A stretch of DNA of 64,000 nucleotides. Origin: an uncultured Thermoleophilia bacterium (GTDB lineage: Bacteria > Actinomycetota > Thermoleophilia > UBA2241). A model generated the notes under the pieces. It was not told the origin of the DNA. It did not search any database and was given only the letters and a program-made list of their open reading frames with translations. Both the position numbers and the translations under genes were made by a program. The stretch lies in contig CAWIDR010000037.1 of assembly GCA_963834905.1 (NCBI GenBank), forward strand, positions 93,023-157,022. The letters run 5' to 3'. This document shows positions 1 to 64,000 of this stretch, in pieces. The first letter of the stretch is position 1. Every line of letters starts with the position of its first letter.

Positions 1-67
1 GCTCCGCGAGCTGGGTCCGAGCCCGGTGAAGATGGCGCTCGCCGGCGACGCAGGGGAGAGGTGACCC

Positions 68-1037
68 GTGGCCAGTGACAAACTGCAGATCGCCCTGTAC
101 TGGGGCTCGGCCTGCGGCGGCTGCGACGTCGCCGTCCTCGACACCGACGAGTTCATCCTGGACGTGGGCGCGGCGGCCGACATCCGCCTGTGGCCGATCG
201 CCGTCGACGGCAAGTACGCCGACATCGAGGCGATGGAGGACGGCGAGCTCGACCTCGCCATCTACAACGGAGCGGTGCGCAACTCCGAGAACGAGCACAT
301 CGCGAAGCTGCTGCGCGCCAAGAGCAAGATCCTCGTGGCCTTCGGGTCGTGCGCCCACATCGGCGGCATCCCCGGGCTCGCCAACCTCACGTCGCGCGAC
401 GAGATCCTGGGCACGGCCTACCTCCACAACCCGAGCCTCGAGAAGGGCAGCAAGACGCTGCCGCTGCCGGAGAGCGGCGTCAACGGCACGACGCTGACGA
501 TCCCCAGCTTCTACAAGCGCGTCTACAAGCTCGACGACATCGTGCCGGTCGACTACTACGTGCCCGGCTGCCCGCCCGCCTTCGACCAGGTCAAGGCGGT
601 GCTCCTGGCCGTCGTGACCGGGAATCTGCCGGCCGTCGGCTCGATCGTGGGGGCCTCCGACCGGGCGCTCTGCGAAGACTGCACGCGCGTCAAGAGTGAG
701 AAGCGGATCAAGCACTTCTACCGGCCCTGGCAGATCATGATCGACCCCGAAGCCTGTCTGCTGGAGCAGGGCATCCTCTGCGCCGGCCCGGTCACGAGAT
801 CCGGCTGCGGAGCGCGCTGCCCGTCCAGCGGCATCCCCTGCCGCGGCTGCTACGGACCGCTTGACGACGTCGTCGATCAGGGCGCGAAGCTGCTCTCGGC
901 CATCACCTCGGTGATCGACAGCACCGACCCGGAGGAGATAGACCGGATCATCGACGGGCTTCCGGACTTCGCCGGCTTCGCCTACCGCTTCACGCATGCC
1001 GTCGTCACTGCCTGCAAAGGAGCGTCGGGGTCAATGA
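68..1037 (+). CDS. mvhG: [NiFe]-hydrogenase small subunit, cytoplasmic group 3 (MvhG-like); native stop apparently lost to a 1-nt indel near ~995
   Basis: N-terminal third of ORF 68..2500. It starts MASDKLQIALYWGSACGGCDVAVLD with no Tat signal and has Cys clusters (GSCAHIGG, PGCPP, CRGCYGP). An AAAGGAG RBS (1016-1022) precedes the ATG at 1034. An out-of-frame TGA at 1035-1037 gives an ATGA overlap if the frame is corrected (..YRFT/MPSSLPAKERRGQ*). Confidence 0.8.
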
Positions 1038-2500
1038 GCAGGAAGATCAGCATCGACCCCATCACGCGCCTCGAAGGCCACGGCAAGATCGAGATCTTCC
1101 TCGACGACGAAGGGGCGGTCGAGGACTGCTACTTCCAGATCCCGGAACTGCGCGGCTTCGAGCGCTTCGTGGTCGGGCGGCCGATCGAAGAGCTCCCGCG
1201 CCTGGTCACGCGCATCTGCGGCGTCTGCCCCGCCAGCCACCACATGGCCAGCGCGAAGGCCGTGGACGGCTGCTTCGGCGGCGAGGTGGCGCCGCTGGCC
1301 GTGAAGCTGCGGCGCATGTACTACAACGCCCACTACATCCACAGCCACATCGCGCACTTCTACGCGCTGGCGGCGCCCGACTTCGTGCTCGGACCAGACG
1401 CCGACCCCGCCATCCGCAACGTGCTCGGCGTGGTCGCCAAGGTCGGCCTCGAGATCGGCGGCGCCGTCATCGGCTCGCGGTCCAAGGCGCAGGAGATCCA
1501 GCGCATCATCGGCGGCCGCTCCACCCAGGACATCTGGTGCATCCCCGGCGGCGTCGCGAAGGGCCTGAAGCCGGAGGAGCTCGACCAGATCCGGCCGATG
1601 GTGGCGGACCTGCTCGAGTTCACGCAGTTCTCGCTGCAGCTCTTCCGCGATGTCGTGCTCGCCAACCCGACCTACCTCGACATCATCGCCAACGGTCCCT
1701 ACACGCTCGACGTCCACAACATGGGGCGTCGTCGACGAGAACAACGCCCCGACTTCTACGACGGCCAGGTCCGTGTCGTCGACTTCGAGGGCAAGGAGCT
1801 GCATCGCTACGACGCCAGGGACTACGCCGACTACGTCGCCGAGCACGTGGAGCCCTGGACGTACCTCAAGTTCCCGTACCTCAAGCAGCGCGGCTGGAAG
1901 GGGTTCAAGGAGGGCATCGACTCCTCGCTCTACTGCGCCACGCCGCTCGCCCGCCTCAACGTCGCCGACCGCATGGCGACGCCCAAGGCCCAGGAGGCCT
2001 TCGAGGAGATGTTCGCGACGCTCGGCGGGCACCCCAGCCGGATGCTGCTGGCACAGCACTGGGCCCGGCTCGTCGAGATGGTGCAGAACGCCGAGACGCT
2101 GCAGCTGTACTGCGACGACCCGGAGATCACCGGCGACGCGTACAGGGTGATCCCGCAGCATGTGACCGGTGAGGGTTTCGGCATCGTCGAGGCCATGCGT
2201 GGCACGCTGACCCATCACTACACCTGCGACGCGAACGCGATCTGCACCAGCGCGAACCTGATCGTGGGCACGACCAACAACAACGCGCCCATCCAGATGG
2301 TCACGAAGAAGGTCGCCCAGACCTTGATCCAGCCCGGAAGCGAGCCCGACCAGGGCATCCTCAACATGATCGAGATGGCCTTCCGCGCGTTCGATCCCTG
2401 CTACAGCTGCGCGACGCACAGCCTGCCGGGGCAGATGCCGCTGCGCGTGCGCGTGCACCGAGGCGGCGAGGTGACGCATGAGTTCCGCCGCGGCTGCTGA
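1034..2500 (+). CDS. mvhA: [NiFe]-hydrogenase large subunit (MvhA-like, group 3c); contains a compensated frameshift pair at ~1724/~1749
   Basis: SIDPITRLEGHGKIEI, RICGVCPASHH (N-terminal Ni-Fe Cys pair), C-terminal DPCYSCATH followed by a ~26-aa cleavable tail. The stretch NMGRRRREQRPDFYDG reads NMGVVDENNAP.. in the +1 frame. Confidence 0.9.
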   Translation: MSRKISIDPITRLEGHGKIEIFLDDEGAVEDCYFQIPELRGFERFVVGRPIEELPRLVTRICGVCPASHHMASAKAVDGCFGGEVAPLAVKLRRMYYNAHYIHSHIAHFYALAAPDFVLGPDADPAIRNVLGVVAKVGLEIGGAVIGSRSKAQEIQRIIGGRSTQDIWCIPGGVAKGLKPEELDQIRPMVADLLEFTQFSLQLFRDVVLANPTYLDIIANGPYTLDVHNMGRRRREQRPDFYDGQVRVVDFEGKELHRYDARDYADYVAEHVEPWTYLKFPYLKQRGWKGFKEGIDSSLYCATPLARLNVADRMATPKAQEAFEEMFATLGGHPSRMLLAQHWARLVEMVQNAETLQLYCDDPEITGDAYRVIPQHVTGEGFGIVEAMRGTLTHHYTCDANAICTSANLIVGTTNNNAPIQMVTKKVAQTLIQPGSEPDQGILNMIEMAFRAFDPCYSCATHSLPGQMPLRVRVHRGGEVTHEFRRGC

Positions 2501-3084
2501 CCGTGGCAGTCCGGGACCGGCGCCGCTCCCAGCACGACCGGCGCCGCCCCGGACCCTGCTGCTCGGGATGGGCAACCCGATCCTGTGCGACGACGCGATC
2601 GGCATCGAACTGGCGCGGCTGATCGGCTCGCACCTGGGCCGCCGTGCGCGGCCTGGTCGTTGAGGCCGAGTGCACGGTCGGCGGCCTCAATCTGCTCGAT
2701 CTCGTGGCCGGGTTCGACCGGCTGATCGTCCTCGACTCGATCAAGACCACAGGGCGGCGAGCCCGGCGACTGGTACCGCTTCGACGGCGCGGCCCTGCGC
2801 GACACGATGAACCTCAGCAACGTCCACGACGCGAACTTCGCGACTGCGATGGAACTGGGCCGGCGCATGGGGATGCACGTCCCCGCGAGGCGGACATCCA
2901 CGTCTTCGCCGTCGAGGTACGCGAGAATCTGACGTTCGGTGAGCGTCTGAGCCCGGAACTCGAGCGCCGTCGTGCCCCGGCTCTGCGAGGAGATGCTCGG
3001 CGAGATCGAGCAACTCCTGGCAACGACCAGCTCCCTGCGCACGAGCCTGACCGCGGCCCGCGACTCGCGATCGAAAGACCCTGA
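2478..3084 (+). CDS. Hydrogenase maturation endopeptidase (HycI/HoxW/FrhD family); several frame disruptions as assembled, 3' end uncertain
   Basis: TLLLGMGNPILCDDAIGIELA, then GGLNLLDLVAGFDRLIVLDSIKTTG, then (other frames) GEPGDWYRFDGAALRDTMNLSNVHDANFATAMELGRRMGMHVP and EADIHVFAVEVRENLTFGERLSPELE. Confidence 0.6.
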
Positions 3085-3379
3085 CGGCGCGAAGCCGGCG
3101 CGCGGCTCCGCGGCGATCCGTGCAGTTAGACTGCGTGGAGTTGGACCCGCACACGATCGTGGCCCTGACACTCAAGCGACACGGTATCAAGCCGCCGGCA
3201 GCGACGGGGACTGGGGCGCTGCAGAACCGTACCGCCGTCCGCGGCCCGACATTCGAGTTGCCCGCCCCGGTCCTGCCTTTACACTAGATCGTGGAGGTTT
3301 GCAATCCACAAGCACGCAACCCGGCGGACGGCTGAGAGGCCGCCATCGCCCGGCCTCGCCGGAAGGACCCATCGCCACG

Positions 3380-3916
3380 ATGACGAGCAGCACCTCCCCC
3401 ACTCTCGCCGCCGAGATCGAGGACGCCACCGGCATCAACCCCGCGACGTGCTACCAGTGCGGCAAGTGCTCCGCGGGGTGCCCGATGGCCTCCGAATCCG
3501 ATCTCCGCCCGCACCAGGTCATGCGCCGAGTCGTGTACGGCTCACGCGAGCGGGCTCTCCAGGACGAGTCGATCTGGCTCTGCCTCACGTGCGAGACATG
3601 CAGCGCCCGCTGCCCCAACGGCTGCGACCCGGCACGCGTCATCGACGCCGTGCGCGAGATCGCCTTCGAGTCTGGGCAGGCGCGAATGCCGCGCAGCATC
3701 GGAGCGTTCCACAAAGCGTTCCTGCAGCAGATCCGCACCAACGGCCGCCTCCACGAGATGGGCATGGTCATGGAGTACAAGCTCAGGACGGGCGACCTCA
3801 TGAAGGACGTCACCAACGCGCCCGGCATGTTCCTGCGCGGCAAGCTCCACGTTCTCCCCGACAAGATCGACGGCGTCGCCGAGATCAAGCGCATCTTGAG
3901 AGTGCGGGGTGAAGCG
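3380..3916 (+). CDS. hdrC: Heterodisulfide reductase subunit C (2x[4Fe-4S]); reads through into hdrB as assembled
   Basis: CYQCGKCSAGCPM and CLTCETCSARCPNG motifs within ORF 2972..5068; start ATG at 3380. Confidence 0.8.
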
Positions 3917-3972
3917 ATGAGCACGGTAGAACGAGCAGTGCGGGGTGAATCCATGAGCACGGTCACAGAAGA
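3901..3972 (+). repeat. In-frame 36-nt tandem duplication at the hdrC/hdrB junction, duplicating the hdrB start region
   Basis: agtgcggggtgaaGCGatgagcacggt.. (3901) versus agtgcggggtgaaTCCatgagcacggt.. (3937). Protein: VRGEAMSTVERA / VRGESMSTVTED. Confidence 0.75.
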
Positions 3973-5068
3973 CGCGGCCGCCACGACCGCGGAGGACGCC
4001 GCGCGGGCCAAGACTGCTCGCGGCGTCGCCTACTATCCCGGCTGCTCGCTGCACGGCACTTCTCCGGAGTTCGACCAGAGCCTGCGTGCCGTCGCCGCTC
4101 ACCTCGGCATCGGGCTCGCCGAGATCCCGGACTGGAACTGCTGCGGCGCCAGCAGTGGCCACACGACCGACCACCTGCTCGGCGTGGCGCTGCCGGCCCG
4201 TAACCTGGCGCTCGCCGAAGCCCAGGGCTTCGACCGCGTGCTCGCCCCCTGCGCCGCCTGCTACAACCGCCTCGCCGGAGCGCATCTCGCCATCGCGACC
4301 GAGGAGGGCCTCGCCGAGCGGATGCCCGAGATCCTCGGACGCCCCTTCGCAAACAGCGTCGAGGTCTTCAATGCGGTGCAACTGCTGCACGATGCGGCGG
4401 CGACCATCGAGGAGAAGACGGCGGCGATGCCGAGCGAGGCCAACCCCATCAAGGGCGTCAAGCTCGCCGCCTACTACGGCTGCCTGCTGGTTCGTCCGCC
4501 CGAGCTCAGTGGCGGCGACGACGCGGAGCAGCCCACGCAGATGGACGACGTCATCCGCGCCTGCGGCGGCGAGGCCGTCGATTGGAACATGAAGGTCGAG
4601 TGCTGCGGCGGCGCCTTCAGCGTCAGCCGCACCAGCTCCGTCGTGCGGCTCGGCCGCTCCATCATCGAGGACGCGCGGCGCAACGGCGCCGAGGCCATCG
4701 TCGTCGCCTGCCCGCTGTGCCACAGCAACCTCGACCTGCGCCAGAAGGCGATGGCGACGCGCGGCGAGCAGCCGCTGCCCATCCTCTTCGTCACGGAGGT
4801 CGTGGGCCTCGCCCTCGGCCTGCCCGCCGAGTCTCTCGGCCTGGGCCGGCACTTCGTGACCACCGAGTCCTTCGTCAAGGAACTGGTGGCCCGCGCCGCC
4901 AAGCGCGCGGAGGAGGAGAAGCGCCTGCAGGCGGAGGCGGAGGCCAAGGCCGCCGCCCGCGCCGCCAAGCGCGCCGAGGCCGAGGCCGCCAAGGCGGCGG
5001 AGGCCGGCGGCGCAGCCGCTCCGGCCGCACCGTCGGACGCCGCGCCCGGCTCCGGAGGTGACGCATGA
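3917..5068 (+). CDS. hdrB: Heterodisulfide reductase subunit B (two CCG domains) with an Ala/Glu/Lys-rich C-terminal tail
   Basis: YYPGCSLHG..., DWNCCGAS, APCAACYNRL, YYGCLLVRP, VECCGGAF, VVACPLCHSNL. Alternative ATG starts at 3917 and 3953 because of a 36-nt duplication. The TGA overlaps the hdrA ATG. Confidence 0.85.
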   Translation: MSTVERAVRGESMSTVTEDAAATTAEDAARAKTARGVAYYPGCSLHGTSPEFDQSLRAVAAHLGIGLAEIPDWNCCGASSGHTTDHLLGVALPARNLALAEAQGFDRVLAPCAACYNRLAGAHLAIATEEGLAERMPEILGRPFANSVEVFNAVQLLHDAAATIEEKTAAMPSEANPIKGVKLAAYYGCLLVRPPELSGGDDAEQPTQMDDVIRACGGEAVDWNMKVECCGGAFSVSRTSSVVRLGRSIIEDARRNGAEAIVVACPLCHSNLDLRQKAMATRGEQPLPILFVTEVVGLALGLPAESLGLGRHFVTTESFVKELVARAAKRAEEEKRLQAEAEAKAAARAAKRAEAEAAKAAEAGGAAAPAAPSDAAPGSGGDA

Positions 5069-7095
5069 GCCGCATCGGCGTCTTCGTCTGCCACTGCGGC
5101 GAGAACATCGCCCGCACCGTCGACTGCGCCCAGGTCGCCGAGACGCTCAGGGACCATCCGGGCGTCGCCGTCGCCGAGGACTACAAGTACATGTGCTCGG
5201 ACCCGGGCCAGGCCCTGGTCAAGAAGGCGATCGAGGAGAACGACCTCACCGGCGTCGTCATCGCCGCCTGCTCGCCGCACATGCACGAGAAGACGTTCCG
5301 CCGCGCCGCCGACCAGGCCGGCCTCAACAAGTTCATGTGCGAGATGGCCAACATCCGCGAGCACTGCTCCTGGATCCACGAGGACAAGGACGAGGCGACC
5401 GCCAAGGCCATCGACATCGGCCGCACGATCATCGAGAAGGTCAAGCACAACCAGCCGCTCGAGACCATCAAGATCCCCGTGACCAAGCGCGCACTCGTCA
5501 TCGGCGGCGGCATCGCCGGCATCCAGGCGGCGCTCGACATCGCCGACGGCGGCCACGAGGTCATCCTCGTCGAGAAGGAAGCGTCCATCGGCGGCCACAT
5601 GAGCCAGCTGAGCGAGACGTTCCCCACGCTCGACTGCTCGCAGTGCATCCTCACGCCCGCGCATGGTGGAGGCGTACCAGCACCCCAACATCAAGCTCCA
5701 CACCTGGAGCGAGGTGGAGAAGGTCGACGGCTACATCGGCAACTTCGAGGTCACGGTCCGCAAGAAGGCGCGCAGCGTGAACCAGGACCTCTGCAACGGC
5801 TGCGGCGACTGCTTCGGCGTCTGCCCCTCCAAGAAGATCCCGAGCGAGTTCGAGGCCGGCCTCGGCAAGCGCACCGCCATCTACGTGCCCTTCCCGCAGG
5901 CGGTGCCCAACCAGCCGGTCCTCGACCGCGAGAACTGCACGCTCTTCAAGGGCCGGCGCAAGGGCCTCGCCAAGGACGCCTGCGGCAAGTGCAAGGAGGC
6001 GTGCCTCAAGGGCGCGATCGACTACGACACCGAAGACGAGTTCGTGACCGAGGAGGTCGGGGCGATCGTGATCGCCACCGGCTTCAAGCTCTACGACATC
6101 GGCCGCGACCAGCCCGAGGGCCTCAAGGGCTACGGCGAGTACGGCTACGGCGAGGTGGCGGACGTCATCGACGGCCTGCAGTTCGAGCGCCTGGCGTCGG
6201 CCAGCGGGCCGACCGCGGGCGCGATCCTGCAGGCCGTCCGACGGCAAGGAGCCGAAGACGGTGGTCTTCGTCCACTGCGTCGGCTCCCGCGACCCCGAGA
6301 AGGGCATGAGCTACTGCAGCAAGATCTGCTGCATGTACAACGCCAAGCACGCGATGCTCTACAAGCACAAGGTGCACGACGGCCGCGCGATCGTCTTCTA
6401 CATGGACATCCGCGCCGCCGGCAAGGGCTACGACGAGTTCAGCCGGCGGGCCATCGAAGAGGACCACGCGGAGTACATCCGCGGCCGCGTCAGCCGCATC
6501 TTCCGCGACGGCGACAAGGTCAAGGTCTGGGGCTTCGACACGCTGAGCGGCGAGCAGGTCGTGATCGACGCCGACATGGTGGTGCTGGCCACGGCCGTGC
6601 GCCCGCAGGACGGCGTCAAGGAGCTGGCCCAGAAGCTCAGCGTGAGCGTCGACGCCGACGGCTTCATCAACGAGGCGCACCCCAAGCTGCGCCCCGTCGA
6701 GACCAACACCGCCGGCGTCTTCGTCGCCGGCGCCTGCCAGTCGCCGCGGGACATCCCGGACGCGGTCGCCATGGCGAGCGCCACCGGCGCCAAGGTGCTC
6801 GGCCTCTTCAGCTCGGACGAGCTGGAGCGCGAGCCGGCCGTGGCCGATGGTCAACGAGCAGACCTGCATCGGCTGCATGCGCTGCGAGCTGGTGTGCCCC
6901 TACGGGGCCATCGAGCAGCGCGAGGTCTGCACCGTGGACGGCCACGTCTGCGGCCACACAGCCTACGTGAACCCGGGCGTCTGCCAGGGCTGCGGCACCT
7001 GCCAGGCCGTGTGCCTGAGCAAGAGCGTCGAGCTCCAGACGTTCACCGACGAGCAGATCTTCAGCGAGATCAACGCGCTCTGCGCGTGGGAGTGA
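5065..7095 (+). CDS. hdrA: Heterodisulfide reductase subunit A (FAD/FeS flavoprotein); three frame disruptions (~5658, ~6232, ~6845)
   Basis: Four consecutive ORF pieces (5065.., 5663.., 6261.., 6847..) join into one HdrA. Motifs: VFVCHCGENIA, LVIGGGIAGIQAALD, LDCSQCILTP|MVEAYQHPNI, CNGCGDCFGVCP, VFVHCVGSRD, CSKICCMY, CIGCMRCELVCPYGAI, CQGCGTCQAVC. Confidence 0.85.
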
Positions 7096-7096
7096 C

Positions 7097-7582
7097 ATGA
7101 GCGACGACTTCGAACCGCGCATCACCGCCTTCGTCTGCAACTGGTGCACCTACACCGGCGCCGACCTTGCCGGCACCAGCCGCCTGCACATGGCGAGCAA
7201 CGTGCGTCTCATCCGTCTGCCCTGCACAGGGCGCATCGACCCACTGTTCATCGTCAAGTCGTTCGAACGCGGCGCCGACGGCGTCATCGTCAGCGGCTGC
7301 CACCCGGCCGACTGCCACTACACGTCGGGCAACTACCACGCCCGCCGGCGGTTCGCCGTGTTCCACGACATCATGGAGTTCATCGGCGTCGACCCACGGC
7401 GTATGACCTTCAGCTGGGTCTCCGCCAGCGAAGGCGCCAAGTGGAAGGACGTCGTGGACGAGGCCGTGCGCAACGTGCGCGAGCTCGGCCCCTTCGAGGC
7501 GTACCGCGCCTTGGCGCCGGAGGCAGTGGAGCCGTGGCCGACCGCGAAGTCCGGTCCCGCCGGCGAGGAGGTGGCGTCGTGA
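7097..7582 (+). CDS. mvhD: MvhD/FlxD-type hydrogenase delta subunit (2Fe-2S)
   Basis: ITAFVCNWCTYTGADLAG...RLPCTGRIDP..GADGVIVSGCHPADCHY, typical of the MvhD/FlpD family. Confidence 0.85.
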   Translation: MSDDFEPRITAFVCNWCTYTGADLAGTSRLHMASNVRLIRLPCTGRIDPLFIVKSFERGADGVIVSGCHPADCHYTSGNYHARRRFAVFHDIMEFIGVDPRRMTFSWVSASEGAKWKDVVDEAVRNVRELGPFEAYRALAPEAVEPWPTAKSGPAGEEVAS

Positions 7583-8496
7583 CCGACATGGCCACCGCCC
7601 CCGTGTACACCGGCGTCGACGACCTCCGCCGCATCGCCCGCGAGCTGCTCGAGGCCGGCGACGTGCGCGTGATCATCGGCTACGAGAACGCCCGCAGGGG
7701 CGCCCGGCCGGTCTTCATCAGCGACCCGGCCGACACGGACAAGCTCATCTTCGACACGCGCTGCGTGCACAACCTCGTGACCTACCTGAACCCGCGCCGC
7801 GACCACGTCGCGGAGCTCGGCAAGATCGCGCTGGTCGTCAAAGGCTGCGACGTCAAAGCCGTCGCCGGCCTGCTGCGCGAGGCGCAGCTGAGCCGCGACG
7901 ACGTCGTCCTGATCGGCGTGCGCTGCGGCGGCGTGCTCGAGGAGAACGAGCTGCCCGCCGCCCTGGCCCTCACGCCGGAGAACGTCGCGCCGCGCTGCTA
8001 CGGCTGCGACAATCGCGAGCCGACGCTGACGGACCACCTCGTCGGCGAGCCGCAGCCGGAGCCCCCGCGGCCGGTGATGACCATCGACGAGCGCGTCGCC
8101 GCGCTCGACGACCAGCCCATGGAGGAGCGCTGGGCGTTCTGGACGGAGCAGTTCAGCAAGTGCGTGCGCTGCTACGCCTGCCGCCAGGTGTGCCCGCTCT
8201 GCATCTGCGAGCAGTGCATCGTCGAGAAGACCCGTCCGCAGTGGATCGAGTCGTCCGCGCACCCGCGCGGCAATCTCAGCTGGAACATCACGCGCGCCAT
8301 CCACCTCGCCGGCCGCTGCGTGGACTGCGGCGAGTGCGAGCGCTTCTGCCCCGTGGGCATCCCGCTCAGCCTGCTCAACCGCAAGCTGCAGCACATCGTG
8401 CACGAGCGCTACGACTACACCGTGAGCGACGACCCGGAGAACGCGGCGCCGATCGGCGACTACCGCCTCGACGACCAGCAGGAGTTCATCAAGTGA
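7579..8496 (+). CDS. 4Fe-4S dicluster protein, FlxC-like partner of the Hdr/Flx module
   Basis: GTGA overlap with mvhD. CVRCYACRQVCPLCIC and CVDCGECERFCP ferredoxin motifs. Confidence 0.6.
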   Translation: MTDMATAPVYTGVDDLRRIARELLEAGDVRVIIGYENARRGARPVFISDPADTDKLIFDTRCVHNLVTYLNPRRDHVAELGKIALVVKGCDVKAVAGLLREAQLSRDDVVLIGVRCGGVLEENELPAALALTPENVAPRCYGCDNREPTLTDHLVGEPQPEPPRPVMTIDERVAALDDQPMEERWAFWTEQFSKCVRCYACRQVCPLCICEQCIVEKTRPQWIESSAHPRGNLSWNITRAIHLAGRCVDCGECERFCPVGIPLSLLNRKLQHIVHERYDYTVSDDPENAAPIGDYRLDDQQEFIK

Positions 8497-9638
8497 GCGA
8501 CCGATACTTCATCTCCGACAGCGACCTGCGCGGCCTCGCCGCGGACCTGCTCGGCGCGGGCACGGAAGTGATCGCGCCCGTCGCCACCGACATCTGCCAG
8601 TCCCCCTCGGCCATCGCAGCCACGGCGTGCACGCTCGACCACTCGCTGGTCGACATCGACTACCGCGCCCTCGCGTCGGCGGACGAGCTCGACCTCTCCC
8701 GCGGCCTGCCGCAGCTCTCGCTCAAGGGCTACTTCCTGCCCGAGCACGAGGCGCTCTGCCGCTGGAAGCAGAAGGGCACCACCATCGAGGTCGAGGAAGT
8801 CCCGACCGAGTTCGCCCCGCGCGTCGTGCTGGCGGCCAAGCCCTGCGACGCCGCCGCCCTCGAGGTCGTCGACAAGGTCATGAACTGGGACTACAAGGAC
8901 GAGCTCTGGAACGGCCGCCGCGAGGCGACCACTATCGTCAATCTCACCTGCCCGATGATCGACGACAGCTGCTTCTGCACCGCCGTCGGCACGGCGCCGG
9001 ACGACGTCAAGGGCGCCGACGGCCTGCTCACGCCGGTCGCCGGCGGCTACGTGTACGAGCCGGCGACCGACAAGGGGCGCGCCCTGGCCGAGGCCAACAA
9101 GGCGCGCTTCTCCGGCGACGTCGAGGCCGACACGCTGGGCCGCGAGGCCGACGACGAGCGCGCGGCCTCACGCCAACGCGTCGCCGCCAACCTCGAGATC
9201 GACGCGGAGAGCGTGCGCGACTGGATCGACACGCACTTCGAGGACCCGCTGCTCTCGCAGCTGGCCATGCGCTGCAACGGCTGCGGCGCCTGTACGAGCG
9301 TCTGCCCCACCTGCCACTGCTTCGACATCGTCGACGAGCAGGAGGGGGTCGGCCGCGGGACCCGGCGCCGCTGCTGGGACACATGCCAGGCGCCGACGTT
9401 CACGCTGCACGCCAGCGGCCACAACCCGCGCGACGACCAGCACGTTCGCTATCGCCAGCGCATCAACCACAAGTTCGCCATCTACCCGCTCAAGTTCGGC
9501 GAGGTGCTCTGCACCGGCTGCGGCCGCTGCACGCGCGTCTGCCACGCCGGCCAGGACCTCGTCGAGATCCTGCAGGCGATCGACATCGCCGCCCGCCGCC
9601 CGGGCGACTCCGCCGAGCCCGAGGAGGCGGCGTCGTGA
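8493..9638 (+). CDS. FeS subunit, AsrA/HydB/FlxB-like
   Basis: GTGA overlap with the previous gene. CNGCGACTSVCPTCHCFD and CTGCGRCTRVCH motifs. The layout resembles anaerobic sulfite reductase subunit A and sulfhydrogenase beta subunit. Confidence 0.6.
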   Translation: MSDRYFISDSDLRGLAADLLGAGTEVIAPVATDICQSPSAIAATACTLDHSLVDIDYRALASADELDLSRGLPQLSLKGYFLPEHEALCRWKQKGTTIEVEEVPTEFAPRVVLAAKPCDAAALEVVDKVMNWDYKDELWNGRREATTIVNLTCPMIDDSCFCTAVGTAPDDVKGADGLLTPVAGGYVYEPATDKGRALAEANKARFSGDVEADTLGREADDERAASRQRVAANLEIDAESVRDWIDTHFEDPLLSQLAMRCNGCGACTSVCPTCHCFDIVDEQEGVGRGTRRRCWDTCQAPTFTLHASGHNPRDDQHVRYRQRINHKFAIYPLKFGEVLCTGCGRCTRVCHAGQDLVEILQAIDIAARRPGDSAEPEEAAS

Positions 9639-10465
9639 ACATCTACCAGCCGCTGCTCACCACGGTCACCGAGGTGGTCGACGAGACCGCCGACACGCGG
9701 ACCCTGCGCCTGGAGTTCCAGGACGAGGCCGTGCGCAAGGACTTCGCCTTCAAGGCCGGCCAGTTCGGCGAGTACAGCGTGTTCGGCGCCGGCGAGAGCA
9801 CCTTCTGCATCGCCAGCTCGCCGACCCGCGAGGGCTACATCGAGTGCAGCTTCAAGGCGATCGGCAAGGTGACGACCGAGCTGCGCGAAGTGAACGTCGG
9901 CGACACCGTCGGCTTCCGCGGCCCCTACGGCAACTGGTTCCCGGTCGACGACTGGAAGGGCAAGGACATCGTCTTCGTCGCCGGCGGCATCGGCCTCGCG
10001 CCGGTCCGCTGCGTCATCTGGAACGTCCTGGACCGGCGCGACGAGTTCGGCGACGTGACCATCGTCTACGGCGCCCGCTCGGTCGAGGACCTGGTGTACA
10101 AGCGCGAGCTGGAAGAGTGGGGCTCGCGCTCCGACGTCAAGATGGTGACCACCGTCGACCCCGGCGGCGACACGCCCGACTGGACCGGCGAGGTCGGCTA
10201 CGTCACGCCAGTCGTCGAGAAGACGGCGCCCAAGGCGGACAACGCCATCGCCGTCGTCTGCGGCCCGCCCATCGTGGTCAAGCTCACGCTGCCGGTACTG
10301 GAGCAGCTCGGCTTCGCCGACGACGCCGTCTTCACCACGCTCGAGAACCGCATGAAGTGCGGGCTCGGCAAGTGCGGCCGCTGCAACATCGGGCCCGTGT
10401 ACGTCTGCAAGGACGGGCCCGTCTTCACCGCCGCCCAGATGAAGCAGCTCCCGCCGGAGTTCTGA
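9635..10465 (+). CDS. FAD/NAD(P)H-binding oxidoreductase with C-terminal 2Fe-2S (AsrB/HydG/PyrK/FlxA-like)
   Basis: GQFGEYSVFG, VFVAGGIGLAPVR (ferredoxin-reductase fold), C-terminal CGLGKCGRCNIGPVYVCKDGPVF cluster motif. Confidence 0.75.
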   Translation: MNIYQPLLTTVTEVVDETADTRTLRLEFQDEAVRKDFAFKAGQFGEYSVFGAGESTFCIASSPTREGYIECSFKAIGKVTTELREVNVGDTVGFRGPYGNWFPVDDWKGKDIVFVAGGIGLAPVRCVIWNVLDRRDEFGDVTIVYGARSVEDLVYKRELEEWGSRSDVKMVTTVDPGGDTPDWTGEVGYVTPVVEKTAPKADNAIAVVCGPPIVVKLTLPVLEQLGFADDAVFTTLENRMKCGLGKCGRCNIGPVYVCKDGPVFTAAQMKQLPPEF

Positions 10466-10590
10466 GCCGGGAGCGGCGACCGGCGTCGCCAGCCCGGCGG
10501 CCGCGAAGGACCTTTGGGCCTAGCAGTCGGCGGGGAGCCGCGCGCCGTACCGGGGCCGCATCCGCGGTGACGGCAGAACATCCTGGCGGT

Positions 10591-11463
10591 ATGCTCGCTT
10601 CGTCGATGAGATTCCACAAGTACCAAGGCCTCGGTAACGACTACATCGTCCTCGAGCGAGTCGACGGCGACTGCCCCACGCCGGAGATGGTCCGGAGGAT
10701 CTGCGACCGCCACCTGGGCGTCGGGTCCGACGGCATCCTGATGGAGGCCGCCGGACCCGAGGACCCGTTCGCCCTGCGCATCTTCAACCCGGACGGGTCC
10801 GAGGCCGAGAAGAGCGGCAACGGCTTGCGCATCTTCGCTCGCTACCTCTGGGATCAGGGCCGCGTCGGGGACGGGGCCTTCTTCGTCGTCACCAAGGGCG
10901 GCACCGTGCGGTGCCGGGTCCTCGACTCCGGGCGGACGGTCTTCGTCGAGATGGGCACAGCGAGCTTCGACAGTGCGGCGATACCGGTCGCGGGACGTCG
11001 TCGCGACGTCGTGGACGAGGAGATCGACGTCGGCGGCGAGCGCCTGCGCTTCACCGGCGTCACCGTCGGCAATCCGCACTGCGTCGTCCACGTCGACGAG
11101 GTCTCGGCAGAGCTCGCCCGGCGTCTGGGTCCTCAGCTCGAGACCCACACCGCGTTCCCCGACCGCACCAACGTGCAGTTCGCCCAGGTCATCGATGCGC
11201 ATCGCATCGCCATCGAGATCTGGGAACGAGGCGCCGGCTACACCCTGGCGTCCGGCACCAGCAGCTGCGCAGCCGCCGCGGCCTCGGTCCGCCTCGGCCG
11301 CTGCCGCGGCGACGTGACCGTGATCATGCCCGGCGGCAGTCTCGAGATCGGCGTGGGCGAGGGCTACGAACTGACCATGATGGGCCCTGTGGGGAGGATC
11401 GCCGACGGCGTCCTGGCGGACGACCTTCTGAAAGGACGGCAAGAGCACGCGCCGGCCGGCTGA
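10591..11463 (+). CDS. dapF: Diaminopimelate epimerase
   Basis: FHKYQGLGNDYIV, EKSGNGLRIFA, GNPHCVV, ERGAGYTLASGTSSCA (both catalytic Cys regions). Alternative start at 10606. Confidence 0.85.
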   Translation: MLASSMRFHKYQGLGNDYIVLERVDGDCPTPEMVRRICDRHLGVGSDGILMEAAGPEDPFALRIFNPDGSEAEKSGNGLRIFARYLWDQGRVGDGAFFVVTKGGTVRCRVLDSGRTVFVEMGTASFDSAAIPVAGRRRDVVDEEIDVGGERLRFTGVTVGNPHCVVHVDEVSAELARRLGPQLETHTAFPDRTNVQFAQVIDAHRIAIEIWERGAGYTLASGTSSCAAAAASVRLGRCRGDVTVIMPGGSLEIGVGEGYELTMMGPVGRIADGVLADDLLKGRQEHAPAG

Positions 11464-11481
11464 CGGGATGGGAGGTCGAGG

Positions 11482-11900
11482 GTGAACAAGAGGCTCGGCT
11501 GGATCGATGCCGTCTCGTATCTGGCCTACCTGGTCCTTACGGCGCTCGCCGTCGTGTACGGCGAGCGCACCGCACTCTGGTATGTCGGACTCTTCTTCTC
11601 CGCCGTGTGTGCCGTGGCGTGGTTCGTCGCCAGGTGGCAGCTGGGGCGATCGTTCTCGGTCGGACCGGAAGCCCGAGGACTCGTGACGCACGGCCTGTAC
11701 TCCCGGCTCCGCCATCCCATCTACGTCTTCGGGACACTGGCGATTCTCTTCAGCCTCCTCGCCCTGCAGGGATGGCAGGCGCTGATCGTCTGGGTCATCG
11801 TGATCGTGATCCAGATCCGTCGCGCCCAGCGCGAGGAGCAGAGTCCTCGAGAAGGCGTTCGGCGCCGAGTACGCGGCGTATCGCGCCCGGACGTGGTTCT
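11482..11900 (+). CDS. Isoprenylcysteine carboxyl / phospholipid methyltransferase family membrane protein (frameshift ~11842)
   Basis: Hydrophobic N-terminus, GLYSRLRHPIYVFG motif. The C-terminus continues in another frame as VLEKAFGAEYAAYRARTWF*. Confidence 0.6.
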
Positions 11901-11932
11901 AGCTGCGCCCGCGGCGCAGGACGATCGCGCTC

Positions 11933-12156
11933 GTGGCGGCCAAGGGCAAGGACCTGAGCGTCATCGGCGCCGACGTCGCCCGTCAGTGTCTGGCGGCGGG
12001 GCTGAACGACGAGATCGTCGTGTTCGTCGCGCCGATCCTGCTCGGCGACGGCATCCGTTTGGTCAGCCGGCTCGACAAGGCCCCCGTGGAACTCGAACTG
12101 CTGGCGCCTCCCGCGCGGGAGCCGTGACGACCCTGCGCTTCCGGGTACTCAGATGA
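11933..12156 (+). pseudogene. C-terminal remnant of a RibD_C / dihydrofolate-reductase-like protein (N-terminal ~100 aa missing)
   Basis: KGKDLSVIGADVARQCLAAGLNDEIVVFVAPILLGDGIRL, then VTTLRFRVLR* after a frame change at ~12125. Only the last ~75 aa of a ~180-aa fold are present. Confidence 0.5.
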
Positions 12157-12192
12157 CGTCCGCTGGTCGGGCCGGCTCGGGAGCAGCCGCGC

Positions 12193-13101
12193 CTACCTGA
12201 GCGCCCGCCCGATGAACCTCGCCTCGGCGGGCGCCACCTTGCTCGCGTACTCGTGGTCGTGCCCGCCCTTGCTGAACCCGCCCGCGGCGGGTCTCGTGAG
12301 GGCGGCCGTCAGGTAGGTGACGTAGCCGTAGAACGGGTCCTGCTTGCCGCAGTCGATGCGCAGGTCGACCCCGGCAAGCCGGTCGGCGTGGGCGATCACG
12401 TCGTACTTCGCAAAGTCGGCCGCGTCATCGAACGCATCGCGCGGCCCCAGCATCATCGCGTCGTAGCTGGTCCAGACCGCGGGGCTGACGGCGACCACCG
12501 CGGCGAAGAGGTCCGGATCGGTCTCCCCGGCGACCAGCGCGCCGTAGGCCCCCATCGACCAGCCGATGATCGCGCGCTTGCGCCCTCCGCCGCCGAGCTT
12601 GAAGCGGCGGGCGCACGCCGGGATCAGCTCGTGGAGCAGCATGCTCAGACGGTCCTCGCCAGAGGTGCGCGGATGCCAGTAGGTGACACCGCCTTCGACA
12701 CCGACCACGGCGTAGGGCGGCGACTCATCCTTGCGGACCGCCGCCGCCACGTAGTCGGCGAACCCCATCGGCGGACCGCCGCCGCGACCCGGCAGGGCGA
12801 AGCAGACGGGAAGCGGATCGCCCGGCTCGGTCCCCGGCGGCCAAGCGATGCGGTAGCCGACCGGCTCATCGACGTAGCGAGAGTCGAGCGTGTAATCGTG
12901 CACTGCGCCCGAGGCGCCGGGGATGTCCACGCCGAGCTTGTCGCCGGCGGCGCCGAGCCAGTCACGCCACGGCGCGACGCGCCAGGCGATACCGCCGGCG
13001 ACCGCCACAGCGGCAGCGAATCCGGCCCCGACCAGGAAACCGCGCCGGGTGATGCCGGCCTCCGAACGCCAGACGGCGCCGGCCTCGCGGGGCCACAGCA
13101 T
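12193..13101 (-). CDS. Secreted alpha/beta-hydrolase (putative esterase family) with twin-arginine signal
   Basis: TRRGFLVGAGFAAAVAVAGG Tat-like leader and the GWSMGAYGAL nucleophile elbow. Start taken at the internal Met (MLWPRE..). Confidence 0.65.
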   Translation of the reverse strand: MLWPREAGAVWRSEAGITRRGFLVGAGFAAAVAVAGGIAWRVAPWRDWLGAAGDKLGVDIPGASGAVHDYTLDSRYVDEPVGYRIAWPPGTEPGDPLPVCFALPGRGGGPPMGFADYVAAAVRKDESPPYAVVGVEGGVTYWHPRTSGEDRLSMLLHELIPACARRFKLGGGGRKRAIIGWSMGAYGALVAGETDPDLFAAVVAVSPAVWTSYDAMMLGPRDAFDDAADFAKYDVIAHADRLAGVDLRIDCGKQDPFYGYVTYLTAALTRPAAGGFSKGGHDHEYASKVAPAEARFIGRALR

Positions 13102-13213
13102 CCAGGTCGTGCCGCATGAGCTCACGCGTCCCGTCCACGAGCCCCATCGTAGCGCAGGCCGCGAGCTGATGTCGTACCATCGTGGACGACCGTCAGGCAG
13201 GAGCGGAGGCGAC

Positions 13214-14192
13214 GTGAGCGAGATCGATCCGGCACCGCAGACTGTGTCCCCGACGATGCGCGCCGTCGGCGCCGTGGTCGGCGCGCCCGACTTCATCCTG
13301 CCGTGGCTGGACCGCTTCTACGACGAGGACGACGCGGAACTGCTCCTCGCGGCCGCGAAGTCGGCTGAGGCGCCGGCCGAGCAGGCCGGCGAACGCCGCA
13401 GGCGCCCTCGCCGGCTTCGATCCGGCGCGGCTCGAGCGCGCCGTCCGCCGCGCCATCCTCGACGTCGACGAGGCCGGCGCCTTCACCCCCGCGGACTTCC
13501 ACGAGCGCCTCGAGATCTGGGCCATGTTCGAGGGCTGGAAGGACGTCCCGCTCGCCGTCCACCGGCAGCTCGCCGACTGGGACGTCGACTCACTACGCGG
13601 AGACGATCCGCGCCGATGTCGAGGCGGTCCGCGACGGCCACCCCGGCGACTCCTACGAGGCCCGGTACAGCTACGTCCTCCTGCACGAGGCGGAGGCGAT
13701 CGTCGCCGCCCAGGACCACATCTACCTGTGGCCGTGCGACTGCCGCTCCTCGTCGGCAAGTGCCGCAAGCCGAAGGACGTGTGCCTGCGCTTCAACAACG
13801 ACCGCGGCCTCGGCTGGGAGATCTCGAGGGAGCGCGCCGTCGAGATCCTCCGCGCCACCGACAAAGCCGGCCTCATGCACACGGCCGACCTGCAGGACGA
13901 CATCGCCGACACCTCCTCGATCTGCAACTGCTGCACCGACTGCTGCTACCCGCACCTCGCCTCAGAGCGGCTGGAGGTGAGCGACGTGTGGCCGGTGCGC
14001 CGGCACGTCGCCAGCATCGACATGGACCTCTGCACGTCCTGTGGACGCTGCGGCCTGCGCTGCCCCTTCGAGGCCATCGTCTGCCGGCCGGACGGACGCC
14101 CGGAGTACGACCCGGCCCGCTGCCGCGGCTGCGGCCTCTGCGCGACCGGCTGCAGCGCCGACGCCATCGAGTTGCGGCCGCTGGCCGGCTAG
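13214..14192 (+). CDS. 4Fe-4S dicluster domain protein of unassigned family; about three frame disruptions (~13385, ~13605, ~13745)
   Basis: Pieces join as ..FILPWLDRFYDEDDAELL.. / ..FHERLEIWAMFEGWKDVP.. / ..YLWPCDCRS.GKCRKPKDVCLRFNN..CNCCTDCCYP..CTSCGRCGLRCPFEAI..CRGCGLCATGCSADAI. Confidence 0.5.
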
Positions 14193-14243
14193 CCAGGCCC
14201 TCCCGGGGCAGGACCATCCACGCGCCCGCCCGAGCGCCGAGCC

Positions 14244-14720
14244 TCACGAGGGGGCGGCTCGGCGACGCTCGAAGACCCAGCGCGCGACAAGCCAACCCAC
14301 GGCCGCCGCGACGGCCGCCATCGCGACCGCTGCGACGATGTCGATCGGCGAGTGCACATGGGCGAGGACGCGAGCCACGCCGGCGGCCAGCGAGACGGCG
14401 ACCAGCACCAGCCCCCAGGGACGCGACACGACGAGGACGCACAGCGCGACGAACATGGTGACGGCCGTGTGGTCCGAAGGGAACCCGTTGTCCGCCGCGT
14501 GCGGGAAGAGCGGCGCCACGCCTGAGGTCACGAACGGCCGCGTGTCGTAGTACAGAGCGCCGCCGACCTTGATGAGCGCGAGGCAGACGATGCCACCGAC
14601 GACGCCGGCGACCAGTAACTCGAGCTTCTGCTGGCGCGGCAGACGCAGCCAGACCAAGAAGGCGATGACGAAGCTGACGATGAAGCCGTACTGCGCAAGG
14701 TCGGCGATGAGGGAGTCCAT
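14244..14720 (-). CDS. PAP2-family phosphatase (undecaprenyl-diphosphatase/BcrC-like), integral membrane
   Basis: FPSDHTAV and ARVLAHVHSPIDIV motifs; multiple TM helices. Confidence 0.75.
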   Translation of the reverse strand: MDSLIADLAQYGFIVSFVIAFLVWLRLPRQQKLELLVAGVVGGIVCLALIKVGGALYYDTRPFVTSGVAPLFPHAADNGFPSDHTAVTMFVALCVLVVSRPWGLVLVAVSLAAGVARVLAHVHSPIDIVAAVAMAAVAAAVGWLVARWVFERRRAAPS

Positions 14721-14806
14721 CGCTCGAGTCTACCCGTGCCGCGGCTCGCGCGCGCCGCGCTTCTGTTGCGCCGGCGAGCCAGACATGCGGCCGGCAGCGA
14801 GTCGCC

Positions 14807-16247
14807 TCACGCCTCCGGATGGCCCAGCGCACCGGTCCGGATGAGCCCGCGCAGCAGTCCGGGATCGGCAGGCACGCCGCGGCTCCCGGCCTTCGGCGGG
14901 ATCTTGTCGCGGATCAGTCCACGCGCCGCGCTCGTCCCTCCGCCAAGCGGCCCGCGTCCGCGCAGGTCGATGGCCTGCACGGCGACGAGCGCCTCGATCG
15001 CGATGACGCCCTCTCCGAGGTCGACCATGGCCGCGAGGCGCCGCGCGCTCAGCGGTAGCAAGGTGGCGCGGTCCTCGATGCCCTCGGCGCCCGACGTGCT
15101 GACGACGGTGAACGACACCGGCTGCGCCAGCAGGGTCGCCTCCGCGGTCAGCGACTGCGCCGTGATGGCATGGATGCTGAGGCCCATGTCGGGCCGGTCG
15201 CGGTCCAGGCTGAGGCCGGTCGGCAGGCCCGACCAGGGCGTGTCCAGGAGCTTGACGGCGCGCTCGCTGGCCGCGGTGAACACCGAGGCGAGCGCGATGC
15301 GGACGTAGTCGAGGGTGGCCGCGAGCGGCAGACTCTCGTAGCTGGAGACGGAGACGATCTCGCCGGCGGCGACGTCCACGAGCGGGTTGCCCTGGGCCGC
15401 GTTCAGCTCGACCCCGAGCACGCCGAGCGCGTGCTCGAGCGCCTCGCGGCCGACCGCCTGCACGGCGACGGTGCTGCGGAACGTCAGCGGGTCCTGCAGG
15501 TTCCGCGCGGCGCCATCCTGCCAGAGGTAGCTGCCCTCGAGCAGCCCACGGGTGCGCGCGAGGGTGGCCGCGAAGCTCGCGTGAGGGCGCACGTCCTCGA
15601 CGCCGGGATGCAGCACGGAGAGGTTCGCGCCGAAGCCCTCCAGCGCGAGCGCGCCCGCGACATCCGCCGCGTCGAGCAATCTCTCCGCGTCGTGGAGCGC
15701 CAGCGCTGCCGACGCGGTGCCGAACGCGCTGTTGTTGAGCAGCGCGAGGCCTTCCCCTGCGCGCAACTCCATGTCTCCGATCACGCCGTGCGCGAGGTCG
15801 GCCATCGCCGAGAGATCGGAGACGCCGATGGATCCGTGCAGCCGGACGATGGGATGACGGTCGGTGTTGAGCGCCGCGAGCAGAGCGTCGGCCAGCTCCG
15901 GCCGGACGACCGTCGTCCCGCCGGCGAAGAGGTTGGCGACGACTGAGCATGGCCGCCCGCACGACGTCGTCCGTCGCCGGCGGCCCCTGTCCGGCGCGGT
16001 GGTCCTGGATCTGGCTGCGATTGAAGCGGCTGACGTCCTCACGGGTGACGGTCACTCGCTTCTGGGCGCCGTAGCCGGTGGTCAGGCCATAGGTGGGCAC
16101 GCCGCTCTCGAACACGCGCTGCGCCAGGGAGTGCGCGGCGGCCATCCGCTCGCGCGCCGCGGCGTCGAGCGCTACGCGTTCGCCGCGGCGCGCCACCGCC
16201 ACGACTTCGTCGACGGTCAGGTCCCGGCCTGTCAGGAGGACGGTCAT
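14807..16247 (-). CDS. Aromatic-amino-acid/histidine ammonia-lyase family protein lacking the Ala-Ser-Gly MIO triad (frameshift ~15946)
   Basis: N-terminus MTVLLTGRDLTVDEVVAVARRGERV..YGLTTGYG, core ..RLHGSIGVSDLSAMADLAH.. where hutH in this window has [29 protein letters not shown] and C-terminal helices are typical of the fold. Confidence 0.75.
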
Positions 16248-16348
16248 GCCGTGCGCATTCCCCGGTGGCGCGACAGGCGAACGTAGATCTGGCATCCGCT
16301 GCCGCTGCGGATGGCGCCCGCCCGGCAAAGCAGATACCTTACGGCGCG

Positions 16349-17839
16349 ATGGACAACGACCCCCTTCACGACTTCGAACTCCTGATCCGGTCCAGGTACG
16401 GCGCGCTGCAGATCGAGACGGCCGAGGAAGACCGCGCCGCAGCTCTCGTGGAGCGGGCGGCCTGGCAACTGCAGCTCCCGCTGTTCGTGTGGCGGCGCGC
16501 CACCGGGCTGCGCCGGGCGGGCGCGCCCAGCGGCGTCTACGGCAGCGAGGACCCGCGCGCGGCACTCGGCCACGTCATCAACTCGCAGCTTCCGGCCCTG
16601 TACGTGTTCCACGGCCTCGGGCCCGAGCTCGACAAGCCTGAGGTGGCCGACCTCTTGCGCGAGGCCGCGGAGCGGCTCGGCGGCCACTCCGGCGCCGTGG
16701 TCCTGACCGGGGGGGACGTCAGGCTCCCGGAGTCGCTGCGTACGGTCGTCGGCCAGGTGCACCTGCCGGCGCCCACCCGCGAAGAGTACGAGGACCTGCA
16801 GCGCCGCGTCGTGCAGGAGCTCTCGGCGCGCATGGGTGTCCAGGTGTCGCTGACGCCGGCCGACCAGGACCGCCTCCTCGCCAACCTCCAGGGGCTCACG
16901 CTCGCCGAGTCCGAGAAGCTGCTGACGCGGCTGATCGTCGAGGACGGCCGCCTCGACGCGGACGACATCACGCGGGTCGCCGAAGCCAAGCGGGAGCTGA
17001 TCGAACGGGATGGTCTGCTCGAGTATCAGCCGACCACACAGTCACTGGAAGAGATCGCCGACCTCGTGCAGCTCAAGGAATGGCTCGGGAAGCGGCGCCT
17101 GTTCATGGAAGACCCACGACGCGCCGCCGACTTCGGCCTCGAGTTCCCGCGCGGGATCCTGCTCGTCGGCGTCCCCGGTTGCGGCAAGAGCCTCTGCGCC
17201 AAGGCCGTCGCCGCGGCGTGGGGACTGCCGCTGGTGCGACTCGACCCCGGCGCGCTCTACGACAAGTACATCGGGGAGACCGAGCAGAACTTCCGCAAGG
17301 CTGTGACCGCGGCCGACAGGCTGGCGCCGCTGGTGCTGTGGATCGACGAGATCGAGAAGGCCTTCGCCGCAGGCGGCGGCGATGAGGACGGCGGAACGTC
17401 GCAACGCGTGCTCGGCACGTTCCTCTCCTGGCTGCAGGAGCGCCGCGGCGATGTCTTCGTAGTGGCCACGGCCAACGATGTCCAGCGACTGCCCGCCGAA
17501 CTGCTGCGCAAGGGCCGCTTTGACGAGACGTTCTTCGTGGACCTTCCCGACGAGGCCACGCGCGTCGCGATCCTGGACATCCACCTGCGCAAGCGCAAGC
17601 AGAAGCCCAGCGACTTCGACCTGGCGCTGCTGGCGCGCGAGAGCGAGGGCCACAGCGGCGCCGAGCTCGAGCAGGTCGTCGTCTCCGCGCTCTACACCGC
17701 CTTCTCGGCGAAGGTTCAGCTGAGCACCGAACTGCTGCTCGACGAGCTGCGCCGGATGCCGCCGATAGCCTCGATCGCGCGCGAGAGGATCGCCTTCCTG
17801 CGCCAGTGGGCCGGAGACCGCACCGTCCCGGCGAACTGA
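16349..17839 (+). CDS. AAA+ ATPase (CDC48/SpoVK-like single AAA module) with an uncharacterised N-terminal domain
   Basis: Walker A GVPGCGKS, Walker B LVLWIDEIEK, second region of homology ATANDVQRLPAELLRKGRFDE. Confidence 0.8.
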   Translation: MDNDPLHDFELLIRSRYGALQIETAEEDRAAALVERAAWQLQLPLFVWRRATGLRRAGAPSGVYGSEDPRAALGHVINSQLPALYVFHGLGPELDKPEVADLLREAAERLGGHSGAVVLTGGDVRLPESLRTVVGQVHLPAPTREEYEDLQRRVVQELSARMGVQVSLTPADQDRLLANLQGLTLAESEKLLTRLIVEDGRLDADDITRVAEAKRELIERDGLLEYQPTTQSLEEIADLVQLKEWLGKRRLFMEDPRRAADFGLEFPRGILLVGVPGCGKSLCAKAVAAAWGLPLVRLDPGALYDKYIGETEQNFRKAVTAADRLAPLVLWIDEIEKAFAAGGGDEDGGTSQRVLGTFLSWLQERRGDVFVVATANDVQRLPAELLRKGRFDETFFVDLPDEATRVAILDIHLRKRKQKPSDFDLALLARESEGHSGAELEQVVVSALYTAFSAKVQLSTELLLDELRRMPPIASIARERIAFLRQWAGDRTVPAN

Positions 17840-17864
17840 GCCTCCCCGTCGCCGAGCCCGGCGA

Positions 17865-18905
17865 TCAGCCGTGCGGGGTGATCACGGCGCGCCCCAGAAC
17901 GGTGCCGGCGCGCAGGCGTTCGTAGGCATCCGCAGCGCGTTCGAGCGGGAACGACTCGGTGTGCGCGTGGATCTTCCCGGCGTGCGCAAGCTCCACGACC
18001 TCGACCAGTTCCCCGTAGCTGCCCCAGTAGGGGACGGTCACGCTCACGTCGAACGGCAGCGCTCCGTAGCCGACCGGGATCCGACCGCCGGCGAGCCCGA
18101 TGGCCTGGATGGCCCCGCCGGGACGGACCACCGTCGCCGCCAGCGCCATCGTCGCATCGGAGCCGACGCAGTCCAGCACGGCGATCGGGCCGAGCCCGCG
18201 CGTGAGCTCACGGATCCGCGCTGCCGCCGTCTCGCCGGCGGCGACCGTCTCCTCGGCGCCGACCTCGTGCGCCAGCTCGAGCTTCGCGCCGTCGACGTCG
18301 ACGGCGATCACCCGGGCGGCCGAGACCGCGCGCAGCAGTTGCACCGCCATGTGTCCGAGGCCGCCGATGCCGATCACCAGCGCCCAGGCGCCCGGCGTGA
18401 GCAGCGGCAGCACCGAGCGGATGGCGTGGTACGGCGTCAGGGCGGCGTCGGAGAGCGGCGCCGCGGTGCCAGGGTCGAGGTCACCGAGGGACACGAGCAG
18501 ACGCGCGCTGGGGACCAGCATGTACTCGGCCATGCCGCCGTCGAGGCCAAAGCCGCCGACGGGCACGTCCTCGGTCATGGCCAGCTCGCAGAGCGTCTCG
18601 CGTCCCGCGCGACAGGCCGCGCAACGACCGCAGCCCCAAGGACCGTATGCGATGACGGGTTCGCCGATCTGCCACCCGTCGACGCCCGGTCCAAGCGCCT
18701 CGATCCAGCCGGCGTTCTCGTGTCCGAGCGTGAACGGCAGCTCGTAGTCGTGAGTACCCTCGGGCCAGTCCATCATGCGCAGGTCGGTGTGGCACGCGCA
18801 GGCGCCCCCCATCTTGAGGAGGACCTCGCCGATCCCCGGCTCGGGAATCGGCACGTCGCGCGGCTCCGGCGGCTGCTGCCAGGCGACCAGCTGGTAGGCC
18901 TTCAT
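17865..18905 (-). CDS. Zinc-dependent alcohol dehydrogenase (MDR family)
   Basis: CHTDLR, GHENAGWIEALG, GPWGCGRCAACRAGRETLC (structural Zn), GIGGLGHMAVQL Rossmann motif. ATGA overlap with the upstream gene. Confidence 0.85.
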   Translation of the reverse strand: MKAYQLVAWQQPPEPRDVPIPEPGIGEVLLKMGGACACHTDLRMMDWPEGTHDYELPFTLGHENAGWIEALGPGVDGWQIGEPVIAYGPWGCGRCAACRAGRETLCELAMTEDVPVGGFGLDGGMAEYMLVPSARLLVSLGDLDPGTAAPLSDAALTPYHAIRSVLPLLTPGAWALVIGIGGLGHMAVQLLRAVSAARVIAVDVDGAKLELAHEVGAEETVAAGETAAARIRELTRGLGPIAVLDCVGSDATMALAATVVRPGGAIQAIGLAGGRIPVGYGALPFDVSVTVPYWGSYGELVEVVELAHAGKIHAHTESFPLERAADAYERLRAGTVLGRAVITPHG

Positions 18906-20338
18906 CCGGCGGGAACCACCGCGTCCAGCCGCTCAGCGAGGCCGCCGGGCAGCGGCGCGACTTCGTGCGTCGCCAGCAGCTCGCGCGCCTTCTGGCGCGC
19001 CTTCTCGGTGGCGTCGAGCGCGCCGCCCTCTGCCCAGCGGTCGTAGCTCGCCCGGTTGAGGATCTGGGCGCGCCACTGGTTGCTGCGCAGGTTGCGGCGC
19101 GTGTGCCGCTGCCCGAGGAAGTCGCCGCCGGCGCCGACCGCCTTGATCACGTCCACGGCCAGCGTCTCGTCGGAGACCTCGAGCTCGGCGAGCAGCCGCC
19201 GGTCGCGGGCGATGAACTCGGCCACCAGCACGACCTCCGCGAGCGAGCCGGAGAGGCCGAAGTCCATGTAGCCGACGTCGTGGTTCAGGTTGGCGCCGAG
19301 CTGCATGGAGAGCTTGGTGATCTCGTCCGCCTCCATGCCCGCCTGGGCGTCCACGACCTGCGCGTCGGTGTGGCCGCTGAAGCCCCAGTTGGGGATGTCC
19401 AGCCACTTGGCCATCTCGACCTCACACGCGTACGCGCGGATGAACTCAGGAGAGTTGTACGACGACTGCGACGTACCCATGTCGAGGGTGTTGGGGCCCT
19501 GGCCGATGACGAACGGAGCGCCCGGGGCGCGAAGCTGGTGCATGACCAGCCCGAAGAGCGCCTCCGCGAGGCCGAGCGTGATCTGGCCGGCGGTGGTGAT
19601 GGGAGCGGTGCCGCCGGCCACCGGCGAGGGGCAGTAGGTGGACGGGACGCCCTTGTCGGCGCAGAAGAGCAGCTTGTCCACCGTCTCGAACGGGTGCTTG
19701 AGCGGCGTGACCGGCTGGTTGTACATGACGAAGTACGGCTTCTCGCGCAGTGCCGCCTCGCCGCCGCGGACCTCGCAGGCCATGCGCCACATGGGCTCGA
19801 CCGTCTCGACGCCGCCGGCGGTCATCACCAGCGGCTTGGTCGTGGCGGCGATCATCGCGCGGAACTGCCGCGGGTACGCCTCCTGGGCCTCCATGCCGTC
19901 CGGGTAGGCGCCCGACATGACGAAGTCGAGGTCGGGCAGCGCGTCGCAGAGGCGAGCCGCCTCGCCGACGTCTTCCAGTCTGCCGAGGCGGCGCTCCCCG
20001 GTCTCCAGATCGTGCAGGTGCATGACGTCGGAGCCGTTGCCGAAGTAGGAGCGGAGGCCGCCGAGGTCCATGGCCGGCTCGCCGGCGCGGTCGTAGACGA
20101 CGAAGCTCCTGGGCACGGACTCGCGCGCCTGCTCGACGAGGGCGGCCGGAACGTGGACGAGGCCGGCCTCGTCCCTGGTGCAGCCGCCGTCGAGCATGAC
20201 CTGCTCGCCCTCTTCGTGGAGCACGACCATGCCGATGTCGGCGAGGATGCCGAGGGCCGTCTCGTAGATGCGCTGCTTCTGCTCTTCGCGGAGGAAGCTG
20301 ACGCGGCCGGCGCCGATCTCCTTGCTGCTCTGTGCCAT
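18902..20338 (-). CDS. MttB-superfamily methyltransferase, non-pyrrolysine type (quaternary-amine/betaine methyltransferase-like)
   Basis: FLREEQKQRIYETALGILADIGM.., SPVAGGTAPIT, MAKWLDIPNWGFSGHTDAQVVDAQAG (His at the Pyl-equivalent column), GDFLGQRHT. AGGAG RBS before the ATG at 20338. Confidence 0.85.
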   Translation of the reverse strand: MAQSSKEIGAGRVSFLREEQKQRIYETALGILADIGMVVLHEEGEQVMLDGGCTRDEAGLVHVPAALVEQARESVPRSFVVYDRAGEPAMDLGGLRSYFGNGSDVMHLHDLETGERRLGRLEDVGEAARLCDALPDLDFVMSGAYPDGMEAQEAYPRQFRAMIAATTKPLVMTAGGVETVEPMWRMACEVRGGEAALREKPYFVMYNQPVTPLKHPFETVDKLLFCADKGVPSTYCPSPVAGGTAPITTAGQITLGLAEALFGLVMHQLRAPGAPFVIGQGPNTLDMGTSQSSYNSPEFIRAYACEVEMAKWLDIPNWGFSGHTDAQVVDAQAGMEADEITKLSMQLGANLNHDVGYMDFGLSGSLAEVVLVAEFIARDRRLLAELEVSDETLAVDVIKAVGAGGDFLGQRHTRRNLRSNQWRAQILNRASYDRWAEGGALDATEKARQKARELLATHEVAPLPGGLAERLDAVVPAG

Positions 20339-20419
20339 GGTCACTCCTGGACGGCGTTGCGGGCGAGGCGGCCACCACGTCGGGCAGCCGCCTCGCCGAA
20401 CACTACACCGTCTGCGGGC

Positions 20420-21890
20420 CTACTTCACGCCGAGTTCGCGTTCCGCGCCCTCGATTATCGAACGAAGTTCTGCGGCCACCTCGTCGGACAGTGGTTCCGG
20501 CTGGTGCGTCTCGAGGATGCGCCGGGCCTCGGCGAGCGAGCGGTCGTACAGCGTCGTCGCGCCGGCGGCGGTCCACTCCTCGCGGACCCGCCGGTCGATG
20601 AGCTTCGAGTTCGACTGCCCGCGCATGCCCTTGTAGGTGTCCTCGTGCGAGAGGAAGTCCTTGAACGGCCCGACCTCGTCGATGACGTCGACGGACAGCG
20701 TCGCGTCCGTCACCGGGATCCCCGGCACGCAGAACTTGACCATGCGCGCGAACTCCGCATCCATGACCAGTTGCGCGTAATCGATGGTGACGCCCGACTC
20801 CAGCATCCCCAGCCCGTAGATCAGGTTGGCCCCTGCCAACGCCGGCAGCAGGCTGGTGATCGTCTTCTCGTGACCGGATTGGGCGTCCGCCACTTTGGAG
20901 TCGCCCTACGCACCGGCCACCCAGCTGGGCAGCAGGTAGAAGCGCGCGAGGCAGGCGACGCCGGCGCCGATCATGCCGCACTCGGGGCTGCCCACCGAGG
21001 CGCTGGCGAAGCGGAGGTCCATGGCGGTGGTGGACGAGCCGTAGATGACCGGCGCGCCCCTCTGCGTGAGCTGCGCCAGCGTGATGCCGCTGAGCACCTC
21101 GGCGTTGTGGGTGACGAGCGTGCCGGCGAGCGACACGGGCGAGGAGCCGCCGGCCATCGCCATGGAGAGCACGTTGACCGGGATGCCGGCGCGGGCGCCG
21201 GTGATGATGATCTCGCAGGCGTCCTTGACCAGCTTGAGCGGGCTCACGGGGCAGGTCAGGAACGACAGGATGGGGCGGCGGCGCAATGCCTCCGCCCCGC
21301 CGGCGATCGCCGCCGCCATGTCGATCATCTTGCGGGCGCAGAAGCCCGAGAGAGGCCCGATGGTGGCGTGCTTGGTGGTGTTGCTGAAGATCGCCTCGGC
21401 GTTGTGCAGCGCCGCCGTGTCCGGCGGCACGTCGTGGGCGCCGAGCGGCCGCTCGACGACGTCGATCTCCGGCAACGCGTCGATGATCTTCGTGCAGTCG
21501 GCGACGTCCTGCTTGCGGCTCTCGTGCAGCTCGCCGGTGTACGGGTCGACGACCTGGATGCCCTCGCCGAAGTTGGTGAAGCCGACCCGGCCGTCCTCGA
21601 GCACGACGTCCCGGGCCGGGTCGCGGCCGCACATGACGACGGTGGAGGGCGCCGAGCGGACCGCGTCCTCGACGAGGTGCGCCGGCAGGCGCACCACGTT
21701 CGTGGCCGCGGTCGACGTCGGCGCCCGCCGCCGCGAAGATCTGCCGGGCTTCGTCGTCCTCGACGAAGACGCCCGTGCGCGACAGCACTTCGAGCGTCGC
21801 GCCGTGGATCTCGCGCAGCTCGTCGTCGGTGAACACCTCGAGCCTGAAGCCGCCGCTCTTGCGCGCTCCCGCGCGCGGGTTTCTGATCAT
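20420..21890 (-). CDS. mttB: Trimethylamine:corrinoid methyltransferase MttB with an in-frame TAG (20906-20908) at the pyrrolysine position; one frameshift ~21711
   Basis: ORFs 20906..21697 and 20420..20893 share one frame and are separated only by TAG: ..[43 protein letters not shown].. Also GIPVNVLSMAMAGGSSPVSLAGTLVTHNAEVLSGITLAQLT. The N-terminus LEVFTDDELREIHGATLEVL lies in a third frame. Confidence 0.85.
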
Positions 21891-21891
21891 G

Positions 21892-23286
21892 TCAGCCTCC
21901 CGCCGTGCGTTCCTTGAACTTCTCGACGCTGTTGATGGGCACGTCGAGCACCCGGGCGATGTTGAACTTCGCCTCGATCTGGTTGGCCTGCCCCGGCTGG
22001 CTGATCGCGTAGCTGTGGACGCGGCCGAAGCCGAACTCGTTGCGGACGTCGGTCATGGCGACCGGGTCCGAGAGGTCGAACGGTGTCACGCCGAGCTTGT
22101 CGGCGACGTACTGCTTGGCTTCCTTGAGGCGCATGCCCCGAGTCATCTGCATACGGGCAACCAGGTCTCCGCCTGCCCGAATACCGCCGATGCTCGCGGC
22201 TTGCGCGTGGGCGTTGTGCATCCCATGGGGATCGCCCGAACCCACCTACAACCCGTCCACGTGCAGCAGCTCGACGAAGGACTTGGCCGCCCGGCAGACC
22301 GCGTCGGAGGGCAGGTGGACGAACATCGGCACGCCGCCGACGCCCATGCCGGCGTTGGGGTGCACCGGGATCTCGGCGACCTCCATGCACGGCTTGATCA
22401 GGGCGATGGCGCGCGCCATGTTCCAGGCGAGCGACTTGCCGGTGTTGATGTTGACGACGGGGCCGAACATCGTGGCGCCGGCCTTCTGCGCGAGCAGGAG
22501 CTGCTCGCGCGGCCAGAGGCCGGCCAGCCGCACGCCGTCCCACTCGAGCTGGCCGTGCATGCCGAGCACGAACTCGCCGGCCATGCCCAGCTGCACGCCC
22601 ATGTCGGGGTACTTCTCGCGGATGATCTTCGTGGCGCGCAGCGCCGCGAGGAACTCGGGATCGCCGGAGGCGCCGGTCGTGTCCCAGTCGATCGCGTCCG
22701 CCCCGGCCTCCCACTGCGAGTCGGCCAGCTTGACCATGTCCTGGACGGCCATCTCGACCGCCTCTTCGGCGGCGGCGCGCGCCTCCGGGATCTTGCCCAG
22801 CGGCAGCAGCTCGTTCCAGTTCTCGCACGGGCCGTCCGGCTTGGAGTAGAGGCCCAGGTTGGGCATGACGCCGTACTGCAGCGGGGCGATGGTGCACAGC
22901 TGCGCGTCGTGCATGTACTGGGCCTCGTACGCCAGGATCGTGCGCACGACCTTGAGGGAGTAGTCGCCGACGCAGAGCTCCAGGAGGTCGGCGCCCATCC
23001 ACTGCTCGTAGGACTGGAGGTCCTGGATGCGCGTCGCGTGGGTCTTCATGCCGGTGCCGTCGCAGCTGAGGACGATCTCCTCGCCCACGTCGACCCCGAT
23101 GAAGCGCAGCGGCGAAGCGTAGATCTCGAGCAGGTGGTCGATCTCGTCGTCGGTGAGCAGCGGCACCTTGGCGCGCTTGGCCGCCATCTCGGACCCTGCG
23201 ATGAGATCAGCCCGGATCTCGCTGCGCGTCATCTGCGTGAAGGTGCCGTCGCCCATGCGGGTCGGCACCCTGGCTTCGTGCGTCAT
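21892..23286 (-). CDS. mtbB: Dimethylamine:corrinoid methyltransferase MtbB with an in-frame TAG (22246-22248) at the pyrrolysine position
   Basis: ORFs 22246..23370 and 21892..22245 share one frame and are separated only by TAG: ..AKSFVELLHVDGL-TAG-VGSGDPHGMHNAH..IRAGGDLVARMQMTRGMRLKEAKQYVADKLGV.. Also PDGPCENW, GMAGEFVLGMHGQLEWDGVRLAGLWP, GMGVGGVP. Start at MTHEARVPTRMGDG with a GGGGGAGGAAA RBS. About 464 codons. Confidence 0.88.
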
Positions 23287-23333
23287 ACGTTTCCTCCCCC
23301 TGAGAAAAGGCCGCGACCCGCGCTTCGCGGCCG

Positions 23334-23357
23334 CACTAATCAACCGGTCAATTAGCG
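23334..23357. promoter_or_regulatory. Same operator motif upstream of mtbB (site A): reverse strand reads CGCTAATTGACCGGTTGATTAGTG
   Basis: 20 of 22 positions are identical to site B. On the mtbB strand a TTGACA lies ~31 nt upstream, the same spacing as at site B. Confidence 0.55.
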
Positions 23358-23474
23358 TGATACAGTCCACCCCAGCGGACCGGTGATGTCAAGACGGGCC
23401 GCCGATGGTCCGGACAGGTATCATCGCGGCGCCGCGGCGTGACGCGGAGTGACGAAGACGGAAGAAGGCGGGCG

Positions 23475-24926
23475 ATGCGAGCGCACACGACATGGCTGAG
23501 CGAGGCGGAGAAGAGCAGGATCGTCGACGAGGCGGTGGAACTGCTCGGCCGCGTCGGCATGCGGTTCGCGGGCTCCAGGGTCCTGCCGCTGCTGGCCGAG
23601 CGCGGCGCAGCCGTGGACGAGGCCACCGGCATCGTCAAGCTTCCGCGCGAGCTCGTGGAGTGGGCGGCCGGCCAGTGCCCCCGCCGCGTCCTGATGGCCG
23701 GCCTCACCGAGGCCGACGACGTCCTGCTTGATGAGGGCGAGCCCTTCCACTTCGTGCCCAGCGGCTGCGTCGCCAAGACGCTGGACTTCCGCACCGGCGA
23801 GCGCCGCGCCAGCACGCTCCAGGACCTGCGCGAGTGCACGGCGCTCATGGACGAACTGCCGCAGCTCGACATCATGTGGACCCAGGTGAGCGCGTCGGAC
23901 GTGTCGCTCGAGCAGCGTGAGCTCGAGGAGTACTTCACGATGCTCACCGAGACGCGCAAGCACGTCACCTTCGTCGACTGCCCCGGCGAGGTCGACGCTG
24001 TGCTCCGCATCTGCGAGACGCTCTCCGGCGACCTCGACCGCTTCCGCGCGCGCCCGCGCATCTCGACCGTGGTGACCGCCGCGTCGCCCCTCCAGGTCGA
24101 CGGCGGCGCCCTCGACATCCATGTCGCCCTGGCCAAGCACGGCGTGCCCATCGAGGTGTACTCGATGACCATCGCCGGGGCCACGTCGCCGGTCACGCTC
24201 ACCGGGACCGTCACCCAGGGCCTGGCCGAGTTTCTCGGCATCGCCACCGCCCTGCAGGTCGCGGCTCCGGGCGCCCGCCCCATCTTCTGCTTCGGCTCCG
24301 GCGTGCTCGACATGCTTCGCACCACCTTCGCGCTCGGCTCGCTCGAGAGCGGGCTGATGGGCGCCATGGCCTCCGAGGTCGGCCACTACCTCGGCGTGCC
24401 GACGCTCAACCCCGGGTTCTCGACCGACGCCAAGGACGCGGGCGTGCAGGCGGGCTACGAGAAGGCGATGAAGGCGGCCACCGTCTGCGGCGCCGTCCCC
24501 GACATGATCTCGGGCTGGGGGCTCATCGACTCGCACAACACGATGTCGCTGCCGCAGTCGGTCATCGACAACGAGATGGCGGCGATGCTGCGCCGCCTTC
24601 ACCAGCCGGTCGAGGTCTCGGACGCGACGCTCGCCGGCGACTCCATCGCCGCGGTCGGCCCCGGCGGCAGCTTCCTCGGCCAGAAGGACACCGCACGGCG
24701 CATCCGCGCCGGCGAGCACTACATGCCCACGCTCTCCAACCGCCTCTCCTACGAGAAGTGGCTGGAGGAGGGCACGACCACGAACGACGTGGCCAACGAG
24801 CAGGTCGACGCGCTCCTCGCGGCGCACGCCGGCAAGGCCCCGTACATCGACGGCGCGCAGCTGGACGAGCTCGCCGCGATCTGCCACGTCGGCGACGAGT
24901 CGATGCGCCGCGCCCGCCGCGAGTAG
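23475..24926 (+). CDS. MttB-superfamily methyltransferase, non-pyrrolysine type
   Basis: WLSEAEKSRIVDEAVELLGRVGM, MTIAGATSPVT, VPTLNPGFSTDAKDAGVQAGYEK, GSFLGQKDT. Divergent from mtbB. Confidence 0.85.
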   Translation: MRAHTTWLSEAEKSRIVDEAVELLGRVGMRFAGSRVLPLLAERGAAVDEATGIVKLPRELVEWAAGQCPRRVLMAGLTEADDVLLDEGEPFHFVPSGCVAKTLDFRTGERRASTLQDLRECTALMDELPQLDIMWTQVSASDVSLEQRELEEYFTMLTETRKHVTFVDCPGEVDAVLRICETLSGDLDRFRARPRISTVVTAASPLQVDGGALDIHVALAKHGVPIEVYSMTIAGATSPVTLTGTVTQGLAEFLGIATALQVAAPGARPIFCFGSGVLDMLRTTFALGSLESGLMGAMASEVGHYLGVPTLNPGFSTDAKDAGVQAGYEKAMKAATVCGAVPDMISGWGLIDSHNTMSLPQSVIDNEMAAMLRRLHQPVEVSDATLAGDSIAAVGPGGSFLGQKDTARRIRAGEHYMPTLSNRLSYEKWLEEGTTTNDVANEQVDALLAAHAGKAPYIDGAQLDELAAICHVGDESMRRARRE

Positions 24927-24971
24927 CGGCGCGGCGCTCCCCCCAGACGAAGCACCCGGATCGGAGGACCA

Positions 24972-25893
24972 ATGACGCTCAAGATCGGCTACATCGGGCT
25001 CGGCGCCCTCGGCAGGCACCTCGCCGGCAGCCTGCTGAACGCGGGCTTCCCGCTCACCGTGTACGACGTGGACGCGAGCTGCTCCGTCGAGCTCGGCAAG
25101 GCGGGCGCCACCTGCGCCGGAGTCGATCGCGGAGACCGCCCGCGCCTCCGACACGATCATCACGTGCCTGCCGTCGCCCGAGGCCGTCGCCTCCGTGGTC
25201 GCCGAGGAGGGCGGCGTCCTCGAGGCGCTCGCCCCCGGCGGCACCTGGATCGACATGAGCACCAACGACGCCCACGAGCTGCAGCGCCTCTCTCGGCTTG
25301 CCGCGGCCAGAGGCATCGAGACGCTCGAGGCGCCGGTCACCGGCGGCGTGCACCGCGCCGAGGCCGGCATGATCACCGTCCTCGTCGGCGGCAAGCCCGA
25401 GGTCTACGAGAAGCACCGCCCGGCCTTCGACGCCATGGGCGGGCGGGTGTTCTACATCGGCGAGCTCGGCCAGGCCTCGGTGATCAAGGTGATCACCAAC
25501 ATGCTGGCCTTCATCCACCTCGTCGCCGACGGCGAGGCGCTCATGCTCGCCAAGAAGGGCGGGGTCGACCTCAAGCTGGCCTGGGACGTGATCAAGGCGA
25601 GCTCCGGCAACAGCTTCGTGCACGAGACCGAGGGCCAGCTGATCCTGAACGGCAGCTACAACATCAACTTCACCATGGACCTGGCCCGCAAGGACCTCTA
25701 CTTCGCCCACCAGATGGGCCGCGAGTTCGGCGTGCCGCTCGAGCTGGCCGGCCTGACCGAGCAGATCTTCGCGCGCGCCCGGGCCATGTACGGCGGCGGC
25801 GCGCAGTCGCCGATGGTCGTGAAGATGCTCGAGGACGTCGTGGGCACCGACCTGCGCGCTCCCGGCTTCCCGGCCGAGCTCGAACCCGAGTGA
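24972..25893 (+). CDS. NAD(P)-dependent 3-hydroxyisobutyrate/6-phosphogluconate dehydrogenase-family oxidoreductase (frameshift ~25112)
   Basis: IGYIGLGALGRHLAGSL, then (+1 frame) SIAETARASDTIITCLPSPEAV.., GELGQASVIKVITNML, MDLARKDL. Confidence 0.75.
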
Positions 25894-26051
25894 ACGCCGA
25901 AGGCAGATTCACCGTGCGGGCGCAACGAAGTGAGCGCCCGACAGTGACCGACGCAGGAGAGTCTTCGCTCCGGTGCCCTGCACCGTGATCGCCGCAGGAA
26001 GATCGCGACACGAATAGAGAGAAATGTTGTCTTCCCGCCATCCGGCGGCAC

Positions 26052-26097
26052 GATGTTCTCCGGGCGGCTTGACTTGACGAACATCCGGTCGAATACT
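26052..26097 (+). promoter_or_regulatory. Promoter-like TTGACT-N17-AATACT bracketed by the inverted repeat GATGTTC...GAACATC, upstream of the SDR/kinase/oxidase/Etf operon
   Basis: GATGTTC 26052-26058, TTGACT 26069-26074, GAACATC 26079-26085, AATACT 26092-26097. Confidence 0.5.
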
Positions 26098-26139
26098 CCG
26101 GGCCCGAGAGCCCGCGGACCGGCACCAAAGGAGAGGCCC

Positions 26140-26920
26140 GTGACCGACATCAGCGACTTCACGATGGACTACTTCTCCCTCAAGGGGAAGAAACGCCATC
26201 GTCACCGGCGGCAACACGGGTCTCGGGCAGGCTTTCACGCTGGCGCTCGCGACGGCCGGCGCCAGCGTCTTCGTGCCCAGCATCGTCGAGGACGACGGCG
26301 CCACCGGCCCGCTCGTCGAGGAGCGCGGCGGCCGCTACGAGTTCATGAAGGCGGACATCACCAAGCCGGGCGCGCCGGCCGAGATCGTCGCCGCCTGCGT
26401 CGACCGCCTCGGCTCGCTCGACATCCTCGTGAACAGCGCCGGCATCTGCCCGCTGGCCGGCGTGCTCGACTTCGGCCGCGAGCAGTGGGACGCCACCGTG
26501 GCCGTGAACCTCACGGCCGCCTTCGAGATGGCCTACGAGGCCGCCAAGGTCATGATCCCGCAGCGCTCCGGCAAGATCATCAACATCTGCTCGCTGTTCT
26601 CGTTCCTCGGCGGCCGCTGGTCGTCCGCCTATGCGGCCACCAAGCACGGCCTCGCCGGGTTCACCAAGGCGTACTGTGACGAACTCGCCGAGTACGACAT
26701 CCAGGTCAACGGCATCGCCCCGGGCTACTACGCCACCGAGATCACGACGGCGACCCGCAGCGACCCGGTGACCAACCAGCGCGTTCTGGACCACATCCCG
26801 GCCGCGCGCTGGGGCGACCCGGCCGACCTCATGGGCGCCACCGTCTTCCTCGCCGGCCGCGCCTCGGACTACGTCAGCGGCCACGTGCTGGTGGTCGACG
26901 GCGGCTACCTCGTCCGCTAG
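26140..26920 (+). CDS. Short-chain dehydrogenase/reductase, KduD/YgcW-like (extra A in an AAA run ~26188 shifts the frame)
   Basis: FSLKGK|(N)AIVTGGNTGLGQA, NSAGI, SSAYAATKHGLAG (YxxxK), GYLVR*. GGAGAGG RBS before the GTG at 26140. Confidence 0.8.
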
Positions 26921-26938
26921 GGCGGGAGGAACAGAGCG

Positions 26939-28369
26939 ATGGCTGGCAAGTACCTGATCGGCATCGACAACGGCACCCAGAGCGCCAAGGTCGTCATCTT
27001 CGACCTCAAGGGAGACGTCGTCTGCGAGGGCAAGCGCACGCTGCTCCCCATGGAGCACCCCAGGCCCGGGTACGCGGTGCATCCCAACGACGACCTCTGG
27101 GAGTCGATCGTCGCGGCGAGCCGCGAGGCGATGACGCAGTTCCCCGGCGACCCGGCGGACATCCTCGGCGTCGGCCTGTGCACCATCCGCTGCTGCAAGG
27201 CCTTCCTCAAGGCCGACGGCACGCTGCTCGAGCCCGTCATGAGCTGGATGGACACGCGCGCCTACCAACCCTGGATCCCCGACGACCCCGAGCTCGCCTG
27301 GGCGACGACCTCGTCCGGCTACATGACCCACCGGTTCACCGGGCAGTTCCGCGACAGCGCCGCCAACAACATCATCCTGCAGTGGCCCATCGACACCGAC
27401 ACGTGGCAGTGGGACCCGGCGCTGTTCTCGCAGTTCAACCTGCGCCCGGAGCTGCTCGTGGAGCTGCAGATGCCGGGCGACATCGCCGGCTATGTGACCG
27501 CCGACGCGGCCGCGGCGACCGGCATCCCGGAGGGTCTGCCGGTCGTGACCACGGCGAACGACAAGGCGGTCGAGGCGCTCGGCTCCGGCTCGCTCGACGA
27601 GCGCACCGCGCTCGTCTCGCTGGGCACGTACATCGCCTCCATGGTGCACGGGCACGAGAACTGCAAGGCCCCTGCGGACTTCTGGACCAACTTCGCCTGC
27701 GTCCCGAACACGTACCTCTACGAGAGCGGCGGCGTGCGCCGCGGGATGTGGACGCTCACCTGGTTCCTCGACCTGCTGGGGCCGGAACTCGCCGCGTCCG
27801 CGGCGGCGCAGGAGGTCTCACGCGAGGAGTACCTCGAGCGCGAGGCCGTGGAAGTCCCCGCCGGGAGCTGCGGCCTCATGACGGTGCTGGACTGGCTCGC
27901 CCCCACCGACAAGCCCTTCCGCAAGGGCGAGATCATCGGCTTCGACGTGCGCCACACCAGGGGCCACGTCTACCGCTCGATCCTCGAGGCGATCGCGCTG
28001 ACCATGAAGCAGAATGCGGACGCGATGTGCGCCGAGCTCGGCATCGACCTGCGCGAGATCGTCATCTCCGGCGGCGGCGCCAACAGCCCGCTCTTCATGC
28101 AGATCTTCGCCGACGTGTTCGGCATCCCCGCGTCGCGCAACGACGGGAGGCGCGGCGCCAGTCTGGGGTCAGCCATCTGCGCCGCCGTGGCCACCGGCGC
28201 GTATCCCGACTTCGCGACCGCCGCGGCGGCGATGAAGCGTGACCGCGAGTCGTTCGCTCCCGACGCCGCGAATCACGACGTCTACCGGCTCATGAACGTC
28301 AACGTCTATCGCACCATCCGCGACGCCACCGACCCCATCCTCGAGCAGTCGTTCTCCATCTTCCAATGA
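26939..28369 (+). CDS. FGGY-family carbohydrate kinase
   Basis: YLIGIDNGTQSAKVVIFD N-terminal actin-fold motif; ISGGGANSPLFMQIFADVFG C-terminal motif. Confidence 0.85.
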   Translation: MAGKYLIGIDNGTQSAKVVIFDLKGDVVCEGKRTLLPMEHPRPGYAVHPNDDLWESIVAASREAMTQFPGDPADILGVGLCTIRCCKAFLKADGTLLEPVMSWMDTRAYQPWIPDDPELAWATTSSGYMTHRFTGQFRDSAANNIILQWPIDTDTWQWDPALFSQFNLRPELLVELQMPGDIAGYVTADAAAATGIPEGLPVVTTANDKAVEALGSGSLDERTALVSLGTYIASMVHGHENCKAPADFWTNFACVPNTYLYESGGVRRGMWTLTWFLDLLGPELAASAAAQEVSREEYLEREAVEVPAGSCGLMTVLDWLAPTDKPFRKGEIIGFDVRHTRGHVYRSILEAIALTMKQNADAMCAELGIDLREIVISGGGANSPLFMQIFADVFGIPASRNDGRRGASLGSAICAAVATGAYPDFATAAAAMKRDRESFAPDAANHDVYRLMNVNVYRTIRDATDPILEQSFSIFQ

Positions 28370-28406
28370 CGACGAGACCGCCCATCGATACGCAAAGGAA
28401 CGCGAC

Positions 28407-29850
28407 ATGTCACTGAGCAGAGAAGCCATCGTCGAGGGCCTGAAGCGCATCGTGGGGCCGGAGGCCGTGGTCACCGATGAGAAGATCCTCGTCGAGAGCA
28501 GCGTCGACAACTTCCGCAAGCTGCAGAACATCTTCGACGTGCACACGATGCCGGTGCCGGCGGCCGTAGCGCTGCCGGCCGACGCCGCCCAGGTCGCCGA
28601 GCTCCTGCGCTTCGCGAGCGACAACGGCGTCAGCGTCATCCCGCGGACGGGCGGCACGGCGACCGAGGGCGGGCTCGAGAGCGCCGTGCCCGACTCCGTG
28701 ATCATCGACGGGTCGATGATGAACAAGATCATCGACGTCGACCCGTACAACATGCAGGCCACCTGCCAGTGCGGCGTGCCCCTGCAGGCGCTCGAGGACC
28801 GCGCGCGCGAGCACGGGCTGACCACGGGCCACTCGCCGCAGTCCAAGCCGGTGGCCCACATGGGCGGCCTCGTCGCCACGCGCAGCATCGGCCAGTTCTC
28901 GACGCTGTACGGCGGCATCGAGGACATGGTCGTCGGCCTCGAGGCCGTGTTCCCCAACGGCGAGATCGCGCGCATCAAGAACGTGCCGCGCCGCGCCGCC
29001 GGCCCCGACATCCGCCATGTGGTCATCGGCAACGAAGGCGCGCTCTGCTTCATCAGCGAAGTGACCGTCAAGCTGTTCCCGTACTTCCCCGAGAACAACA
29101 GGTTCCTCGGCTGGACGCTCAAGGACATGGCGACGGGCTTCGCCGTGCTGCGCGAGGTGATGGTCAACGGCTACAAGCCGTCGGTGGCGCGGGTCTACGA
29201 CCCGGGCGACGCCGGCATCCACTTCTCGCACTTCGCCGCCGAGGACGACTGCGTGCTGCTGTTCATGGCCGAGGGCGCGGCCGGCATCGCCAAGGCGACC
29301 GCCGACGGCATCCAGGAGATCGTCGACAAGCACCCCGAGTGCACCCAGGTGCCGAGCGAGTACATCGAGACCTGGTTCAACGACCTCTGCTGGGACGCGA
29401 GCAAGATCACCGCGGAGGACGAGCGCATCCGCCAGACGCGCAACGTGAACCGCACGACCGAGATCTCCGCCGACTGGAGCTCGATCAACGACATCTACCA
29501 GACGGCCAAGGCGCGCATCATCGCCGAGATCCCCGACATCACGATGATGGGCGGCCACTCTTCGCACAGCTACATCAACGGCACCAACATGTACTTCAAC
29601 TACTTCTTCAACGTGGTCGGCGTCGGGCCCGGAGGAGGAGACCGAGAAGTACTACCTGCCGATCATCGGCATCATCTGCGAGGAGACGCTCAAGCGCGGG
29701 GGTTCGATCGTCCACCACCACGGCATGGGCAAGGCCCGTGCGCCGTGGGTCAAGGACGAGTACGGTTCGTCCTACTACATCCTCGAGACGCTCAAGCGGT
29801 CGTTCGACCCCGACGGCATCATGAACCCGGGGACGATCATCCCGCTCTGA
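28407..29850 (+). CDS. FAD-linked oxidase (GlcD / alkyl-DHAP-synthase / YgcU-like); frameshift ~29628
   Basis: VIPRTGGTATEGG, GHSPQS, GGLVATRSIG, GNEGALCFISEVTVKL. The C-terminus continues in another frame: EEETEKYYLPIIG..HHHGMGKARAPW..DPDGIMNPGTIIPL*. Confidence 0.8.
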
Positions 29851-29871
29851 GCGCATAGGAGGCGGCTCCGC

Positions 29872-30705
29872 GTGGACCAGCTGCGGATCGTCGTCGGCTT
29901 CAAGGTCACGCCGGACTATGAGGCGCTGCGCGCGTCCGACTGGGCGCGGGCGGCGGCGGAGGGCGGCAGGCCCGAGACCCGCTACGTCCGCCGCGTCTTG
30001 GGCGTCTTCGACGAGGCCGCACTGGAGCTCGCGCTGCGCCTGCGCGACGCGCGCGCGGAGCGCGGCCTCGAGACGAGCCTCGCGGCCTTCTCCATCGCCG
30101 GCCGCGAAGCCGACCCCTTCCTCAAGACCCTGCAGGCGCTCGGCTTCGAGCGCGCCGCCCGCGTCGACCCCGACGCGGACCTCGACTTCGCTCCCTCCGC
30201 GACGGCCACGCTGGTCGCCGCCTGCGCGGAGCGGCTCGGTGGCGACGTCCTGCTCCTCGGCTCCAGCAGCGGCCCCGGCGACAGCGGCGTGGTCCCGTTC
30301 CTGGTCGCGGAGACCCTCGGCCGTCCCTGCCTGACGCAGGTCACCGAGCTGCAGCCCACGGGCGACGGCCGCCTCCGCGTCACGTTCGCGGCGGACGGCG
30401 GCCCCGTCCGGGCGACGCTCGCGCCGCCCTGCGTCCTCGCCGTCGGCAACGCCCTCGTCTCGATGCTCCGCGTGCCGACGCTCAAGGACCGGCTGGCGGT
30501 GAAGGACGAGCTCATCGCCGAGCTCTCCGCCGCGGAACTCGGCGTGGACCTCGCCGGCGTGCTCGCCGGAGAGCCGACCGCGCTCACGGGGCTCGAGACG
30601 ATCGACCGCAGGCGCGCCGGCGCCGTCGTCGCCGGGGCGACGCCGGCGGACAAGGCGCGCGCGTTGTACGAGACGCACCTGCGCGCGCGCCTGGAGCGCC
30701 TGTGA
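29872..30705 (+). CDS. Electron-transfer flavoprotein beta-subunit-like protein (divergent, YgcR-like)
   Basis: RIVVGFKVTPDYEAL.., LLLGSSSGPGDSGVVPFLVAETLGRPCLTQV, typical EtfB/FixA layout. Confidence 0.7.
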   Translation: MDQLRIVVGFKVTPDYEALRASDWARAAAEGGRPETRYVRRVLGVFDEAALELALRLRDARAERGLETSLAAFSIAGREADPFLKTLQALGFERAARVDPDADLDFAPSATATLVAACAERLGGDVLLLGSSSGPGDSGVVPFLVAETLGRPCLTQVTELQPTGDGRLRVTFAADGGPVRATLAPPCVLAVGNALVSMLRVPTLKDRLAVKDELIAELSAAELGVDLAGVLAGEPTALTGLETIDRRRAGAVVAGATPADKARALYETHLRARLERL

Positions 30706-31720
30706 GCGCGGCCACGACTCCTCGCGTGGTGGCCGTGCTGGACGGCACCACTCCGGGCGCCGAGCGGCGGGCGCGGGCGCTCGGCGGGTTCCTGCGCGAC
30801 GGGCTGCGGCTCGCCGGAGACACGACCGTGGCCGCCGCAGAGGCGGTCACGCTCGCCTTCTACGCCGATGACGCCGCCCGGGACCGCCTCGTCGAGCTCG
30901 CGCCCACGGGCGACGTCCGTCTGGTCCGCACGCCCGCGTTCCGGCCGGACCTCATGGCCGCCGCGCTCACCGCCTTCGAGGCGGGCGGCGGCGCCGAGCT
31001 CTTCGCCTTCCCGGGCGGGCCGCTCGGCGCCGAACTGGCGGCGCGCCTCGCCGCCCGCGCCGGCGGCGGGGTCCTCACCGACGTCCTCAGCGCGGCCGTC
31101 GGTCCCGCGGGCCTGCTCTGCCGCCGCGCCGTCTACTCCAACCACCTCACCGGCCGGTTCCAGCTGCGCCGCCCCCCCTGGTGCATCACGCTCCATCCGG
31201 ACTGGTACGACGCGCGCGTCGAACCCCCGGCGGAGCACTCCGTGCGCGCGGACGTGGAACTGACGGCCGGCGACTCGTCCATCACGCCGCCGCTCAGCCA
31301 CGTCGAACCGCTCGAGCCGCCCGCCACCGGCGATCTGGAGGCGGCGAAGTTCCTCGTCGTCGCCGGCCGCGGTGCGGGAAGCCGCGCCGGCGTGGAGCGC
31401 CTCGCGGCCGCCGCCGCACGCATGGGCGCATCCTTCGGCGTCACGCGGCCCGTCGCCATGAACGCCTGGGCCGCGCCCGACCGGCAGATCGGCGTCTCCG
31501 GCACGCGCGCGGCCCCCGCGGTCTGCGTCGTCGCGGGAGCGTCGGGCGCGCCGGCCTTCCTCTGGGGCGTCGAGCGCGCCGGCTTCATCGCCGCCGTCGA
31601 CATCGACGACGCACGCGGCGATCGTCGCCGAGTCCGACGCCGCCATCGTGGACGACGCCGTGGCGGTCGTCGAGGCGCTCGCCGACATCGTCGCCGCGAG
31701 CGTGAAGCCTGAACCAGCCG
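30702..31720 (+). CDS. Electron-transfer flavoprotein alpha-subunit-like protein (divergent, YgcQ-like); frameshift ~31615, 3' end uncertain
   Basis: AAKFLVVAGRGAGS, GASFGVTRPV, QIGVSGTRAAPAVCVVAGASGAPAFLWGV, AVDIDD.., then AAIVAESDAAIVDDAVAVVEAL in another frame. Confidence 0.65.
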
Positions 31721-31764
31721 GACCCTTCGCTCCGGGCACTGACGCCATGGGCGATGTCATCCAT

Positions 31765-31811
31765 GGCGTCACGGGTGGCGTCACGGATGGCGTCACCGGT
31801 GGCGTCACGCC
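31765..31811. repeat. Four tandem 12-nt units GGCGTCACNGRT, preceded by a 10-bp inverted repeat (31741-31770)
   Basis: ggcgtcacgggt ggcgtcacggat ggcgtcaccggt ggcgtcacgcc, preceded by GACGCCATGG-N10-CCATGGCGTC. Confidence 0.7.
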
Positions 31812-31912
31812 ACGGCGTACATGGGTGCGAGCCCGCAGGGAGCGGCCGGGCTCGCTCCCCGGCTCCACCCCTCGCACGGACAATCCGAACGGTTCGTCAG
31901 CCTCAGGCGGAA

Positions 31913-31959
31913 GATTGTTCACTTGTGCGCTTGACTGAGCGAACATCAGACTGAATACT
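31913..31959 (+). promoter_or_regulatory. Near-duplicate of the 26052 promoter/operator, upstream of the Lrp/AsnC gene
   Basis: GATTGTTC 31913-31920, TTGACT 31931-31936, GAACATC 31941-31947, AATACT 31954-31959. Same spacings as the copy at 26052. Confidence 0.5.
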
Positions 31960-31995
31960 CGGGGGGACGACCAACGGCTCCCGGAGGGGGAAGGC

Positions 31996-32460
31996 GTGGA
32001 TGCACTAGACCGTGAAGTCCTTCTGGCTCTGCAGGAGGACGGACGCATGTCCAACCTCGCGCTCGCGCGCAAGCTCGGTCTGTCCCCGTCCGCGATGCTG
32101 GGTCGCGTCCGGCGCCTCGAACGCAGCGGCGCCATCCGCGGCTACCGCGCGATCATCGATCCCGCCGCGCTGGGCATCACCGTGCGCGCCCTCGTCGTCG
32201 CCCGCCTGCGCGAGCACAGCGAGGACTCCATCCGGGAGTTCGAGAAGGGCATCAAGGAAGTCCCGGGCGTGCGCGCCTGCTACCACGTCACCGGCCAGTT
32301 CGACATGGTGGTGGAGCTCGCGCTGCGCGACCTCGACCACCTCGGCCAGCTCATCCGCGTCGACATCGCCCGCATCCCGGGCGTCATGAACCTCGAGACC
32401 ATGCTCGTCCTGGCGGAGTCCGTCGAGGACGAAGGCTGGCCCATCGTCAGCGAAGAGTAA
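31996..32460 (+). CDS. Lrp/AsnC-family transcriptional regulator
   Basis: LDREVLLALQEDGRMSNLALARKLGLSPSAMLGRVRRLERSGAIRGY HTH followed by a RAM/ACT-like C-terminal domain. Confidence 0.9.
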   Translation: MDALDREVLLALQEDGRMSNLALARKLGLSPSAMLGRVRRLERSGAIRGYRAIIDPAALGITVRALVVARLREHSEDSIREFEKGIKEVPGVRACYHVTGQFDMVVELALRDLDHLGQLIRVDIARIPGVMNLETMLVLAESVEDEGWPIVSEE

Positions 32461-32515
32461 GAGCGCGGCGTCCGCGCCGCTGCGCCATCCGGTTCCACAC
32501 AGGAGGTCCACCCCC

Positions 32516-33361
32516 ATGTCAAAGAAAGGTCTCTTCGACCTGCACGAGATGAAGCGCGCCGGCGAGAAGATCGCCTGGCTCACCGCCTACGACTACCCGA
32601 CGGCGACGTTCGAAGAGGCGGCCGGGATCGACATGATCCTCGTCGGCGACTCGCTCGGCATGTGCGTGTACGGCTATCCGGGCACCGTGCCGGTCACGAT
32701 GGACCAGTGCATCGTGCACAGCGAGGCCGTGCGCCGCGGCGCCCCCAACACGTTCGTCGTCGGCGACATGCCGCTGGGCAGCTACCAGGCCAGTGACGAG
32801 GACGCGGTGCGCAACGCCATCCGCTTCCTCAAGGAGGCGAACGTCGACGCCATCAAGCTCGAGGGCGGCGTGCGCACCGTGAGCCGCGTCAGGGCGATCC
32901 TCGACGCCGGCGTCGCCGTCTGCGGCCACATCGGCCTCACGCCGCAGAGCTCCGGCCAGCTCGGCGGCCACAAGGCGCAGGGCCGCACCCTCGAGTCCGC
33001 CAAACTGGTGGTCGAGGACGCCCGTGCCCTCTACGAGGCGGGCGTCCAGCTCCTCCTCGTCGAGGCCGTGCCGCCGGAGGTGGCCGGCTTCATCCGCAAC
33101 GAGCTGCCGATCCCGGTGCTCGGCATCGGCGCCGGCGAGGACGTCGACGGCCAGCTGCTGATCGTCAGCGACGTGCTCGGCACGTTCCAGGCGTTCACGC
33201 CCAAGTTCGTCAAGAAGTACGCCGACCTCGCCGGCGTCTCCACGGCCGCGCTCACCGAGTACGTCAAGGACGTGCGCGGCAGCGCGTTCCCGGAGGAGCA
33301 GCACTGCTACCGCATGCTCGAGGGCGAGCAGGACAAGTTCACGGCCTGGGCCAAGAGCTGA
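32516..33361 (+). CDS. panB: 3-methyl-2-oxobutanoate hydroxymethyltransferase (ketopantoate hydroxymethyltransferase) family
   Basis: IAWLTAYDYPTA, ILVGDSLGM, VVGDMPLGSY, AIKLEGG, GHIGLTPQS, LLLVEAVP. Confidence 0.85.
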   Translation: MSKKGLFDLHEMKRAGEKIAWLTAYDYPTATFEEAAGIDMILVGDSLGMCVYGYPGTVPVTMDQCIVHSEAVRRGAPNTFVVGDMPLGSYQASDEDAVRNAIRFLKEANVDAIKLEGGVRTVSRVRAILDAGVAVCGHIGLTPQSSGQLGGHKAQGRTLESAKLVVEDARALYEAGVQLLLVEAVPPEVAGFIRNELPIPVLGIGAGEDVDGQLLIVSDVLGTFQAFTPKFVKKYADLAGVSTAALTEYVKDVRGSAFPEEQHCYRMLEGEQDKFTAWAKS

Positions 33362-33383
33362 GGCGAGGACTGCGAAGGGACCT

Positions 33384-34641
33384 GTGATGCACTCGCTCGC
33401 TGAAGACCTCACCCCGCCCGGCCCCGGCTTCGTGCCGGCCGACCGGGTCTCGCGGCTCGGGACCGAGACGGTCTTCGCCGTCTCGGCCGAGGCGGCCGCG
33501 CTCGCCGCGCAGGGACGGACGATCTACCCGTTCCACCTCGGCGACCTCAACATCCCCACCGCCGAGCCCATCGTCGCGGCGATGAACCAGGCCATCCGCG
33601 ACGGGAAGACGACCTACTGCGCCAACGCCGGCGTCATGCCGTTGCGCGAGGCCCTGGCCGCCGACGTGGCCGCCGCGCGCGGGGTCACCTACACCGCCGA
33701 CAACGTGTCCGTGCAGCCGGGCGGCAAGCCTGTCATCGGCAAGTTCCTCATGGCCGCCATGAACATGGGCGACGAGGTCCTCTACCCCAACCCCGGCTTC
33801 CCGATCTACGCCTCGTTCATCGAGTTCGTGGGCGGGGTGGCCGTGCCCTACGGGTTCGTGGACGACGGCGACCGCTACACCATCGACATCGACGCGATCG
33901 AGCGGCGCATCACGCCGCGCACGCGCCTGCTCATCCTGAACGACCTGCACAACCCGACGGCCGCCGAATGTACGCCTGAGGAGCTGGACCGCCTCGCCGA
34001 GATCGCGATCCGGCACGACCTGCTCGTGCTCAGCGACGAGGCGTACTTCGACGTGCGCTTCGAGGGCGCGAGCCAGTCGATCGTCTCGCGCCCCGGCATG
34101 CTCGAGCGCACGGTCATCCTGTACACGTTCAGCAAGAAGTACGCGATGACGGGCTGGCGCCTGGGCGCCGCCATCGGGCCCAAAGCCATCATCGACATCA
34201 TCACGCAGATGAACGTGAACATGGAGTCGTGCCCCAACCACTTCGCCCAGTACGGCGCCCTCGAGGCCCTCACCGGCGATCAGGCCGGGCCCCGCGAGAT
34301 GATGGCCCGGCTCAAGGGCAGGCGCGACGCCGCGCTGCGCGATCCTGGGCGAGACGCCGGGCGTGCGCTGCCACACGCCGGAGTCCACGTTCTACCTGTA
34401 TCCGGACGTGACCGGCGCCGTCCGCCTGACCGGCTGCGCCGGCCACGAGGACTTCCGGCGCCTCCTCCTCGACAAGACCGGCGTCTCGTTCTGCACCCGC
34501 CAGCACTTCGGGAAGGCAGTACCGGGCGAGACCGGATACCATCTACGTCTCGCCTACTCAGGCGTCACCACAGCACAGATCGAGGAGGGCCTCGGCGCGT
34601 TCAAGGCCTTCATCGAATCGACAGAGCCCTCAGAGTCCTGA
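33384..34641 (+). CDS. Class I/II pyridoxal-phosphate aminotransferase (aspartate/aromatic type); frameshift ~34335
   Basis: YCANAGVMPLREALA, LYPNPGFPIY, LNDLHNPT, YTFSKKYAMTGWRLG (PLP Lys). The C-terminus lies in the frame of ORF 34363..34641 (PESTFYLYPDV..RLAYSG). Confidence 0.8.
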
Positions 34642-34661
34642 CCCCCCAAGGAGACACCGCG

Positions 34662-36116
34662 ATGAAAGAGCTGCCCACCTCCGTCCTCGAGAGCCGCCTC
34701 CGCATGCTCTCCGACGAGAAGTGCCAGATGATCTACGACGCCGCCCTCACGATCATCTCGGAGATGGGCATGACCGTGCCCCACGCCGAGGCGCGTGAGA
34801 TCCTCGTCAAGGGCGCCGGCGCCACCGTCGAAGGCGACGACCTCGTCAAGATCCCGCGCGACGCCGTGGCGGCCGCGCGCGACACCATCCCCGAGATGAT
34901 CCACGTGTACGACCGGGGCGGCGAGCTGGCCATGCAGCTCGGCGGCACCAACTCGTACTTCGGTACGGGCTCGGACCTCATGAGCATCTACGACTTCGAC
35001 ACGCAGAAGCGCCGCCTCAGCGTGCTCGAGGACACCGCGAAGATGGCCCACCTCTGCGACGGCCTGCCGAACATCGACTTCATCATGTCGGCCGCGCACC
35101 CGCACGACATCGACGCCTACGCCTCGTACCTCGAATGCTTCCGCGTCATGGTCACCAACACCACCAAGCCGATGGTCATGACCGCCGCCGGCGTCGAGGA
35201 CCTCGAGGTCATGTGGAAGATCGCCTCGGCCTTCCGCGGCGGCGCCGAGCAGCTGCGCGAGAAGCCGTACTTCATCCAGTACGGCGAGCCCGTCAGCCCG
35301 CTGCAGCACGCCGCCGAGGTGCTCGACAAGCTGCTCTTCTGCGCCGACTGGGGCATCCCGCTCATCTACTCCCCGGCGCCGATCGCCGGCGCCACGGCGC
35401 CGATCACCCACGCCGGCCACATCGTGCAGGCCGTCGCCGAGTCGCTCTTCGGCGCCGTCATCCACCAGCTGCGCCGTCCGGGCTCCCCGCTGCTCACCGG
35501 CATGGGCCCGGTCAAGCTCGACATGAACACCGTCCAGGCGCTCTACAACTCGGCCGAGTACTACACCACCTACCTCGGCATCACCGAGATGGCCAAGTGG
35601 ATGGACATCCCCAACTGGGGCTACGCCGGCACCAGCGACTCGCAGTGCGTCGACGCCAACGCCGGCATCGACATCACCGAGCTCACGCTGCTCTCCATGC
35701 AGGCCGGCTCCAACCTCAACCACGACATCGGCTACCTCGACTTCGGCCTCACCGGCGCCGGCGAGCTCGTCGTGCTCACCGACGAGGTCATCTCGATGAA
35801 CCGGCGCACGCTCGAGGGCATCGAGGTCAGCGAGGAGACCCTCGCGCTCGACACCATCGCCGCGGTGGGCCGGGGCGGCGACTTCCTGGGCCAGAAGCAC
35901 ACCAAGCGTCACGTGCGGGACCTGCAGTGGCGGCCGACGATCCTCAACCGCAGCACGCAGAAGAACTGGGAGGCCGCCGGCGCGCTCGACGCGACCGAGA
36001 AGGCCCACCTGAAGCTCGTGGACATCATGACGAACCACAAGCCGGAGCCGCTCGGCCCCGAGCAGAAGAAGACGATGGACGAGCTGGTCGACGCGTACGT
36101 CGCGGCCGGCAAGTAG
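34662..36116 (+). CDS. MttB-superfamily methyltransferase, non-pyrrolysine type
   Basis: AAGGAGA RBS then ATG at 34662. MLSDEKCQMIYDAALTIISEMGM, SPAPIAGATAPIT, MAKWMDIPNWGYAGTSDSQCVDANAG, GDFLGQKHT. Confidence 0.85.
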   Translation: MKELPTSVLESRLRMLSDEKCQMIYDAALTIISEMGMTVPHAEAREILVKGAGATVEGDDLVKIPRDAVAAARDTIPEMIHVYDRGGELAMQLGGTNSYFGTGSDLMSIYDFDTQKRRLSVLEDTAKMAHLCDGLPNIDFIMSAAHPHDIDAYASYLECFRVMVTNTTKPMVMTAAGVEDLEVMWKIASAFRGGAEQLREKPYFIQYGEPVSPLQHAAEVLDKLLFCADWGIPLIYSPAPIAGATAPITHAGHIVQAVAESLFGAVIHQLRRPGSPLLTGMGPVKLDMNTVQALYNSAEYYTTYLGITEMAKWMDIPNWGYAGTSDSQCVDANAGIDITELTLLSMQAGSNLNHDIGYLDFGLTGAGELVVLTDEVISMNRRTLEGIEVSEETLALDTIAAVGRGGDFLGQKHTKRHVRDLQWRPTILNRSTQKNWEAAGALDATEKAHLKLVDIMTNHKPEPLGPEQKKTMDELVDAYVAAGK

Positions 36117-36140
36117 CGCGGTCCGCACGAAGGAGCCGGC

Positions 36141-37544
36141 GTGAACGGAGCTGCCCGAGCCGTCCTCGACGAGCGGGGCTGCCAGAAGATCCATGAGGCA
36201 GCCCTCTCGCTCCTCGAGGAGGTCGGCTGCGCCATCCTCGATCCTGAGGCGCTCGCGCTCCTCAAGGCGAACGGCGCGCGGGTGGACGGAGAGCGCGCCC
36301 GCTTCGGCGAAGCACTCGTCGAGCGGGCGCGCTCCACCGCCCCGGCGCGCTACACGGTGGCCGGCCGGCGGCCGGAGCTCGACCTGCACGTCGGGCTCGG
36401 CGAGCCCGCCGTCCTGGCCAGCGCCTCCGGCCCGCCCTTCGTCCTCAGCGGCGGCGAGTATCGCAGCGGCACGCTCGCCGACCTCACGACGGCCGTGCGG
36501 CTCGCGCACCTCTCGCCGAACATCGATGTGCTCGGCTACAGCATCGAGCCCAACGACGTGCCGGAGGAGCGGCGGCCCAAGGTGGTCGCCCACCTGCACG
36601 CCACCTCGAGCGACAAGAACTGCCGCTACACGGTGACGTCCCTGGCCGAGCTCGAGGTCGCCACGGACGTGCTCGAGATCCTGCACGGCGCGGACTGGCA
36701 CGCTCAGCCGCGCCTCTGGTCGGTCATCAACACCACGTCGCCGCTGCAGTTCTCGGCGGACGGCGCGCAGGTCGCCATGCGTCTTGCGCGCCTCGGCCAG
36801 CCGGTCCTCATCGCCGTCTGCGCCATGGGCGGGACGACGGCGCCGATCACGCTGGCCGGCCTCCTCGCCGTCCAGCACGCGGAGCTGCTCGTCGGCCTGG
36901 TGCTCACGCAGCTCGCCAACCCCGGTACGCCGTTCCTGTACGGCGGCACCTCGTCCCTGTCGTCGATGCAGAGCGGCGCGCTCATGATCGGCGCGCCGGC
37001 GTACTGGTCGCTGATGGAGGCCACCGTCCGGCTCGGCCACTGGCTGGGCGTCCCGGTGCGCGCCGGCGGCTCCGTCACCGACGCGCACATCCCCGACGCG
37101 CAGGCCGGCATCGAGTCCGCGCTGGCCATGGACACCGTCCTGCGCACCGGCGCGCAGTACGTGCTGCACGCCGCCGGCATCCTCTCCTCGTTCAACTGCT
37201 TCTCGCCGGAGAAGTTCGTCATCGACGACGAGGTGCTCAGCGGCCTGCGCGTCGCGCGGCGGCCCATCGAGGTCGACGACGAGACCCTCGCCCTCGACGT
37301 GGTCAAGGCCGCCGGACCCGGCGGGACAGTGCTCGGTCACGCGCACACGCGCAGGCACGCGCGCGACGGCGTCCGGCGGACGATCATGAACCGCGCGCCG
37401 TACGAGACGTGGCGCTCGCAGGGCGGCCGGGACCTCGCGGCCGCCGCAGCGGCTCGCGTCACGGAGCTGCTGGAGTCGTACGAGCCGCCGGACGACCTGG
37501 ACCCCGTGGTCCGGCGGCAGCTCGACGCGTACTGCCTCGGCTAG
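36141..37544 (+). CDS. MttB-superfamily methyltransferase, non-pyrrolysine type (divergent)
   Basis: VLDERGCQKIHEAALSLLEEVGC, CAMGGTTAPIT, GVPVRAGGSVTDAHIPDAQAG, GTVLGHAHT. Confidence 0.8.
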   Translation: MNGAARAVLDERGCQKIHEAALSLLEEVGCAILDPEALALLKANGARVDGERARFGEALVERARSTAPARYTVAGRRPELDLHVGLGEPAVLASASGPPFVLSGGEYRSGTLADLTTAVRLAHLSPNIDVLGYSIEPNDVPEERRPKVVAHLHATSSDKNCRYTVTSLAELEVATDVLEILHGADWHAQPRLWSVINTTSPLQFSADGAQVAMRLARLGQPVLIAVCAMGGTTAPITLAGLLAVQHAELLVGLVLTQLANPGTPFLYGGTSSLSSMQSGALMIGAPAYWSLMEATVRLGHWLGVPVRAGGSVTDAHIPDAQAGIESALAMDTVLRTGAQYVLHAAGILSSFNCFSPEKFVIDDEVLSGLRVARRPIEVDDETLALDVVKAAGPGGTVLGHAHTRRHARDGVRRTIMNRAPYETWRSQGGRDLAAAAAARVTELLESYEPPDDLDPVVRRQLDAYCLG

Positions 37545-38280
37545 ACCTCTACGTCGAGAGACTCGAGCATCCGCGCGAGCATCCGGTAGGGGTTCGAGAG
37601 GTCCACGTCGGGGTCGACGGCGGCCTGGATGGCGAGCCCGTCGATGACGGCGCTGAGGAGCTGGGCCACGCCCAGCAGGTCCGGATCGGCCAGACCGGCC
37701 GCGCCGTCCTTCACGCCGAGCCACTCGAGCTTCATTTCCAGTACCAGCGGAAGAGCATGGCCATCCGGCGGCGCAGCACCTCGTCGCGCACCACGTGCGG
37801 CAGCAGTTCGTAGAAGACCTGGAAGTCCTCGACCGAGGCAGCCATGCGCTGCATCTCCTCGACCAGGCGCGGGATGCGCTCGCCCGGGGCGACATCCTTC
37901 ATGCGGTCCAGCGAGTCCAGGTACTCGTCGTGGATCACGGAGTCGAGGACGGCGGCGACGAGTCCGGCCTTGTTGTCGAAGTAGTAGGAGACCATCGCCT
38001 TGTTCTCGCCGGCGCGCTCGCTGACGGTCTTGAGCGTGAGCGCCTCGAATCCCTCTTCGGCGATGATCTCCTTGGCCGCGATGAGCAGGTTCTGCGCCGT
38101 CTCCGGAAGCGACGAGAGCGGGTCTTCGAAGGTGAAGTGCAGATGGTCGGTCAGACCGGGTGAGTCCGTCCCTGCCGGTACTCCAGCCTCCAGGCGCCAT
38201 CGGACCGCTCGCCTCCCCCTTGGCTCGCCGTCCGGGAACGGGTTTGACAACCCCCTCCGGCCACTGTGCAATGGAGCCAC
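37541..38280 (-). CDS. TetR/AcrR-family transcriptional regulator (frameshift in an AAA run ~37737; true start uncertain)
   Basis: LLIAAKEIIAEEGFEALTLKTVSERAGENKAMVSYYFDNKAGL HTH. The C-terminus continues as MKLEWLGVKDG..LESLDVEV* in the frame of ORF 37541..39406. Confidence 0.75.
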
Positions 38281-38302
38281 TAATTGACCGGCCGATTAGT
38301 GG
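38277..38302. promoter_or_regulatory. Palindromic operator CCACTAATTGACCGGCCGATTAGTGG between the TetR gene and the AOR gene (site B)
   Basis: Inverted repeat read directly from the sequence. It lies just downstream of a TTGACA(38244-38249)-N17-TGCAAT(38267-38272) promoter-like element. Confidence 0.6.
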
Positions 38303-38373
38303 GCGACATTGTAGCACCGGCCCCCGTGGGAGGACCATGGACCGGGAGTGCCTGCCCCACAGTGAGGAGACTC

Positions 38374-40151
38374 GTGGACTTCTACACCGGACGCGTACTG
38401 CGGCTCGACATGACCGCCCTGACGGCGACGGTCGAGCCGCTCGACGAAGACTGGGCCCGGCTGTACGTCGGCGGCAAGGGCCTCCTGCTCCGCTACCTCT
38501 TCGCCGAGCTCGCGCCGGGCACGGACGCGCTCGCGCCGGAGAACCCGCTTGATCCTCGCGACCGGGCCGTTCGCCGGCACCGCCGTGGCCACCTGTTCGC
38601 GACTCGCCGTCGGCTGCAAGAGCCCGGCGACCGGGACGCTGCTCGACTCCTACGTCGGCGGCTCGTTCGCGCCGGAGCTCAAGTTCGCCGGCTACGACGT
38701 CGTCGTCGTGACCGGCAGGGCGCCGCACCCGGTCCTCGTGCTCGTCGAGGACGACCGGGTGGACTTCCTGCCGGCGGAGGGCCGCTTCTGGGGCCTCGAG
38801 ACGGCGGCCCTCGAACAACTCGTGCGCGAGGAGATGGGCCCGTGGCACAAGGTCCTCTCCACGGGCCCGGCCGGCGAGCAGCTCGTCCCCTTCGCCTGTC
38901 TCTCCACCGACCAGTACCACAAGGCCGGCCGCGGCGGCGCGGGGGCCGTGATGGGCAGCAAGAACCTCAAGGCAGTCGTCGTGCGCGGGACCGGCGCCGT
39001 CACCGTCGGCGACGCGGCAGCGTTCACGCACGACCTGCTGGAGCTGCAGAGCAGCCGCATCCTCACCGCCGACAACGCGTGGACCTACGAGGAGGGCACG
39101 CCGTACCTCGTCGACCTCGTCAACGCGGCCGGGGCGCTGCCGACGCGCAACTGGCGCTCGGGCCAGTTCGAGGGCGCGGACCGCATCGACTCGGCGCAAC
39201 TCCTCGAGGTGCGCACCAAGATCCGCGCCTGCTACGCAGTGCCCGCTCGCCTGCCGGCAGGTCCACCGGTTCGGCGACCACGTCTGCGAGGGGCCGGAGT
39301 TCGAGACGCTCGGGCTCTGCGGCGCCAACTGCGGCGTCGGCGACCTCGCCACGATCGCCGCGTTCAACCGCTCCTGCGACGAGCTGGGCCTCGACACCAT
39401 GTCCACCGGCGCCGTCGTGGCGCTCGCGATGGACCTCTGCGAGAGAGGCGCCGCCGACTACGGCCTCGCCTTCGGCGACGCGTCCGGCTACCTGGCGGCG
39501 CCGGGGCTCATCGCGCGGCGAGAGGGCTGGGGCGCCGAGCTGGCGCTCGGCGCCCGCGACCTCGCCGCGCTCAAGGGCCGGCCCGAACTGGCTCCGCACA
39601 TCAAGGGGCTCGAATTGCCTTCCTACGACCCGCGCGGCACCTTCGGCATGGGCCTCGGCTACGCCACGTCTGACCGCGGCGCCTGCCACATGCGCGCCTT
39701 CACCGCCGCCGACGACATCCTCGGCGGCGAGGCGCCGGCCGATTCTCTCGAGGGCAAGCCGGCGCTCACGGTCGAGCAGCAGGACTTCAGCGCCCTCGCC
39801 TGGACCGGCGTCTGGTGCGCCAACATGTACGTCGACACGGACTTCCTCGGCGTGCACTTCCGGCACCTCTGGGGCCGCGAGACATCGCACGAAGAGCTCA
39901 TGGCGCTCGGCGCACGGATCTGGAACCTGGGACGTCTGCTCAACCTGCGCGAGGGCTTCTCACGTGCGCAGGACCGCTTGCCGGCGATCCTCTCCGTGCC
40001 GCATCCCGACGGCGCGGCGGCCGGCAAGACGGTGAGCGAGGACGAGTTCCGCGTGGCGCTGGACGAGTATTATCGGGTGCGCGGGTGGGACGCCGACGGC
40101 GTGCCCACCGAGGAGACGCTGGCGAAGCTCTCGCTGGACGTCCGGCTCTAG
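38374..40151 (+). CDS. Aldehyde:ferredoxin oxidoreductase (tungsto/molybdopterin AOR family); frameshifts ~38550 and ~39238
   Basis: GAGGAGA RBS then GTG at 38374. YTGRVLRLDMT, YVGGKGLL, LATGPFAGT, SPATG, AGRGGAGAVMGSKNLKAVVV, CPLACRQV (in another frame), EFETLGLCGANCG, LDTMSTG, SDRGACHMRA. Confidence 0.8.
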
Positions 40152-40197
40152 GGGCCGCGGCCCGGCCGGCCGGCGAGCAGCGCAAGAGGGGGGCGCC

Positions 40198-41283
40198 GTG
40201 ACGTCCGTGGACGAGGTGATCAGCCGGCAGACGGCGCTGGGTCCGCGCCGGCTCGACCCGGCGCCCGGCGACGAGACGATGCTCGCCGTGGTGACCACCG
40301 GCAACGGCGGCCTCGACCGGCTCGACTACCGTGAGGTCCGGCGGCCGCGGCCCGGCGCCGGCGAAGTGCTGGTCCGCGTCCTGGCCGCCGGCGTCAACGC
40401 CACCGACGTCAACACCAGGGTCGGCTGGTACGAGGACGGCGGCTGGAACGCGCCGTCGCCGTTCCCCCTCATCCAGGGCACCGACTGTTGCGGCCTCGTC
40501 GCCGAGACCGGGCCCGGGGCCGACGAGGCTCTCGGAGGGCGGCGCGTGCTCGTCCGGCCGTGCATGCGGCCGCACGGATTCGGCTCGCCGGAGACGGTGT
40601 GGCTGGGCTCGGACTTCGACGGCGCCTTCGCCCACTACATGCTGGCGCCGGCCTCCGAGGTGTTCGCGGTGGAGAGCGACCTCAGCGACGCCGAGCTGGG
40701 CATCGTCCCGTGCTCGTTCGGGACTGCCGAGAACATGCTTGCCCGCGCCCGAGTGCGCAGCGGGCAGCACGTCGTCGTCACCGGCGCGTCGGGCGGCGTG
40801 GGGTCGGCGACCGTGCAACTCGCGAGGCTGCGCGGCGCCGAGGTCACCGCGGTGGCCGGCGCCGGCAAGGCGGCTCAGGTGCTCGCGCTGGGGGCCGCGC
40901 GCGTCGTGGATCGCGACGACGACCTGGTCGCCGTGCTGGGCGAGCAGATCGCGGACGTCGTCGTCGACAACGTCTGCGGTCCGGGACTCGGTCGCCTGCT
41001 CGCGCTGCTGCGCCGCGGCGGCGTGTACGCATCGTCCGGCGCCGTCGCCGGCCCCGAGGTCGGCTTCGACAAGCGCACCTTCTACCTGCGCGACCTCACG
41101 CTGCTCGGCTGCACCGCGTGGGACGAACCGGTCTTCCCGGCCCTGCTGGACCGGCTCGAGCGCGACGAGCTGCGGCCGCCCGTGGCCGCGACGTTCCCGC
41201 TCGCGCGCATCGCGGAAGCGCAGACGCAGTTCCTGGAGAAGCGGCACGTAGGCAGCTACGCGCTCGTGCCGCCGGCCGACTAG
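40198..41283 (+). CDS. MDR-family quinone-oxidoreductase/zinc-binding dehydrogenase-like protein (likely start at ATG 40279)
   Basis: GEVLVRVLAAGVNATD, VVVTGASGGVGSATVQLA, GGVYASSG; GroES-like plus Rossmann layout. Confidence 0.75.
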   Translation: MTSVDEVISRQTALGPRRLDPAPGDETMLAVVTTGNGGLDRLDYREVRRPRPGAGEVLVRVLAAGVNATDVNTRVGWYEDGGWNAPSPFPLIQGTDCCGLVAETGPGADEALGGRRVLVRPCMRPHGFGSPETVWLGSDFDGAFAHYMLAPASEVFAVESDLSDAELGIVPCSFGTAENMLARARVRSGQHVVVTGASGGVGSATVQLARLRGAEVTAVAGAGKAAQVLALGAARVVDRDDDLVAVLGEQIADVVVDNVCGPGLGRLLALLRRGGVYASSGAVAGPEVGFDKRTFYLRDLTLLGCTAWDEPVFPALLDRLERDELRPPVAATFPLARIAEAQTQFLEKRHVGSYALVPPAD

Positions 41284-41321
41284 CGCCGGCAGGCCGCGCC
41301 CGGCGCGCACCGCGGCGGCGG

Positions 41322-43070
41322 TCAGGCCGTCAGACCGCCCGCGCCGCGCTCGTGCTCGAGCCGTACATCGCGCACCGGCGACCGCGCCGCGTCCGCCGCG
41401 GCGTCGTCCAGCATCGCCTGCGCCGCGCTCTCGGCGTCGAGTCGCGAGCGGTAGTGCTGGATCTCGTGGTCGATCGTCGCCTCGTCCCACTCCAGCACCA
41501 GCGCCATGAGCCGCGCGACGTCGTCGACGGCGCGGCGGCCGCGGTCCTGCTCCTCGAAGGCGATGTGCGTGCGGCGCGTGAGGACGTCGTCCACGTGCAG
41601 CGCCGCCTCGTGCAGCACCGCGTACTGGACCTCGGCGGCCAGGTAGGTGTCCGCGCCGTCCAGAGCGGCAGAGAGCGCCTGGTCCTCGACGATCAGGTCC
41701 AGCACCCGCAGAGCCATCGTCCCGTACCGCCCCGCGAGGTGGTCCAGCTGCAGCTGCGAGAGGCCGGCGGCGCCTGGATGGAGGCGTGCCCGCCGTCCGG
41801 CTTCAGCCGACCCGACGGCGCCGAGCAGCGGCAGATCCTCGGTGTGGCTCGCCGGGATCGGGAAGGGCAGATCGCGCGCGGCGACGTCAACGGCGTCGCG
41901 CGCCATGATGCGGTAGGTCGTGTACTTGCCGCCGGCGATGCTCACGAGCCCCGGCGCGCTGCGCCGCACGACGTGCTCGCGAGAGATGGTCGCCGTGTCG
42001 GCCGACCCCTCGGCGACGAGCGGGCGCAGCCCGACGTACACGCCGGTGATGTCCTCGATCGTCAGCGGCGTGCGCAGGACGGTGTTGGCGTGCCCGAGGA
42101 GGTAGTCGATGTCGGCGCGGCTTGCGGAGGGGTGATCGAGACCGAACTCCCACGGCGTGTCCGTGGTACCGATGATCCAGTGCGTCCCCCACGGCAGGAC
42201 GAACAGGACGCTCTTCTCGGTGGGCAGGATCAGCGCCAGATCCGAGTCGATGCGGTCCCGCGGCACGACGATGTGGACGCCCTTGGAGGGACTCACCGGC
42301 AGCGGAGACGCGATGCCGGCGAGACGCTCCATCTCGGTGGTCCAGATGCCGGTGGCGTTGACGGTCACGCGCGCGCGCACGTCGAACTCTGCGTCGCCCT
42401 CGAGATCGCGCGCGTGCACGCCGGCGACGGCGGCGCCGTCGTGGAGGAAGCCCGTCACCTCGACGGCCGGGACGCAGCAGGCCCCCTGGGCCGAGGCCGT
42501 CCCGGCCAGGGTGACGGCGAAGCGCGCGTCGTCCACCTGCGCGTCGTAGTAACGGATGCCGCCGGTGACCGCGTCCGCCCTGAGGGAGGGCACCGCGCGC
42601 AGGCAAGCAGCGTGCGAGAGGTGCCGATGCCGCGGCATGGCGGGATGGAGGCCGGCCAGGGAATCGTAGAGCAGCAGGCCGGCGCCCATGTAGGCGCGGT
42701 CCTTCAGCCCGTGCTCCAGAGGCAGCAGGAAGGGCGTCGGATGCACGAGGTGCGGCGCCAGGCGTTCGGCGAGCAGGCGCCGCTCGTGCAGCGCTTCGCG
42801 GACCAGGCCGAGGTCGAAGCGCTCCAGATAGCGCAGGCCGCCGTGGATGAGCTTGCTGGACCGGCTGGACGTCCCTGCGGCGAAGTCACGCTTCTCGATC
42901 AGCGCGACCGAGAGACCGCGGCTCGCGGCGTCGAGCGCGACACCGCAGCCGGTGACGCCTCCGCCGATGACCAGTACGTCGAAGAGCTCGGCGCCGAGCC
43001 GCTCGAGCTGGCGGCCACGGGCGTCCCACGGAGAACGGCAGCTGAGTCCGCCCACCTGTCGCTTGGCCAT
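41322..43070 (-). CDS. glpD: FAD-dependent glycerol-3-phosphate dehydrogenase
   Basis: FDVLVIGGGVTGCGVALDAASRG, DFAAGTSSRSSKLIHGGLRYLE, and a C-terminal GlpD-type helical domain. Confidence 0.8.
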   Translation of the reverse strand: MAKRQVGGLSCRSPWDARGRQLERLGAELFDVLVIGGGVTGCGVALDAASRGLSVALIEKRDFAAGTSSRSSKLIHGGLRYLERFDLGLVREALHERRLLAERLAPHLVHPTPFLLPLEHGLKDRAYMGAGLLLYDSLAGLHPAMPRHRHLSHAACLRAVPSLRADAVTGGIRYYDAQVDDARFAVTLAGTASAQGACCVPAVEVTGFLHDGAAVAGVHARDLEGDAEFDVRARVTVNATGIWTTEMERLAGIASPLPVSPSKGVHIVVPRDRIDSDLALILPTEKSVLFVLPWGTHWIIGTTDTPWEFGLDHPSASRADIDYLLGHANTVLRTPLTIEDITGVYVGLRPLVAEGSADTATISREHVVRRSAPGLVSIAGGKYTTYRIMARDAVDVAARDLPFPIPASHTEDLPLLGAVGSAEAGRRARLHPGAAGLSQLQLDHLAGRYGTMALRVLDLIVEDQALSAALDGADTYLAAEVQYAVLHEAALHVDDVLTRRTHIAFEEQDRGRRAVDDVARLMALVLEWDEATIDHEIQHYRSRLDAESAAQAMLDDAAADAARSPVRDVRLEHERGAGGLTA

Positions 43071-43092
43071 CAGTCGCTCCTCGCCTCGTCTT

Positions 43093-43123
43093 TGGTACAT
43101 ACCAGTCCGTCTGGTATGTACCA
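43093..43123. promoter_or_regulatory. Perfect 13-bp inverted repeat TGGTACATACCAG-N5-CTGGTATGTACCA in the glpD / FAD-oxidoreductase divergent region (HutC/GntR-type operator pair)
   Basis: Read directly from the sequence. The same 12-mer TGGTACATACCA recurs at 45417-45428, 10 nt upstream of the GntR gene start. Confidence 0.55.
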
Positions 43124-43189
43124 TGACCGCTGTGCCATACTCTGTCAAGACGGATGGCACGACGGCGCCTCGCGCCATGGGAGAACTCG

Positions 43190-44548
43190 ATGAGCCACAT
43201 CGCTGAGGCGGCGAAGACCACGCCGGTCATGCACGAGACGGAAGTGCTCGTGGTGGGCGGCGGACCCGGCGGCCTCGCCGCCGCCCTCGCCGCCGCCAGG
43301 GCCGGCGCCCAGACCACCCTCGTCGACCGCTACGGCTGCTTCGGCGGCGTCATCACGCAGGTCGGGGTCGACACCATCGCCTGGTACCGGCACGAAGCGA
43401 CCGTGGACCTGGAGGGCATCGGCATCGAGTTCGAGCGCCGCGCCGAAGAGATGGGCGGCACGGCGCCGGACGTCCAGTCCCGCAGCCAGGCGCTGGACTC
43501 CGAGCTCTTCAAGGTCGTCGCCGACCGGCTGGTCGAGGAAGCCGGCGTCGAGCCGCTCCTCCACTGCCTCGTCACCGAGCCCATCGTCGAGGGCGGCCTG
43601 GTGAAGGGAGTCGTCACCGAGAGCAAGTCGGGCCGCCGGGCGATCCGGGCGCAGCGCGTCGTGGACGCCACCGGCGACGCGGACGTCGCCTTCCGGGCGG
43701 GGGCGCCCTGCCACACCCACCCGCGCGGCTCGGTGATGGGCGTCACCGTCATGTTCTCCTGCTCGGGCGTCGACAAGGCGCGCTTTCTCGACCACGTCGC
43801 GGAGAGCGCTCCCACCTACGGCGACTGGGGCAAGTGCTGGAGCGTCAAGACGGAGGGCAAGGAGGACCACCTCTTCAGCCCCTACCTGCAGGAGCCGTTC
43901 GACCGGGCGCGCCGCGATGGTCTCATCCCGGAGGAGATCCGCAGCATCGGTGGGACGTGGGGACGCATCACCGACGCCGGCGAGGCGATGTCGCTGAACA
44001 TGGTCGTGATGGCCGGCTACGACTGCACGGACGTGCGCGATCTCACGCGCGCGGAGATCGAGGGGCGCCGCCAGGCGCTGCTCGCCATCGAGGCGCTGCG
44101 CCGCTATACCCCGGGCTTCGAGAACGCGCGTCTGCGCGCGTTCGGGTCCACGCTGGGGACCCGCGACTCGCGCAAGATCATCGGCCGCTACGAGCTGACC
44201 GGCGACGACGTGCGCGGCGAGGCGCGGTTCGACGACTCGATCGGCATCTTCCCCGAGTTCCTGGACGGCTACGGCGTGCTGGTCATCCCGACGACGGGCC
44301 GCTACTTCCAGCTGCCCTACGGCATCCTCGTCCCGCAGCAGGTGGACGACCTTCTGGTCGCCGGGCGCTGTGTGGCCGGCGACAAGATCTCGCACGCGGC
44401 GACGCGCAACCAGATGTGCTGTGCGGTGACGGGGCAGGCCGCCGGCGCGGCGGCCGCCGTCTCGCTCAGGGACGGCCGCACCACGGCCGAGGTGGACGTC
44501 GCGAAGGTGCAGGCGGAGCTGCGGCGCCAGGGTGCGCGGCTGGACTGA
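43190..44548 (+). CDS. FAD-dependent oxidoreductase (FAD_oxidored/GidA-like fold, unassigned substrate)
   Basis: EVLVVGGGPGGLAAALAAARAG, VVDATGDADVA, LLVAGRCVAGD. Confidence 0.65.
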   Translation: MSHIAEAAKTTPVMHETEVLVVGGGPGGLAAALAAARAGAQTTLVDRYGCFGGVITQVGVDTIAWYRHEATVDLEGIGIEFERRAEEMGGTAPDVQSRSQALDSELFKVVADRLVEEAGVEPLLHCLVTEPIVEGGLVKGVVTESKSGRRAIRAQRVVDATGDADVAFRAGAPCHTHPRGSVMGVTVMFSCSGVDKARFLDHVAESAPTYGDWGKCWSVKTEGKEDHLFSPYLQEPFDRARRDGLIPEEIRSIGGTWGRITDAGEAMSLNMVVMAGYDCTDVRDLTRAEIEGRRQALLAIEALRRYTPGFENARLRAFGSTLGTRDSRKIIGRYELTGDDVRGEARFDDSIGIFPEFLDGYGVLVIPTTGRYFQLPYGILVPQQVDDLLVAGRCVAGDKISHAATRNQMCCAVTGQAAGAAAAVSLRDGRTTAEVDVAKVQAELRRQGARLD

Positions 44549-44581
44549 CGGCCGGCGAGGCTGCGCCGGCCGGCCCCGCTT

Positions 44582-45407
44582 CTAGGGCTCCACGCCCTCC
44601 ACGGGAGCGCTGACCTCGAACTCCGTGCGGTCGGCGCGGTAGACGTCGCGCGCGAGCTCCACGACGCCCCCCTCGCGTGTCGTACACGGTGCGCGTGAGG
44701 ACGATCGCGGGGCTGCCGGCCTTGACGCCGAGCGCCTCCGCCTCGAAGCGGTCGAGGGTCACGGCCACGAAGCGCGCGTCCGCGCGCGCGGGGAACACGT
44801 CGTAGCGCGCGCGCAGGAGCTCCCAGAGCGAGCCGGCGAGGTCGTGGTCGAGCAGGTCCGGGAACCTCGCCTCCGAGAGCTGGATGATCTCGATCGCGAT
44901 CGGCTCTCCCCCGGCCGTGCGCAGGCGCTGCAGCGCGTGCACCCGGCCGCCGGACGGCACGCCGAGCAGGCCGGCGGTCACGGCGTCGGGGTCGACGGTG
45001 GCCGCCGAGAGCACCTCGGTGCCCGGCGTGCGGTCGGCCTCGGTCATATTGCGCGTGAAGCTGCCGACGCTGAAGCGCAGGCGCGGCTCCGCGACGAAGG
45101 TGCCGCGCCGGGGATGCCGGTAGAGATAGCCCTCCAGGGTCAGCGTCTCGAGGGCATGCCGGGCGGTCATGCGGCTGACCTCGTAGCGCTCGCTGAGGAC
45201 GCGCTCGGAGGGGACCGGTCCGTGAGCGCTCAGATGCCCGGCCTCTATCTGGTCGCGCAGGAGCGCCGCGAGCCACAGATACAGCGGGCTCGTGCGCTCC
45301 GGCGTGCGCCGCGCGTTCGCCACCGTCACCCCCTGGCTGGTAGGTCGAGTCCCGGCCTGCCGAACGGCCGGCAGAGCGTTGCCGTCCGGTGCCGCCAAGG
45401 TTACCAT
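44582..45407 (-). CDS. GntR-family regulator, HutC subfamily (UTRA effector domain); frameshift in a G7 run ~44683
   Basis: PLYLWLAALLRDQIEAGHL..PSERVLSERYEVSRMTARHALETLTLEGYL wHTH. The UTRA-like C-terminal half ends ..YRADRTEFEVSAPVEGVEP* after frame correction. Confidence 0.75.
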
Positions 45408-45416
45408 AGGGCCGCG

Positions 45417-45428
45417 TGGTACATACCA
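45417..45428. promoter_or_regulatory. TGGTACATACCA box immediately upstream of the GntR/HutC gene (probable autoregulatory site)
   Basis: Identical to the half-sites at 43093-43123. Confidence 0.5.
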
Positions 45429-45565
45429 GAGAGCGGCCAGCCGCGCGCCGGTCGCTTCTCACGGGAGCGTCAACGCATATCTGTCGGCAGAACGTGCTGG
45501 GGCAGCATGGAATGCCGTCAAGCGGCCATCATGGCGAATATCTGCACTGTCACAGGGGGGGCAGC

Positions 45566-45587
45566 GACTAACTGACCGGTCAATTCC
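45566..45587. promoter_or_regulatory. Third, weaker copy of the operator (GACTAACTGACCGGTCAATTCC) abutting the ABC-transporter promoter (site C)
   Basis: The core TGACCGGTCA is a perfect palindrome. It is followed by TTGCCA(45591-45596)-N17-TATGGT(45614-45619). Confidence 0.45.
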
Positions 45588-45706
45588 GTCTTGCCATCGG
45601 CGCCAAGCGTGTGTATGGTGACCCGGATGTGTCGGGGGCGGCCCATCAGCCGGGCCATCGCCAGAATCCGTGTGTTCCACAAGAAATCGCGTCAGGGGGA
45701 TTGCGA

Positions 45707-47393
45707 ATGGCAACCGATGAGTTCAAGAGAGAGTACGGCCAGCATCTGGTCGATCAGGTCCTCAAGGGGCAGATGACCAGGCGTCAGCTTCTGGTCCGCG
45801 CGTCGGTCTTCGGCTTCTCGATGACGGCCGCCGGCAGCCTGCTCGCGGCCTGCGGCGGCACCAGCAGCTCCACGAGCTCGCCGGCCGCCAGTGGCAGCTC
45901 CATGCCGGCGCCGGTCATGGGCGGAACGCTCACCGGCATCATCCCGCCGTCGATCACCGACGTGGACCCGGTCACGATCTACGACCAGGGCGGCATCGTC
46001 CTCGTCCAGCAGGTCTGCGAGTACCTCATCGCGCTCGACAACACCAACGGCCTCAAGCCGAGCCTGGCCGAGAAGTGGGAGCCCAACAACGACGCCTCGG
46101 TGTGGACCTTCACGCTGCGCCAGGGCGTCACGTTCAACGACGGCAGCCCGATGGAGGCCGCCGACGTCGTCGCCAGCCTCGAGCGCGTCGTCGACCCCAA
46201 GAGCGGGTCCGGCGCCCTCGCCGCCCTCCAGGGCATCCTTTCGCCCGGCGGCACCAAGGCCGTCGACACCTACACGGTCGAGTGCTCGCTGGACAAGCCG
46301 TTCGCCGACTTCCCGTACCTGGTCTGCCAGTCCTCGTACAACACGGTCATCCTGCCGCGCAACTACAACGGCGACTTCGTGAAGAACCCGGTCGGCACCG
46401 GCCCCTTCATGCTCAAGTCGTACAACGCAAAGCAGTAAGGCCGTCATGGTCAAGAACCCCACCTACTGGGGCAAGGACGCTCAGGGCAATCAGCTCCCGT
46501 ACCTCGATCAGGTCACCTGGGTCATGGTCCAGGACGAGTCGGCCGCCAACCTGCAGCTGCAGTCCGGCGCCGTCGACTTCCAGCCGCAGACCGTGTTCCA
46601 GGGGTCGCAGGCCCTGTTCGCCGACCCGAACCTCCGCGTGGACATCTATCCCGGCTCCGGCATCCGCGAGGTCGCCTTCAACCTCCAGAAGGACCCGTGG
46701 AAGACGGCCCCCAAGGAACTTCGTCAGGCCGTCGCCTACTGCCTCGACCGGCCGGCGATCAACACGGCGCTCTACGACAGCCGCAGCAACCTCGGCTACG
46801 ACACCTTCTGGGAGCCGACGGTGTTCCCGGGCAGCCCCACGCCGCCTGAGCGCGCGCAGGACTACGCCAAGGCCAAGCAGCTGCTCACGACCGCCGGCTT
46901 CGAGGGCGGCACGACGATCGAGCTGACCGTCGCCAAGTACCTCGAGAACCCGCAGCTCGCCCAGCTCATCCAGGAGCAGTGCAAGCCGGCCAACATCACG
47001 GTCAACATCAACCAGATCAGCTACGACGCCTTCTACGCGGGCACCGAGACCACCACGCCGTGGCTCAACGCGCCGATGGTCATCGTCGAGTGGGGCAGCC
47101 GGCCCACGCCGGGCGTCTTCGCCCAGGCCATGCTCATGCCGGGCGTCCCTTGGAGCTCCTCGCACTGGGACAACCAGGAGTTCGCCACCACGTTCAACAG
47201 CTACATGGCGACCGCGGACGAGACCAAGCGCACCGAGTACGCGACGAAGCTGTCGCAGATCCAGCAGGACGATACGCCGATCATGGTGCCCTTCTACATC
47301 ACGCAGCTGCGCACGCAGAAGAAGAACGTGTACGGCATCCAGGGCCCCGGCAACTTCTACTGCATCATGTCCGAAGCCTTCATGGCCGCGTAG
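45707..47393 (+). CDS. ABC transporter substrate-binding protein, family 5 (peptide/opine/nickel type), Tat/lipoprotein signal; frameshift ~46430
   Basis: MTRRQLLVRASVFG..LLAACGG lipobox; LAEKWEPNNDASVWTFTLRQGVTFNDG, NPVGTGPFMLKSY, VKNPTYWG. Confidence 0.8.
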
Positions 47394-47472
47394 TGACAGG
47401 TTCTTGCCCGTCAGCTGGACTGTCCTGATCCGGTCCTTGACTGCTTTGAGTGGACTGACGTAGGGTCCCGGG

Positions 47473-48420
47473 ATGCTGCGCCTCATAGGACGCCGGTTGC
47501 TCCTCATGGTGCCGACGCTGATTCTCGCGTCGATGCTGATCTTCGCACTCGCGGAGGTGCTGCCCGGCGACGTGGGACGCTCCATCCTGGGGCCCTACGC
47601 CACTCAGGAACAGGTCGCCATCCTCAACCACCAACTCGGCTCCGACCGGCCCCTCTACGAGCGCTATCTCAGCTGGGCCGGCAACTTCGTCACCGGCGAC
47701 TGGGGCGAGTCCCCGCTCCTGAGGATCCCTGTCTTCCCTACGGTGATGAAGGCGCTCGGCAACTCGCTCGTGCTCGCCGGGTTCGCCCTGGTCATCATCG
47801 TGCCCACCTCGATCTTATTGGGCGTCTTCGCCGGCCTTCGACGAGACAGCCTCATCGACCGGACCATCACGATCACGAGCCTGTCGATGACCGTGATCCC
47901 CGAGTTCGTGAGCGGCGTCGTGCTGCTGTACGTCTTCGCCGTCTGGCTCAGGTGGCTGCCTGTCACTGCCCTGCCACCGGAGGGTTCGCCGTTCTACGAG
48001 CGGCTGTACTACCTCATCCTGCCCGCCATCCCGCTCATGTTCCTCGAGCTCGGCTACATCGCCCGCATGGCCCGCGTCGGCACCGTCCAGGTGTTGGCGA
48101 TGCCGTACATCCGCACCGCCGTCCTCAAGGGTCTTCCGCGGCGGCGCGTCATCTTCGGGCACGTGCTGCGCAACGCGATGGTGCCCACGGTCACGGTCAT
48201 CGGCAGCCAGGTCGGCTGGCTCATCGGCGGCCTCGTCGTCATCGAGACGCTGTTCGTCTACCCGGGCATCGGCAAACTCATGGTCGACGCCGCCCAGACC
48301 CACGACATCCCCATGCTGGAGGCGTCGGTCCTCATGGTGGCCGTCATCTACATGTTCGCCAACCTCGTCGCCGACATCATCGTGGCCCTGCTCAACCCGC
48401 GCATCCGGAAGGGTGGCTGA
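47473..48420 (+). CDS. ABC transporter permease (DppB/OppB-like)
   Basis: MLRLIGRRLLLMVPTLILASMLIF, and a YIRTAVLKGLPRRRV EAA-loop region. Confidence 0.85.
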   Translation: MLRLIGRRLLLMVPTLILASMLIFALAEVLPGDVGRSILGPYATQEQVAILNHQLGSDRPLYERYLSWAGNFVTGDWGESPLLRIPVFPTVMKALGNSLVLAGFALVIIVPTSILLGVFAGLRRDSLIDRTITITSLSMTVIPEFVSGVVLLYVFAVWLRWLPVTALPPEGSPFYERLYYLILPAIPLMFLELGYIARMARVGTVQVLAMPYIRTAVLKGLPRRRVIFGHVLRNAMVPTVTVIGSQVGWLIGGLVVIETLFVYPGIGKLMVDAAQTHDIPMLEASVLMVAVIYMFANLVADIIVALLNPRIRKGG

Positions 48421-49438
48421 CGTGGGCGAGCGCGAGACCCCGTTCGGTCCGGATCCCGATCTCGAGGACCGCGTCGGCCAGCCGGGCGACGACCCGGAGA
48501 TGATCGAGTTCCGCGCCGACGCCGCTGCGGCGGGCAGAGAGGCCGAGCTGCCCGACACCAGCGCTCGGCAGGAGAAGGAACTCGAGGCCGACGCCGCAGC
48601 CGCGGCGGAGCAGAAGCGGCAGCGGCGCTACCTGGTCCGGGCGCTGCTCCGCAGCCCCACGTTCATGATCGGCCTCATCATCGTGCTCTTCTGGGTCTTC
48701 ATGGCGCTCTTCTCGACCTTCGTCACCCAGGACCCGTTCGCCCAGGACGCCCTGCAGTCCCTCAAGTCGCCCAGCCCGGCGCACTGGTTCGGCACCGATG
48801 ACCTCGGACGCGACGTGTTCGCCCGCACCATGGCCGGCGCGCGCACGGTGCTCATCATCGCGCCGCTGGCCACGATCCTGGCGCTCGTGTGGGGCGGCAT
48901 CATCGGCCTCATCGCCGGCTTCTGGCGCGGCCTCACCGACGAGATCATGATGCGCCTCGTCGACGTTCTGCTGGCGCTGCCGATCATCATCACGTCGATC
49001 TTGATCCTGTCGCTGCTCGGCAAGGGCACGGCCATCATCATCATCACCATCGGCGCCCTGTTCACGCCGGTCGTCAGCCGAACGGTGCGCTCCGCCGTCA
49101 TCGGCGAGCGCGAGCGCGAGTACGTCATGGCGGCGCGCCTCCGCGGCGAGCGCTCGGCGTTCGTCATGGCGCGCGAGATCCTGCCCAACATCACCCAGCC
49201 GATCATCGTGGAGGGCACCGTGCGGCTGGGCTACGCGGTGTTCACCGCCGCCACCCTGTCGTTCCTCGGCTTCGGCCTCGAGCCGCCGTCCCCCGACTGG
49301 GGCCTGACCATCGCCACCGAGAGGATCTTCCTGCAGATCGCGCCGTGGACGGTGCTCTTCCCGGCCGCCGCCCTGGCGTCCCTCGTGGTGGCCGTCAACC
49401 TCATCACCGACGGATTGGGGAGGACCTTCTCCGAATGA
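48413..49438 (+). CDS. ABC transporter permease (DppC/OppC-like) with a ~80-aa acidic N-terminal extension
   Basis: HWFGTDDLGRDVFAR and an AARLRGERSAFVMAREILPN EAA-loop region. Confidence 0.85.
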   Translation: MADVGERETPFGPDPDLEDRVGQPGDDPEMIEFRADAAAAGREAELPDTSARQEKELEADAAAAAEQKRQRRYLVRALLRSPTFMIGLIIVLFWVFMALFSTFVTQDPFAQDALQSLKSPSPAHWFGTDDLGRDVFARTMAGARTVLIIAPLATILALVWGGIIGLIAGFWRGLTDEIMMRLVDVLLALPIIITSILILSLLGKGTAIIIITIGALFTPVVSRTVRSAVIGEREREYVMAARLRGERSAFVMAREILPNITQPIIVEGTVRLGYAVFTAATLSFLGFGLEPPSPDWGLTIATERIFLQIAPWTVLFPAAALASLVVAVNLITDGLGRTFSE

Positions 49439-51595
49439 GCAGCACGGAGGAACACGTGGAAGCGGGCAACGCCCCCGCCCTCGAGGTCAGCGACCTGGAG
49501 GTCACCTTCCACCACCGCGGCCGCAGGCTGCCGGTCCTCAAGGGCATCACCCTGCGCATCGAGCGCGGACAGGCCTACGGACTGGTCGGCGAATCCGGGT
49601 GCGGCAAGACGACCCTGGCGATGGCCGCCATGCGCTACCTTGCGGCGAACGGCACGCTCGACAACGGGCGCGTGCTGGTCGACGGCCAGGACGTCAGCAC
49701 CCTGAGCGAGGAGGCCTTGCGCAAGTGGCGCGGCGGCAAGGTCGCCATGGTGTACCAGGACCCGACCCAGGCGCTGAGCCCTGCCATGCGCATCGGCGAC
49801 CAGCTCGCGGAGGTCTTCCACTACCACGAGGGGCTGGAGAAGAAGGAGGCACTCGAGCGAGCTCGCGAGAGCCTGCGCGCCGTCGCGATGCCGGACCCCG
49901 ACTCGACCCTGCGCCGCTACCCGTTCGAGCTCTCCGGCGGCCAGCAGCAGCGCGTCGTCATCGCCATGGCGCTGGCCGTGAACCCGCAGCTGCTCATCCT
50001 CGACGAGCCCACGACGGGCCTCGACGCGACGGTCGAGGCCGAGATCCTCGATCTCATCGAAGAGCTGCGCGGGCGCATCAACGCGGCGATCCTGCTCATC
50101 ACGCACAACCTGGGCCTCGTCGCCCGCCTTTGCGAGCGCGTCGGCGTGCTGTACGCCGGGCGGCTGGTCGAAGAAGGCCCGGCGCGCGCAGATCTTCACC
50201 GATCCGCGGCACCCCTACACGATGGGACTGCTGCGCTGCGTTCCACGCTTCGGCATGAACAAGACCGACGCCGCGCTGCAGACGATCCCCGGCACGCTGC
50301 CCGCCCTCGGCGAACCGCTCGAAGGATGTGCCTACTCCGCGCGCTGTCCGATGGCGCAGCCGGTCTGCAGACGCCGCGAGCCCGACCTCTACGCGTGGCC
50401 CGGCGACGCCGGGGCCGTGGGCCGGGCCGAGGCCGAGGCCGGGCCGCCGGACCCGGCCGCCTACTCGCCCCACCACGCGAACCCCGTCGGCATCGCCGAC
50501 CGCCACGCACGCTGCTACTTCTCGGCCGTGGTCGAGGAGATGCCGCAGATGGTGCCGGTCCTCGCGAAGAGCCTTGAGGAGCGGGGCGGCGACGTGGGCG
50601 ACGTGCTCGACATCGACAGCGTGGTGCGCACCTTCAAGGACGGTCGCCGGCAACTGACTGCCGTGGCCGACGTCTCCCTCAGCCTGCGCAAGGGCGAGAC
50701 CTTCGGTCTGGTCGGCGAGTCGGGCAGCGGCAAGACGACGCTGGCCAAGTGCGTCACCGGGCTCATCCCGGCGGACTCGGGCACCATCACCTTCGAGGGC
50801 AATGTGCTCAAGTCCACCGCCGGCAAGCGTCCCCAGGACGCACTACGCGCCATCCAGATGGTCTTCCAGAACCCGGACTCCACGCTCAACCCCGCCTGGA
50901 GCACGCGTGCCATCCTCACTCGCGCAGTGCGCAAACTGAGCGGCGGCAAGGGCGGCTCCGTGCGCGGCAAGGTCGACAAGCTGTCGGCGGACGTACGCGT
51001 CGAGCCGCGCTTTCTCTTCCAGAAGCCGACCGAGCTCTCCGGTGGTCAGAAGCAACGCATCGCCATCGCACGCGCGTTCGCCGGCGACCCGACGCTGGTG
51101 ATCTGCGACGAGCCGGCCTCGGCTCTCGACGTCTCCGTGCAGGCCAGCATCCTCAACCTGCTCGTGGAGCTGCAGACCAAGGAGCAGGCGTCGTACGTGT
51201 TCATCAGCCACGATCTCGCCGTGGTGCGCTACATCTCCGACCGCATCGGCGTCATGTACCTCGCCGAGCTCATCGAGGTGGGGGCGGCGGCGGACGTGTT
51301 CGACCCGCCGCATCACCCCTACACGGAGGCGCTGCTGAGCTCGATCCCGAGGCTGGACTTCGAGAAGCAGCAGGACCGCATCCCGCTGCGAGGGTCGATG
51401 CCGAGCCTCACCGACCCACCCACGGGCTGCCGCTTCCACACGCGTTGCCACCGGTTCCTCGGCGACATCTGCGTGGAGCAGGAGCCTCCGGCCATGGACG
51501 CCGGGAACGGGCACACCTACACGTGCCACATCCCGCCGGACGAGCTGCGCCGGCTGCAGCGGGCCAGCGAGCCGGAGCCGGAGTCTACTCTCTGA
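49435..51595 (+). CDS. Fused double ATP-binding protein of the Opp/Dpp-type ABC transporter (DppD-DppF fusion); frameshift ~50185
   Basis: Two full cassettes: GESGCGKTT / LSGGQQQR / LLILDEPT and GESGSGKTT / LSGGQKQR / LVICDEPAS. Each is followed by an oligopeptide-type C-terminal motif (PRHPYT, PHHPYT). Confidence 0.85.
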
Positions 51596-51650
51596 CGGCG
51601 ACCCGCGCGGCGTCCGGTTCCCGCTGACGCGGCTTCGCGGGCGCCCCTCC

Positions 51651-52547
51651 CTAGGCCCAGGCGGGCTCGCAGGGCGGGCTCAGCGCGAGCATGTTCCAGG
51701 CATCGTACGCAAGCCCCACCGCCGCGTGCTGCTTGTACGGCAGGGAGTAGCGGCCGGGGATGGACTCCTGCACGGCCGCCACGCATCCCTCTGCGAACAG
51801 CCGGGCGGTCTCCTCGTCTGCGGGCAGCCCGGCAAGCGACTGCTCGAGGCCCGAGGCGCGGAAGGCGGCTCCGCCCACCGCGCCGAGCGCCACACGCACC
51901 TCGGCGAGCGTGCCGGCGGCCGCGTCGAAGCGCACGACGAGCGCGGCGCTCAGCCGGGCGACGCTCACCGCAGTGCGCGAGCCGATCTTGGCGAAGGCCG
52001 AGCGATGCTCCGGTCCGAGCGCCGGGAACGAGAACTCGGTGATCGCCTCGTCATGCCGAGGCTCGTCCGGCTGGGGCCGAGGAGGACCTCGCCCAGCGGC
52101 CGGGTCGTGGATACTCCCGGCGCCGTCGATGGTCGTCACGTCGGCGCCGAGGGCCGTGAGCGCCGTCGCGCCGTCGGCGCAGGGCGACGCGTTGGCGATG
52201 TTGCCGCCGATCGTGCCGGCGTTACGGATCTGCACGGAGCCCACCTGGGCAGCGGCGAGGCCGAGGCACAGTGCGTGCTCGCGCACGAGCGGGTCCCTCT
52301 GCAGCTCGCTGAACGCCGTCGTCGCGCCGACATGGAGCGTGCCGCCGTCCAGGCGGACGTAGGAGAGCTGCCCGAGCCCCGTCAGGTCGATGATCACGTC
52401 CGGCTCGCTGCCGGGCAGCCGGATGGCGCGTACCAGGTCGGTGCCGCCGGCGAGCAGCCTCGTCCGCGGCGTAGCCGCCTTGAGCGCGGCGACCAGCTCG
52501 TCGATGCCGGCCGGCGTCACGACGTCAGTCACGGGCACGTCACTCAT
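51651..52547 (-). CDS. Xanthine-dehydrogenase-family FAD-binding subunit (CoxM/XdhB-like); compensated frameshift pair ~52060/~52120
   Basis: LLAGGTDLV, RNAGTIGGNIANASP. The internal stretch SIHDPAAGRGPPRPQPDEPRH reads STTRPLGEVLLGPSRTSLG in the +1 frame. Confidence 0.8.
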   Translation of the reverse strand: MSDVPVTDVVTPAGIDELVAALKAATPRTRLLAGGTDLVRAIRLPGSEPDVIIDLTGLGQLSYVRLDGGTLHVGATTAFSELQRDPLVREHALCLGLAAAQVGSVQIRNAGTIGGNIANASPCADGATALTALGADVTTIDGAGSIHDPAAGRGPPRPQPDEPRHDEAITEFSFPALGPEHRSAFAKIGSRTAVSVARLSAALVVRFDAAAGTLAEVRVALGAVGGAAFRASGLEQSLAGLPADEETARLFAEGCVAAVQESIPGRYSLPYKQHAAVGLAYDAWNMLALSPPCEPAWA

Positions 52548-53250
52548 CTCCTTCGGGGTCGGCCGGAGCGGCGGGCGGGGTGACGGGGGCGCCGGTCGAT
52601 GAAGCCGGGGCTCCCGGCGGTACGGCGGGCGCGTCAGGCGACGGGAAGGCCTCGGGGGCCGGGGCCGCGGCCTCCGTCAGCTCGGCCGCGGCCGCCTCGA
52701 CGACCTCCTTGACGACGGCCAGGGTCTCCGGGTCGGTGCTGACCTCTGCGGCGAGCTCTTCGGCCTCGCCGGGCAGCACCATCGCCGGCGTCGCGTCATG
52801 GCCGCCGGCCGCCTTCACGGCGGCGACGATCGCCGCGTAGCCGGTGCAGCGACAGAGGTTGCCGGCAAGGGCGATGCGGATGTCCTGTTCGGACGGCACC
52901 GGGTTGGCCATGAGCAGCGCCTTGGCGGACATCAGCATGCCCGGCGTGCAGTAGCCGCACTGCACCGCGCCGTACTCGACGAACTTCTGCTGCAGGAGGT
53001 CGAGCTCGCCGCCTTCGGCGAGGCCCTCGACCGTCAGCACGTCCTTGCCGCGCGCCTGCACGGCGAGCATCACGCACGAGTTGACTGCCTTGCCGTCGAC
53101 GATGACGGTGCAGGCGCCGCACTCTCCCTCGGCGCAGCCCTCTTTGGTGCCGGTCAGACCGAGCTGGTCGCGAAGGACGTCGAGCAGCCGCGCCGTAGGG
53201 CGCGCCTCCACCTCGTACTGCATGCCATTGACGGTCAGCAGGAGCTGCAT
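52540..53250 (-). CDS. Xanthine-dehydrogenase-family [2Fe-2S] small subunit (CoxS-like) with a ~85-aa Ala/Pro/Glu-rich C-terminal extension
   Basis: GCAEGECGACTV, NSCV, QCGYCTPGM, NLCRCTGY. The tail is ..AAAPAPEAFPSPDAPAVPPGAPASSTGAPVTPPAAPADPEGDE. Confidence 0.85.
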   Translation of the reverse strand: MQLLLTVNGMQYEVEARPTARLLDVLRDQLGLTGTKEGCAEGECGACTVIVDGKAVNSCVMLAVQARGKDVLTVEGLAEGGELDLLQQKFVEYGAVQCGYCTPGMLMSAKALLMANPVPSEQDIRIALAGNLCRCTGYAAIVAAVKAAGGHDATPAMVLPGEAEELAAEVSTDPETLAVVKEVVEAAAAELTEAAAPAPEAFPSPDAPAVPPGAPASSTGAPVTPPAAPADPEGDE

Positions 53251-55512
53251 GCGGGCACCTCCTCGGGCGCGTGAAGAGCGCCGATGATGCGCTCGGGCAC
53301 GAGCGGCAGATCGGAGAGCTCCGTGCCCAGTGCGTTGTTGACGGCATTGACGATCGCCGGGCGCGGTGGGCACCGTGGCGATCTCGCCGACACTCTTGGC
53401 GCTGAACGGCCCGTCGTCCCCTTCGTGCTCAACGAGAAGCACCTGGATGTCGGGCATGTCCGGCGCATTCACCATGTGGTAGTTCTTGAACCCGTCGATG
53501 CCGCTGCGGCCCTGCTCATCGACGTCGAGGTGCTCGTACAGCGCGTAGCCGATGCCCATCTGCACGGCGCCCTGGTACTGGGCTTCGACCATGCCACGGT
53601 TGATCGCCCGTCCCACGTCGGCGACGGCGAGGAAGTCGTTGACCGCGACCAGGCCGGTCGCGGTGTCGACTTCGACCTCGGCGAACTGCACCGAGTACGA
53701 GGCGGGATTGGAGACCGCGTAGTAGGTCGTCGACGCGGCGATGGACGGCACGTGGCGCATCTCGCTGAGGCGCGCGATGTCACGGTAGGCGATCGCGCGC
53801 TCCGGGTCGTGCTTGACGCGGACTGCGGCGTCGCGGGTGTACAGGTGAACGACCGGCTCCTTGAGCAATTCGGCGGCTGCCTGGAGGAGCCGCCCCTTGA
53901 CCTTCTCGGCGGTCACTCGGGCGCACTGGCCGACGACGTAGGTCACGCGGCTGCCGTAGGTGCCGTAGTCGAACGGCGTGGTCGCCGTGTCCGCCTCTCC
54001 GGCGGCGATGCGGTCGGGGTGTACGCCGAGGACCTCGGCGACGATGATCTTCATCGTGGTCACGACGCCACAGCCGGGATCGTGCAGGCTGGCGTTGAGC
54101 TCGAACGTGCCGTCCTCGTTCATCTTGAGCGACATGTTGCTCGCCTCGGGGAACGCGCCGAACATGCCGTTCTTGTGGGCGCCGGCGGCGACGCCGACGC
54201 CGCGCCGCAGGCGGCCCCGCCCCGCGGGGCGGGCCCTGCGCGCGGCCCAGTCGAAGGCCACGGCGCCGCGCTCGAGGCACTCGCGCACGCGCGCGTCGCC
54301 GAGCGGCAGGCCGGTCACGAGGTCGGTGTCGAAGGGCTCGACCATGTTCTTGAGGCGGAGCTCGACCGGGTCGAGCCGCAACGCGGCCGCCACCCGGTCC
54401 ATGTGGATCTCGGTGGCCGCGGCGATCTCCGGGGCGCCCCAGCCGCGGGCGGCGCCCCCGACCGGCGTGTTGGTCAGCACGGCGCGACTCATGTGCCGGT
54501 AGTGCGGCGTGCGGTACAACTTGGTGACCTTCTTGCACATGTGGATCGAGTAGTCGGGCGTGCTCGAGGCGTAGGCGCCTGAGTCCAGAGTGGAGGCGGC
54601 CTCGAAGTCGAGCAGCATGCCGTCCGGCGTGCAGGCGGTGCGGATCGTCGTCCAGGTCGCAGGGCGGACCATCGTCGCGATCATGCACTCCTCGCGGTCG
54701 AGGAGGAGCTTGACGGGCCGACGGGTGGCATGCGCGAGGAAGGCGCAGACCGGCTCGATGATGTACTCGGTCTTGCCGCCGAACGAGCCGCCCATCGGGA
54801 CCTTGATGACACGCACGCGGTGGTACTCCATGTCGAGGAGCTCCGCGATCACGGTACGCGCCGCATAGACGCCCTGGCTGGTGGTCCAGACGGTCATGCC
54901 GCCGGTGCTGTGGCCCTGAGCGATGCAGACGTGCGGCTCCAGCGCGGCGTGGTGGACGCGCGGGGTGCTGGTCGACGACGAGACGACGACCGCGCCCTCG
55001 AGGTCGGGGCGCTGGCCCTTGTCGATCTCGCTCTCGTACGCGACGTTGCCGGTGGAGTGGACGAGGACGTCGGTGCTGGCCAGCGCCTCGTCGACGGTGA
55101 GCAGCGGGGGAAGCTCCTCGTACTCGATCTCGACGAGCGCCGCGGCCGCCTCGGCGGTGGCCTTGCTCGTCGCCACGACCGCGGCGACGCGGTCGCCGAC
55201 GAAGCGCACGTGCTCGCTGAAGAGCGTCTCGTCGTGCGGCGCGAGGTCCTGGCCGGGATGGATGCGCGCCCGGCAGAACCGGGTCATCGGGGAGTTCTCG
55301 TGCGAGAAGACCTTGACGACGCCGGGCATGGCCTCAGCGCGAGAGGCATCGACCCGTTTGACCATGCCGTGCGGGATGGTGCTGAGAATGAGTTTGGCGT
55401 GGAGCATGCCCGGCATGCTGAAGTCGCTGCCGTAGACGAGCTCCCCCGTCACCTTCTGGGCCACGTCGTGGACGGGGTAGCTGCCCCCGACGTACTGCAG
55501 GTCCTCGGTCAA
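53235..55512 (-). CDS. Xanthine-dehydrogenase/aldehyde-oxidase-family molybdopterin-binding large subunit (frameshift ~53360)
   Basis: GAGGAGA RBS then TTG. YVGGSYPVHDVAQKVTGEL, GGSFGGK, GWGAPE, GQGAVQMGIGYALYE, KSVGEIATVP. Confidence 0.8.
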
Positions 55513-55547
55513 GCTGCCGTTCTCCTCTCGGTCGTCTTCTCTGGCGG

Positions 55548-57185
55548 TCAGATCAGGTTGCCCGGAGGTCTGTCCTCCGGGCGGCTCTCGTCGAACCAGC
55601 GCCGGTACTCGGCCTTGCAGGCCTGTGCCGCCGGCGCCAGGCAACATCCGCCCTCCGAGGTGCACAGCAACTCGGGCGGCAGGGCGCGGCCGATGCGGTC
55701 GGCGACGTCGATCGCCTCGTGCAGCGGCAGCACCGCCTGGTGGCCTGCGAGCGACAGGTCGGCGAACACGTGGGCCATGCAGGTCGCCGCCATGATGCGG
55801 CTGCGGCACGGCTGGCTGAGTCCGCCGGGCATCGGGTCGCACGGAAGGCCCATGAACGCCTGAAGGGCGAGCGAAGCCGCGTTCTCGACAGCTTCGGGGG
55901 ACCCGCCGACCATCTCCACGATCGCGGCCGCGGCCATCGCGCCGCAGACACCGGATTCGCCCGTACAGCCTAGCACTTCGCCGGTGGGTTCGGTGCGGGT
56001 GTAGGCGATGGCGCCGATGCCGGCGGCGACGAAGAGCCCGCGGAGCAGGTCGTCATCGCTCAGCCCGCGGGCCTCGCAGACGGCGCTGAGGGCGGCGTAG
56101 ATGTAGCCTGCCCCGCCGCCCATCGGCCCCGGTACGTTCTCGACGCCGGGCACGCCGGCGCCGGCGCCGTAGGCGTACTTGATCGTCTGCGCCGTGACGC
56201 CGTCGCTGACGCGGGCCGGCGTCTCCGCGTGCCTCATCCAGCGGCCGGCGAAGTCCGGCTTGAACTCGGTGTCGATGACGGCGACGTCCTCTTCGTAGAC
56301 GGCGCGGGTCTGCCGGCGCATGACCAGCGACAGCTCACGCATGCGGTCGACGACCCAGCTGAAGGGCCAGCCTGAGGCGTCCATCTCGTACTGGACGGCG
56401 ACCTCCCAGAGCGGGAGGTCGTTCTCGGCCGCGAGCTCGCGCCAGCGCGTCATGGTGTCGAAGAGCTGGGGCTTGCGGTCCGGCTGGCTGACGACCGGCA
56501 GGAGCGGCCGCAGCAGCGCCAGCCGGAGCACAGGAACGTCGCCGTCGAGCACCTCGCGCAGCGCCGGGAGATCCGGCTCGACAGGCACCGCGAAGGCGTA
56601 GAGGACCCCGCGGCCGTCGACGGGCACGGTCTGCGCGTCGACCACGTCGAGGAGCTCGGCCCTGAGCCGCTCGAGCTTCTCGTCGCTCAGGGCCTCCTGC
56701 GGATCCTGCACCAGCAGCACGAAGGCGTCGCCCAAGGTCTTGTACGGGAACCCGTCGATCGTCACCGTCTCGACCATGCCGCCGCCGGTGGAGTCGCCGA
56801 CCAGGTCGACCATCAGGCCGCTCTTGCCGGTCAGGACGAACTTGATGGCGTTGGGATGCTTGCTCTCGGTGATCTCGGTGAAGGCGAACTCGACGGCGAC
56901 CCCGGCCTCCTCCGCGAGTTCGAAGCTGCGGAACAGCCGGGGATCGTCGGGCAGGTAGCCGAGGACGCCGGCGACCATCGCCCGGTCCTCGGCCATGATG
57001 CCGAAGGTGCCGGCGAAGGAGCCGTTCGGGTCGAGCTCGACGCGCATCCGGGCGACCGGCTCCCCGAGCAGGCAGCCGGCGAGATAGCCGAGACGGCACG
57101 GCCCGGCGGTGTGCGAGCTGGAGCCGGGCTGCATCACCGGCCCGAAGACGTCGTTGAAGAACTCGGGGTAGGGCGCGACGGTCAC
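55548..57185 (-). CDS. sdaA: Iron-sulfur L-serine ammonia-lyase, fused beta-alpha form
   Basis: FNDVFGPVMQPGSSSHTAGPCRLG, ACT-like beta domain, then GGGAGYIYAALS, GCTGESGVCGAMAAAA, CDPMPGGLSQPC. Confidence 0.75.
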   Translation of the reverse strand: MTVAPYPEFFNDVFGPVMQPGSSSHTAGPCRLGYLAGCLLGEPVARMRVELDPNGSFAGTFGIMAEDRAMVAGVLGYLPDDPRLFRSFELAEEAGVAVEFAFTEITESKHPNAIKFVLTGKSGLMVDLVGDSTGGGMVETVTIDGFPYKTLGDAFVLLVQDPQEALSDEKLERLRAELLDVVDAQTVPVDGRGVLYAFAVPVEPDLPALREVLDGDVPVLRLALLRPLLPVVSQPDRKPQLFDTMTRWRELAAENDLPLWEVAVQYEMDASGWPFSWVVDRMRELSLVMRRQTRAVYEEDVAVIDTEFKPDFAGRWMRHAETPARVSDGVTAQTIKYAYGAGAGVPGVENVPGPMGGGAGYIYAALSAVCEARGLSDDDLLRGLFVAAGIGAIAYTRTEPTGEVLGCTGESGVCGAMAAAAIVEMVGGSPEAVENAASLALQAFMGLPCDPMPGGLSQPCRSRIMAATCMAHVFADLSLAGHQAVLPLHEAIDVADRIGRALPPELLCTSEGGCCLAPAAQACKAEYRRWFDESRPEDRPPGNLI

Positions 57186-58321
57186 GAGAACTCCCCCTTC
57201 TGGTAGCGCTCGGCGGCGCGGGCGACCGCGTCGCGGTCGAGCTCGACGCCGAGCCCCGGCGCGTCGAACAAGCCGAGCTTGCCCCGTCGCGGCGTGAGGT
57301 CCGGCGAGCTCACCAGGTCCTCGACGAGCAGCTGGTGCATGATCTGGTTGCCGTCCGTCAGGTTCGGCGTGCTGAGGCCGAGGTGATGCTGGGCGGCGTC
57401 GGTGATGCCGGACACGCTCTGTCCGTGCAGGCAGACCGGGACGCCGCCGGCCTCGGCGATGGCGGCGGCCTTGCGGAAGGCGAGCAGGCCGCCGGCCTCG
57501 TGCGGCGAGAGGACGATGGCGTCGGCCGCGCGCTGGCGGACGAAGTCGTACACGTCCGCCGGCGTCAGAACGGCCTGGTCGGCGGCGATGGGCACCTGGA
57601 CCGCCTCGCGGACCTGGCGCATCGCCGTGACGCTGAGCAGCGTCGTCGGCTGCTCGACCCAGTCGATGCCGTACGGCTCGAGCGCGTGGATCATGCGAAT
57701 GGCGTCGGGGACGCTCCAGGCGCAGTTGGGGTCCACACGCAGGCGGCGGCCGCCGATGGCTTCGCGCACGGCCGCCGTGTTCCGCAGGTCGGCCTCGTCG
57801 CCGCGGCCGACTTTGAGGTAGATGACGCCGTAGCCCGCCGCGGCGAGCTCGCCGGCGTCCTCCACCAGCTCGTCCGTGGTGTCGCCCTGGACGAAGCCGA
57901 AGTAGTCGACCTCGTCGCGGACGGCGCCGCCGAGGAGCCGGTACACCGGCTGGCCGGCGGCCTTGCCGATCGCGTCCCAGAGCGCCATCTCGACGCCGGC
58001 CAGGACGAAGTCGGCGTACCACGGCAGGTGATTGAAACTGCCGAGGTGGCGCGCCTCGTGCACCAGCCGCGCCACGTCGTGGATGGGCTGTCCGACGAAG
58101 AGCGGCTCGACGCAGCGGAGCGCCGCGACGGTCCCCTCGGCGGCGAGCGAAGAGACCGACTCGCCCACGCCGGTGATGCCGGCGTCGGTCTCGATCTCCA
58201 CGAGCACCACCGGCGAACCTTGGTCCACGCGTCCGGCCCAGTGGTACGGCTCCTTGAACGTCAGGAAGAGGGGAGTCAGACGGACGCCCGTGATGAGGAT
58301 GCGACCGGCGCGGGGATTCAC
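57182..58321 (-). CDS. Enolase-superfamily enzyme (mandelate racemase / muconate lactonising enzyme family)
   Basis: VVLVEIETDAGITGVGES, YLKVGRG, RLRVDPNCAW, IDWVEQP, ADQAV. GTGA overlaps on both sides. Confidence 0.8.
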   Translation of the reverse strand: MNPRAGRILITGVRLTPLFLTFKEPYHWAGRVDQGSPVVLVEIETDAGITGVGESVSSLAAEGTVAALRCVEPLFVGQPIHDVARLVHEARHLGSFNHLPWYADFVLAGVEMALWDAIGKAAGQPVYRLLGGAVRDEVDYFGFVQGDTTDELVEDAGELAAAGYGVIYLKVGRGDEADLRNTAAVREAIGGRRLRVDPNCAWSVPDAIRMIHALEPYGIDWVEQPTTLLSVTAMRQVREAVQVPIAADQAVLTPADVYDFVRQRAADAIVLSPHEAGGLLAFRKAAAIAEAGGVPVCLHGQSVSGITDAAQHHLGLSTPNLTDGNQIMHQLLVEDLVSSPDLTPRRGKLGLFDAPGLGVELDRDAVARAAERYQKGEFS

Positions 58322-59223
58322 AGCAGCGTGTCCAGCACCTGGGCCTCGAGGACCTGGTCGCGACTGAAGCTCGTCGCGTAGAGCACCGACCGCGCCAGCC
58401 GCACCAGGGCGTCCTGCGGCAGCAAGGCCGACGACCTCACTCTCACGGATCGGGACTCCGGCTGCGGTGGCCCGTTCGCCGATGGCGGCGACGACGTCCG
58501 CCATGGACGTCACGCGGTAGTCGGTGAGGTTCATCGAGACCTGCACGGTGCCGTCCTCGAGGAGCAGGCCCATGGCCTTGACGCACTTCATGCCGCCGTC
58601 GCGCTCGCGGATCGCGACGGCGATGCTCTTCGCAAGGTCGAGGTCGTCGGAGTCCAGATTCACGTTGAAGGCGATGAGCGGGAAGCGCGCGCCGATGGCG
58701 ATGGCTCCCGCCGTCGGGTGGACGCGCGCCTCGCCCTCGTCCGGAGTCTTCAGAGGCTCGCTGCCGATGACCTCGCGCATCTCCTCGAAGCCCTTGCCGC
58801 GGAAGGCGGCGAGGTTCTTGTGCTCGGGGATGCGGGCCGCGTCCTCGTAGAGGAACACGGGGATCTGGAGCTCGGCGGCGACCCGCTTCGCAAGCAGCTG
58901 CGCCGTCTCGAGGCAGGCCGGCGCGTCCTCCGGGCGCAGCGGGACGAACGGCAGCACGTCGGTGGCTCCGAAGCGCGGGTGTGCGCCCTCGTGCTGGTTG
59001 AGGTCGATGAGCTCGGCTGCCTTCTTGACGGCGCGGAACGCCGCCTCGGCGATCGGTCCCTCGTGGCCGACGAAGGTAACGACGCGAGCGGTTGTGCGTC
59101 GGGTCGCTCTGCACGTCGAGCAGGCTCACGCCCTCGACGCTGCGCACGGCAGCGGCGATCTGCTCGATCACCTCGGGCCGGCGACCTTCGCTGAAGTTGG
59201 GGATGCACTCGATGAGGGTCACG
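58318..59223 (-). CDS. Glutamate formimidoyltransferase (FtcD N-terminal domain only); frameshifts ~58430 and ~59085
   Basis: VTLIECIPNFSEGRRPEVIEQI, DPTHNRS|VVTFVG, GATDVLPFVPL, IPVFLYE, MKCVKAMG; C-terminus ..LPQDALV..QVLEAQVLDTLL*. Confidence 0.75.
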
Positions 59224-60556
59224 CGGGGCCTCCGTCTGCTGGTGAGGTGGCGGACGCAGGGGAGGGGCGGACGAGCTGACGGTCGCGGACGACCACCTCG
59301 CCGCCGGCGATGACCCCGGTCACGAGATTGACGCCCCAGTGATAGGGCAGTTCCTGATGGGTCCCCGAGTCGAGGACGAGCAGGTCGCAGCGCTTGCCCG
59401 GCTCGAGGCTGCCGACCTCGTGCTGGAGGCCGAGCGCTGCCGCGCCGCCGATCGTGGCGGCGCGGAGGGCCTCGGCCGGCGTCAGCCGGTCCTCCTGGCA
59501 GGCGAGCGAGATGGCCATCTGCAGGTTCTCGCTGTAGCAGCTGCCCGGGTTGAAGTCGGTGGCGAGCGCGATGGTGACGCCGGCGGCGAGCAGTTCCTTC
59601 GCCGGCGCGTACGTCGTGTGCAGCGTGTAGCTCGTACCCGGCAGAAGCACGGCGACGGTGCCCGATTCCTTGAGGGCGGCGATGTCCTCGCCGGTGATGT
59701 GGATGAGATGGTCGGCGGAGACGGCGCCGAGCGAAGCGGCCAGCGCCGTCCCCCCGGTGTGCGCCAGCTCCTCGGCGTGGATCTTGAGCCGGTAGCCGAG
59801 GGCGCGGCCTGCCTCGAGCACGCGCCGCGCCTGCGCGACGGTGAAAGCGCCCTCGTCGCAGAAGACGTCGACGAACTCGGCCCCGCCGGCGAGCGCCGGC
59901 AGGATCTCGCCGATCACGAGATCGAGGTACTCGTCGTCCCGGCCGGCGTACTCCTCGGGCGTCAGGTGCGCGGCGAGCACGGTGTGAACGCGGTGCACCG
60001 GATGCGGGACCTTGGCGGCGCGCAGCTGCTTGCGCTCGTCCGCGAGCGTCAGGCCGTAGCCGGTCTTGGCCTCGAGCGTCGTGGTGCCGTGCCGCAAGAA
60101 GGAGTCGAGGCGGCGCGCTGCCAGGGCGGCGAGCTGCTGCTCCGTCGCCGCCCGCGTCGCGCGCACCGTGCTGTTGATGCCGCCGCCGGCCTCCTGGATC
60201 TCCAGGTACGTGGCGCCGCCCAGTCGGGCGCCGTACTCCGCCGCCCGTTCGCCCGCCCACGTCAGGTGCGTGTGGGCGTCGACGAAGCCGGGCACCACGG
60301 CGGCGCCCTCCACGTCGACGACGAGCGCGTCGTCCGGGACCTCCAGGGCGGCGGCGACCGCGGACTCCGGACCGGTCCAGACGACGCGGCCGTCGCGCGA
60401 GGCGACGGCGCCGCGCGGGACCACGCCGAGGTCGACGGAGGCGCCGGGGCCGGCGGGCGCGGCCTGCCCGGCGCCGGCGGCCATGGTCACGACCTCGCTC
60501 GCGCCGCGCACGAGCAGGTCGCAGCGGACGCGGGGCCGCGCTCCTCCGGTGTCCAT
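59219..60556 (-). CDS. hutI: Imidazolonepropionase
   Basis: VVPGFVDAHTHL, GGGINSTV, TTLEAKTGYGL, KIHAEEL, SADHL, TDFNPGS. Confidence 0.85.
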   Translation of the reverse strand: MDTGGARPRVRCDLLVRGASEVVTMAAGAGQAAPAGPGASVDLGVVPRGAVASRDGRVVWTGPESAVAAALEVPDDALVVDVEGAAVVPGFVDAHTHLTWAGERAAEYGARLGGATYLEIQEAGGGINSTVRATRAATEQQLAALAARRLDSFLRHGTTTLEAKTGYGLTLADERKQLRAAKVPHPVHRVHTVLAAHLTPEEYAGRDDEYLDLVIGEILPALAGGAEFVDVFCDEGAFTVAQARRVLEAGRALGYRLKIHAEELAHTGGTALAASLGAVSADHLIHITGEDIAALKESGTVAVLLPGTSYTLHTTYAPAKELLAAGVTIALATDFNPGSCYSENLQMAISLACQEDRLTPAEALRAATIGGAAALGLQHEVGSLEPGKRCDLLVLDSGTHQELPYHWGVNLVTGVIAGGEVVVRDRQLVRPSPASATSPADGGPA

Positions 60557-60558
60557 CG

Positions 60559-62079
60559 TCAGGCTCCTTCGCGCACGATAGCCGCGAACCGTCCGGCGGC
60601 GACGGCCTCCGCCGCCGCCTCGAGCTCGGGCGCCAGGTACCGGTCGCGCCCGAGCGTGGGCGCGAACGCGCGGATCACGGCCCGCCCGGCGCCGGTACCG
60701 GGGCCGGGCTCCAGCGGCGCCAGCAGGTCGATCGCCTGGGCGGCGCAGACGGCCTCGATGCCCAGCACCTTCTGCGCATTGCCGAGCACGTCGAGCGCCT
60801 TGAGCGCCGCGGTCATGCCCATGCTCACGTGGTCCTCCTGGTCCCCGGAACTGGGGATCGAGTCCACGCTCGCCGGATGACACAGCACCTTGTTCTCGCT
60901 CACCAGCGCCGCCGCGGTGTACTGGGCGATCATGTAGCCGTTGTTCAGGCCGCTGTCGGTGGTGAGGAACGGCGGCAACTCGCTGAGCGAGCTGGTCAGC
61001 ATGCGGAACGTGCGCCGCTCGCTGATGGAGGCGATCTCCGCCAGGCTCATCGCCGCGAGGTCCAGCGCCAGCGCGAGCGGCTCACCGTGGAAGTTGCCGG
61101 CCGAGATGATCTCGCCCGAGTCCGGGAAGATGAGCGGGTTGTCCGTGACGGAGTCGACCTCGACGCCGACGACGCGGCGCAGCCAGGCGAGCCCGTCGCG
61201 GCAGGCGCCGTGCACCTGCGGGATGCAGCGCAGCGAGTACGCGTCCTGCACCTTGTCGCAGTTGAGGTGGCTGAGCATGATCGCGCTGCCGGCGGTGGCG
61301 TGCCGCACATTGGCCGCCGTCACGAGCTGGCCGGGGATGGGCCGCAGCGCCTGGATGCGCTCCTCGAAGGGGCCGACGGAGGCGCGCAGGCCCTCGAGAC
61401 TCATCGCGCCGATCAGATCGGCCGAGTCGAGGAGCGCCTCGCCGTCGGCGACGAGCATGCAGCCGATGGCGGCCATGAACTGGGTGCCGTTGAGGAGGCT
61501 GAGGCCCTCTTTGGCCTCGAGCGAGAGGGGCGCGAGCCCGGCGGCCTGCAGGGCAGGCCCGCTCGGCTCGCGCCGCCCGTCCTCCGTCAGCAGCTCACCC
61601 TCGCCCATCATGGCGAGCACGAGGTGTGCGGAAGGGGCGAGGTCGCCGGAGGCGCCCAGCGAGCCCCGCGACGGCACCCACGGCACGATGTCGGCGTTGA
61701 TGCACGCGGCAAGGTGTTCGGCCACCGAGAGCCTCACGCCCGAGTGGCCGCGCGCCATCGTGTTCAGGCGGATCGTCATCGCCCCGCGCACGACCTCGCG
61801 CGAGAGCGGCGCTCCGAGCCCGACGGCGTGGCTGCGCACCAGGTTCTGCTGCAGCTCCTGCACCTTGTCTACCGGGATGTGTGTCGTCGCCAGCAGGCCG
61901 AAGCCGGTGGTCACGCCGTAAGCGACCTGCTCGCGCGCGATCACACCGGCGACCACGTCGTAGGCGGCGTTGATGCGCTCGCGCGCGGCCGCGCCGATGG
62001 ACACCTCGGCCCCGCCGCGTGCGACGGCGATGACCTCATCGATGGTGAGCGGCGCGTCGCCGATGACGAGCTGCGTCAT
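60559..62079 (-). CDS. hutH: Histidine ammonia-lyase (canonical, MIO-forming)
   Basis: [25 protein letters not shown] (Ala-Ser-Gly triad), [22 protein letters not shown]. Confidence 0.9.
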
Positions 62080-62960
62080 GTCGTCCTTCTCCTCTTGATC
62101 GCCTCTCCGAGCAGGCGCGCGAGCTCGGACGGGGAAGCCGCCACCGGGATGCCGGCCGCCTCGAGAGCGGCGGCCTTGGTCGCGGCCGTGCCTGACGTAC
62201 CCTCCACGATGGCCCCGGCGTGGCCCATCCGGCGGCCCGGCGGCGCACTGTGGCCGGCCACGTAGGCGACGACCGGCTTGCTCATGTGGTCGCGGATGTG
62301 CAGCGCCGCCCGCTCCTCGTCGTCGCCGCCGATCTCGCCGATGAGCGCGACGCCCTCGGTCTCGCGGTCGGCCTCAAAGAGCTCCAGACACTCGATGAAG
62401 CCGATGCCGTGGACGGCGTCGCCGCCCATGCCGACGGCGGTGGACTGACCGATACCGGCCTGCGTGAGCTCGTGCACGACCTCGTAGGTCAGCGTGCCCG
62501 AGCGCGAGACCACGCCGGCGGCGCCGGGCATGAAGATCTCCGACGGCATGATGCCGGCGCTGCAGCGGGCGGGCGTGATGAGCCCGGGGCAGTTGGGACC
62601 GATGAGCCTGGCGCCGCGCCGCGGCAGGTGCGCCATGACCTCCGCCATGTCGCGCACCGGGATGCCCTCGGTGATGCAGACGATGAGCTTGATGCCCGCG
62701 TCGGCCGCCTCGAACAGCGCGTCGCGGGTGCGCGGCGCCGGCACGAAGATGACGGAGACGTCGGCGCGGATGTGAGCGACGGCCTCATGGACGCTGTCGA
62801 AGACGGGGACGCCGTCCACCGTCTCACCGCTGTGTCCCGGCGTCACGCCGGCGACGACGTTGGTCCCGGAGGCGAGCATGCGGCCCGTATGGAACGCACC
62901 CTCGCGGCCGGTGACGCCCTGTACGAGCACGCGGGTGGCGTTGTCGATGAGGATCGCCAT
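62076..62960 (-). CDS. sucD: Succinyl-CoA synthetase (ADP/GDP-forming) alpha subunit
   Basis: [34 protein letters not shown] (phospho-His loop). Confidence 0.85.
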
Positions 62961-64000
62961 CAGGCTTCTCCTCCCGGCGCGTCGGTCGCGGCGGCATCGG
63001 CAGCCGCGGTCTCCATGGCCGCTGCGACTTCGACCGCCGCAGCGAGGGCGACCTCAGCCGTTCCCACTCCGGTCTCGCGCTTGCGCGCGATGTCGACCAC
63101 GAGCTGCACCGCCTCATCCGGGTCCAGCGCCAGCGTGACGTTGGGGAGGGCGGCGGCCTCGAGCACGGCGTGGCCCTCCTCGGCGGCGTTACCGTCGAGG
63201 CGCACCACGACGGGGGCGTCCACGCCCGCCGCCTTGATCGCCTCGACGAGTCCCTTGGCGACGTCCTCGCAGCGGGTGATGCCGCCGAAGATGTTGACGA
63301 GCACGGCGGCGACCGGCGGTCCGGCGAACACGGCCTCGAGGGCCGCCTGCGCGACCTCGGAGCGTGCGCCGCCGCCGATGTCGCAGAAGTCCGCGGCCTT
63401 GCCGCCCGCTACCGCGATCTGGTCGATCGTGCTCATCACGAGCCCGGCGCCGTTGCCGATGACGCCTATGTCGCCGTCCAGCGGGACGAACGCAAGGCCC
63501 GCGGCGCGGGCCTTGGCCTCGCGCACGTCCTCGGGCGCCGGAGCCACCATGTCGGGGTGCCGGTAGAACGCGTTCTCGTCGACCGTGACCTTGCTGTCGA
63601 GGCACACGAGCTCGCCGCCGCTGGTGAGGACGAGCGGGTTGACCTCGGCCAGCGTGGCATCACGGTCGCGATACAGCCTCCACAGCGCCCGGCAGACCGC
63701 GGCCAGCGCCTTGCCGGCCCCGGTACCGCCCGGTTCTTCGGGGCCGAACGCGGCCGCCTCGACCACATCGCGCACCTGGTACTCGAGCAGGCCGAGCAGC
63801 GGGTCGATGGGGCGGCGCACGATGGCGTCCGGCGCTCGCTTGCGAGCTCCTCGATGTCCACTCCGCCCTCGCGCGCGAAGATCAGCATGGGTCCGCGGAC
63901 CTCGCGCGAGACGGTGATCGCGAGGTAGAGCTCGCGCGCGATGTCGACGGCCCGCTCGACGAGCAGCGCCTCGACGGGGTGGCCGTGGATGGACATGGCG
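62960..64000 (-). CDS. sucC: Succinyl-CoA synthetase beta subunit, 5'-truncated by the window edge; frameshift ~63845; Ala-rich C-terminal extension
   Basis: [49 protein letters not shown]. Confidence 0.8.

What the first reader, a model, noticed from the sequence alone, without database searches (positions are those of the whole stretch)
14807..16247. HAL-family lyase without the MIO triad, 1.6 kb from the Pyl TMA/DMA methyltransferase operon: candidate trimethylamine-releasing betaine lyase
The window holds two HAL-fold genes.
- hutH (60559-62079) has the canonical [14 protein letters not shown].
- This paralogue reads GSIG-VSDLSAMADLAH. The Ala-Ser-Gly that cyclises to MIO is replaced by Val-Ser and is one residue shorter, with no frame break at that point.

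Established knowledge, from memory: ergothionase (ergothioneine trimethylamine-lyase) is a HAL/PAL-fold enzyme that works without MIO and releases trimethylamine.

Inference: a MIO-less lyase sitting next to Pyl-type mttB/mtbB could feed them TMA from ergothioneine, hercynine or a similar N-trimethyl amino acid. Such compounds are common in high-GC Gram-positive bacteria.
Basis: partly seen in the sequence, partly recalled or inferred. Interest (0 to 1): 0.6.

Follow-up and report, generated by a model that had tools for sequence, protein, structure and literature searches.

The report
Cofactor-less betaine lyase gene, Thermoleophilia
This gene encodes a relative of histidine ammonia-lyase that has lost the enzyme's built-in cofactor and most likely splits trimethylamine off a trimethylated histidine such as hercynine; it belongs to a large untested family of soil actinobacteria that this scan has met before, and its nearness to the pyrrolysine methyltransferase genes looks incidental.

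Summary
Window 14807-16247 (minus strand) encodes a HAL-fold (PF00221) protein whose MIO loop reads GSIGVS-DL. That is one residue shorter than GSLGASGDL in the window's true hutH.

The loss is a family trait:
- All 202 relatives examined (Thermoleophilia/Gaiellales MAGs) lack the triad.
- On a tree of 92 cluster representatives, MIO-less and ASG sequences separate with one change.

A family profile hits Treponema ergothionase (6s7j) best, at 297 bits against 264 for HAL. The family shares ergothionase's short loop, Lys64, Leu for HAL Tyr280 and Glu for HAL His. It keeps the catalytic Tyr and the carboxylate and imidazole ligands, but ergothionase's thiolate-binding Lys384 is Ile here.

Best reading: a cytoplasmic trimethylammonia-lyase for a sulfur-free histidine betaine such as hercynine.

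- The window copy has a one-base insertion near 15941 that breaks the frame, probably an assembly error.
- The link to the Pyl mttB/mtbB operon, which is real, is weak. An opposite-strand gene lies between them. The synteny holds only in relatives at about 90% protein identity or more. Orthologues at 69-84% identity sit in a hut / Mo-hydroxylase cluster. MttB genes beside such lyases in relatives are all non-Pyl.

The scan found this family before on other DNA. It is a new member of a known kind.

The parts
14807..16247 (-). MIO-less HAL-fold lyase gene (about 479 codons), read in two frames: 16247-15945, then 15943-14807
   Evidence: PF00221 hits both pieces. Read-through protein P0001. The orthologue in L022 has 98% protein identity and is intact.
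15940..15944 (-). Frame break: one extra base in AGT[C]GTCGCC compared with the intact orthologues
   Evidence: It is the only indel against L022 in 1441 nt. A Logan contig of run X3 lacks one base at 15940. Similar isolated extra bases break the neighbouring Pyl mttB (21706) and an esterase.
15812..15835 (-). Former MIO loop, GSIGVSDL (HAL: GSxGASGDL), one residue shorter
   Evidence: Ergothionase has a loop of the same length, SSIGEGDI.
14244..14720 (-). PAP2-family membrane protein gene downstream, syntenic only in the closest relatives (context)
16265..17839 (+). AAA+ ATPase gene, divergent from the lyase, lying between it and the methyltransferase operon (context)
17865..23370 (-). Methyltransferase operon: Pyl mtbB (21892-23370, TAG at codon 375), Pyl mttB (20420-21886, TAG at codon 327, N-terminal frameshift), non-Pyl MttB (18902-20344), Zn alcohol dehydrogenase (17865-18905) (context)
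51654..62079 (-). hutH / HutI-like amidohydrolase / formiminotransferase / SDH-alpha-like / XDH-family Mo-hydroxylase cluster. Orthologues of the target lyase sit inside this block in L023 and L025.

Best explanation
The gene encodes a cytoplasmic, MIO-independent lyase of the ergothionase / histidine-betaine-lyase type (a 'trimethylammonia-lyase'). The likely mechanism is as follows. The conserved loop Tyr53 removes the beta-proton of an N-alpha-trimethyl amino acid. The permanently charged trimethylammonium group then leaves as trimethylamine in a Hofmann-type elimination, so no MIO electrophile is needed. The product is an alpha,beta-unsaturated acid. The carboxylate ligands (Gln251, Arg257, Asn287) and the imidazole ligands (His83, Glu391) of histidase are kept. 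The thiolate-binding Lys of ergothionase is Ile. The most likely substrate is therefore a sulfur-free histidine betaine such as hercynine, which would give urocanate for the hut genes on the same contig. The trimethylamine could be used by the organism's Pyl-dependent MttB, but that coupling is inferred only. Shown here: the fold, the family-wide loss of MIO, the residue pattern, and the grouping with MIO-less rather than ASG sequences. Inferred: the reaction and the substrate. The frame break in this copy is most likely an assembly error.
For: 1. Family trait. 202 of 202 relatives lack Ala-Ser-Gly, and the two loop residues vary (VS, AS, QA, ES, QG and others), so no conserved Ser could form dehydroalanine.
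2. Retained residues: Tyr53 in 202/202; Gln251 and Arg257 in 202/202; Asn287 in 201/202; Glu391 in 199/202. The target has all of them, plus His83.
3. Ergothionase-type signature. A family profile scores ergothionase 6s7j at 296.6 bits against 263.7 and 259.5 for HALs. The alignment is gapless over positions 3-161, so the loop has the same length. Lys63 (201/202) matches ergothionase Lys64, where HAL has Ala or Ser. Leu254 matches the ergothionase Leu, where HAL has Tyr280. Glu304 matches the ergothionase Glu, where HAL has His.
4. Tree of 92 cluster representatives. The MIO state changes once. The target lies in a 52-row MIO-less clade (99 SH-aLRT) beside a 20-row clade that holds all 17 rows with Lys at the ergothionase Lys384 site.
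5. It is not a HutH: 260 bits against the TIGR01225 cut-off of 539.
6. Published enzymology. MIO-less PF00221 enzymes release trimethylamine from ergothioneine, histidine betaine or N-pi-methyl histidine betaine. Loss of Lys384 was used successfully to predict a sulfur-free substrate (bioRxiv 10.1101/2025.08.13.670108 and 10.64898/2026.04.22.720169).
7. Context in relatives. 59 of 80 loci have a methyl-transfer gene (MetE-like, MttB or BHMT-like) within 3 kb. Urocanase lies directly beside the lyase in L018. Orthologues of the target lie beside hutH, a HutI-like amidohydrolase and a Mo-hydroxylase.
8. The gene was under purifying selection until very recently: 70 synonymous against 7 non-synonymous codon differences from L022.
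9. Assembly error. Intact orthologues exist. One independent contig lacks the extra base. About a quarter of the MttB genes, pylD and a second lyase are also split between frames.
Against: No activity data exist for any member of this clade. Identity to ergothionase is only 27%. The fold comparison ties ergothionase with HAL (TM 0.90 against 0.92). Single-sequence scores also tie. The characterised enzymes could not be placed in the tree, so calling the Lys361 clade 'ergothionases' rests on the signature alone. The residue at the Lys384 site (Ile) differs from both characterised sulfur-free enzymes, which have Asn and Gln. Half of the wider family has Ser instead of His83. The window itself holds no transporter or urocanase next to the gene. 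The MttB neighbours of relatives are of the quaternary-amine (non-Pyl) type, which fits a route other than 'lyase makes TMA for Pyl-MttB'. The frame break is supported as an error by only one low-depth contig.
Confidence: 0.6

Rival explanations
1. The enzyme is a trimethylammonia-lyase for ergothioneine or another 2-substituted (thio- or seleno-) histidine betaine. A positive residue other than Lys384 would hold the thiolate. The SDH-alpha / cysteine-desulfidase-like protein and the Mo-hydroxylase that accompany its orthologues would process the thio-imidazole product.
For: The best profile hit is ergothionase. Orthologues in L023 and L025 sit beside a PF03313 (serine dehydratase alpha / cysteine desulfidase family) gene and an XDH-family molybdoenzyme. 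The target subclade has His359, Arg84 and Arg393 near the site.
Against: The residue at the Lys384 site is Ile or Val in 184 of 202 relatives and never Lys. The literature reports Lys384 as essential. Sequences with Lys at this site form a separate clade. Only one urocanase-family gene, a candidate thiourocanate hydratase, was found in the 64%-complete genome.
Confidence: 0.12
2. The lyase does not act on the intact betaine. It works after, or together with, a methyltransferase (non-Pyl MttB, MetE-like or BHMT-like). It would then eliminate dimethylamine or methylamine from a partly demethylated histidine, or it acts on a non-histidine aromatic betaine.
For: 59 of 80 loci in relatives have such a methyltransferase within 3 kb, and 38 have a MetE-like gene directly upstream on the same strand. 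The adjacent MttB genes are all non-Pyl, which is the quaternary-amine-demethylating kind. His83 is Ser in 82 of 202 relatives.
Against: The characterised MIO-less lyases are reported to require the trimethylamino group strictly. An N-H on the leaving group would be deprotonated before the beta-carbon (chemical reasoning). The target itself keeps both imidazole ligands and has no such methyltransferase as an operon partner.
Confidence: 0.15
3. In this organism the gene is a recent pseudogene. The one-base insertion is real and the protein is truncated after about 100 residues.
For: The assembly shows the extra base. No raw reads of the source sample could be laid.
Against: It is the only indel in 1441 nt, and substitutions are 70 synonymous against 7 non-synonymous. 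A 97%-identical contig from another sample lacks the base. The same kind of isolated extra base breaks pylD, the Pyl mttB, about a quarter of the MttB genes and the other MIO-less lyase. Earlier notes on this genome reached the same view.
Confidence: 0.15
4. It is an ordinary histidine or aromatic amino acid ammonia-lyase that makes a cofactor from the altered loop.
For: The fold and the substrate ligands are those of HAL.
Against: The Gly needed for cyclisation is deleted. The loop residues are not conserved across the family. HAL Tyr280 is Leu. The score is far below the HutH cut-off. The tree separates it from all ASG sequences.
Confidence: 0.02

Closest known systems
Histidine betaine trimethylammonia-lyase Swoo_3913 of Shewanella woodyi (bioRxiv 10.1101/2025.08.13.670108)
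   Same: PF00221 fold without Ala-Ser-Gly. The catalytic Tyr, the Gln/Arg/Asn carboxylate ligands and the His/Glu imidazole ligands are kept. A neutral residue replaces ergothionase Lys384. The expected products are urocanate and trimethylamine.
   Different: Swoo_3913 is periplasmic, Mg2+-dependent and coupled to a urocanate reductase for anaerobic respiration, and it has Asn at the Lys384 site. The target has no signal peptide (it aligns with HAL from residue 1), has Ile at that site, and comes from Actinomycetota. Their sequence identity could not be measured here.
Ergothionase of Treponema denticola, Td_ETL (PDB 6s7j/6s7q)
   Same: It is the best profile hit (296.6 bits). It has the same shortened loop and shares Tyr54, Lys64, His84, Leu at the HAL Tyr280 position, Glu at the HAL His position, and Glu412. 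TM-score 0.90.
   Different: Identity is 27%. The thiolate-binding Lys384 is Ile361 in the target. There is a two-residue insertion before the IED motif. No thiourocanate hydratase partner was found.
N(pi)-methyl histidine betaine lyase SO_3299 and ergothionase SO_3057 of Shewanella oneidensis (bioRxiv 10.64898/2026.04.22.720169)
   Same: They are MIO-less PF00221 lyases that strictly need a trimethylamino group. SO_3299 shows that a neutral residue at the Lys384 site goes with sulfur-free substrates, and that the substrate need not be plain hercynine.
   Different: They are periplasmic and encoded in flavocytochrome c operons. SO_3299 has Gln at the site. They were not compared by sequence here.
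Histidine ammonia-lyase HutH (P. putida, PDB 1b8f; the window's own hutH at 60559-62079)
   Same: Same fold (TM 0.92), 28-34% identity, and the same substrate carboxylate and imidazole ligands.
   Different: HutH has the Ala-Ser-Gly MIO triad, Tyr280 and His at the positions where the target has a shortened loop, Leu254 and Glu304. The target scores 260 bits against the TIGR01225 cut-off of 539.

Membership tests
Aromatic amino acid lyase fold (Pfam PF00221) | Significant match to the family model over the whole length | tested here: met
   83 + 245 bits for the two pieces against a cut-off of 27.3. The AF2 model of the orthologue has pLDDT 88 and TM 0.9 to HAL and ergothionase.
MIO-dependent ammonia-lyases / aminomutases (HAL, PAL, TAL, TAM) | Ala-Ser-Gly (or Thr/Cys variant) triad that cyclises to MIO | tested here: not met
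   The loop reads GSIGVS-DL, with the Gly deleted. The triad is absent in 202 of 202 relatives.
HutH histidine ammonia-lyase (NCBIfam TIGR01225 equivalog) | Score at or above the curated cut-off | tested here: not met
   260.4 bits against a cut-off of 539.15. The window's hutH scores 644.2.
MIO-less trimethylammonia-lyases (ergothionase / histidine betaine lyase type) | No MIO triad, with the catalytic loop Tyr retained | tested here: met
   Tyr53 is invariant and aligns with ergothionase Tyr54.
MIO-less trimethylammonia-lyases (ergothionase / histidine betaine lyase type) | Carboxylate ligands (Gln, Arg, Asn) and imidazole ligands (His, Glu), as listed by Bertsova et al. | tested here: met
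   Gln251, Arg257, Asn287, His83 and Glu391 are present in the target.
MIO-less trimethylammonia-lyases (ergothionase / histidine betaine lyase type) | Groups with MIO-less rather than ASG sequences | tested here: met
   The MIO state changes once on a 92-row tree, and the target lies inside the MIO-less side (94 and 99 SH-aLRT). The profile prefers 6s7j by 33 bits. Caveats: it is a quick tree of the 150 nearest representatives, and the characterised enzymes are not in it.
MIO-less trimethylammonia-lyases (ergothionase / histidine betaine lyase type) | Releases trimethylamine from an N-alpha-trimethyl amino acid | not testable with these tools
   This needs an enzyme assay.
Ergothionase (ergothioneine trimethylammonia-lyase) | Lys384 (Td_ETL numbering) for thiolate formation and binding | tested here: not met
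   It aligns with Ile361. The site is Ile or Val in 184 of 202 relatives, and none has Lys.
Ergothionase (ergothioneine trimethylammonia-lyase) | Thiourocanate hydratase (urocanase homologue) partner | tested here: inconclusive
   There is one PF01175 gene in the genome, the hutU-like C37:160248-161951. The genome is only 64% complete.

The most novel reading that the evidence does not exclude
In Thermoleophilia, MIO-less lyases may be the entry step of an undescribed anaerobic route for histidine betaines. The lyase would work with an XDH-family molybdenum hydroxylase and a [4Fe-4S] SDH-alpha / cysteine-desulfidase-like protein on the imidazole acrylate product. In paralogous clusters it would work with non-Pyl MttB, MetE-like or BHMT-like methyltransferases. 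The released trimethylamine would be captured by pyrrolysine-dependent MttB, which would make hercynine-type betaines methylotrophic substrates in soil.
Probability: 0.2. Interest if true: 0.6.

Novelty: new member of a known kind. Interest (0 to 1): 0.33.

Why it matters
Trimethylamine-releasing lyases for histidine betaines have been characterised only in a spirochaete, Burkholderia and Shewanella. This gene belongs to a very large actinobacterial branch found in hundreds of soil, wetland and sediment MAGs, all of it annotated as 'histidine ammonia-lyase'. If the reading is right, databases misname a widespread enzyme. Soil Thermoleophilia would then be unrecognised consumers of hercynine-type betaines and sources, or internal users, of trimethylamine. 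The residue at the ergothionase Lys384 site (Ile here) would add a third variant to the emerging specificity code. For this particular gene the added value is modest: the family was flagged before by this scan, and the attractive link to pyrrolysine methylotrophy is not supported by conserved gene order.

Tried and rejected
- Reading through the frame break with CTCA=L failed, because the word recurs in frame. ATGC=M gave P0001. Comparison with L022 shows the true reading is ...AAMLSVANLF..., so P0001 differs by about one residue at the joint.
- A tree with the characterised enzymes (Td_ETL, Burkholderia ergothionase, Swoo_3913, SO_3057, SO_3299) could not be built. Their sequences are not retrievable by id. 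Only alignments printed by the PDB search were available.
- Foldseek does not separate ergothionase from HAL. Neither do single-sequence phmmer scores: the N-terminal and middle parts are closer to HAL and the C-terminal part is closer to ergothionase.
- Reads: only Logan contigs were available and no run held more than 39% of the words. Parts without cover say nothing. The one-base deletion at 15940 rests on one contig of depth 2.7.
- My first single-linkage clustering of neighbour ORFs was contaminated by antisense ORFs of GC-rich DNA. I replaced it with tblastn counts using Pfam-checked queries.
- EgtD (PF10017) was not found, but the genome is 64% complete, so no conclusion follows.
- No B12-binding gene lies on contig C37.
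- The sigma-70 promoter and terminator scan around the gene was uninformative.
- Literature searches for hercynine+MttB and for MttB+ammonia-lyase found nothing relevant.
- No complex prediction was run.
Full report
**1. The observation**

The finding lies on the minus strand. The ATG is at 16247, and the reading frame runs to 15945 (101 residues, ending ...VRAAML). It then continues one base out of phase from 15943 to the stop at 14807-14809.

Both pieces match Pfam PF00221 (aromatic amino acid lyase), with 83 and 245 bits.

Window 15788-15838 (-) reads HGSIGVSDLSAMADLAH. The window's true hutH (60559-62079, also minus strand) reads [14 protein letters not shown]. It passes the HutH equivalog TIGR01225 with 644 bits against a cut-off of 539.

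The quoted span of 1441 nt is 480 codons plus one base.

**2. The frame break**

The closest orthologue (L022) has 92% DNA identity over the region and 98% protein identity. Against it the window gene has exactly one indel in 1441 nt: an extra C in AGT[C]GTCGCC near 15941. The orthologue reads ...AAMLSVANLF....

Substitutions between the two are 70 synonymous against 7 non-synonymous codon differences. The gene was therefore under purifying selection until very recently.

A Logan contig of an unrelated wetland run (X3, 297 nt, 9 mismatches) lacks one base at 15940. No inserted or deleted letters were listed in the MIO loop for the contigs of X3 and X4 that cover it.

The assembly is a 2.6-Mb MAG, 64% complete, and it is full of such breaks:
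- About 9 of about 37 MttB genes are split between frames.
- The other MIO-less lyase is split.
- pylD is split.
- The Pyl mttB next door is split.

Against L022, the breaks in the lyase (15941), the mttB (21706) and an esterase are all isolated extra bases in the window.

I read the frame break as an assembly error (about 0.8), with a very recent pseudogene as the alternative. Earlier notes on this genome (e1-4531744, e1-1242317) reached the same view.

**3. A family trait, not a private lesion**

The protein database holds thousands of relatives. The best are intact proteins of 471-485 residues at 55-92% identity, from Thermoleophilia, Gaiellales and other Actinomycetota MAGs.

I aligned 202 relatives (120 database hits, 80 genome loci, and this genome's own copies).
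- Every one has two residues between the Gly and the Asp of the loop. These two residues vary freely (VS, AS, QA, ES, QG, QS and others). That excludes MIO and also a conserved dehydroalanine-forming Ser.

Conserved residues:

| Residue | Count | Note |
|---|---|---|
| Tyr53 | 202/202 | |
| Gln251, Arg257 | 202/202 | |
| Asn287 | 201/202 | |
| Glu391 | 199/202 | |
| Lys63 | 201/202 | HAL has Ala or Ser |
| Leu254 | 199/202 | HAL has Tyr280 |
| Glu/Asp304 | 201/202 | HAL has His |

His83 is His in 111 relatives, including the target, and Ser or Thr in 91.

**4. Relation to known enzymes**

Single-sequence comparisons tie HAL with ergothionase: 108 against 105 bits. The fold comparison also ties: TM 0.92 against 0.90, with 27-28% identity.

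A profile of 18 family members separates them. Ergothionase of T. denticola (6s7j) scores 296.6 bits, and the best HALs score 263.7 and 259.5.

The printed alignment is gapless over positions 3-161. It shows that ergothionase has:
- a loop of the same length (SSIGEGDI);
- the same Lys (its Lys64);
- the same Leu in QDPLSFR, where HAL has Tyr280;
- the same Glu in ANFEI, where HAL has His.

It also matches Tyr54, His84 and Glu412.

The one clear difference is ergothionase Lys384, which aligns with Ile361. This site is Ile or Val in 184 of 202 relatives and is never Lys.

According to Bertsova et al., Lys384 forms and binds the thiolate and is essential. Its replacement by Asn (Swoo_3913) or Gln (SO_3299) goes with sulfur-free substrates, namely histidine betaine and N-pi-methyl histidine betaine. 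All characterised MIO-less lyases need the trimethylamino group.

**5. Does it group with ordinary HAL?**

An exhaustive HMMER search of 1.84 billion cluster representatives gave 150 best hits.
- The first ASG-bearing representative appears only at 224 bits (37% identity). All nearer ones are MIO-less.
- On a quick ML tree of 92 full-length rows the MIO state changes once. The 19 ASG rows, including this genome's hutH and HAL2, lie on one side. All MIO-less rows lie on the other (SH-aLRT 94, next branch 99).
- Within the MIO-less side there are two clades. A 20-row clade contains all 17 rows with Lys at the 384 site. A 52-row clade (99) has none and contains the target.

Caveats: this is a quick tree of a sample chosen by similarity to the query, and the characterised enzymes are not in it.

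**6. Gene context**

In the window the lyase is followed by a PAP2 gene. It is preceded, divergently, by an AAA+ ATPase gene (16265-17839, plus strand).

Beyond that lies a minus-strand operon:

| Gene | Coordinates | Note |
|---|---|---|
| mtbB | 21892-23370 | TAG at codon 375 |
| mttB | 20420-21886 | TAG at codon 327 |
| non-Pyl MttB | 18902-20344 | |
| Zn alcohol dehydrogenase | 17865-18905 | |

The genome has pylD. The 'Pyl TMA/DMA methyltransferase operon' is therefore real, as earlier follow-ups also found (e1-4531743, e1-4531744).

The functional link to the lyase is weak, for four reasons:
- The two are separate transcription units.
- Contig C37 carries about 12 MttB genes in 184 kb, so a neighbour within 3 kb is unsurprising.
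- The AAA/PAP2/MttB synteny is shared only by the three closest relatives (L020-L022).
- The next orthologues sit elsewhere. In L023 (84% identity) the order is SDH-alpha-like (PF03313), XDH-family Mo-hydroxylase large and small subunits, lyase, XdhC. In L025 (69%) the order is hutH, amidohydrolase..., SDH-alpha-like, lyase, Mo-hydroxylase L/S/M.

The window has the orthologous block without the lyase, 38 kb away. The order there is hutH, a HutI-like amidohydrolase, formiminotransferase plus an enolase-superfamily protein, SDH-alpha-like, and Mo-hydroxylase L/S/M, spanning 51654-62079. That ties the target's lineage to histidine-type catabolism rather than to the Pyl operon.

**7. Context across the whole family**

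Counts in the 80 loci from species-representative genomes:

| Neighbour | Loci |
|---|---|
| MetE-like (PF01717) gene directly upstream, same strand | 38 |
| Homocysteine S-methyltransferase (PF02574) | 17 |
| MttB-family gene within 3 kb | 21 |
| At least one of these three | 59 |
| MFS transporter | 26 |
| Formaldehyde-activating enzyme | 10 (within 3 kb) |
| Urocanase within 10 kb | 4 |

The separately fetched locus L018 has the order MttB, corrinoid protein, urocanase, lyase.

All 22 lyase-adjacent MttB genes have an ordinary residue (Cys, Thr, Gly, His and others) at the pyrrolysine position. They are the quaternary-amine kind, not trimethylamine methyltransferases.

The family is thus firmly tied to methylated-amine metabolism. 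The pattern does not specifically support 'lyase feeds TMA to Pyl-MttB'.

This genome's second MIO-less paralogue (C37:170657-171962, also frame-split, Ser83) ends an operon of three MttB genes, a solute-binding protein, a TIM-barrel protein and an opine-dehydrogenase-like protein. A Mo-hydroxylase gene follows it.

The scan has described the same clusters on other DNA (e1-3632137, e1-1146840, e1-3963161, e1-4834288, e1-5154860).

**8. Verdict**

The gene encodes a cytoplasmic MIO-independent lyase of the ergothionase / histidine-betaine-lyase type. There is no signal peptide, since the protein aligns with HAL from residue 1.

The most probable reaction is elimination of trimethylamine from a sulfur-free histidine betaine (hercynine or a close analogue), giving a urocanate-type acid. 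I put confidence at about 0.6 for the class and about 0.4 for hercynine itself.

Ergothioneine is unlikely, and ordinary histidase activity is excluded by sequence.

The kind is known (ergothionase; histidine betaine lyase, 2025-2026 preprints). This actinobacterial clade is uncharacterised and generally annotated as histidine ammonia-lyase. It is a new member of a known kind, of moderate interest, and it has already been met several times by this scan.

Noticed in passing
G000:C37:170657-171962 (-), outside the window: A second MIO-less paralogue (loop GSLGAS-DL, Ser83-His84), also split by a frameshift. It is the last gene of a minus-strand run: three non-Pyl MttB genes, SBP_bac_5, a xylose-isomerase-like TIM barrel, an opine-dehydrogenase-like gene, then the lyase. 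An XDH-family MoCoBD gene follows. An IclR regulator lies divergently upstream.
   Followed up: partly
G000:C37:181671-183047 (+), outside the window: A third full-length HAL-fold gene has Ala-Cys-Gly instead of Ala-Ser-Gly (GSVGACGDLAP). It scores 501 bits, just under the HutH equivalog cut-off of 539. It sits next to the IclR gene of the triple-MttB operon.
   Followed up: no
window 51654-63820 (-): A long minus-strand catabolic cluster: succinyl-CoA ligase beta and alpha, hutH, a HutI-like amidohydrolase, formiminotransferase plus an enolase-superfamily protein, an SDH-alpha / cysteine-desulfidase-like protein (PF03313), and a three-subunit XDH-family molybdenum hydroxylase. The pairing of hut genes with a Mo-hydroxylase and a PF03313 protein is unexplained. 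It recurs next to MIO-less lyases in L023, L025, L028, L030, L031 and L034.
   Followed up: partly
window 20420-21926 (-) and G000:C14:51304-52087: The Pyl-type mttB has an N-terminal frameshift (extra base at 21706 against L022), and its terminal stop is also TAG. pylD is split into two frames. Both fit an indel-prone assembly.
   Followed up: partly
whole genome G000: There are about 37 MttB-family genes (47 PF06253 matches) in 2.6 Mb. Four have a single in-frame TAG, and about 12 lie on contig C37 alone.
   Followed up: no
L020-L099 (relatives): In Gaiellales-type relatives the lyase is nearly always preceded by a MetE-like (PF01717) gene. It is often flanked by a homocysteine S-methyltransferase (PF02574) and an MFS transporter. 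Another subclade pairs it with formaldehyde-activating enzyme and an enolase-superfamily protein.
   Followed up: partly
P0132, P0152, P0165, P0172 (cluster representatives): A small clade inside the MIO-less group has lost even the G-x-x-D-L loop motif (for example LLGGSLHT), while keeping Tyr53 and Lys63.
   Followed up: no

Follow-up and report, generated by a model that had tools for sequence, protein, structure and literature searches.

On the minus strand of the 64-kb stretch of DNA analysed here (the window), a single reading frame runs from an ATG at 23286 to a TGA at 21892 and, as read in the sequence, is broken only by a TAG at 22246–22248. The frame comprises 346 sense codons from the ATG through the last codon before the TAG (22249–23286), the TAG as codon 347 (22248..22246), and 117 further sense codons (348–464) followed by the TGA (21894..21892), the segment after the TAG occupying 21892–22245; translation from the ATG to the TGA revealed no frame change and no further stop. 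The original prediction that two minus-strand open reading frames are one TAG-broken frame was therefore borne out. Its upstream reading frame (22246–23370) had the correct register but the wrong start, as 23370 is an upstream GTG and both the alignment of orthologues and the ribosome-binding site favor the ATG at 23286; the 21892–23286 span given in the same prediction already implied that ATG. The ribosome-binding site, GGGGGAGGAA (23291–23300, minus strand), was read directly, and its G-rich purine tract is kept in orthologues. A candidate promoter, TTGACA (23387–23392), and a putative operator, the near-palindrome CTAATTGACCGGTTGATTAG (23336–23355), together span 23336–23392 on the same strand and are kept upstream of the gene in most of 14 orthologous loci, whereas their flanks are not.

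The joined 464-residue product matched the Pfam Dimeth_Pyl family (PF09505) over profile positions 4–462 of 463 (E = 7e-166; 552.8 bits compared to a threshold of 25) and the NCBIfam equivalog TIGR02368 with 416 bits (cut-off 369.1; residues 9–460, profile positions 7–465 of 466), in agreement with the proposal of an MtbB-like protein of ~464 codons, homologous end to end. Every motif named beforehand was also found, including the context SFVELLHVDGL-TAG-VGSGDPHGMHNAH and the sequences PDGPCENW, GMAGEFVLGMHG..DGVRLAGLWP, and GMGVGGVP. The nearly full-length PF09505 match, together with the presence of the TAG in 78 of 79 homologous copies, indicates that the mtbB assignment is more than a chance similarity. 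The tryptic peptide across the TAG would read SFVELLHVDGL-O-VGSGDPHGMHNAHAQAASIGGIR, where O is pyrrolysine. A search of the PDB with MtbB returned no solved relatives, and tblastn of MtbB against plasmids gave no matches.

In a MAFFT global alignment, the TAG shared column 357 with the TAG (codon 356) of a Methanosarcina-type mtbB, a real locus (GCA_002508465.1) reached through a protein search, whose gene encodes 355 amino acids, TAG, and 111 amino acids (467 in total) in the cluster mttB-mttC-EamA-mtbB. The suggested comparison with characterized MtbB, made with this Methanosarcina-type gene, thus placed the TAG exactly at the pyrrolysine position, where a match to a pyrrolysine-insertion RNA element (PYLIS_2) also begins. 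To our knowledge, TAG is the pyrrolysine codon in all known MtbB genes, and in this enzyme class the pyrrolysine column holds the catalytic residue. The 79 homologous copies came from 64 assemblies, almost all of them carrying the label Thermoleophilia or Actinomycetota, with independent short-read (Illumina-based) and long-read ones included; the TAG was also present in 18 mtbB homologues from other phyla, where the gene adjoins pylS. Downstream of the TAG, the frame is conserved at 58–99% amino-acid identity in homologues, with dN/dS values of 0.05–0.18 that are equal to or below those of the 5′ part, indicating purifying selection.

A covariance-model search placed the PYLIS_2 RNA element (Rfam RF02509) at 22149–22248 on the minus strand, beginning at the mtbB UAG. 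This match scored 62.1 bits compared to a gathering score of 36 (E = 4e-14) and covered model positions 1–100 of 100 from 22248, and the first bases of the model are themselves UAG. A long stem-loop was predicted at 22129–22206 (minus strand; positions 43–120 after the U of UAG), with an apex hairpin at 22154–22179, a minimum free energy of −67.6 kcal/mol, and a z score of −5.84. Nearly all of 49 distinct orthologues were predicted to form this stem-loop, and its base pairs 72:93, 75:90, and 78:87 covary at synonymous sites. Pair 55:108 was not counted because column 108 covaries equally with several unrelated columns, and the signal is probably that of a clade marker. A second element, PYLIS_3 (Rfam RF02510), was matched at full length at 20809–20908 (minus strand) with 71.9 bits compared to a gathering score of 38, beginning at the UAG of the neighboring gene.

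That neighbor is mttB, the trimethylamine methyltransferase gene (20420–21890, minus strand), the start of which overlaps the mtbB stop. It carries its own TAG at 20906–20908 and an extra base at ~21704–21713 that shifts the frame; this insertion was absent from nine relatives, and the repaired product scored 741 bits against TIGR02369 (cut-off 525). Residue 328 of MttB (the TAG) aligned to K334, which is Pyl334, of the Methanosarcina barkeri MttB structure (PDB 7xcm), and Tyr364 and Gly110 (M. barkeri numbering) are kept. The solved M. barkeri structure identifies the Pyl334 column as catalytic and also covers Tyr364 and Gly110 (PMC9842639). The mttB TAG was present in 52 homologues. Several other genes in the window have frame breaks typical of long-read assembly errors, and the mttB indel is accordingly weak evidence of decay; if the one-base insertion is real and not an assembly error, it would mean that the pathway is partly decaying in this strain. 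The third gene of the cluster (18902–20344, minus strand; PF06253, E = 6.5e-77) encodes an MttB-superfamily paralogue that has no TAG and has His (CAC) at the pyrrolysine column. No gene for a corrinoid (B12-binding) protein, mtbC and mttC included, was found within the 64-kb window. In some relatives an MtbC-like gene lies between mtbB and mttB, and in others within the pyl cluster, where its truncated product scored 180 bits compared to a TIGR02370 cut-off of 215. The window also holds genes of anaerobic type, encoding an Mvh-like hydrogenase, Hdr-like proteins, and an aldehyde:ferredoxin oxidoreductase.

We searched for the genes of pyrrolysine synthesis and insertion, as the original prediction had proposed. 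None of pylT, pylSc, pylSn, pylB, pylC, and pylD was found in the 64-kb window. ARAGORN detected no tRNAPyl in the window or next to mtbB over 60 mtbB loci, and tblastn with PylS gave no match in the window or in the mtbB loci. In this lineage, mtbB and the pyl genes are not linked. In one assembly, mtbB, pylS, and pylT share a single 1.5-Mb contig, and pylS and/or pylT were also found in 53 of the 64 mtbB-carrying assemblies. Searching with the M. mazei PylRS catalytic domain (100% identical to PDB 2q7e) gave, among the matches listed, Methanosarcina only; GC-rich PylSc queries were obtained from a protein search of the representative library. PylSc homologues were present in about 41 Thermoleophilia-type assemblies, and ARAGORN identified tRNA-Pyl(CUA) in 24 of these loci. 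A lineage-specific pylT pattern, GGGGGNTCGATCGNAAGGATCRNCGYGGRCTCTAAAYCCRCGYAG, was found in at least 66 species-representative genomes, consisting of the closest relative and 65 others. In this closest relative (MFD02134.bin.2.57), pylB-C-D, pylT(CUA), and pylSn lie within one 8-kb locus. In a second close relative, the products exceeded the NCBIfam equivalog cut-offs for PylSc (TIGR02367; 323 bits/cut-off 178), PylSn (TIGR03912; 126/51), PylB (TIGR03910; 440/348), PylC (TIGR03909; 345/248), and PylD (TIGR03911; 201/150). We infer the pyl genes of the organism itself from such relatives, with at most ~92% DNA identity.

Roughly 18–30% of long open reading frames in the lineage end in TAG, which is thus still a common ordinary stop and makes UAG decoding ambiguous. 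Back-up stops were no nearer behind TAG-ended genes than behind TGA-ended genes (median distances of 57.5 and 47 codons, respectively; p = 0.2), and efficient pyrrolysine insertion would therefore lengthen many proteins.

Taken together, these results lead us to read the locus, with a probability of roughly 0.88, as an intact gene, mtbB, that encodes a dimethylamine:corrinoid methyltransferase of an uncultured Thermoleophilia bacterium (Actinomycetota) of ~70% GC, with the UAG read as pyrrolysine. A different account is that a pyrrolysine-type mtbB was inherited, that pyrrolysine decoding was subsequently lost, and that the TAG now terminates a dead or decaying gene. The absence of pyl genes from the window and the frameshift in mttB would fit such a history, but the frameshift counts for little given the long-read-type breaks in other window genes, pylT and pylBCD are present in every one of the nearest relatives, and the 3′ segment is undegenerated, being free of stops and indels and having dN/dS ≤0.17 compared to close relatives; we consider a relic very unlikely. 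Slightly less probable still is a split gene, in which translation would stop at the UAG and restart at the next GTG, with polypeptides of 346 and 117 amino acids assembling without pyrrolysine. A GTG, a possible start codon, does directly follow the TAG, and a 117-residue open reading frame is listed there. However, the codon that follows the TAG is GCN (Ala) in at least three orthologues and ATC in the Methanosarcina-type gene; these are not start codons, and the Val, Ile, or Ala at this position is therefore a conserved residue of one protein. The pyrrolysine column also carries the catalytic residue, which is established knowledge for the class and is documented for MttB by the structure cited above, and a split would leave the co-occurrence of mtbB with pyl genes unexplained. 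We give equally little credence to read-through in which a near-cognate or other suppressor tRNA supplies a canonical amino acid: the inserted residue cannot be read from sequence alone, but a dedicated tRNA(CUA) is conserved in the lineage together with PylS and PylBCD, and these pass specific family models. Finally, a sequencing or assembly error that made TAG out of a sense codon has a negligible chance despite the indel-type errors in the window, as the same TAG recurs in the independent Illumina-based and long-read assemblies and a substitution at precisely this codon is not credible; its recurrence in 78 of 79 copies and the purifying selection on the 3′ segment lead us to set aside both this error and a decaying relic.

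Under the preferred reading of an intact, pyrrolysine-type mtbB, the UAG at codon 347 would be decoded by the amber-suppressor tRNAPyl(CUA), which a split synthetase (PylSn plus PylSc) would charge, while PylB, PylC, and PylD, encoded elsewhere in the genome, would make pyrrolysine from lysine. By extension from the Methanosarcina system, the pyrrolysine imine of the 464-residue enzyme would be expected to bind and activate dimethylamine, after which a methyl group could be transferred to the Co(I) corrinoid on an MtbC-like protein. Because UAG is still the stop for many genes of this lineage, read-through would compete with termination; PYLIS_2, the conserved structured RNA beginning at the UAG, may favor read-through, and the conserved upstream promoter and operator may restrict expression. 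As mtbB is the first gene of a cluster in which it overlaps a pyrrolysine-type mttB, followed by the MttB paralogue that lacks pyrrolysine, the organism is probably able to demethylate trimethylamine and dimethylamine in sequence.

A pyrrolysine-type mtbB in Actinomycetota is genuine but already foreshadowed in the literature. The value of the present results lies in extent and detail rather than in a new principle: they place a complete pyrrolysine system, with pyrrolysine-type mtbB and mttB, in widespread GC-rich Actinomycetota of soils, peat, and sediments. Ecologically, such bacteria could use trimethylamine and dimethylamine and thereby become competitors of methylotrophic methanogens for the precursors of methane. 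For annotation, pyrrolysine-type genes are routinely split into two calls; for the genetic code, the lineage would offer a natural example of a high-GC bacterium that decodes UAG ambiguously, and it is a source of divergent PylRS/tRNAPyl pairs. More speculatively, a large clade of uncultured Thermoleophilia from soil, peat, and sediment might be a major, barely described reservoir of pyrrolysine, in which insertion is gene-specific or conditional and the mtbB PYLIS element is selected as RNA and promotes bacterial read-through. UAG ends about one-fifth or more of genes without back-up stops, and pyrrolysine insertion would thus need gene-specific or conditional control, but we regard this joint reading as tentative and, as a whole, rather doubtful. 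If it were true, the synonymous-site covariation would be comparative evidence, the first of its kind, for selection on the mtbB PYLIS element as an RNA that promotes bacterial read-through.

Methanogens and a fairly small number of Bacillota and Deltaproteobacteria are the best-known users of pyrrolysine, and the original prediction considered a very GC-rich bacterium with aerobic-type genes an unusual host. The host is less unusual than was thought, given the anaerobe-type genes in the window and precedents in Actinobacteria. Two Actinobacteria were earlier reported to have PylRS (PMC9630628). Excerpts of a study of Stordalen Mire describe Actinobacteriota MAGs that express amber-containing mttB and mtbB, with pyrrolysine deduced from gene truncation only, and these excerpts contain no mention of pyl genes, the tRNA, PYLIS elements, or clade breadth (PMC10805028). 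The gene family and lineage are the same as those described here; bog_752 and palsa_645, apparently Stordalen isolates, have orthologues at 82–84% identity.

Compared to the systems of Bacillota and Deltaproteobacteria (Desulfitobacterium, Desulfosporosinus, Sporomusa, and Acetohalobium types), the relatives of our organism are alike in having split PylSn/PylSc together with PylB, PylC, and PylD, and their tRNAPyl is close to that of Desulfosporosinus and Sporomusa, including the CUCUAAA anticodon loop and the encoded CCA. Gene order differs: the relatives have pylB-pylC-pylD-pylT, one unrelated gene, pylSn, a radical-SAM gene, an mtbC-like gene, and pylSc on the opposite strand, whereas the Desulfosporosinus and Sporomusa loci have pylT upstream of pylSc, with both genes on one strand. 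Methyltransferase and pyl genes adjoin each other in several other phyla but not in this lineage.

The MtbB described here resembles Methanosarcina MtbB in its end-to-end homology (45% identity), in the column of the TAG, and in the flanking motifs DG[LI]-O-[VI]G.GDP..GM and RA[AG]GDLVARM. It differs in that the host is a bacterium of ~70% GC, mtbC and mttC are not adjacent in the window, a deletion removes ~11 residues near position 77, and coenzyme M methylation is excluded as the downstream acceptor pathway. At the RNA level, the elements are like Rfam PYLIS_2 and PYLIS_3 in that both models match at full length from the two TAGs, but the mtbB fold of this lineage runs past the 100-nt PYLIS_2 model to ~120 nt. 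The corresponding RNA of Methanosarcina-type mtbB folds weakly (z = −1.0), whereas that of this lineage is very stable (z = −5.8) and shows covariation at synonymous sites.

The interrupted mtbB gene is best explained as a gene encoding pyrrolysine (Pyl), in which read-through of the UAG would rely on a Pyl system whose genes lie in another part of the genome; we place this reading at a probability of roughly 0.88, with Pyl as the presumed inserted residue. The original prediction, an mtbB homologue with a pyrrolysine TAG, was confirmed as an observation, and its interpretation is supported by family models, the TAG column and the pyl genes of relatives. The frame starts at an ATG at 23286 (−), with GGGGGAGGAA just upstream, and comprises 346 codons, the TAG at 22248–22246, 117 codons and a TGA at 21894–21892. 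Direct reading of the frame and its translation bore out an interruption by TAG only, with no further stop and no frame change in 23286–21892 (−), and the cited sequence context and motifs were all found. The window is ~70% GC, and third-position GC in mtbB is 0.95 5′ and 0.86 3′ of the TAG, so both parts are coding-like in composition in this frame.

With X in place of the TAG for profile searches, the joined product matched Pfam PF09505 (Dimeth_Pyl) over profile positions 4–462 of 463 (E = 7e-166) and scored 416 bits (cut-off 369.1) with the NCBIfam equivalog TIGR02368, [dimethylamine--corrinoid protein] Co-methyltransferase. A PDB search with MtbB returned no solved MtbB structure. A Methanosarcina MtbB sequence that served solely as a search query shared 97% identity with an actual protein of 355 residues, the representative of a 341-member cluster. 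The locus of this protein (L162, assembly GCA_002508465.1, 43% GC) has the order mttB, B12-binding protein, EamA permease and mtbB, and is Methanosarcina-type as judged from gene order, GC content and named Methanosarcinaceae matches in the same search. Its mtbB consists of 355 codons, TAG and 111 codons (467-residue product), and a MAFFT global alignment with window MtbB (45% identity overall) placed both TAGs in one column, in agreement with the predicted pyrrolysine position. By every testable criterion, mtbB and the adjacent mttB are assigned from sequence to the Pyl-dependent MtbB and MttB families, respectively.

Scanning a genome collection with one genome per GTDB species yielded 80 mtbB loci, nearly all in MAGs labelled Thermoleophilia, Actinomycetota or Actinomycetes and, by label, from soil, peat, lake sediment and bioreactor sources. 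Assembly-name styles suggest that both long-read and short-read assemblies are represented, the latter including UBA2241 and palsa/bog MAGs (apparently Stordalen Mire). TAG occupies the same codon in 78 of the 79 homologous copies reaching the site, the exception being a local frame slip, and all 78 run on in frame to a normal stop, with 58–99% amino-acid identity in the post-TAG segment where alignable. TAG is also present in 18 further homologues adjoining pylS, from genomes labelled Dehalococcoidales, Aminicenantes, Eubacteriales, Thermodesulfobacteriota, Spirochaetes and others. Nei–Gojobori dN/dS for window mtbB versus 12 orthologues was 0.05–0.18 for residues 348–460 and 0.06–0.30 for residues 1–346. 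The conserved TAG, in-frame continuation and low dN/dS thus rule out that the TAG is a sequencing error or a recent nonsense mutation and that the tail goes untranslated, and the expectation that this TAG differs from the window's indel errors held.

Of 29 long window ORFs with confident composition, 10 end in TAG, and for comparable ORFs from Thermoleophilia loci the share is 30%; with Pyl sites and duplicates removed there were 106 TAG versus 467 TGA stops, and the TAG share of long-ORF stops across window and Thermoleophilia loci was about 18–30%. Back-up stops were no nearer after TAG than after TGA at these 106 and 467 ORF ends. Thus, we reject reassignment of UAG, and Pyl insertion would compete with termination; ambiguous UAG decoding is apparently tolerated in this lineage.

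The pyl genes sought in support of the prediction were found in relatives (MFD05942.bin.2.81 and MFD02134.bin.2.57) but not in the window, which contains no tRNA gene and no PylS homologue; relatives' mtbB loci likewise contain no tRNAPyl. We infer the Pyl machinery of the window's own organism from these relatives. A representative protein library was searched with the M. mazei PylRS catalytic domain (identical to PDB 2q7e), GC-rich PylSc-like sequences were picked and aligned, and the genome collection was scanned. Among the best 80 PylSc loci, ~41 were from Thermoleophilia-type assemblies, at least 26 of which also carry mtbB, and ARAGORN detected tRNA-Pyl(CUA) in 24 of the ~41. Locus L091 of a close relative (MAG MFD05942.bin.2.81; MtbB 97% identical to window MtbB) has the order pylSc, an MtbC-like corrinoid gene, a radical-SAM gene, pylSn, an unrelated gene, pylT, pylD, pylC and pylB, and all five Pyl proteins score above NCBIfam equivalog cut-offs (PylSc, 323 versus 178 bits; PylSn, 126 versus 51; PylB, 440 versus 348; PylC, 345 versus 248; PylD, 201 versus 150). 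At L091 8001–16426 and its equivalents in L081–L112 and L163–L228, pylB-pylC-pylD-pylT lie on one strand, followed by the unrelated gene, pylSn, the radical-SAM gene and the mtbC-like gene, with pylSc on the opposite strand, which gives the Thermoleophilia cluster an unusual layout. The Thermoleophilia tRNAPyl has a predicted cloverleaf with a 7-bp anticodon stem and an encoded CCA, with compensatory changes among 14 aligned sequences, and a lineage-specific pylT pattern matched 66 species-representative genomes, 65 of them labelled Thermoleophilia, Actinomycetota or Actinomycetes. In the window's closest relative, MFD02134.bin.2.57 (MtbB 98% identical; ~92% DNA identity over 15 kb), pylB, pylC, pylD, pylT and pylSn occupy one 8-kb locus. 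MAG incompleteness notwithstanding, pylS and/or pylT occur in at least 53 of 64 mtbB-carrying assemblies; a binning artefact behind this co-occurrence is ruled out by MFD01872.bin.2.207, in which mtbB, pylS and pylT share a single 1.5-Mb contig.

The mttB gene (21890 to 20420 (−); TIGR02369 match), on which the original prediction was silent, has its start overlapped by the mtbB stop and also contains an in-frame TAG (20908–20906 (−)). Its repaired product scored 741 bits with TIGR02369 (trimethylamine methyltransferase; cut-off 525), and phmmer aligned the TAG with residue 334 of M. barkeri MttB (PDB 7xcm), which is Pyl334 in the depositors' paper (PMC9842639). Tyr364 and Gly110 of M. barkeri MttB are conserved in the window product, and Rfam PYLIS_3 matches from the TAG (71.9 bits versus 38); 52 homologues retain this TAG, and His, Ser, Thr or Met fill its column in non-Pyl MttB paralogues. 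One extra base in GACCGCGGCC (~21704–21713 (−)), absent in nine relatives, shifts the mttB frame after ~codon 60. It could reflect real inactivation, with mttB decaying in this strain; similar frame breaks in other window genes make an assembly indel the likelier cause, probably an error in a long-read consensus. A family-5 solute-binding protein gene (45572–47393 (+)) is split across two frames near 46383–46438, and an Hdr-like region (5100–8500 (+)) shows several frame switches, breaks consistent with long-read assembly indel errors.

Profile matches identified further MttB-superfamily genes: a non-Pyl gene, third of the cluster (20344–18902 (−)), one at 23439–24926, one at ~34690–36116 (+) ending in TAG 36114–36116, and a complete one at 36117–37544 (+) in the same frame after that TAG, whose read-through in a Pyl-decoding cell would fuse both paralogues. 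A single stop-to-stop frame at 33162–37544 (+) joins an aminotransferase domain to the complete MttB-family domain ending at this TAG; the apparent junction may be a fusion or an indel artefact. No corrinoid-protein gene was found in the 64-kb window. Some relatives (L039, with four copies, L011, L055 and L065) contain several TAG-containing mtbB paralogues, with up to four in 21 kb plus two TAG-containing mttB paralogues in some, which indicates expansion of predicted Pyl enzymes in the clade. The window also encodes an Mvh-like [NiFe] hydrogenase, Hdr-like sequences and an aldehyde:ferredoxin oxidoreductase (65–8496 (+) and 38952–40151 (+)), the HdrB/C-, HdrA- and MvhD-like sequences being assigned by eye from translations. 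Judged by sequence, this Thermoleophilia genome thus encodes energy metabolism of the anaerobe type, and the aerobic-type host first suggested finds no support in the window.

The region 5′ of mtbB (23336–23392 (−)) contains a TTGACA box and an AT-rich near-palindrome, CTAATTGACCGGTTGATTAG, both conserved in most orthologues. They are likely to be a promoter plus repressor operator, and their retention while the flanks vary suggests repressor-controlled transcription.

Pyl-type mtbB is a known kind of gene, noticed in this lineage so far just in passing. Of the 81 bacterial genomes with PylRS listed by Guo et al., 2022 (PMC9630628), two are from Actinobacteria, and Ellenbogen et al., 2023 (PMC10805028) report expression of amber-containing mttB and mtbB by some Stordalen Mire Actinobacteriota MAGs; our orthologous loci include isolates bog_752 and palsa_645, apparently from this site. 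Full-text literature searches found no detailed description of a Thermoleophilia Pyl system, and the available portions of the papers retrieved do not mention its gene order, tRNA or breadth.

Rfam PYLIS_2 (RF02509), in which model positions 1–3 are UAG, matched 22149–22248 (−) at full length (62.1 bits versus a gathering score of 36), and this match, beginning at the UAG, is independent of the L162 alignment. The 120 nt from the UAG (22129–22248 (−)) are predicted to form two hairpins (MFE −67.6 kcal/mol; z = −5.84 versus dinucleotide shuffles), a fold predicted separately in nearly all of 49 distinct orthologues. In the gap-free orthologue alignment 91% of cells pair, compared to 24–44% with partners slid, and 64 cells carry double changes, whereas shuffling gives 22 and none of 500 shuffles attains 64. 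Three stacked pairs at third codon positions, 72:93 (GC/AU), 75:90 (AU/CG/GC) and 78:87 (CG/GC), include co-occurring A/T-ending codons, rare in this genome, and fall within the top 0.13–0.33% of a null comprising all 60,024 variable-column pairs of the same gene alignment, with phylogeny in common. Pair 55:108, although high-ranking, was discounted because column 108 shows covariation with many others. Have et al., 2013 (PMC3639795) described a canonical structure 3′ of the UAG in mtbB and also summarize work in which the mtmB PYLIS was not essential yet raised yield; the element is thus already known, with synonymous covariation a supporting detail, and it may have a role in read-through. 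For mtbB of other bacterial phyla, folding likewise predicts the apex hairpin; in Methanosarcina-type mtbB this hairpin is weak. The window fold corresponds to PYLIS_2 but reaches past the 100-nt model.
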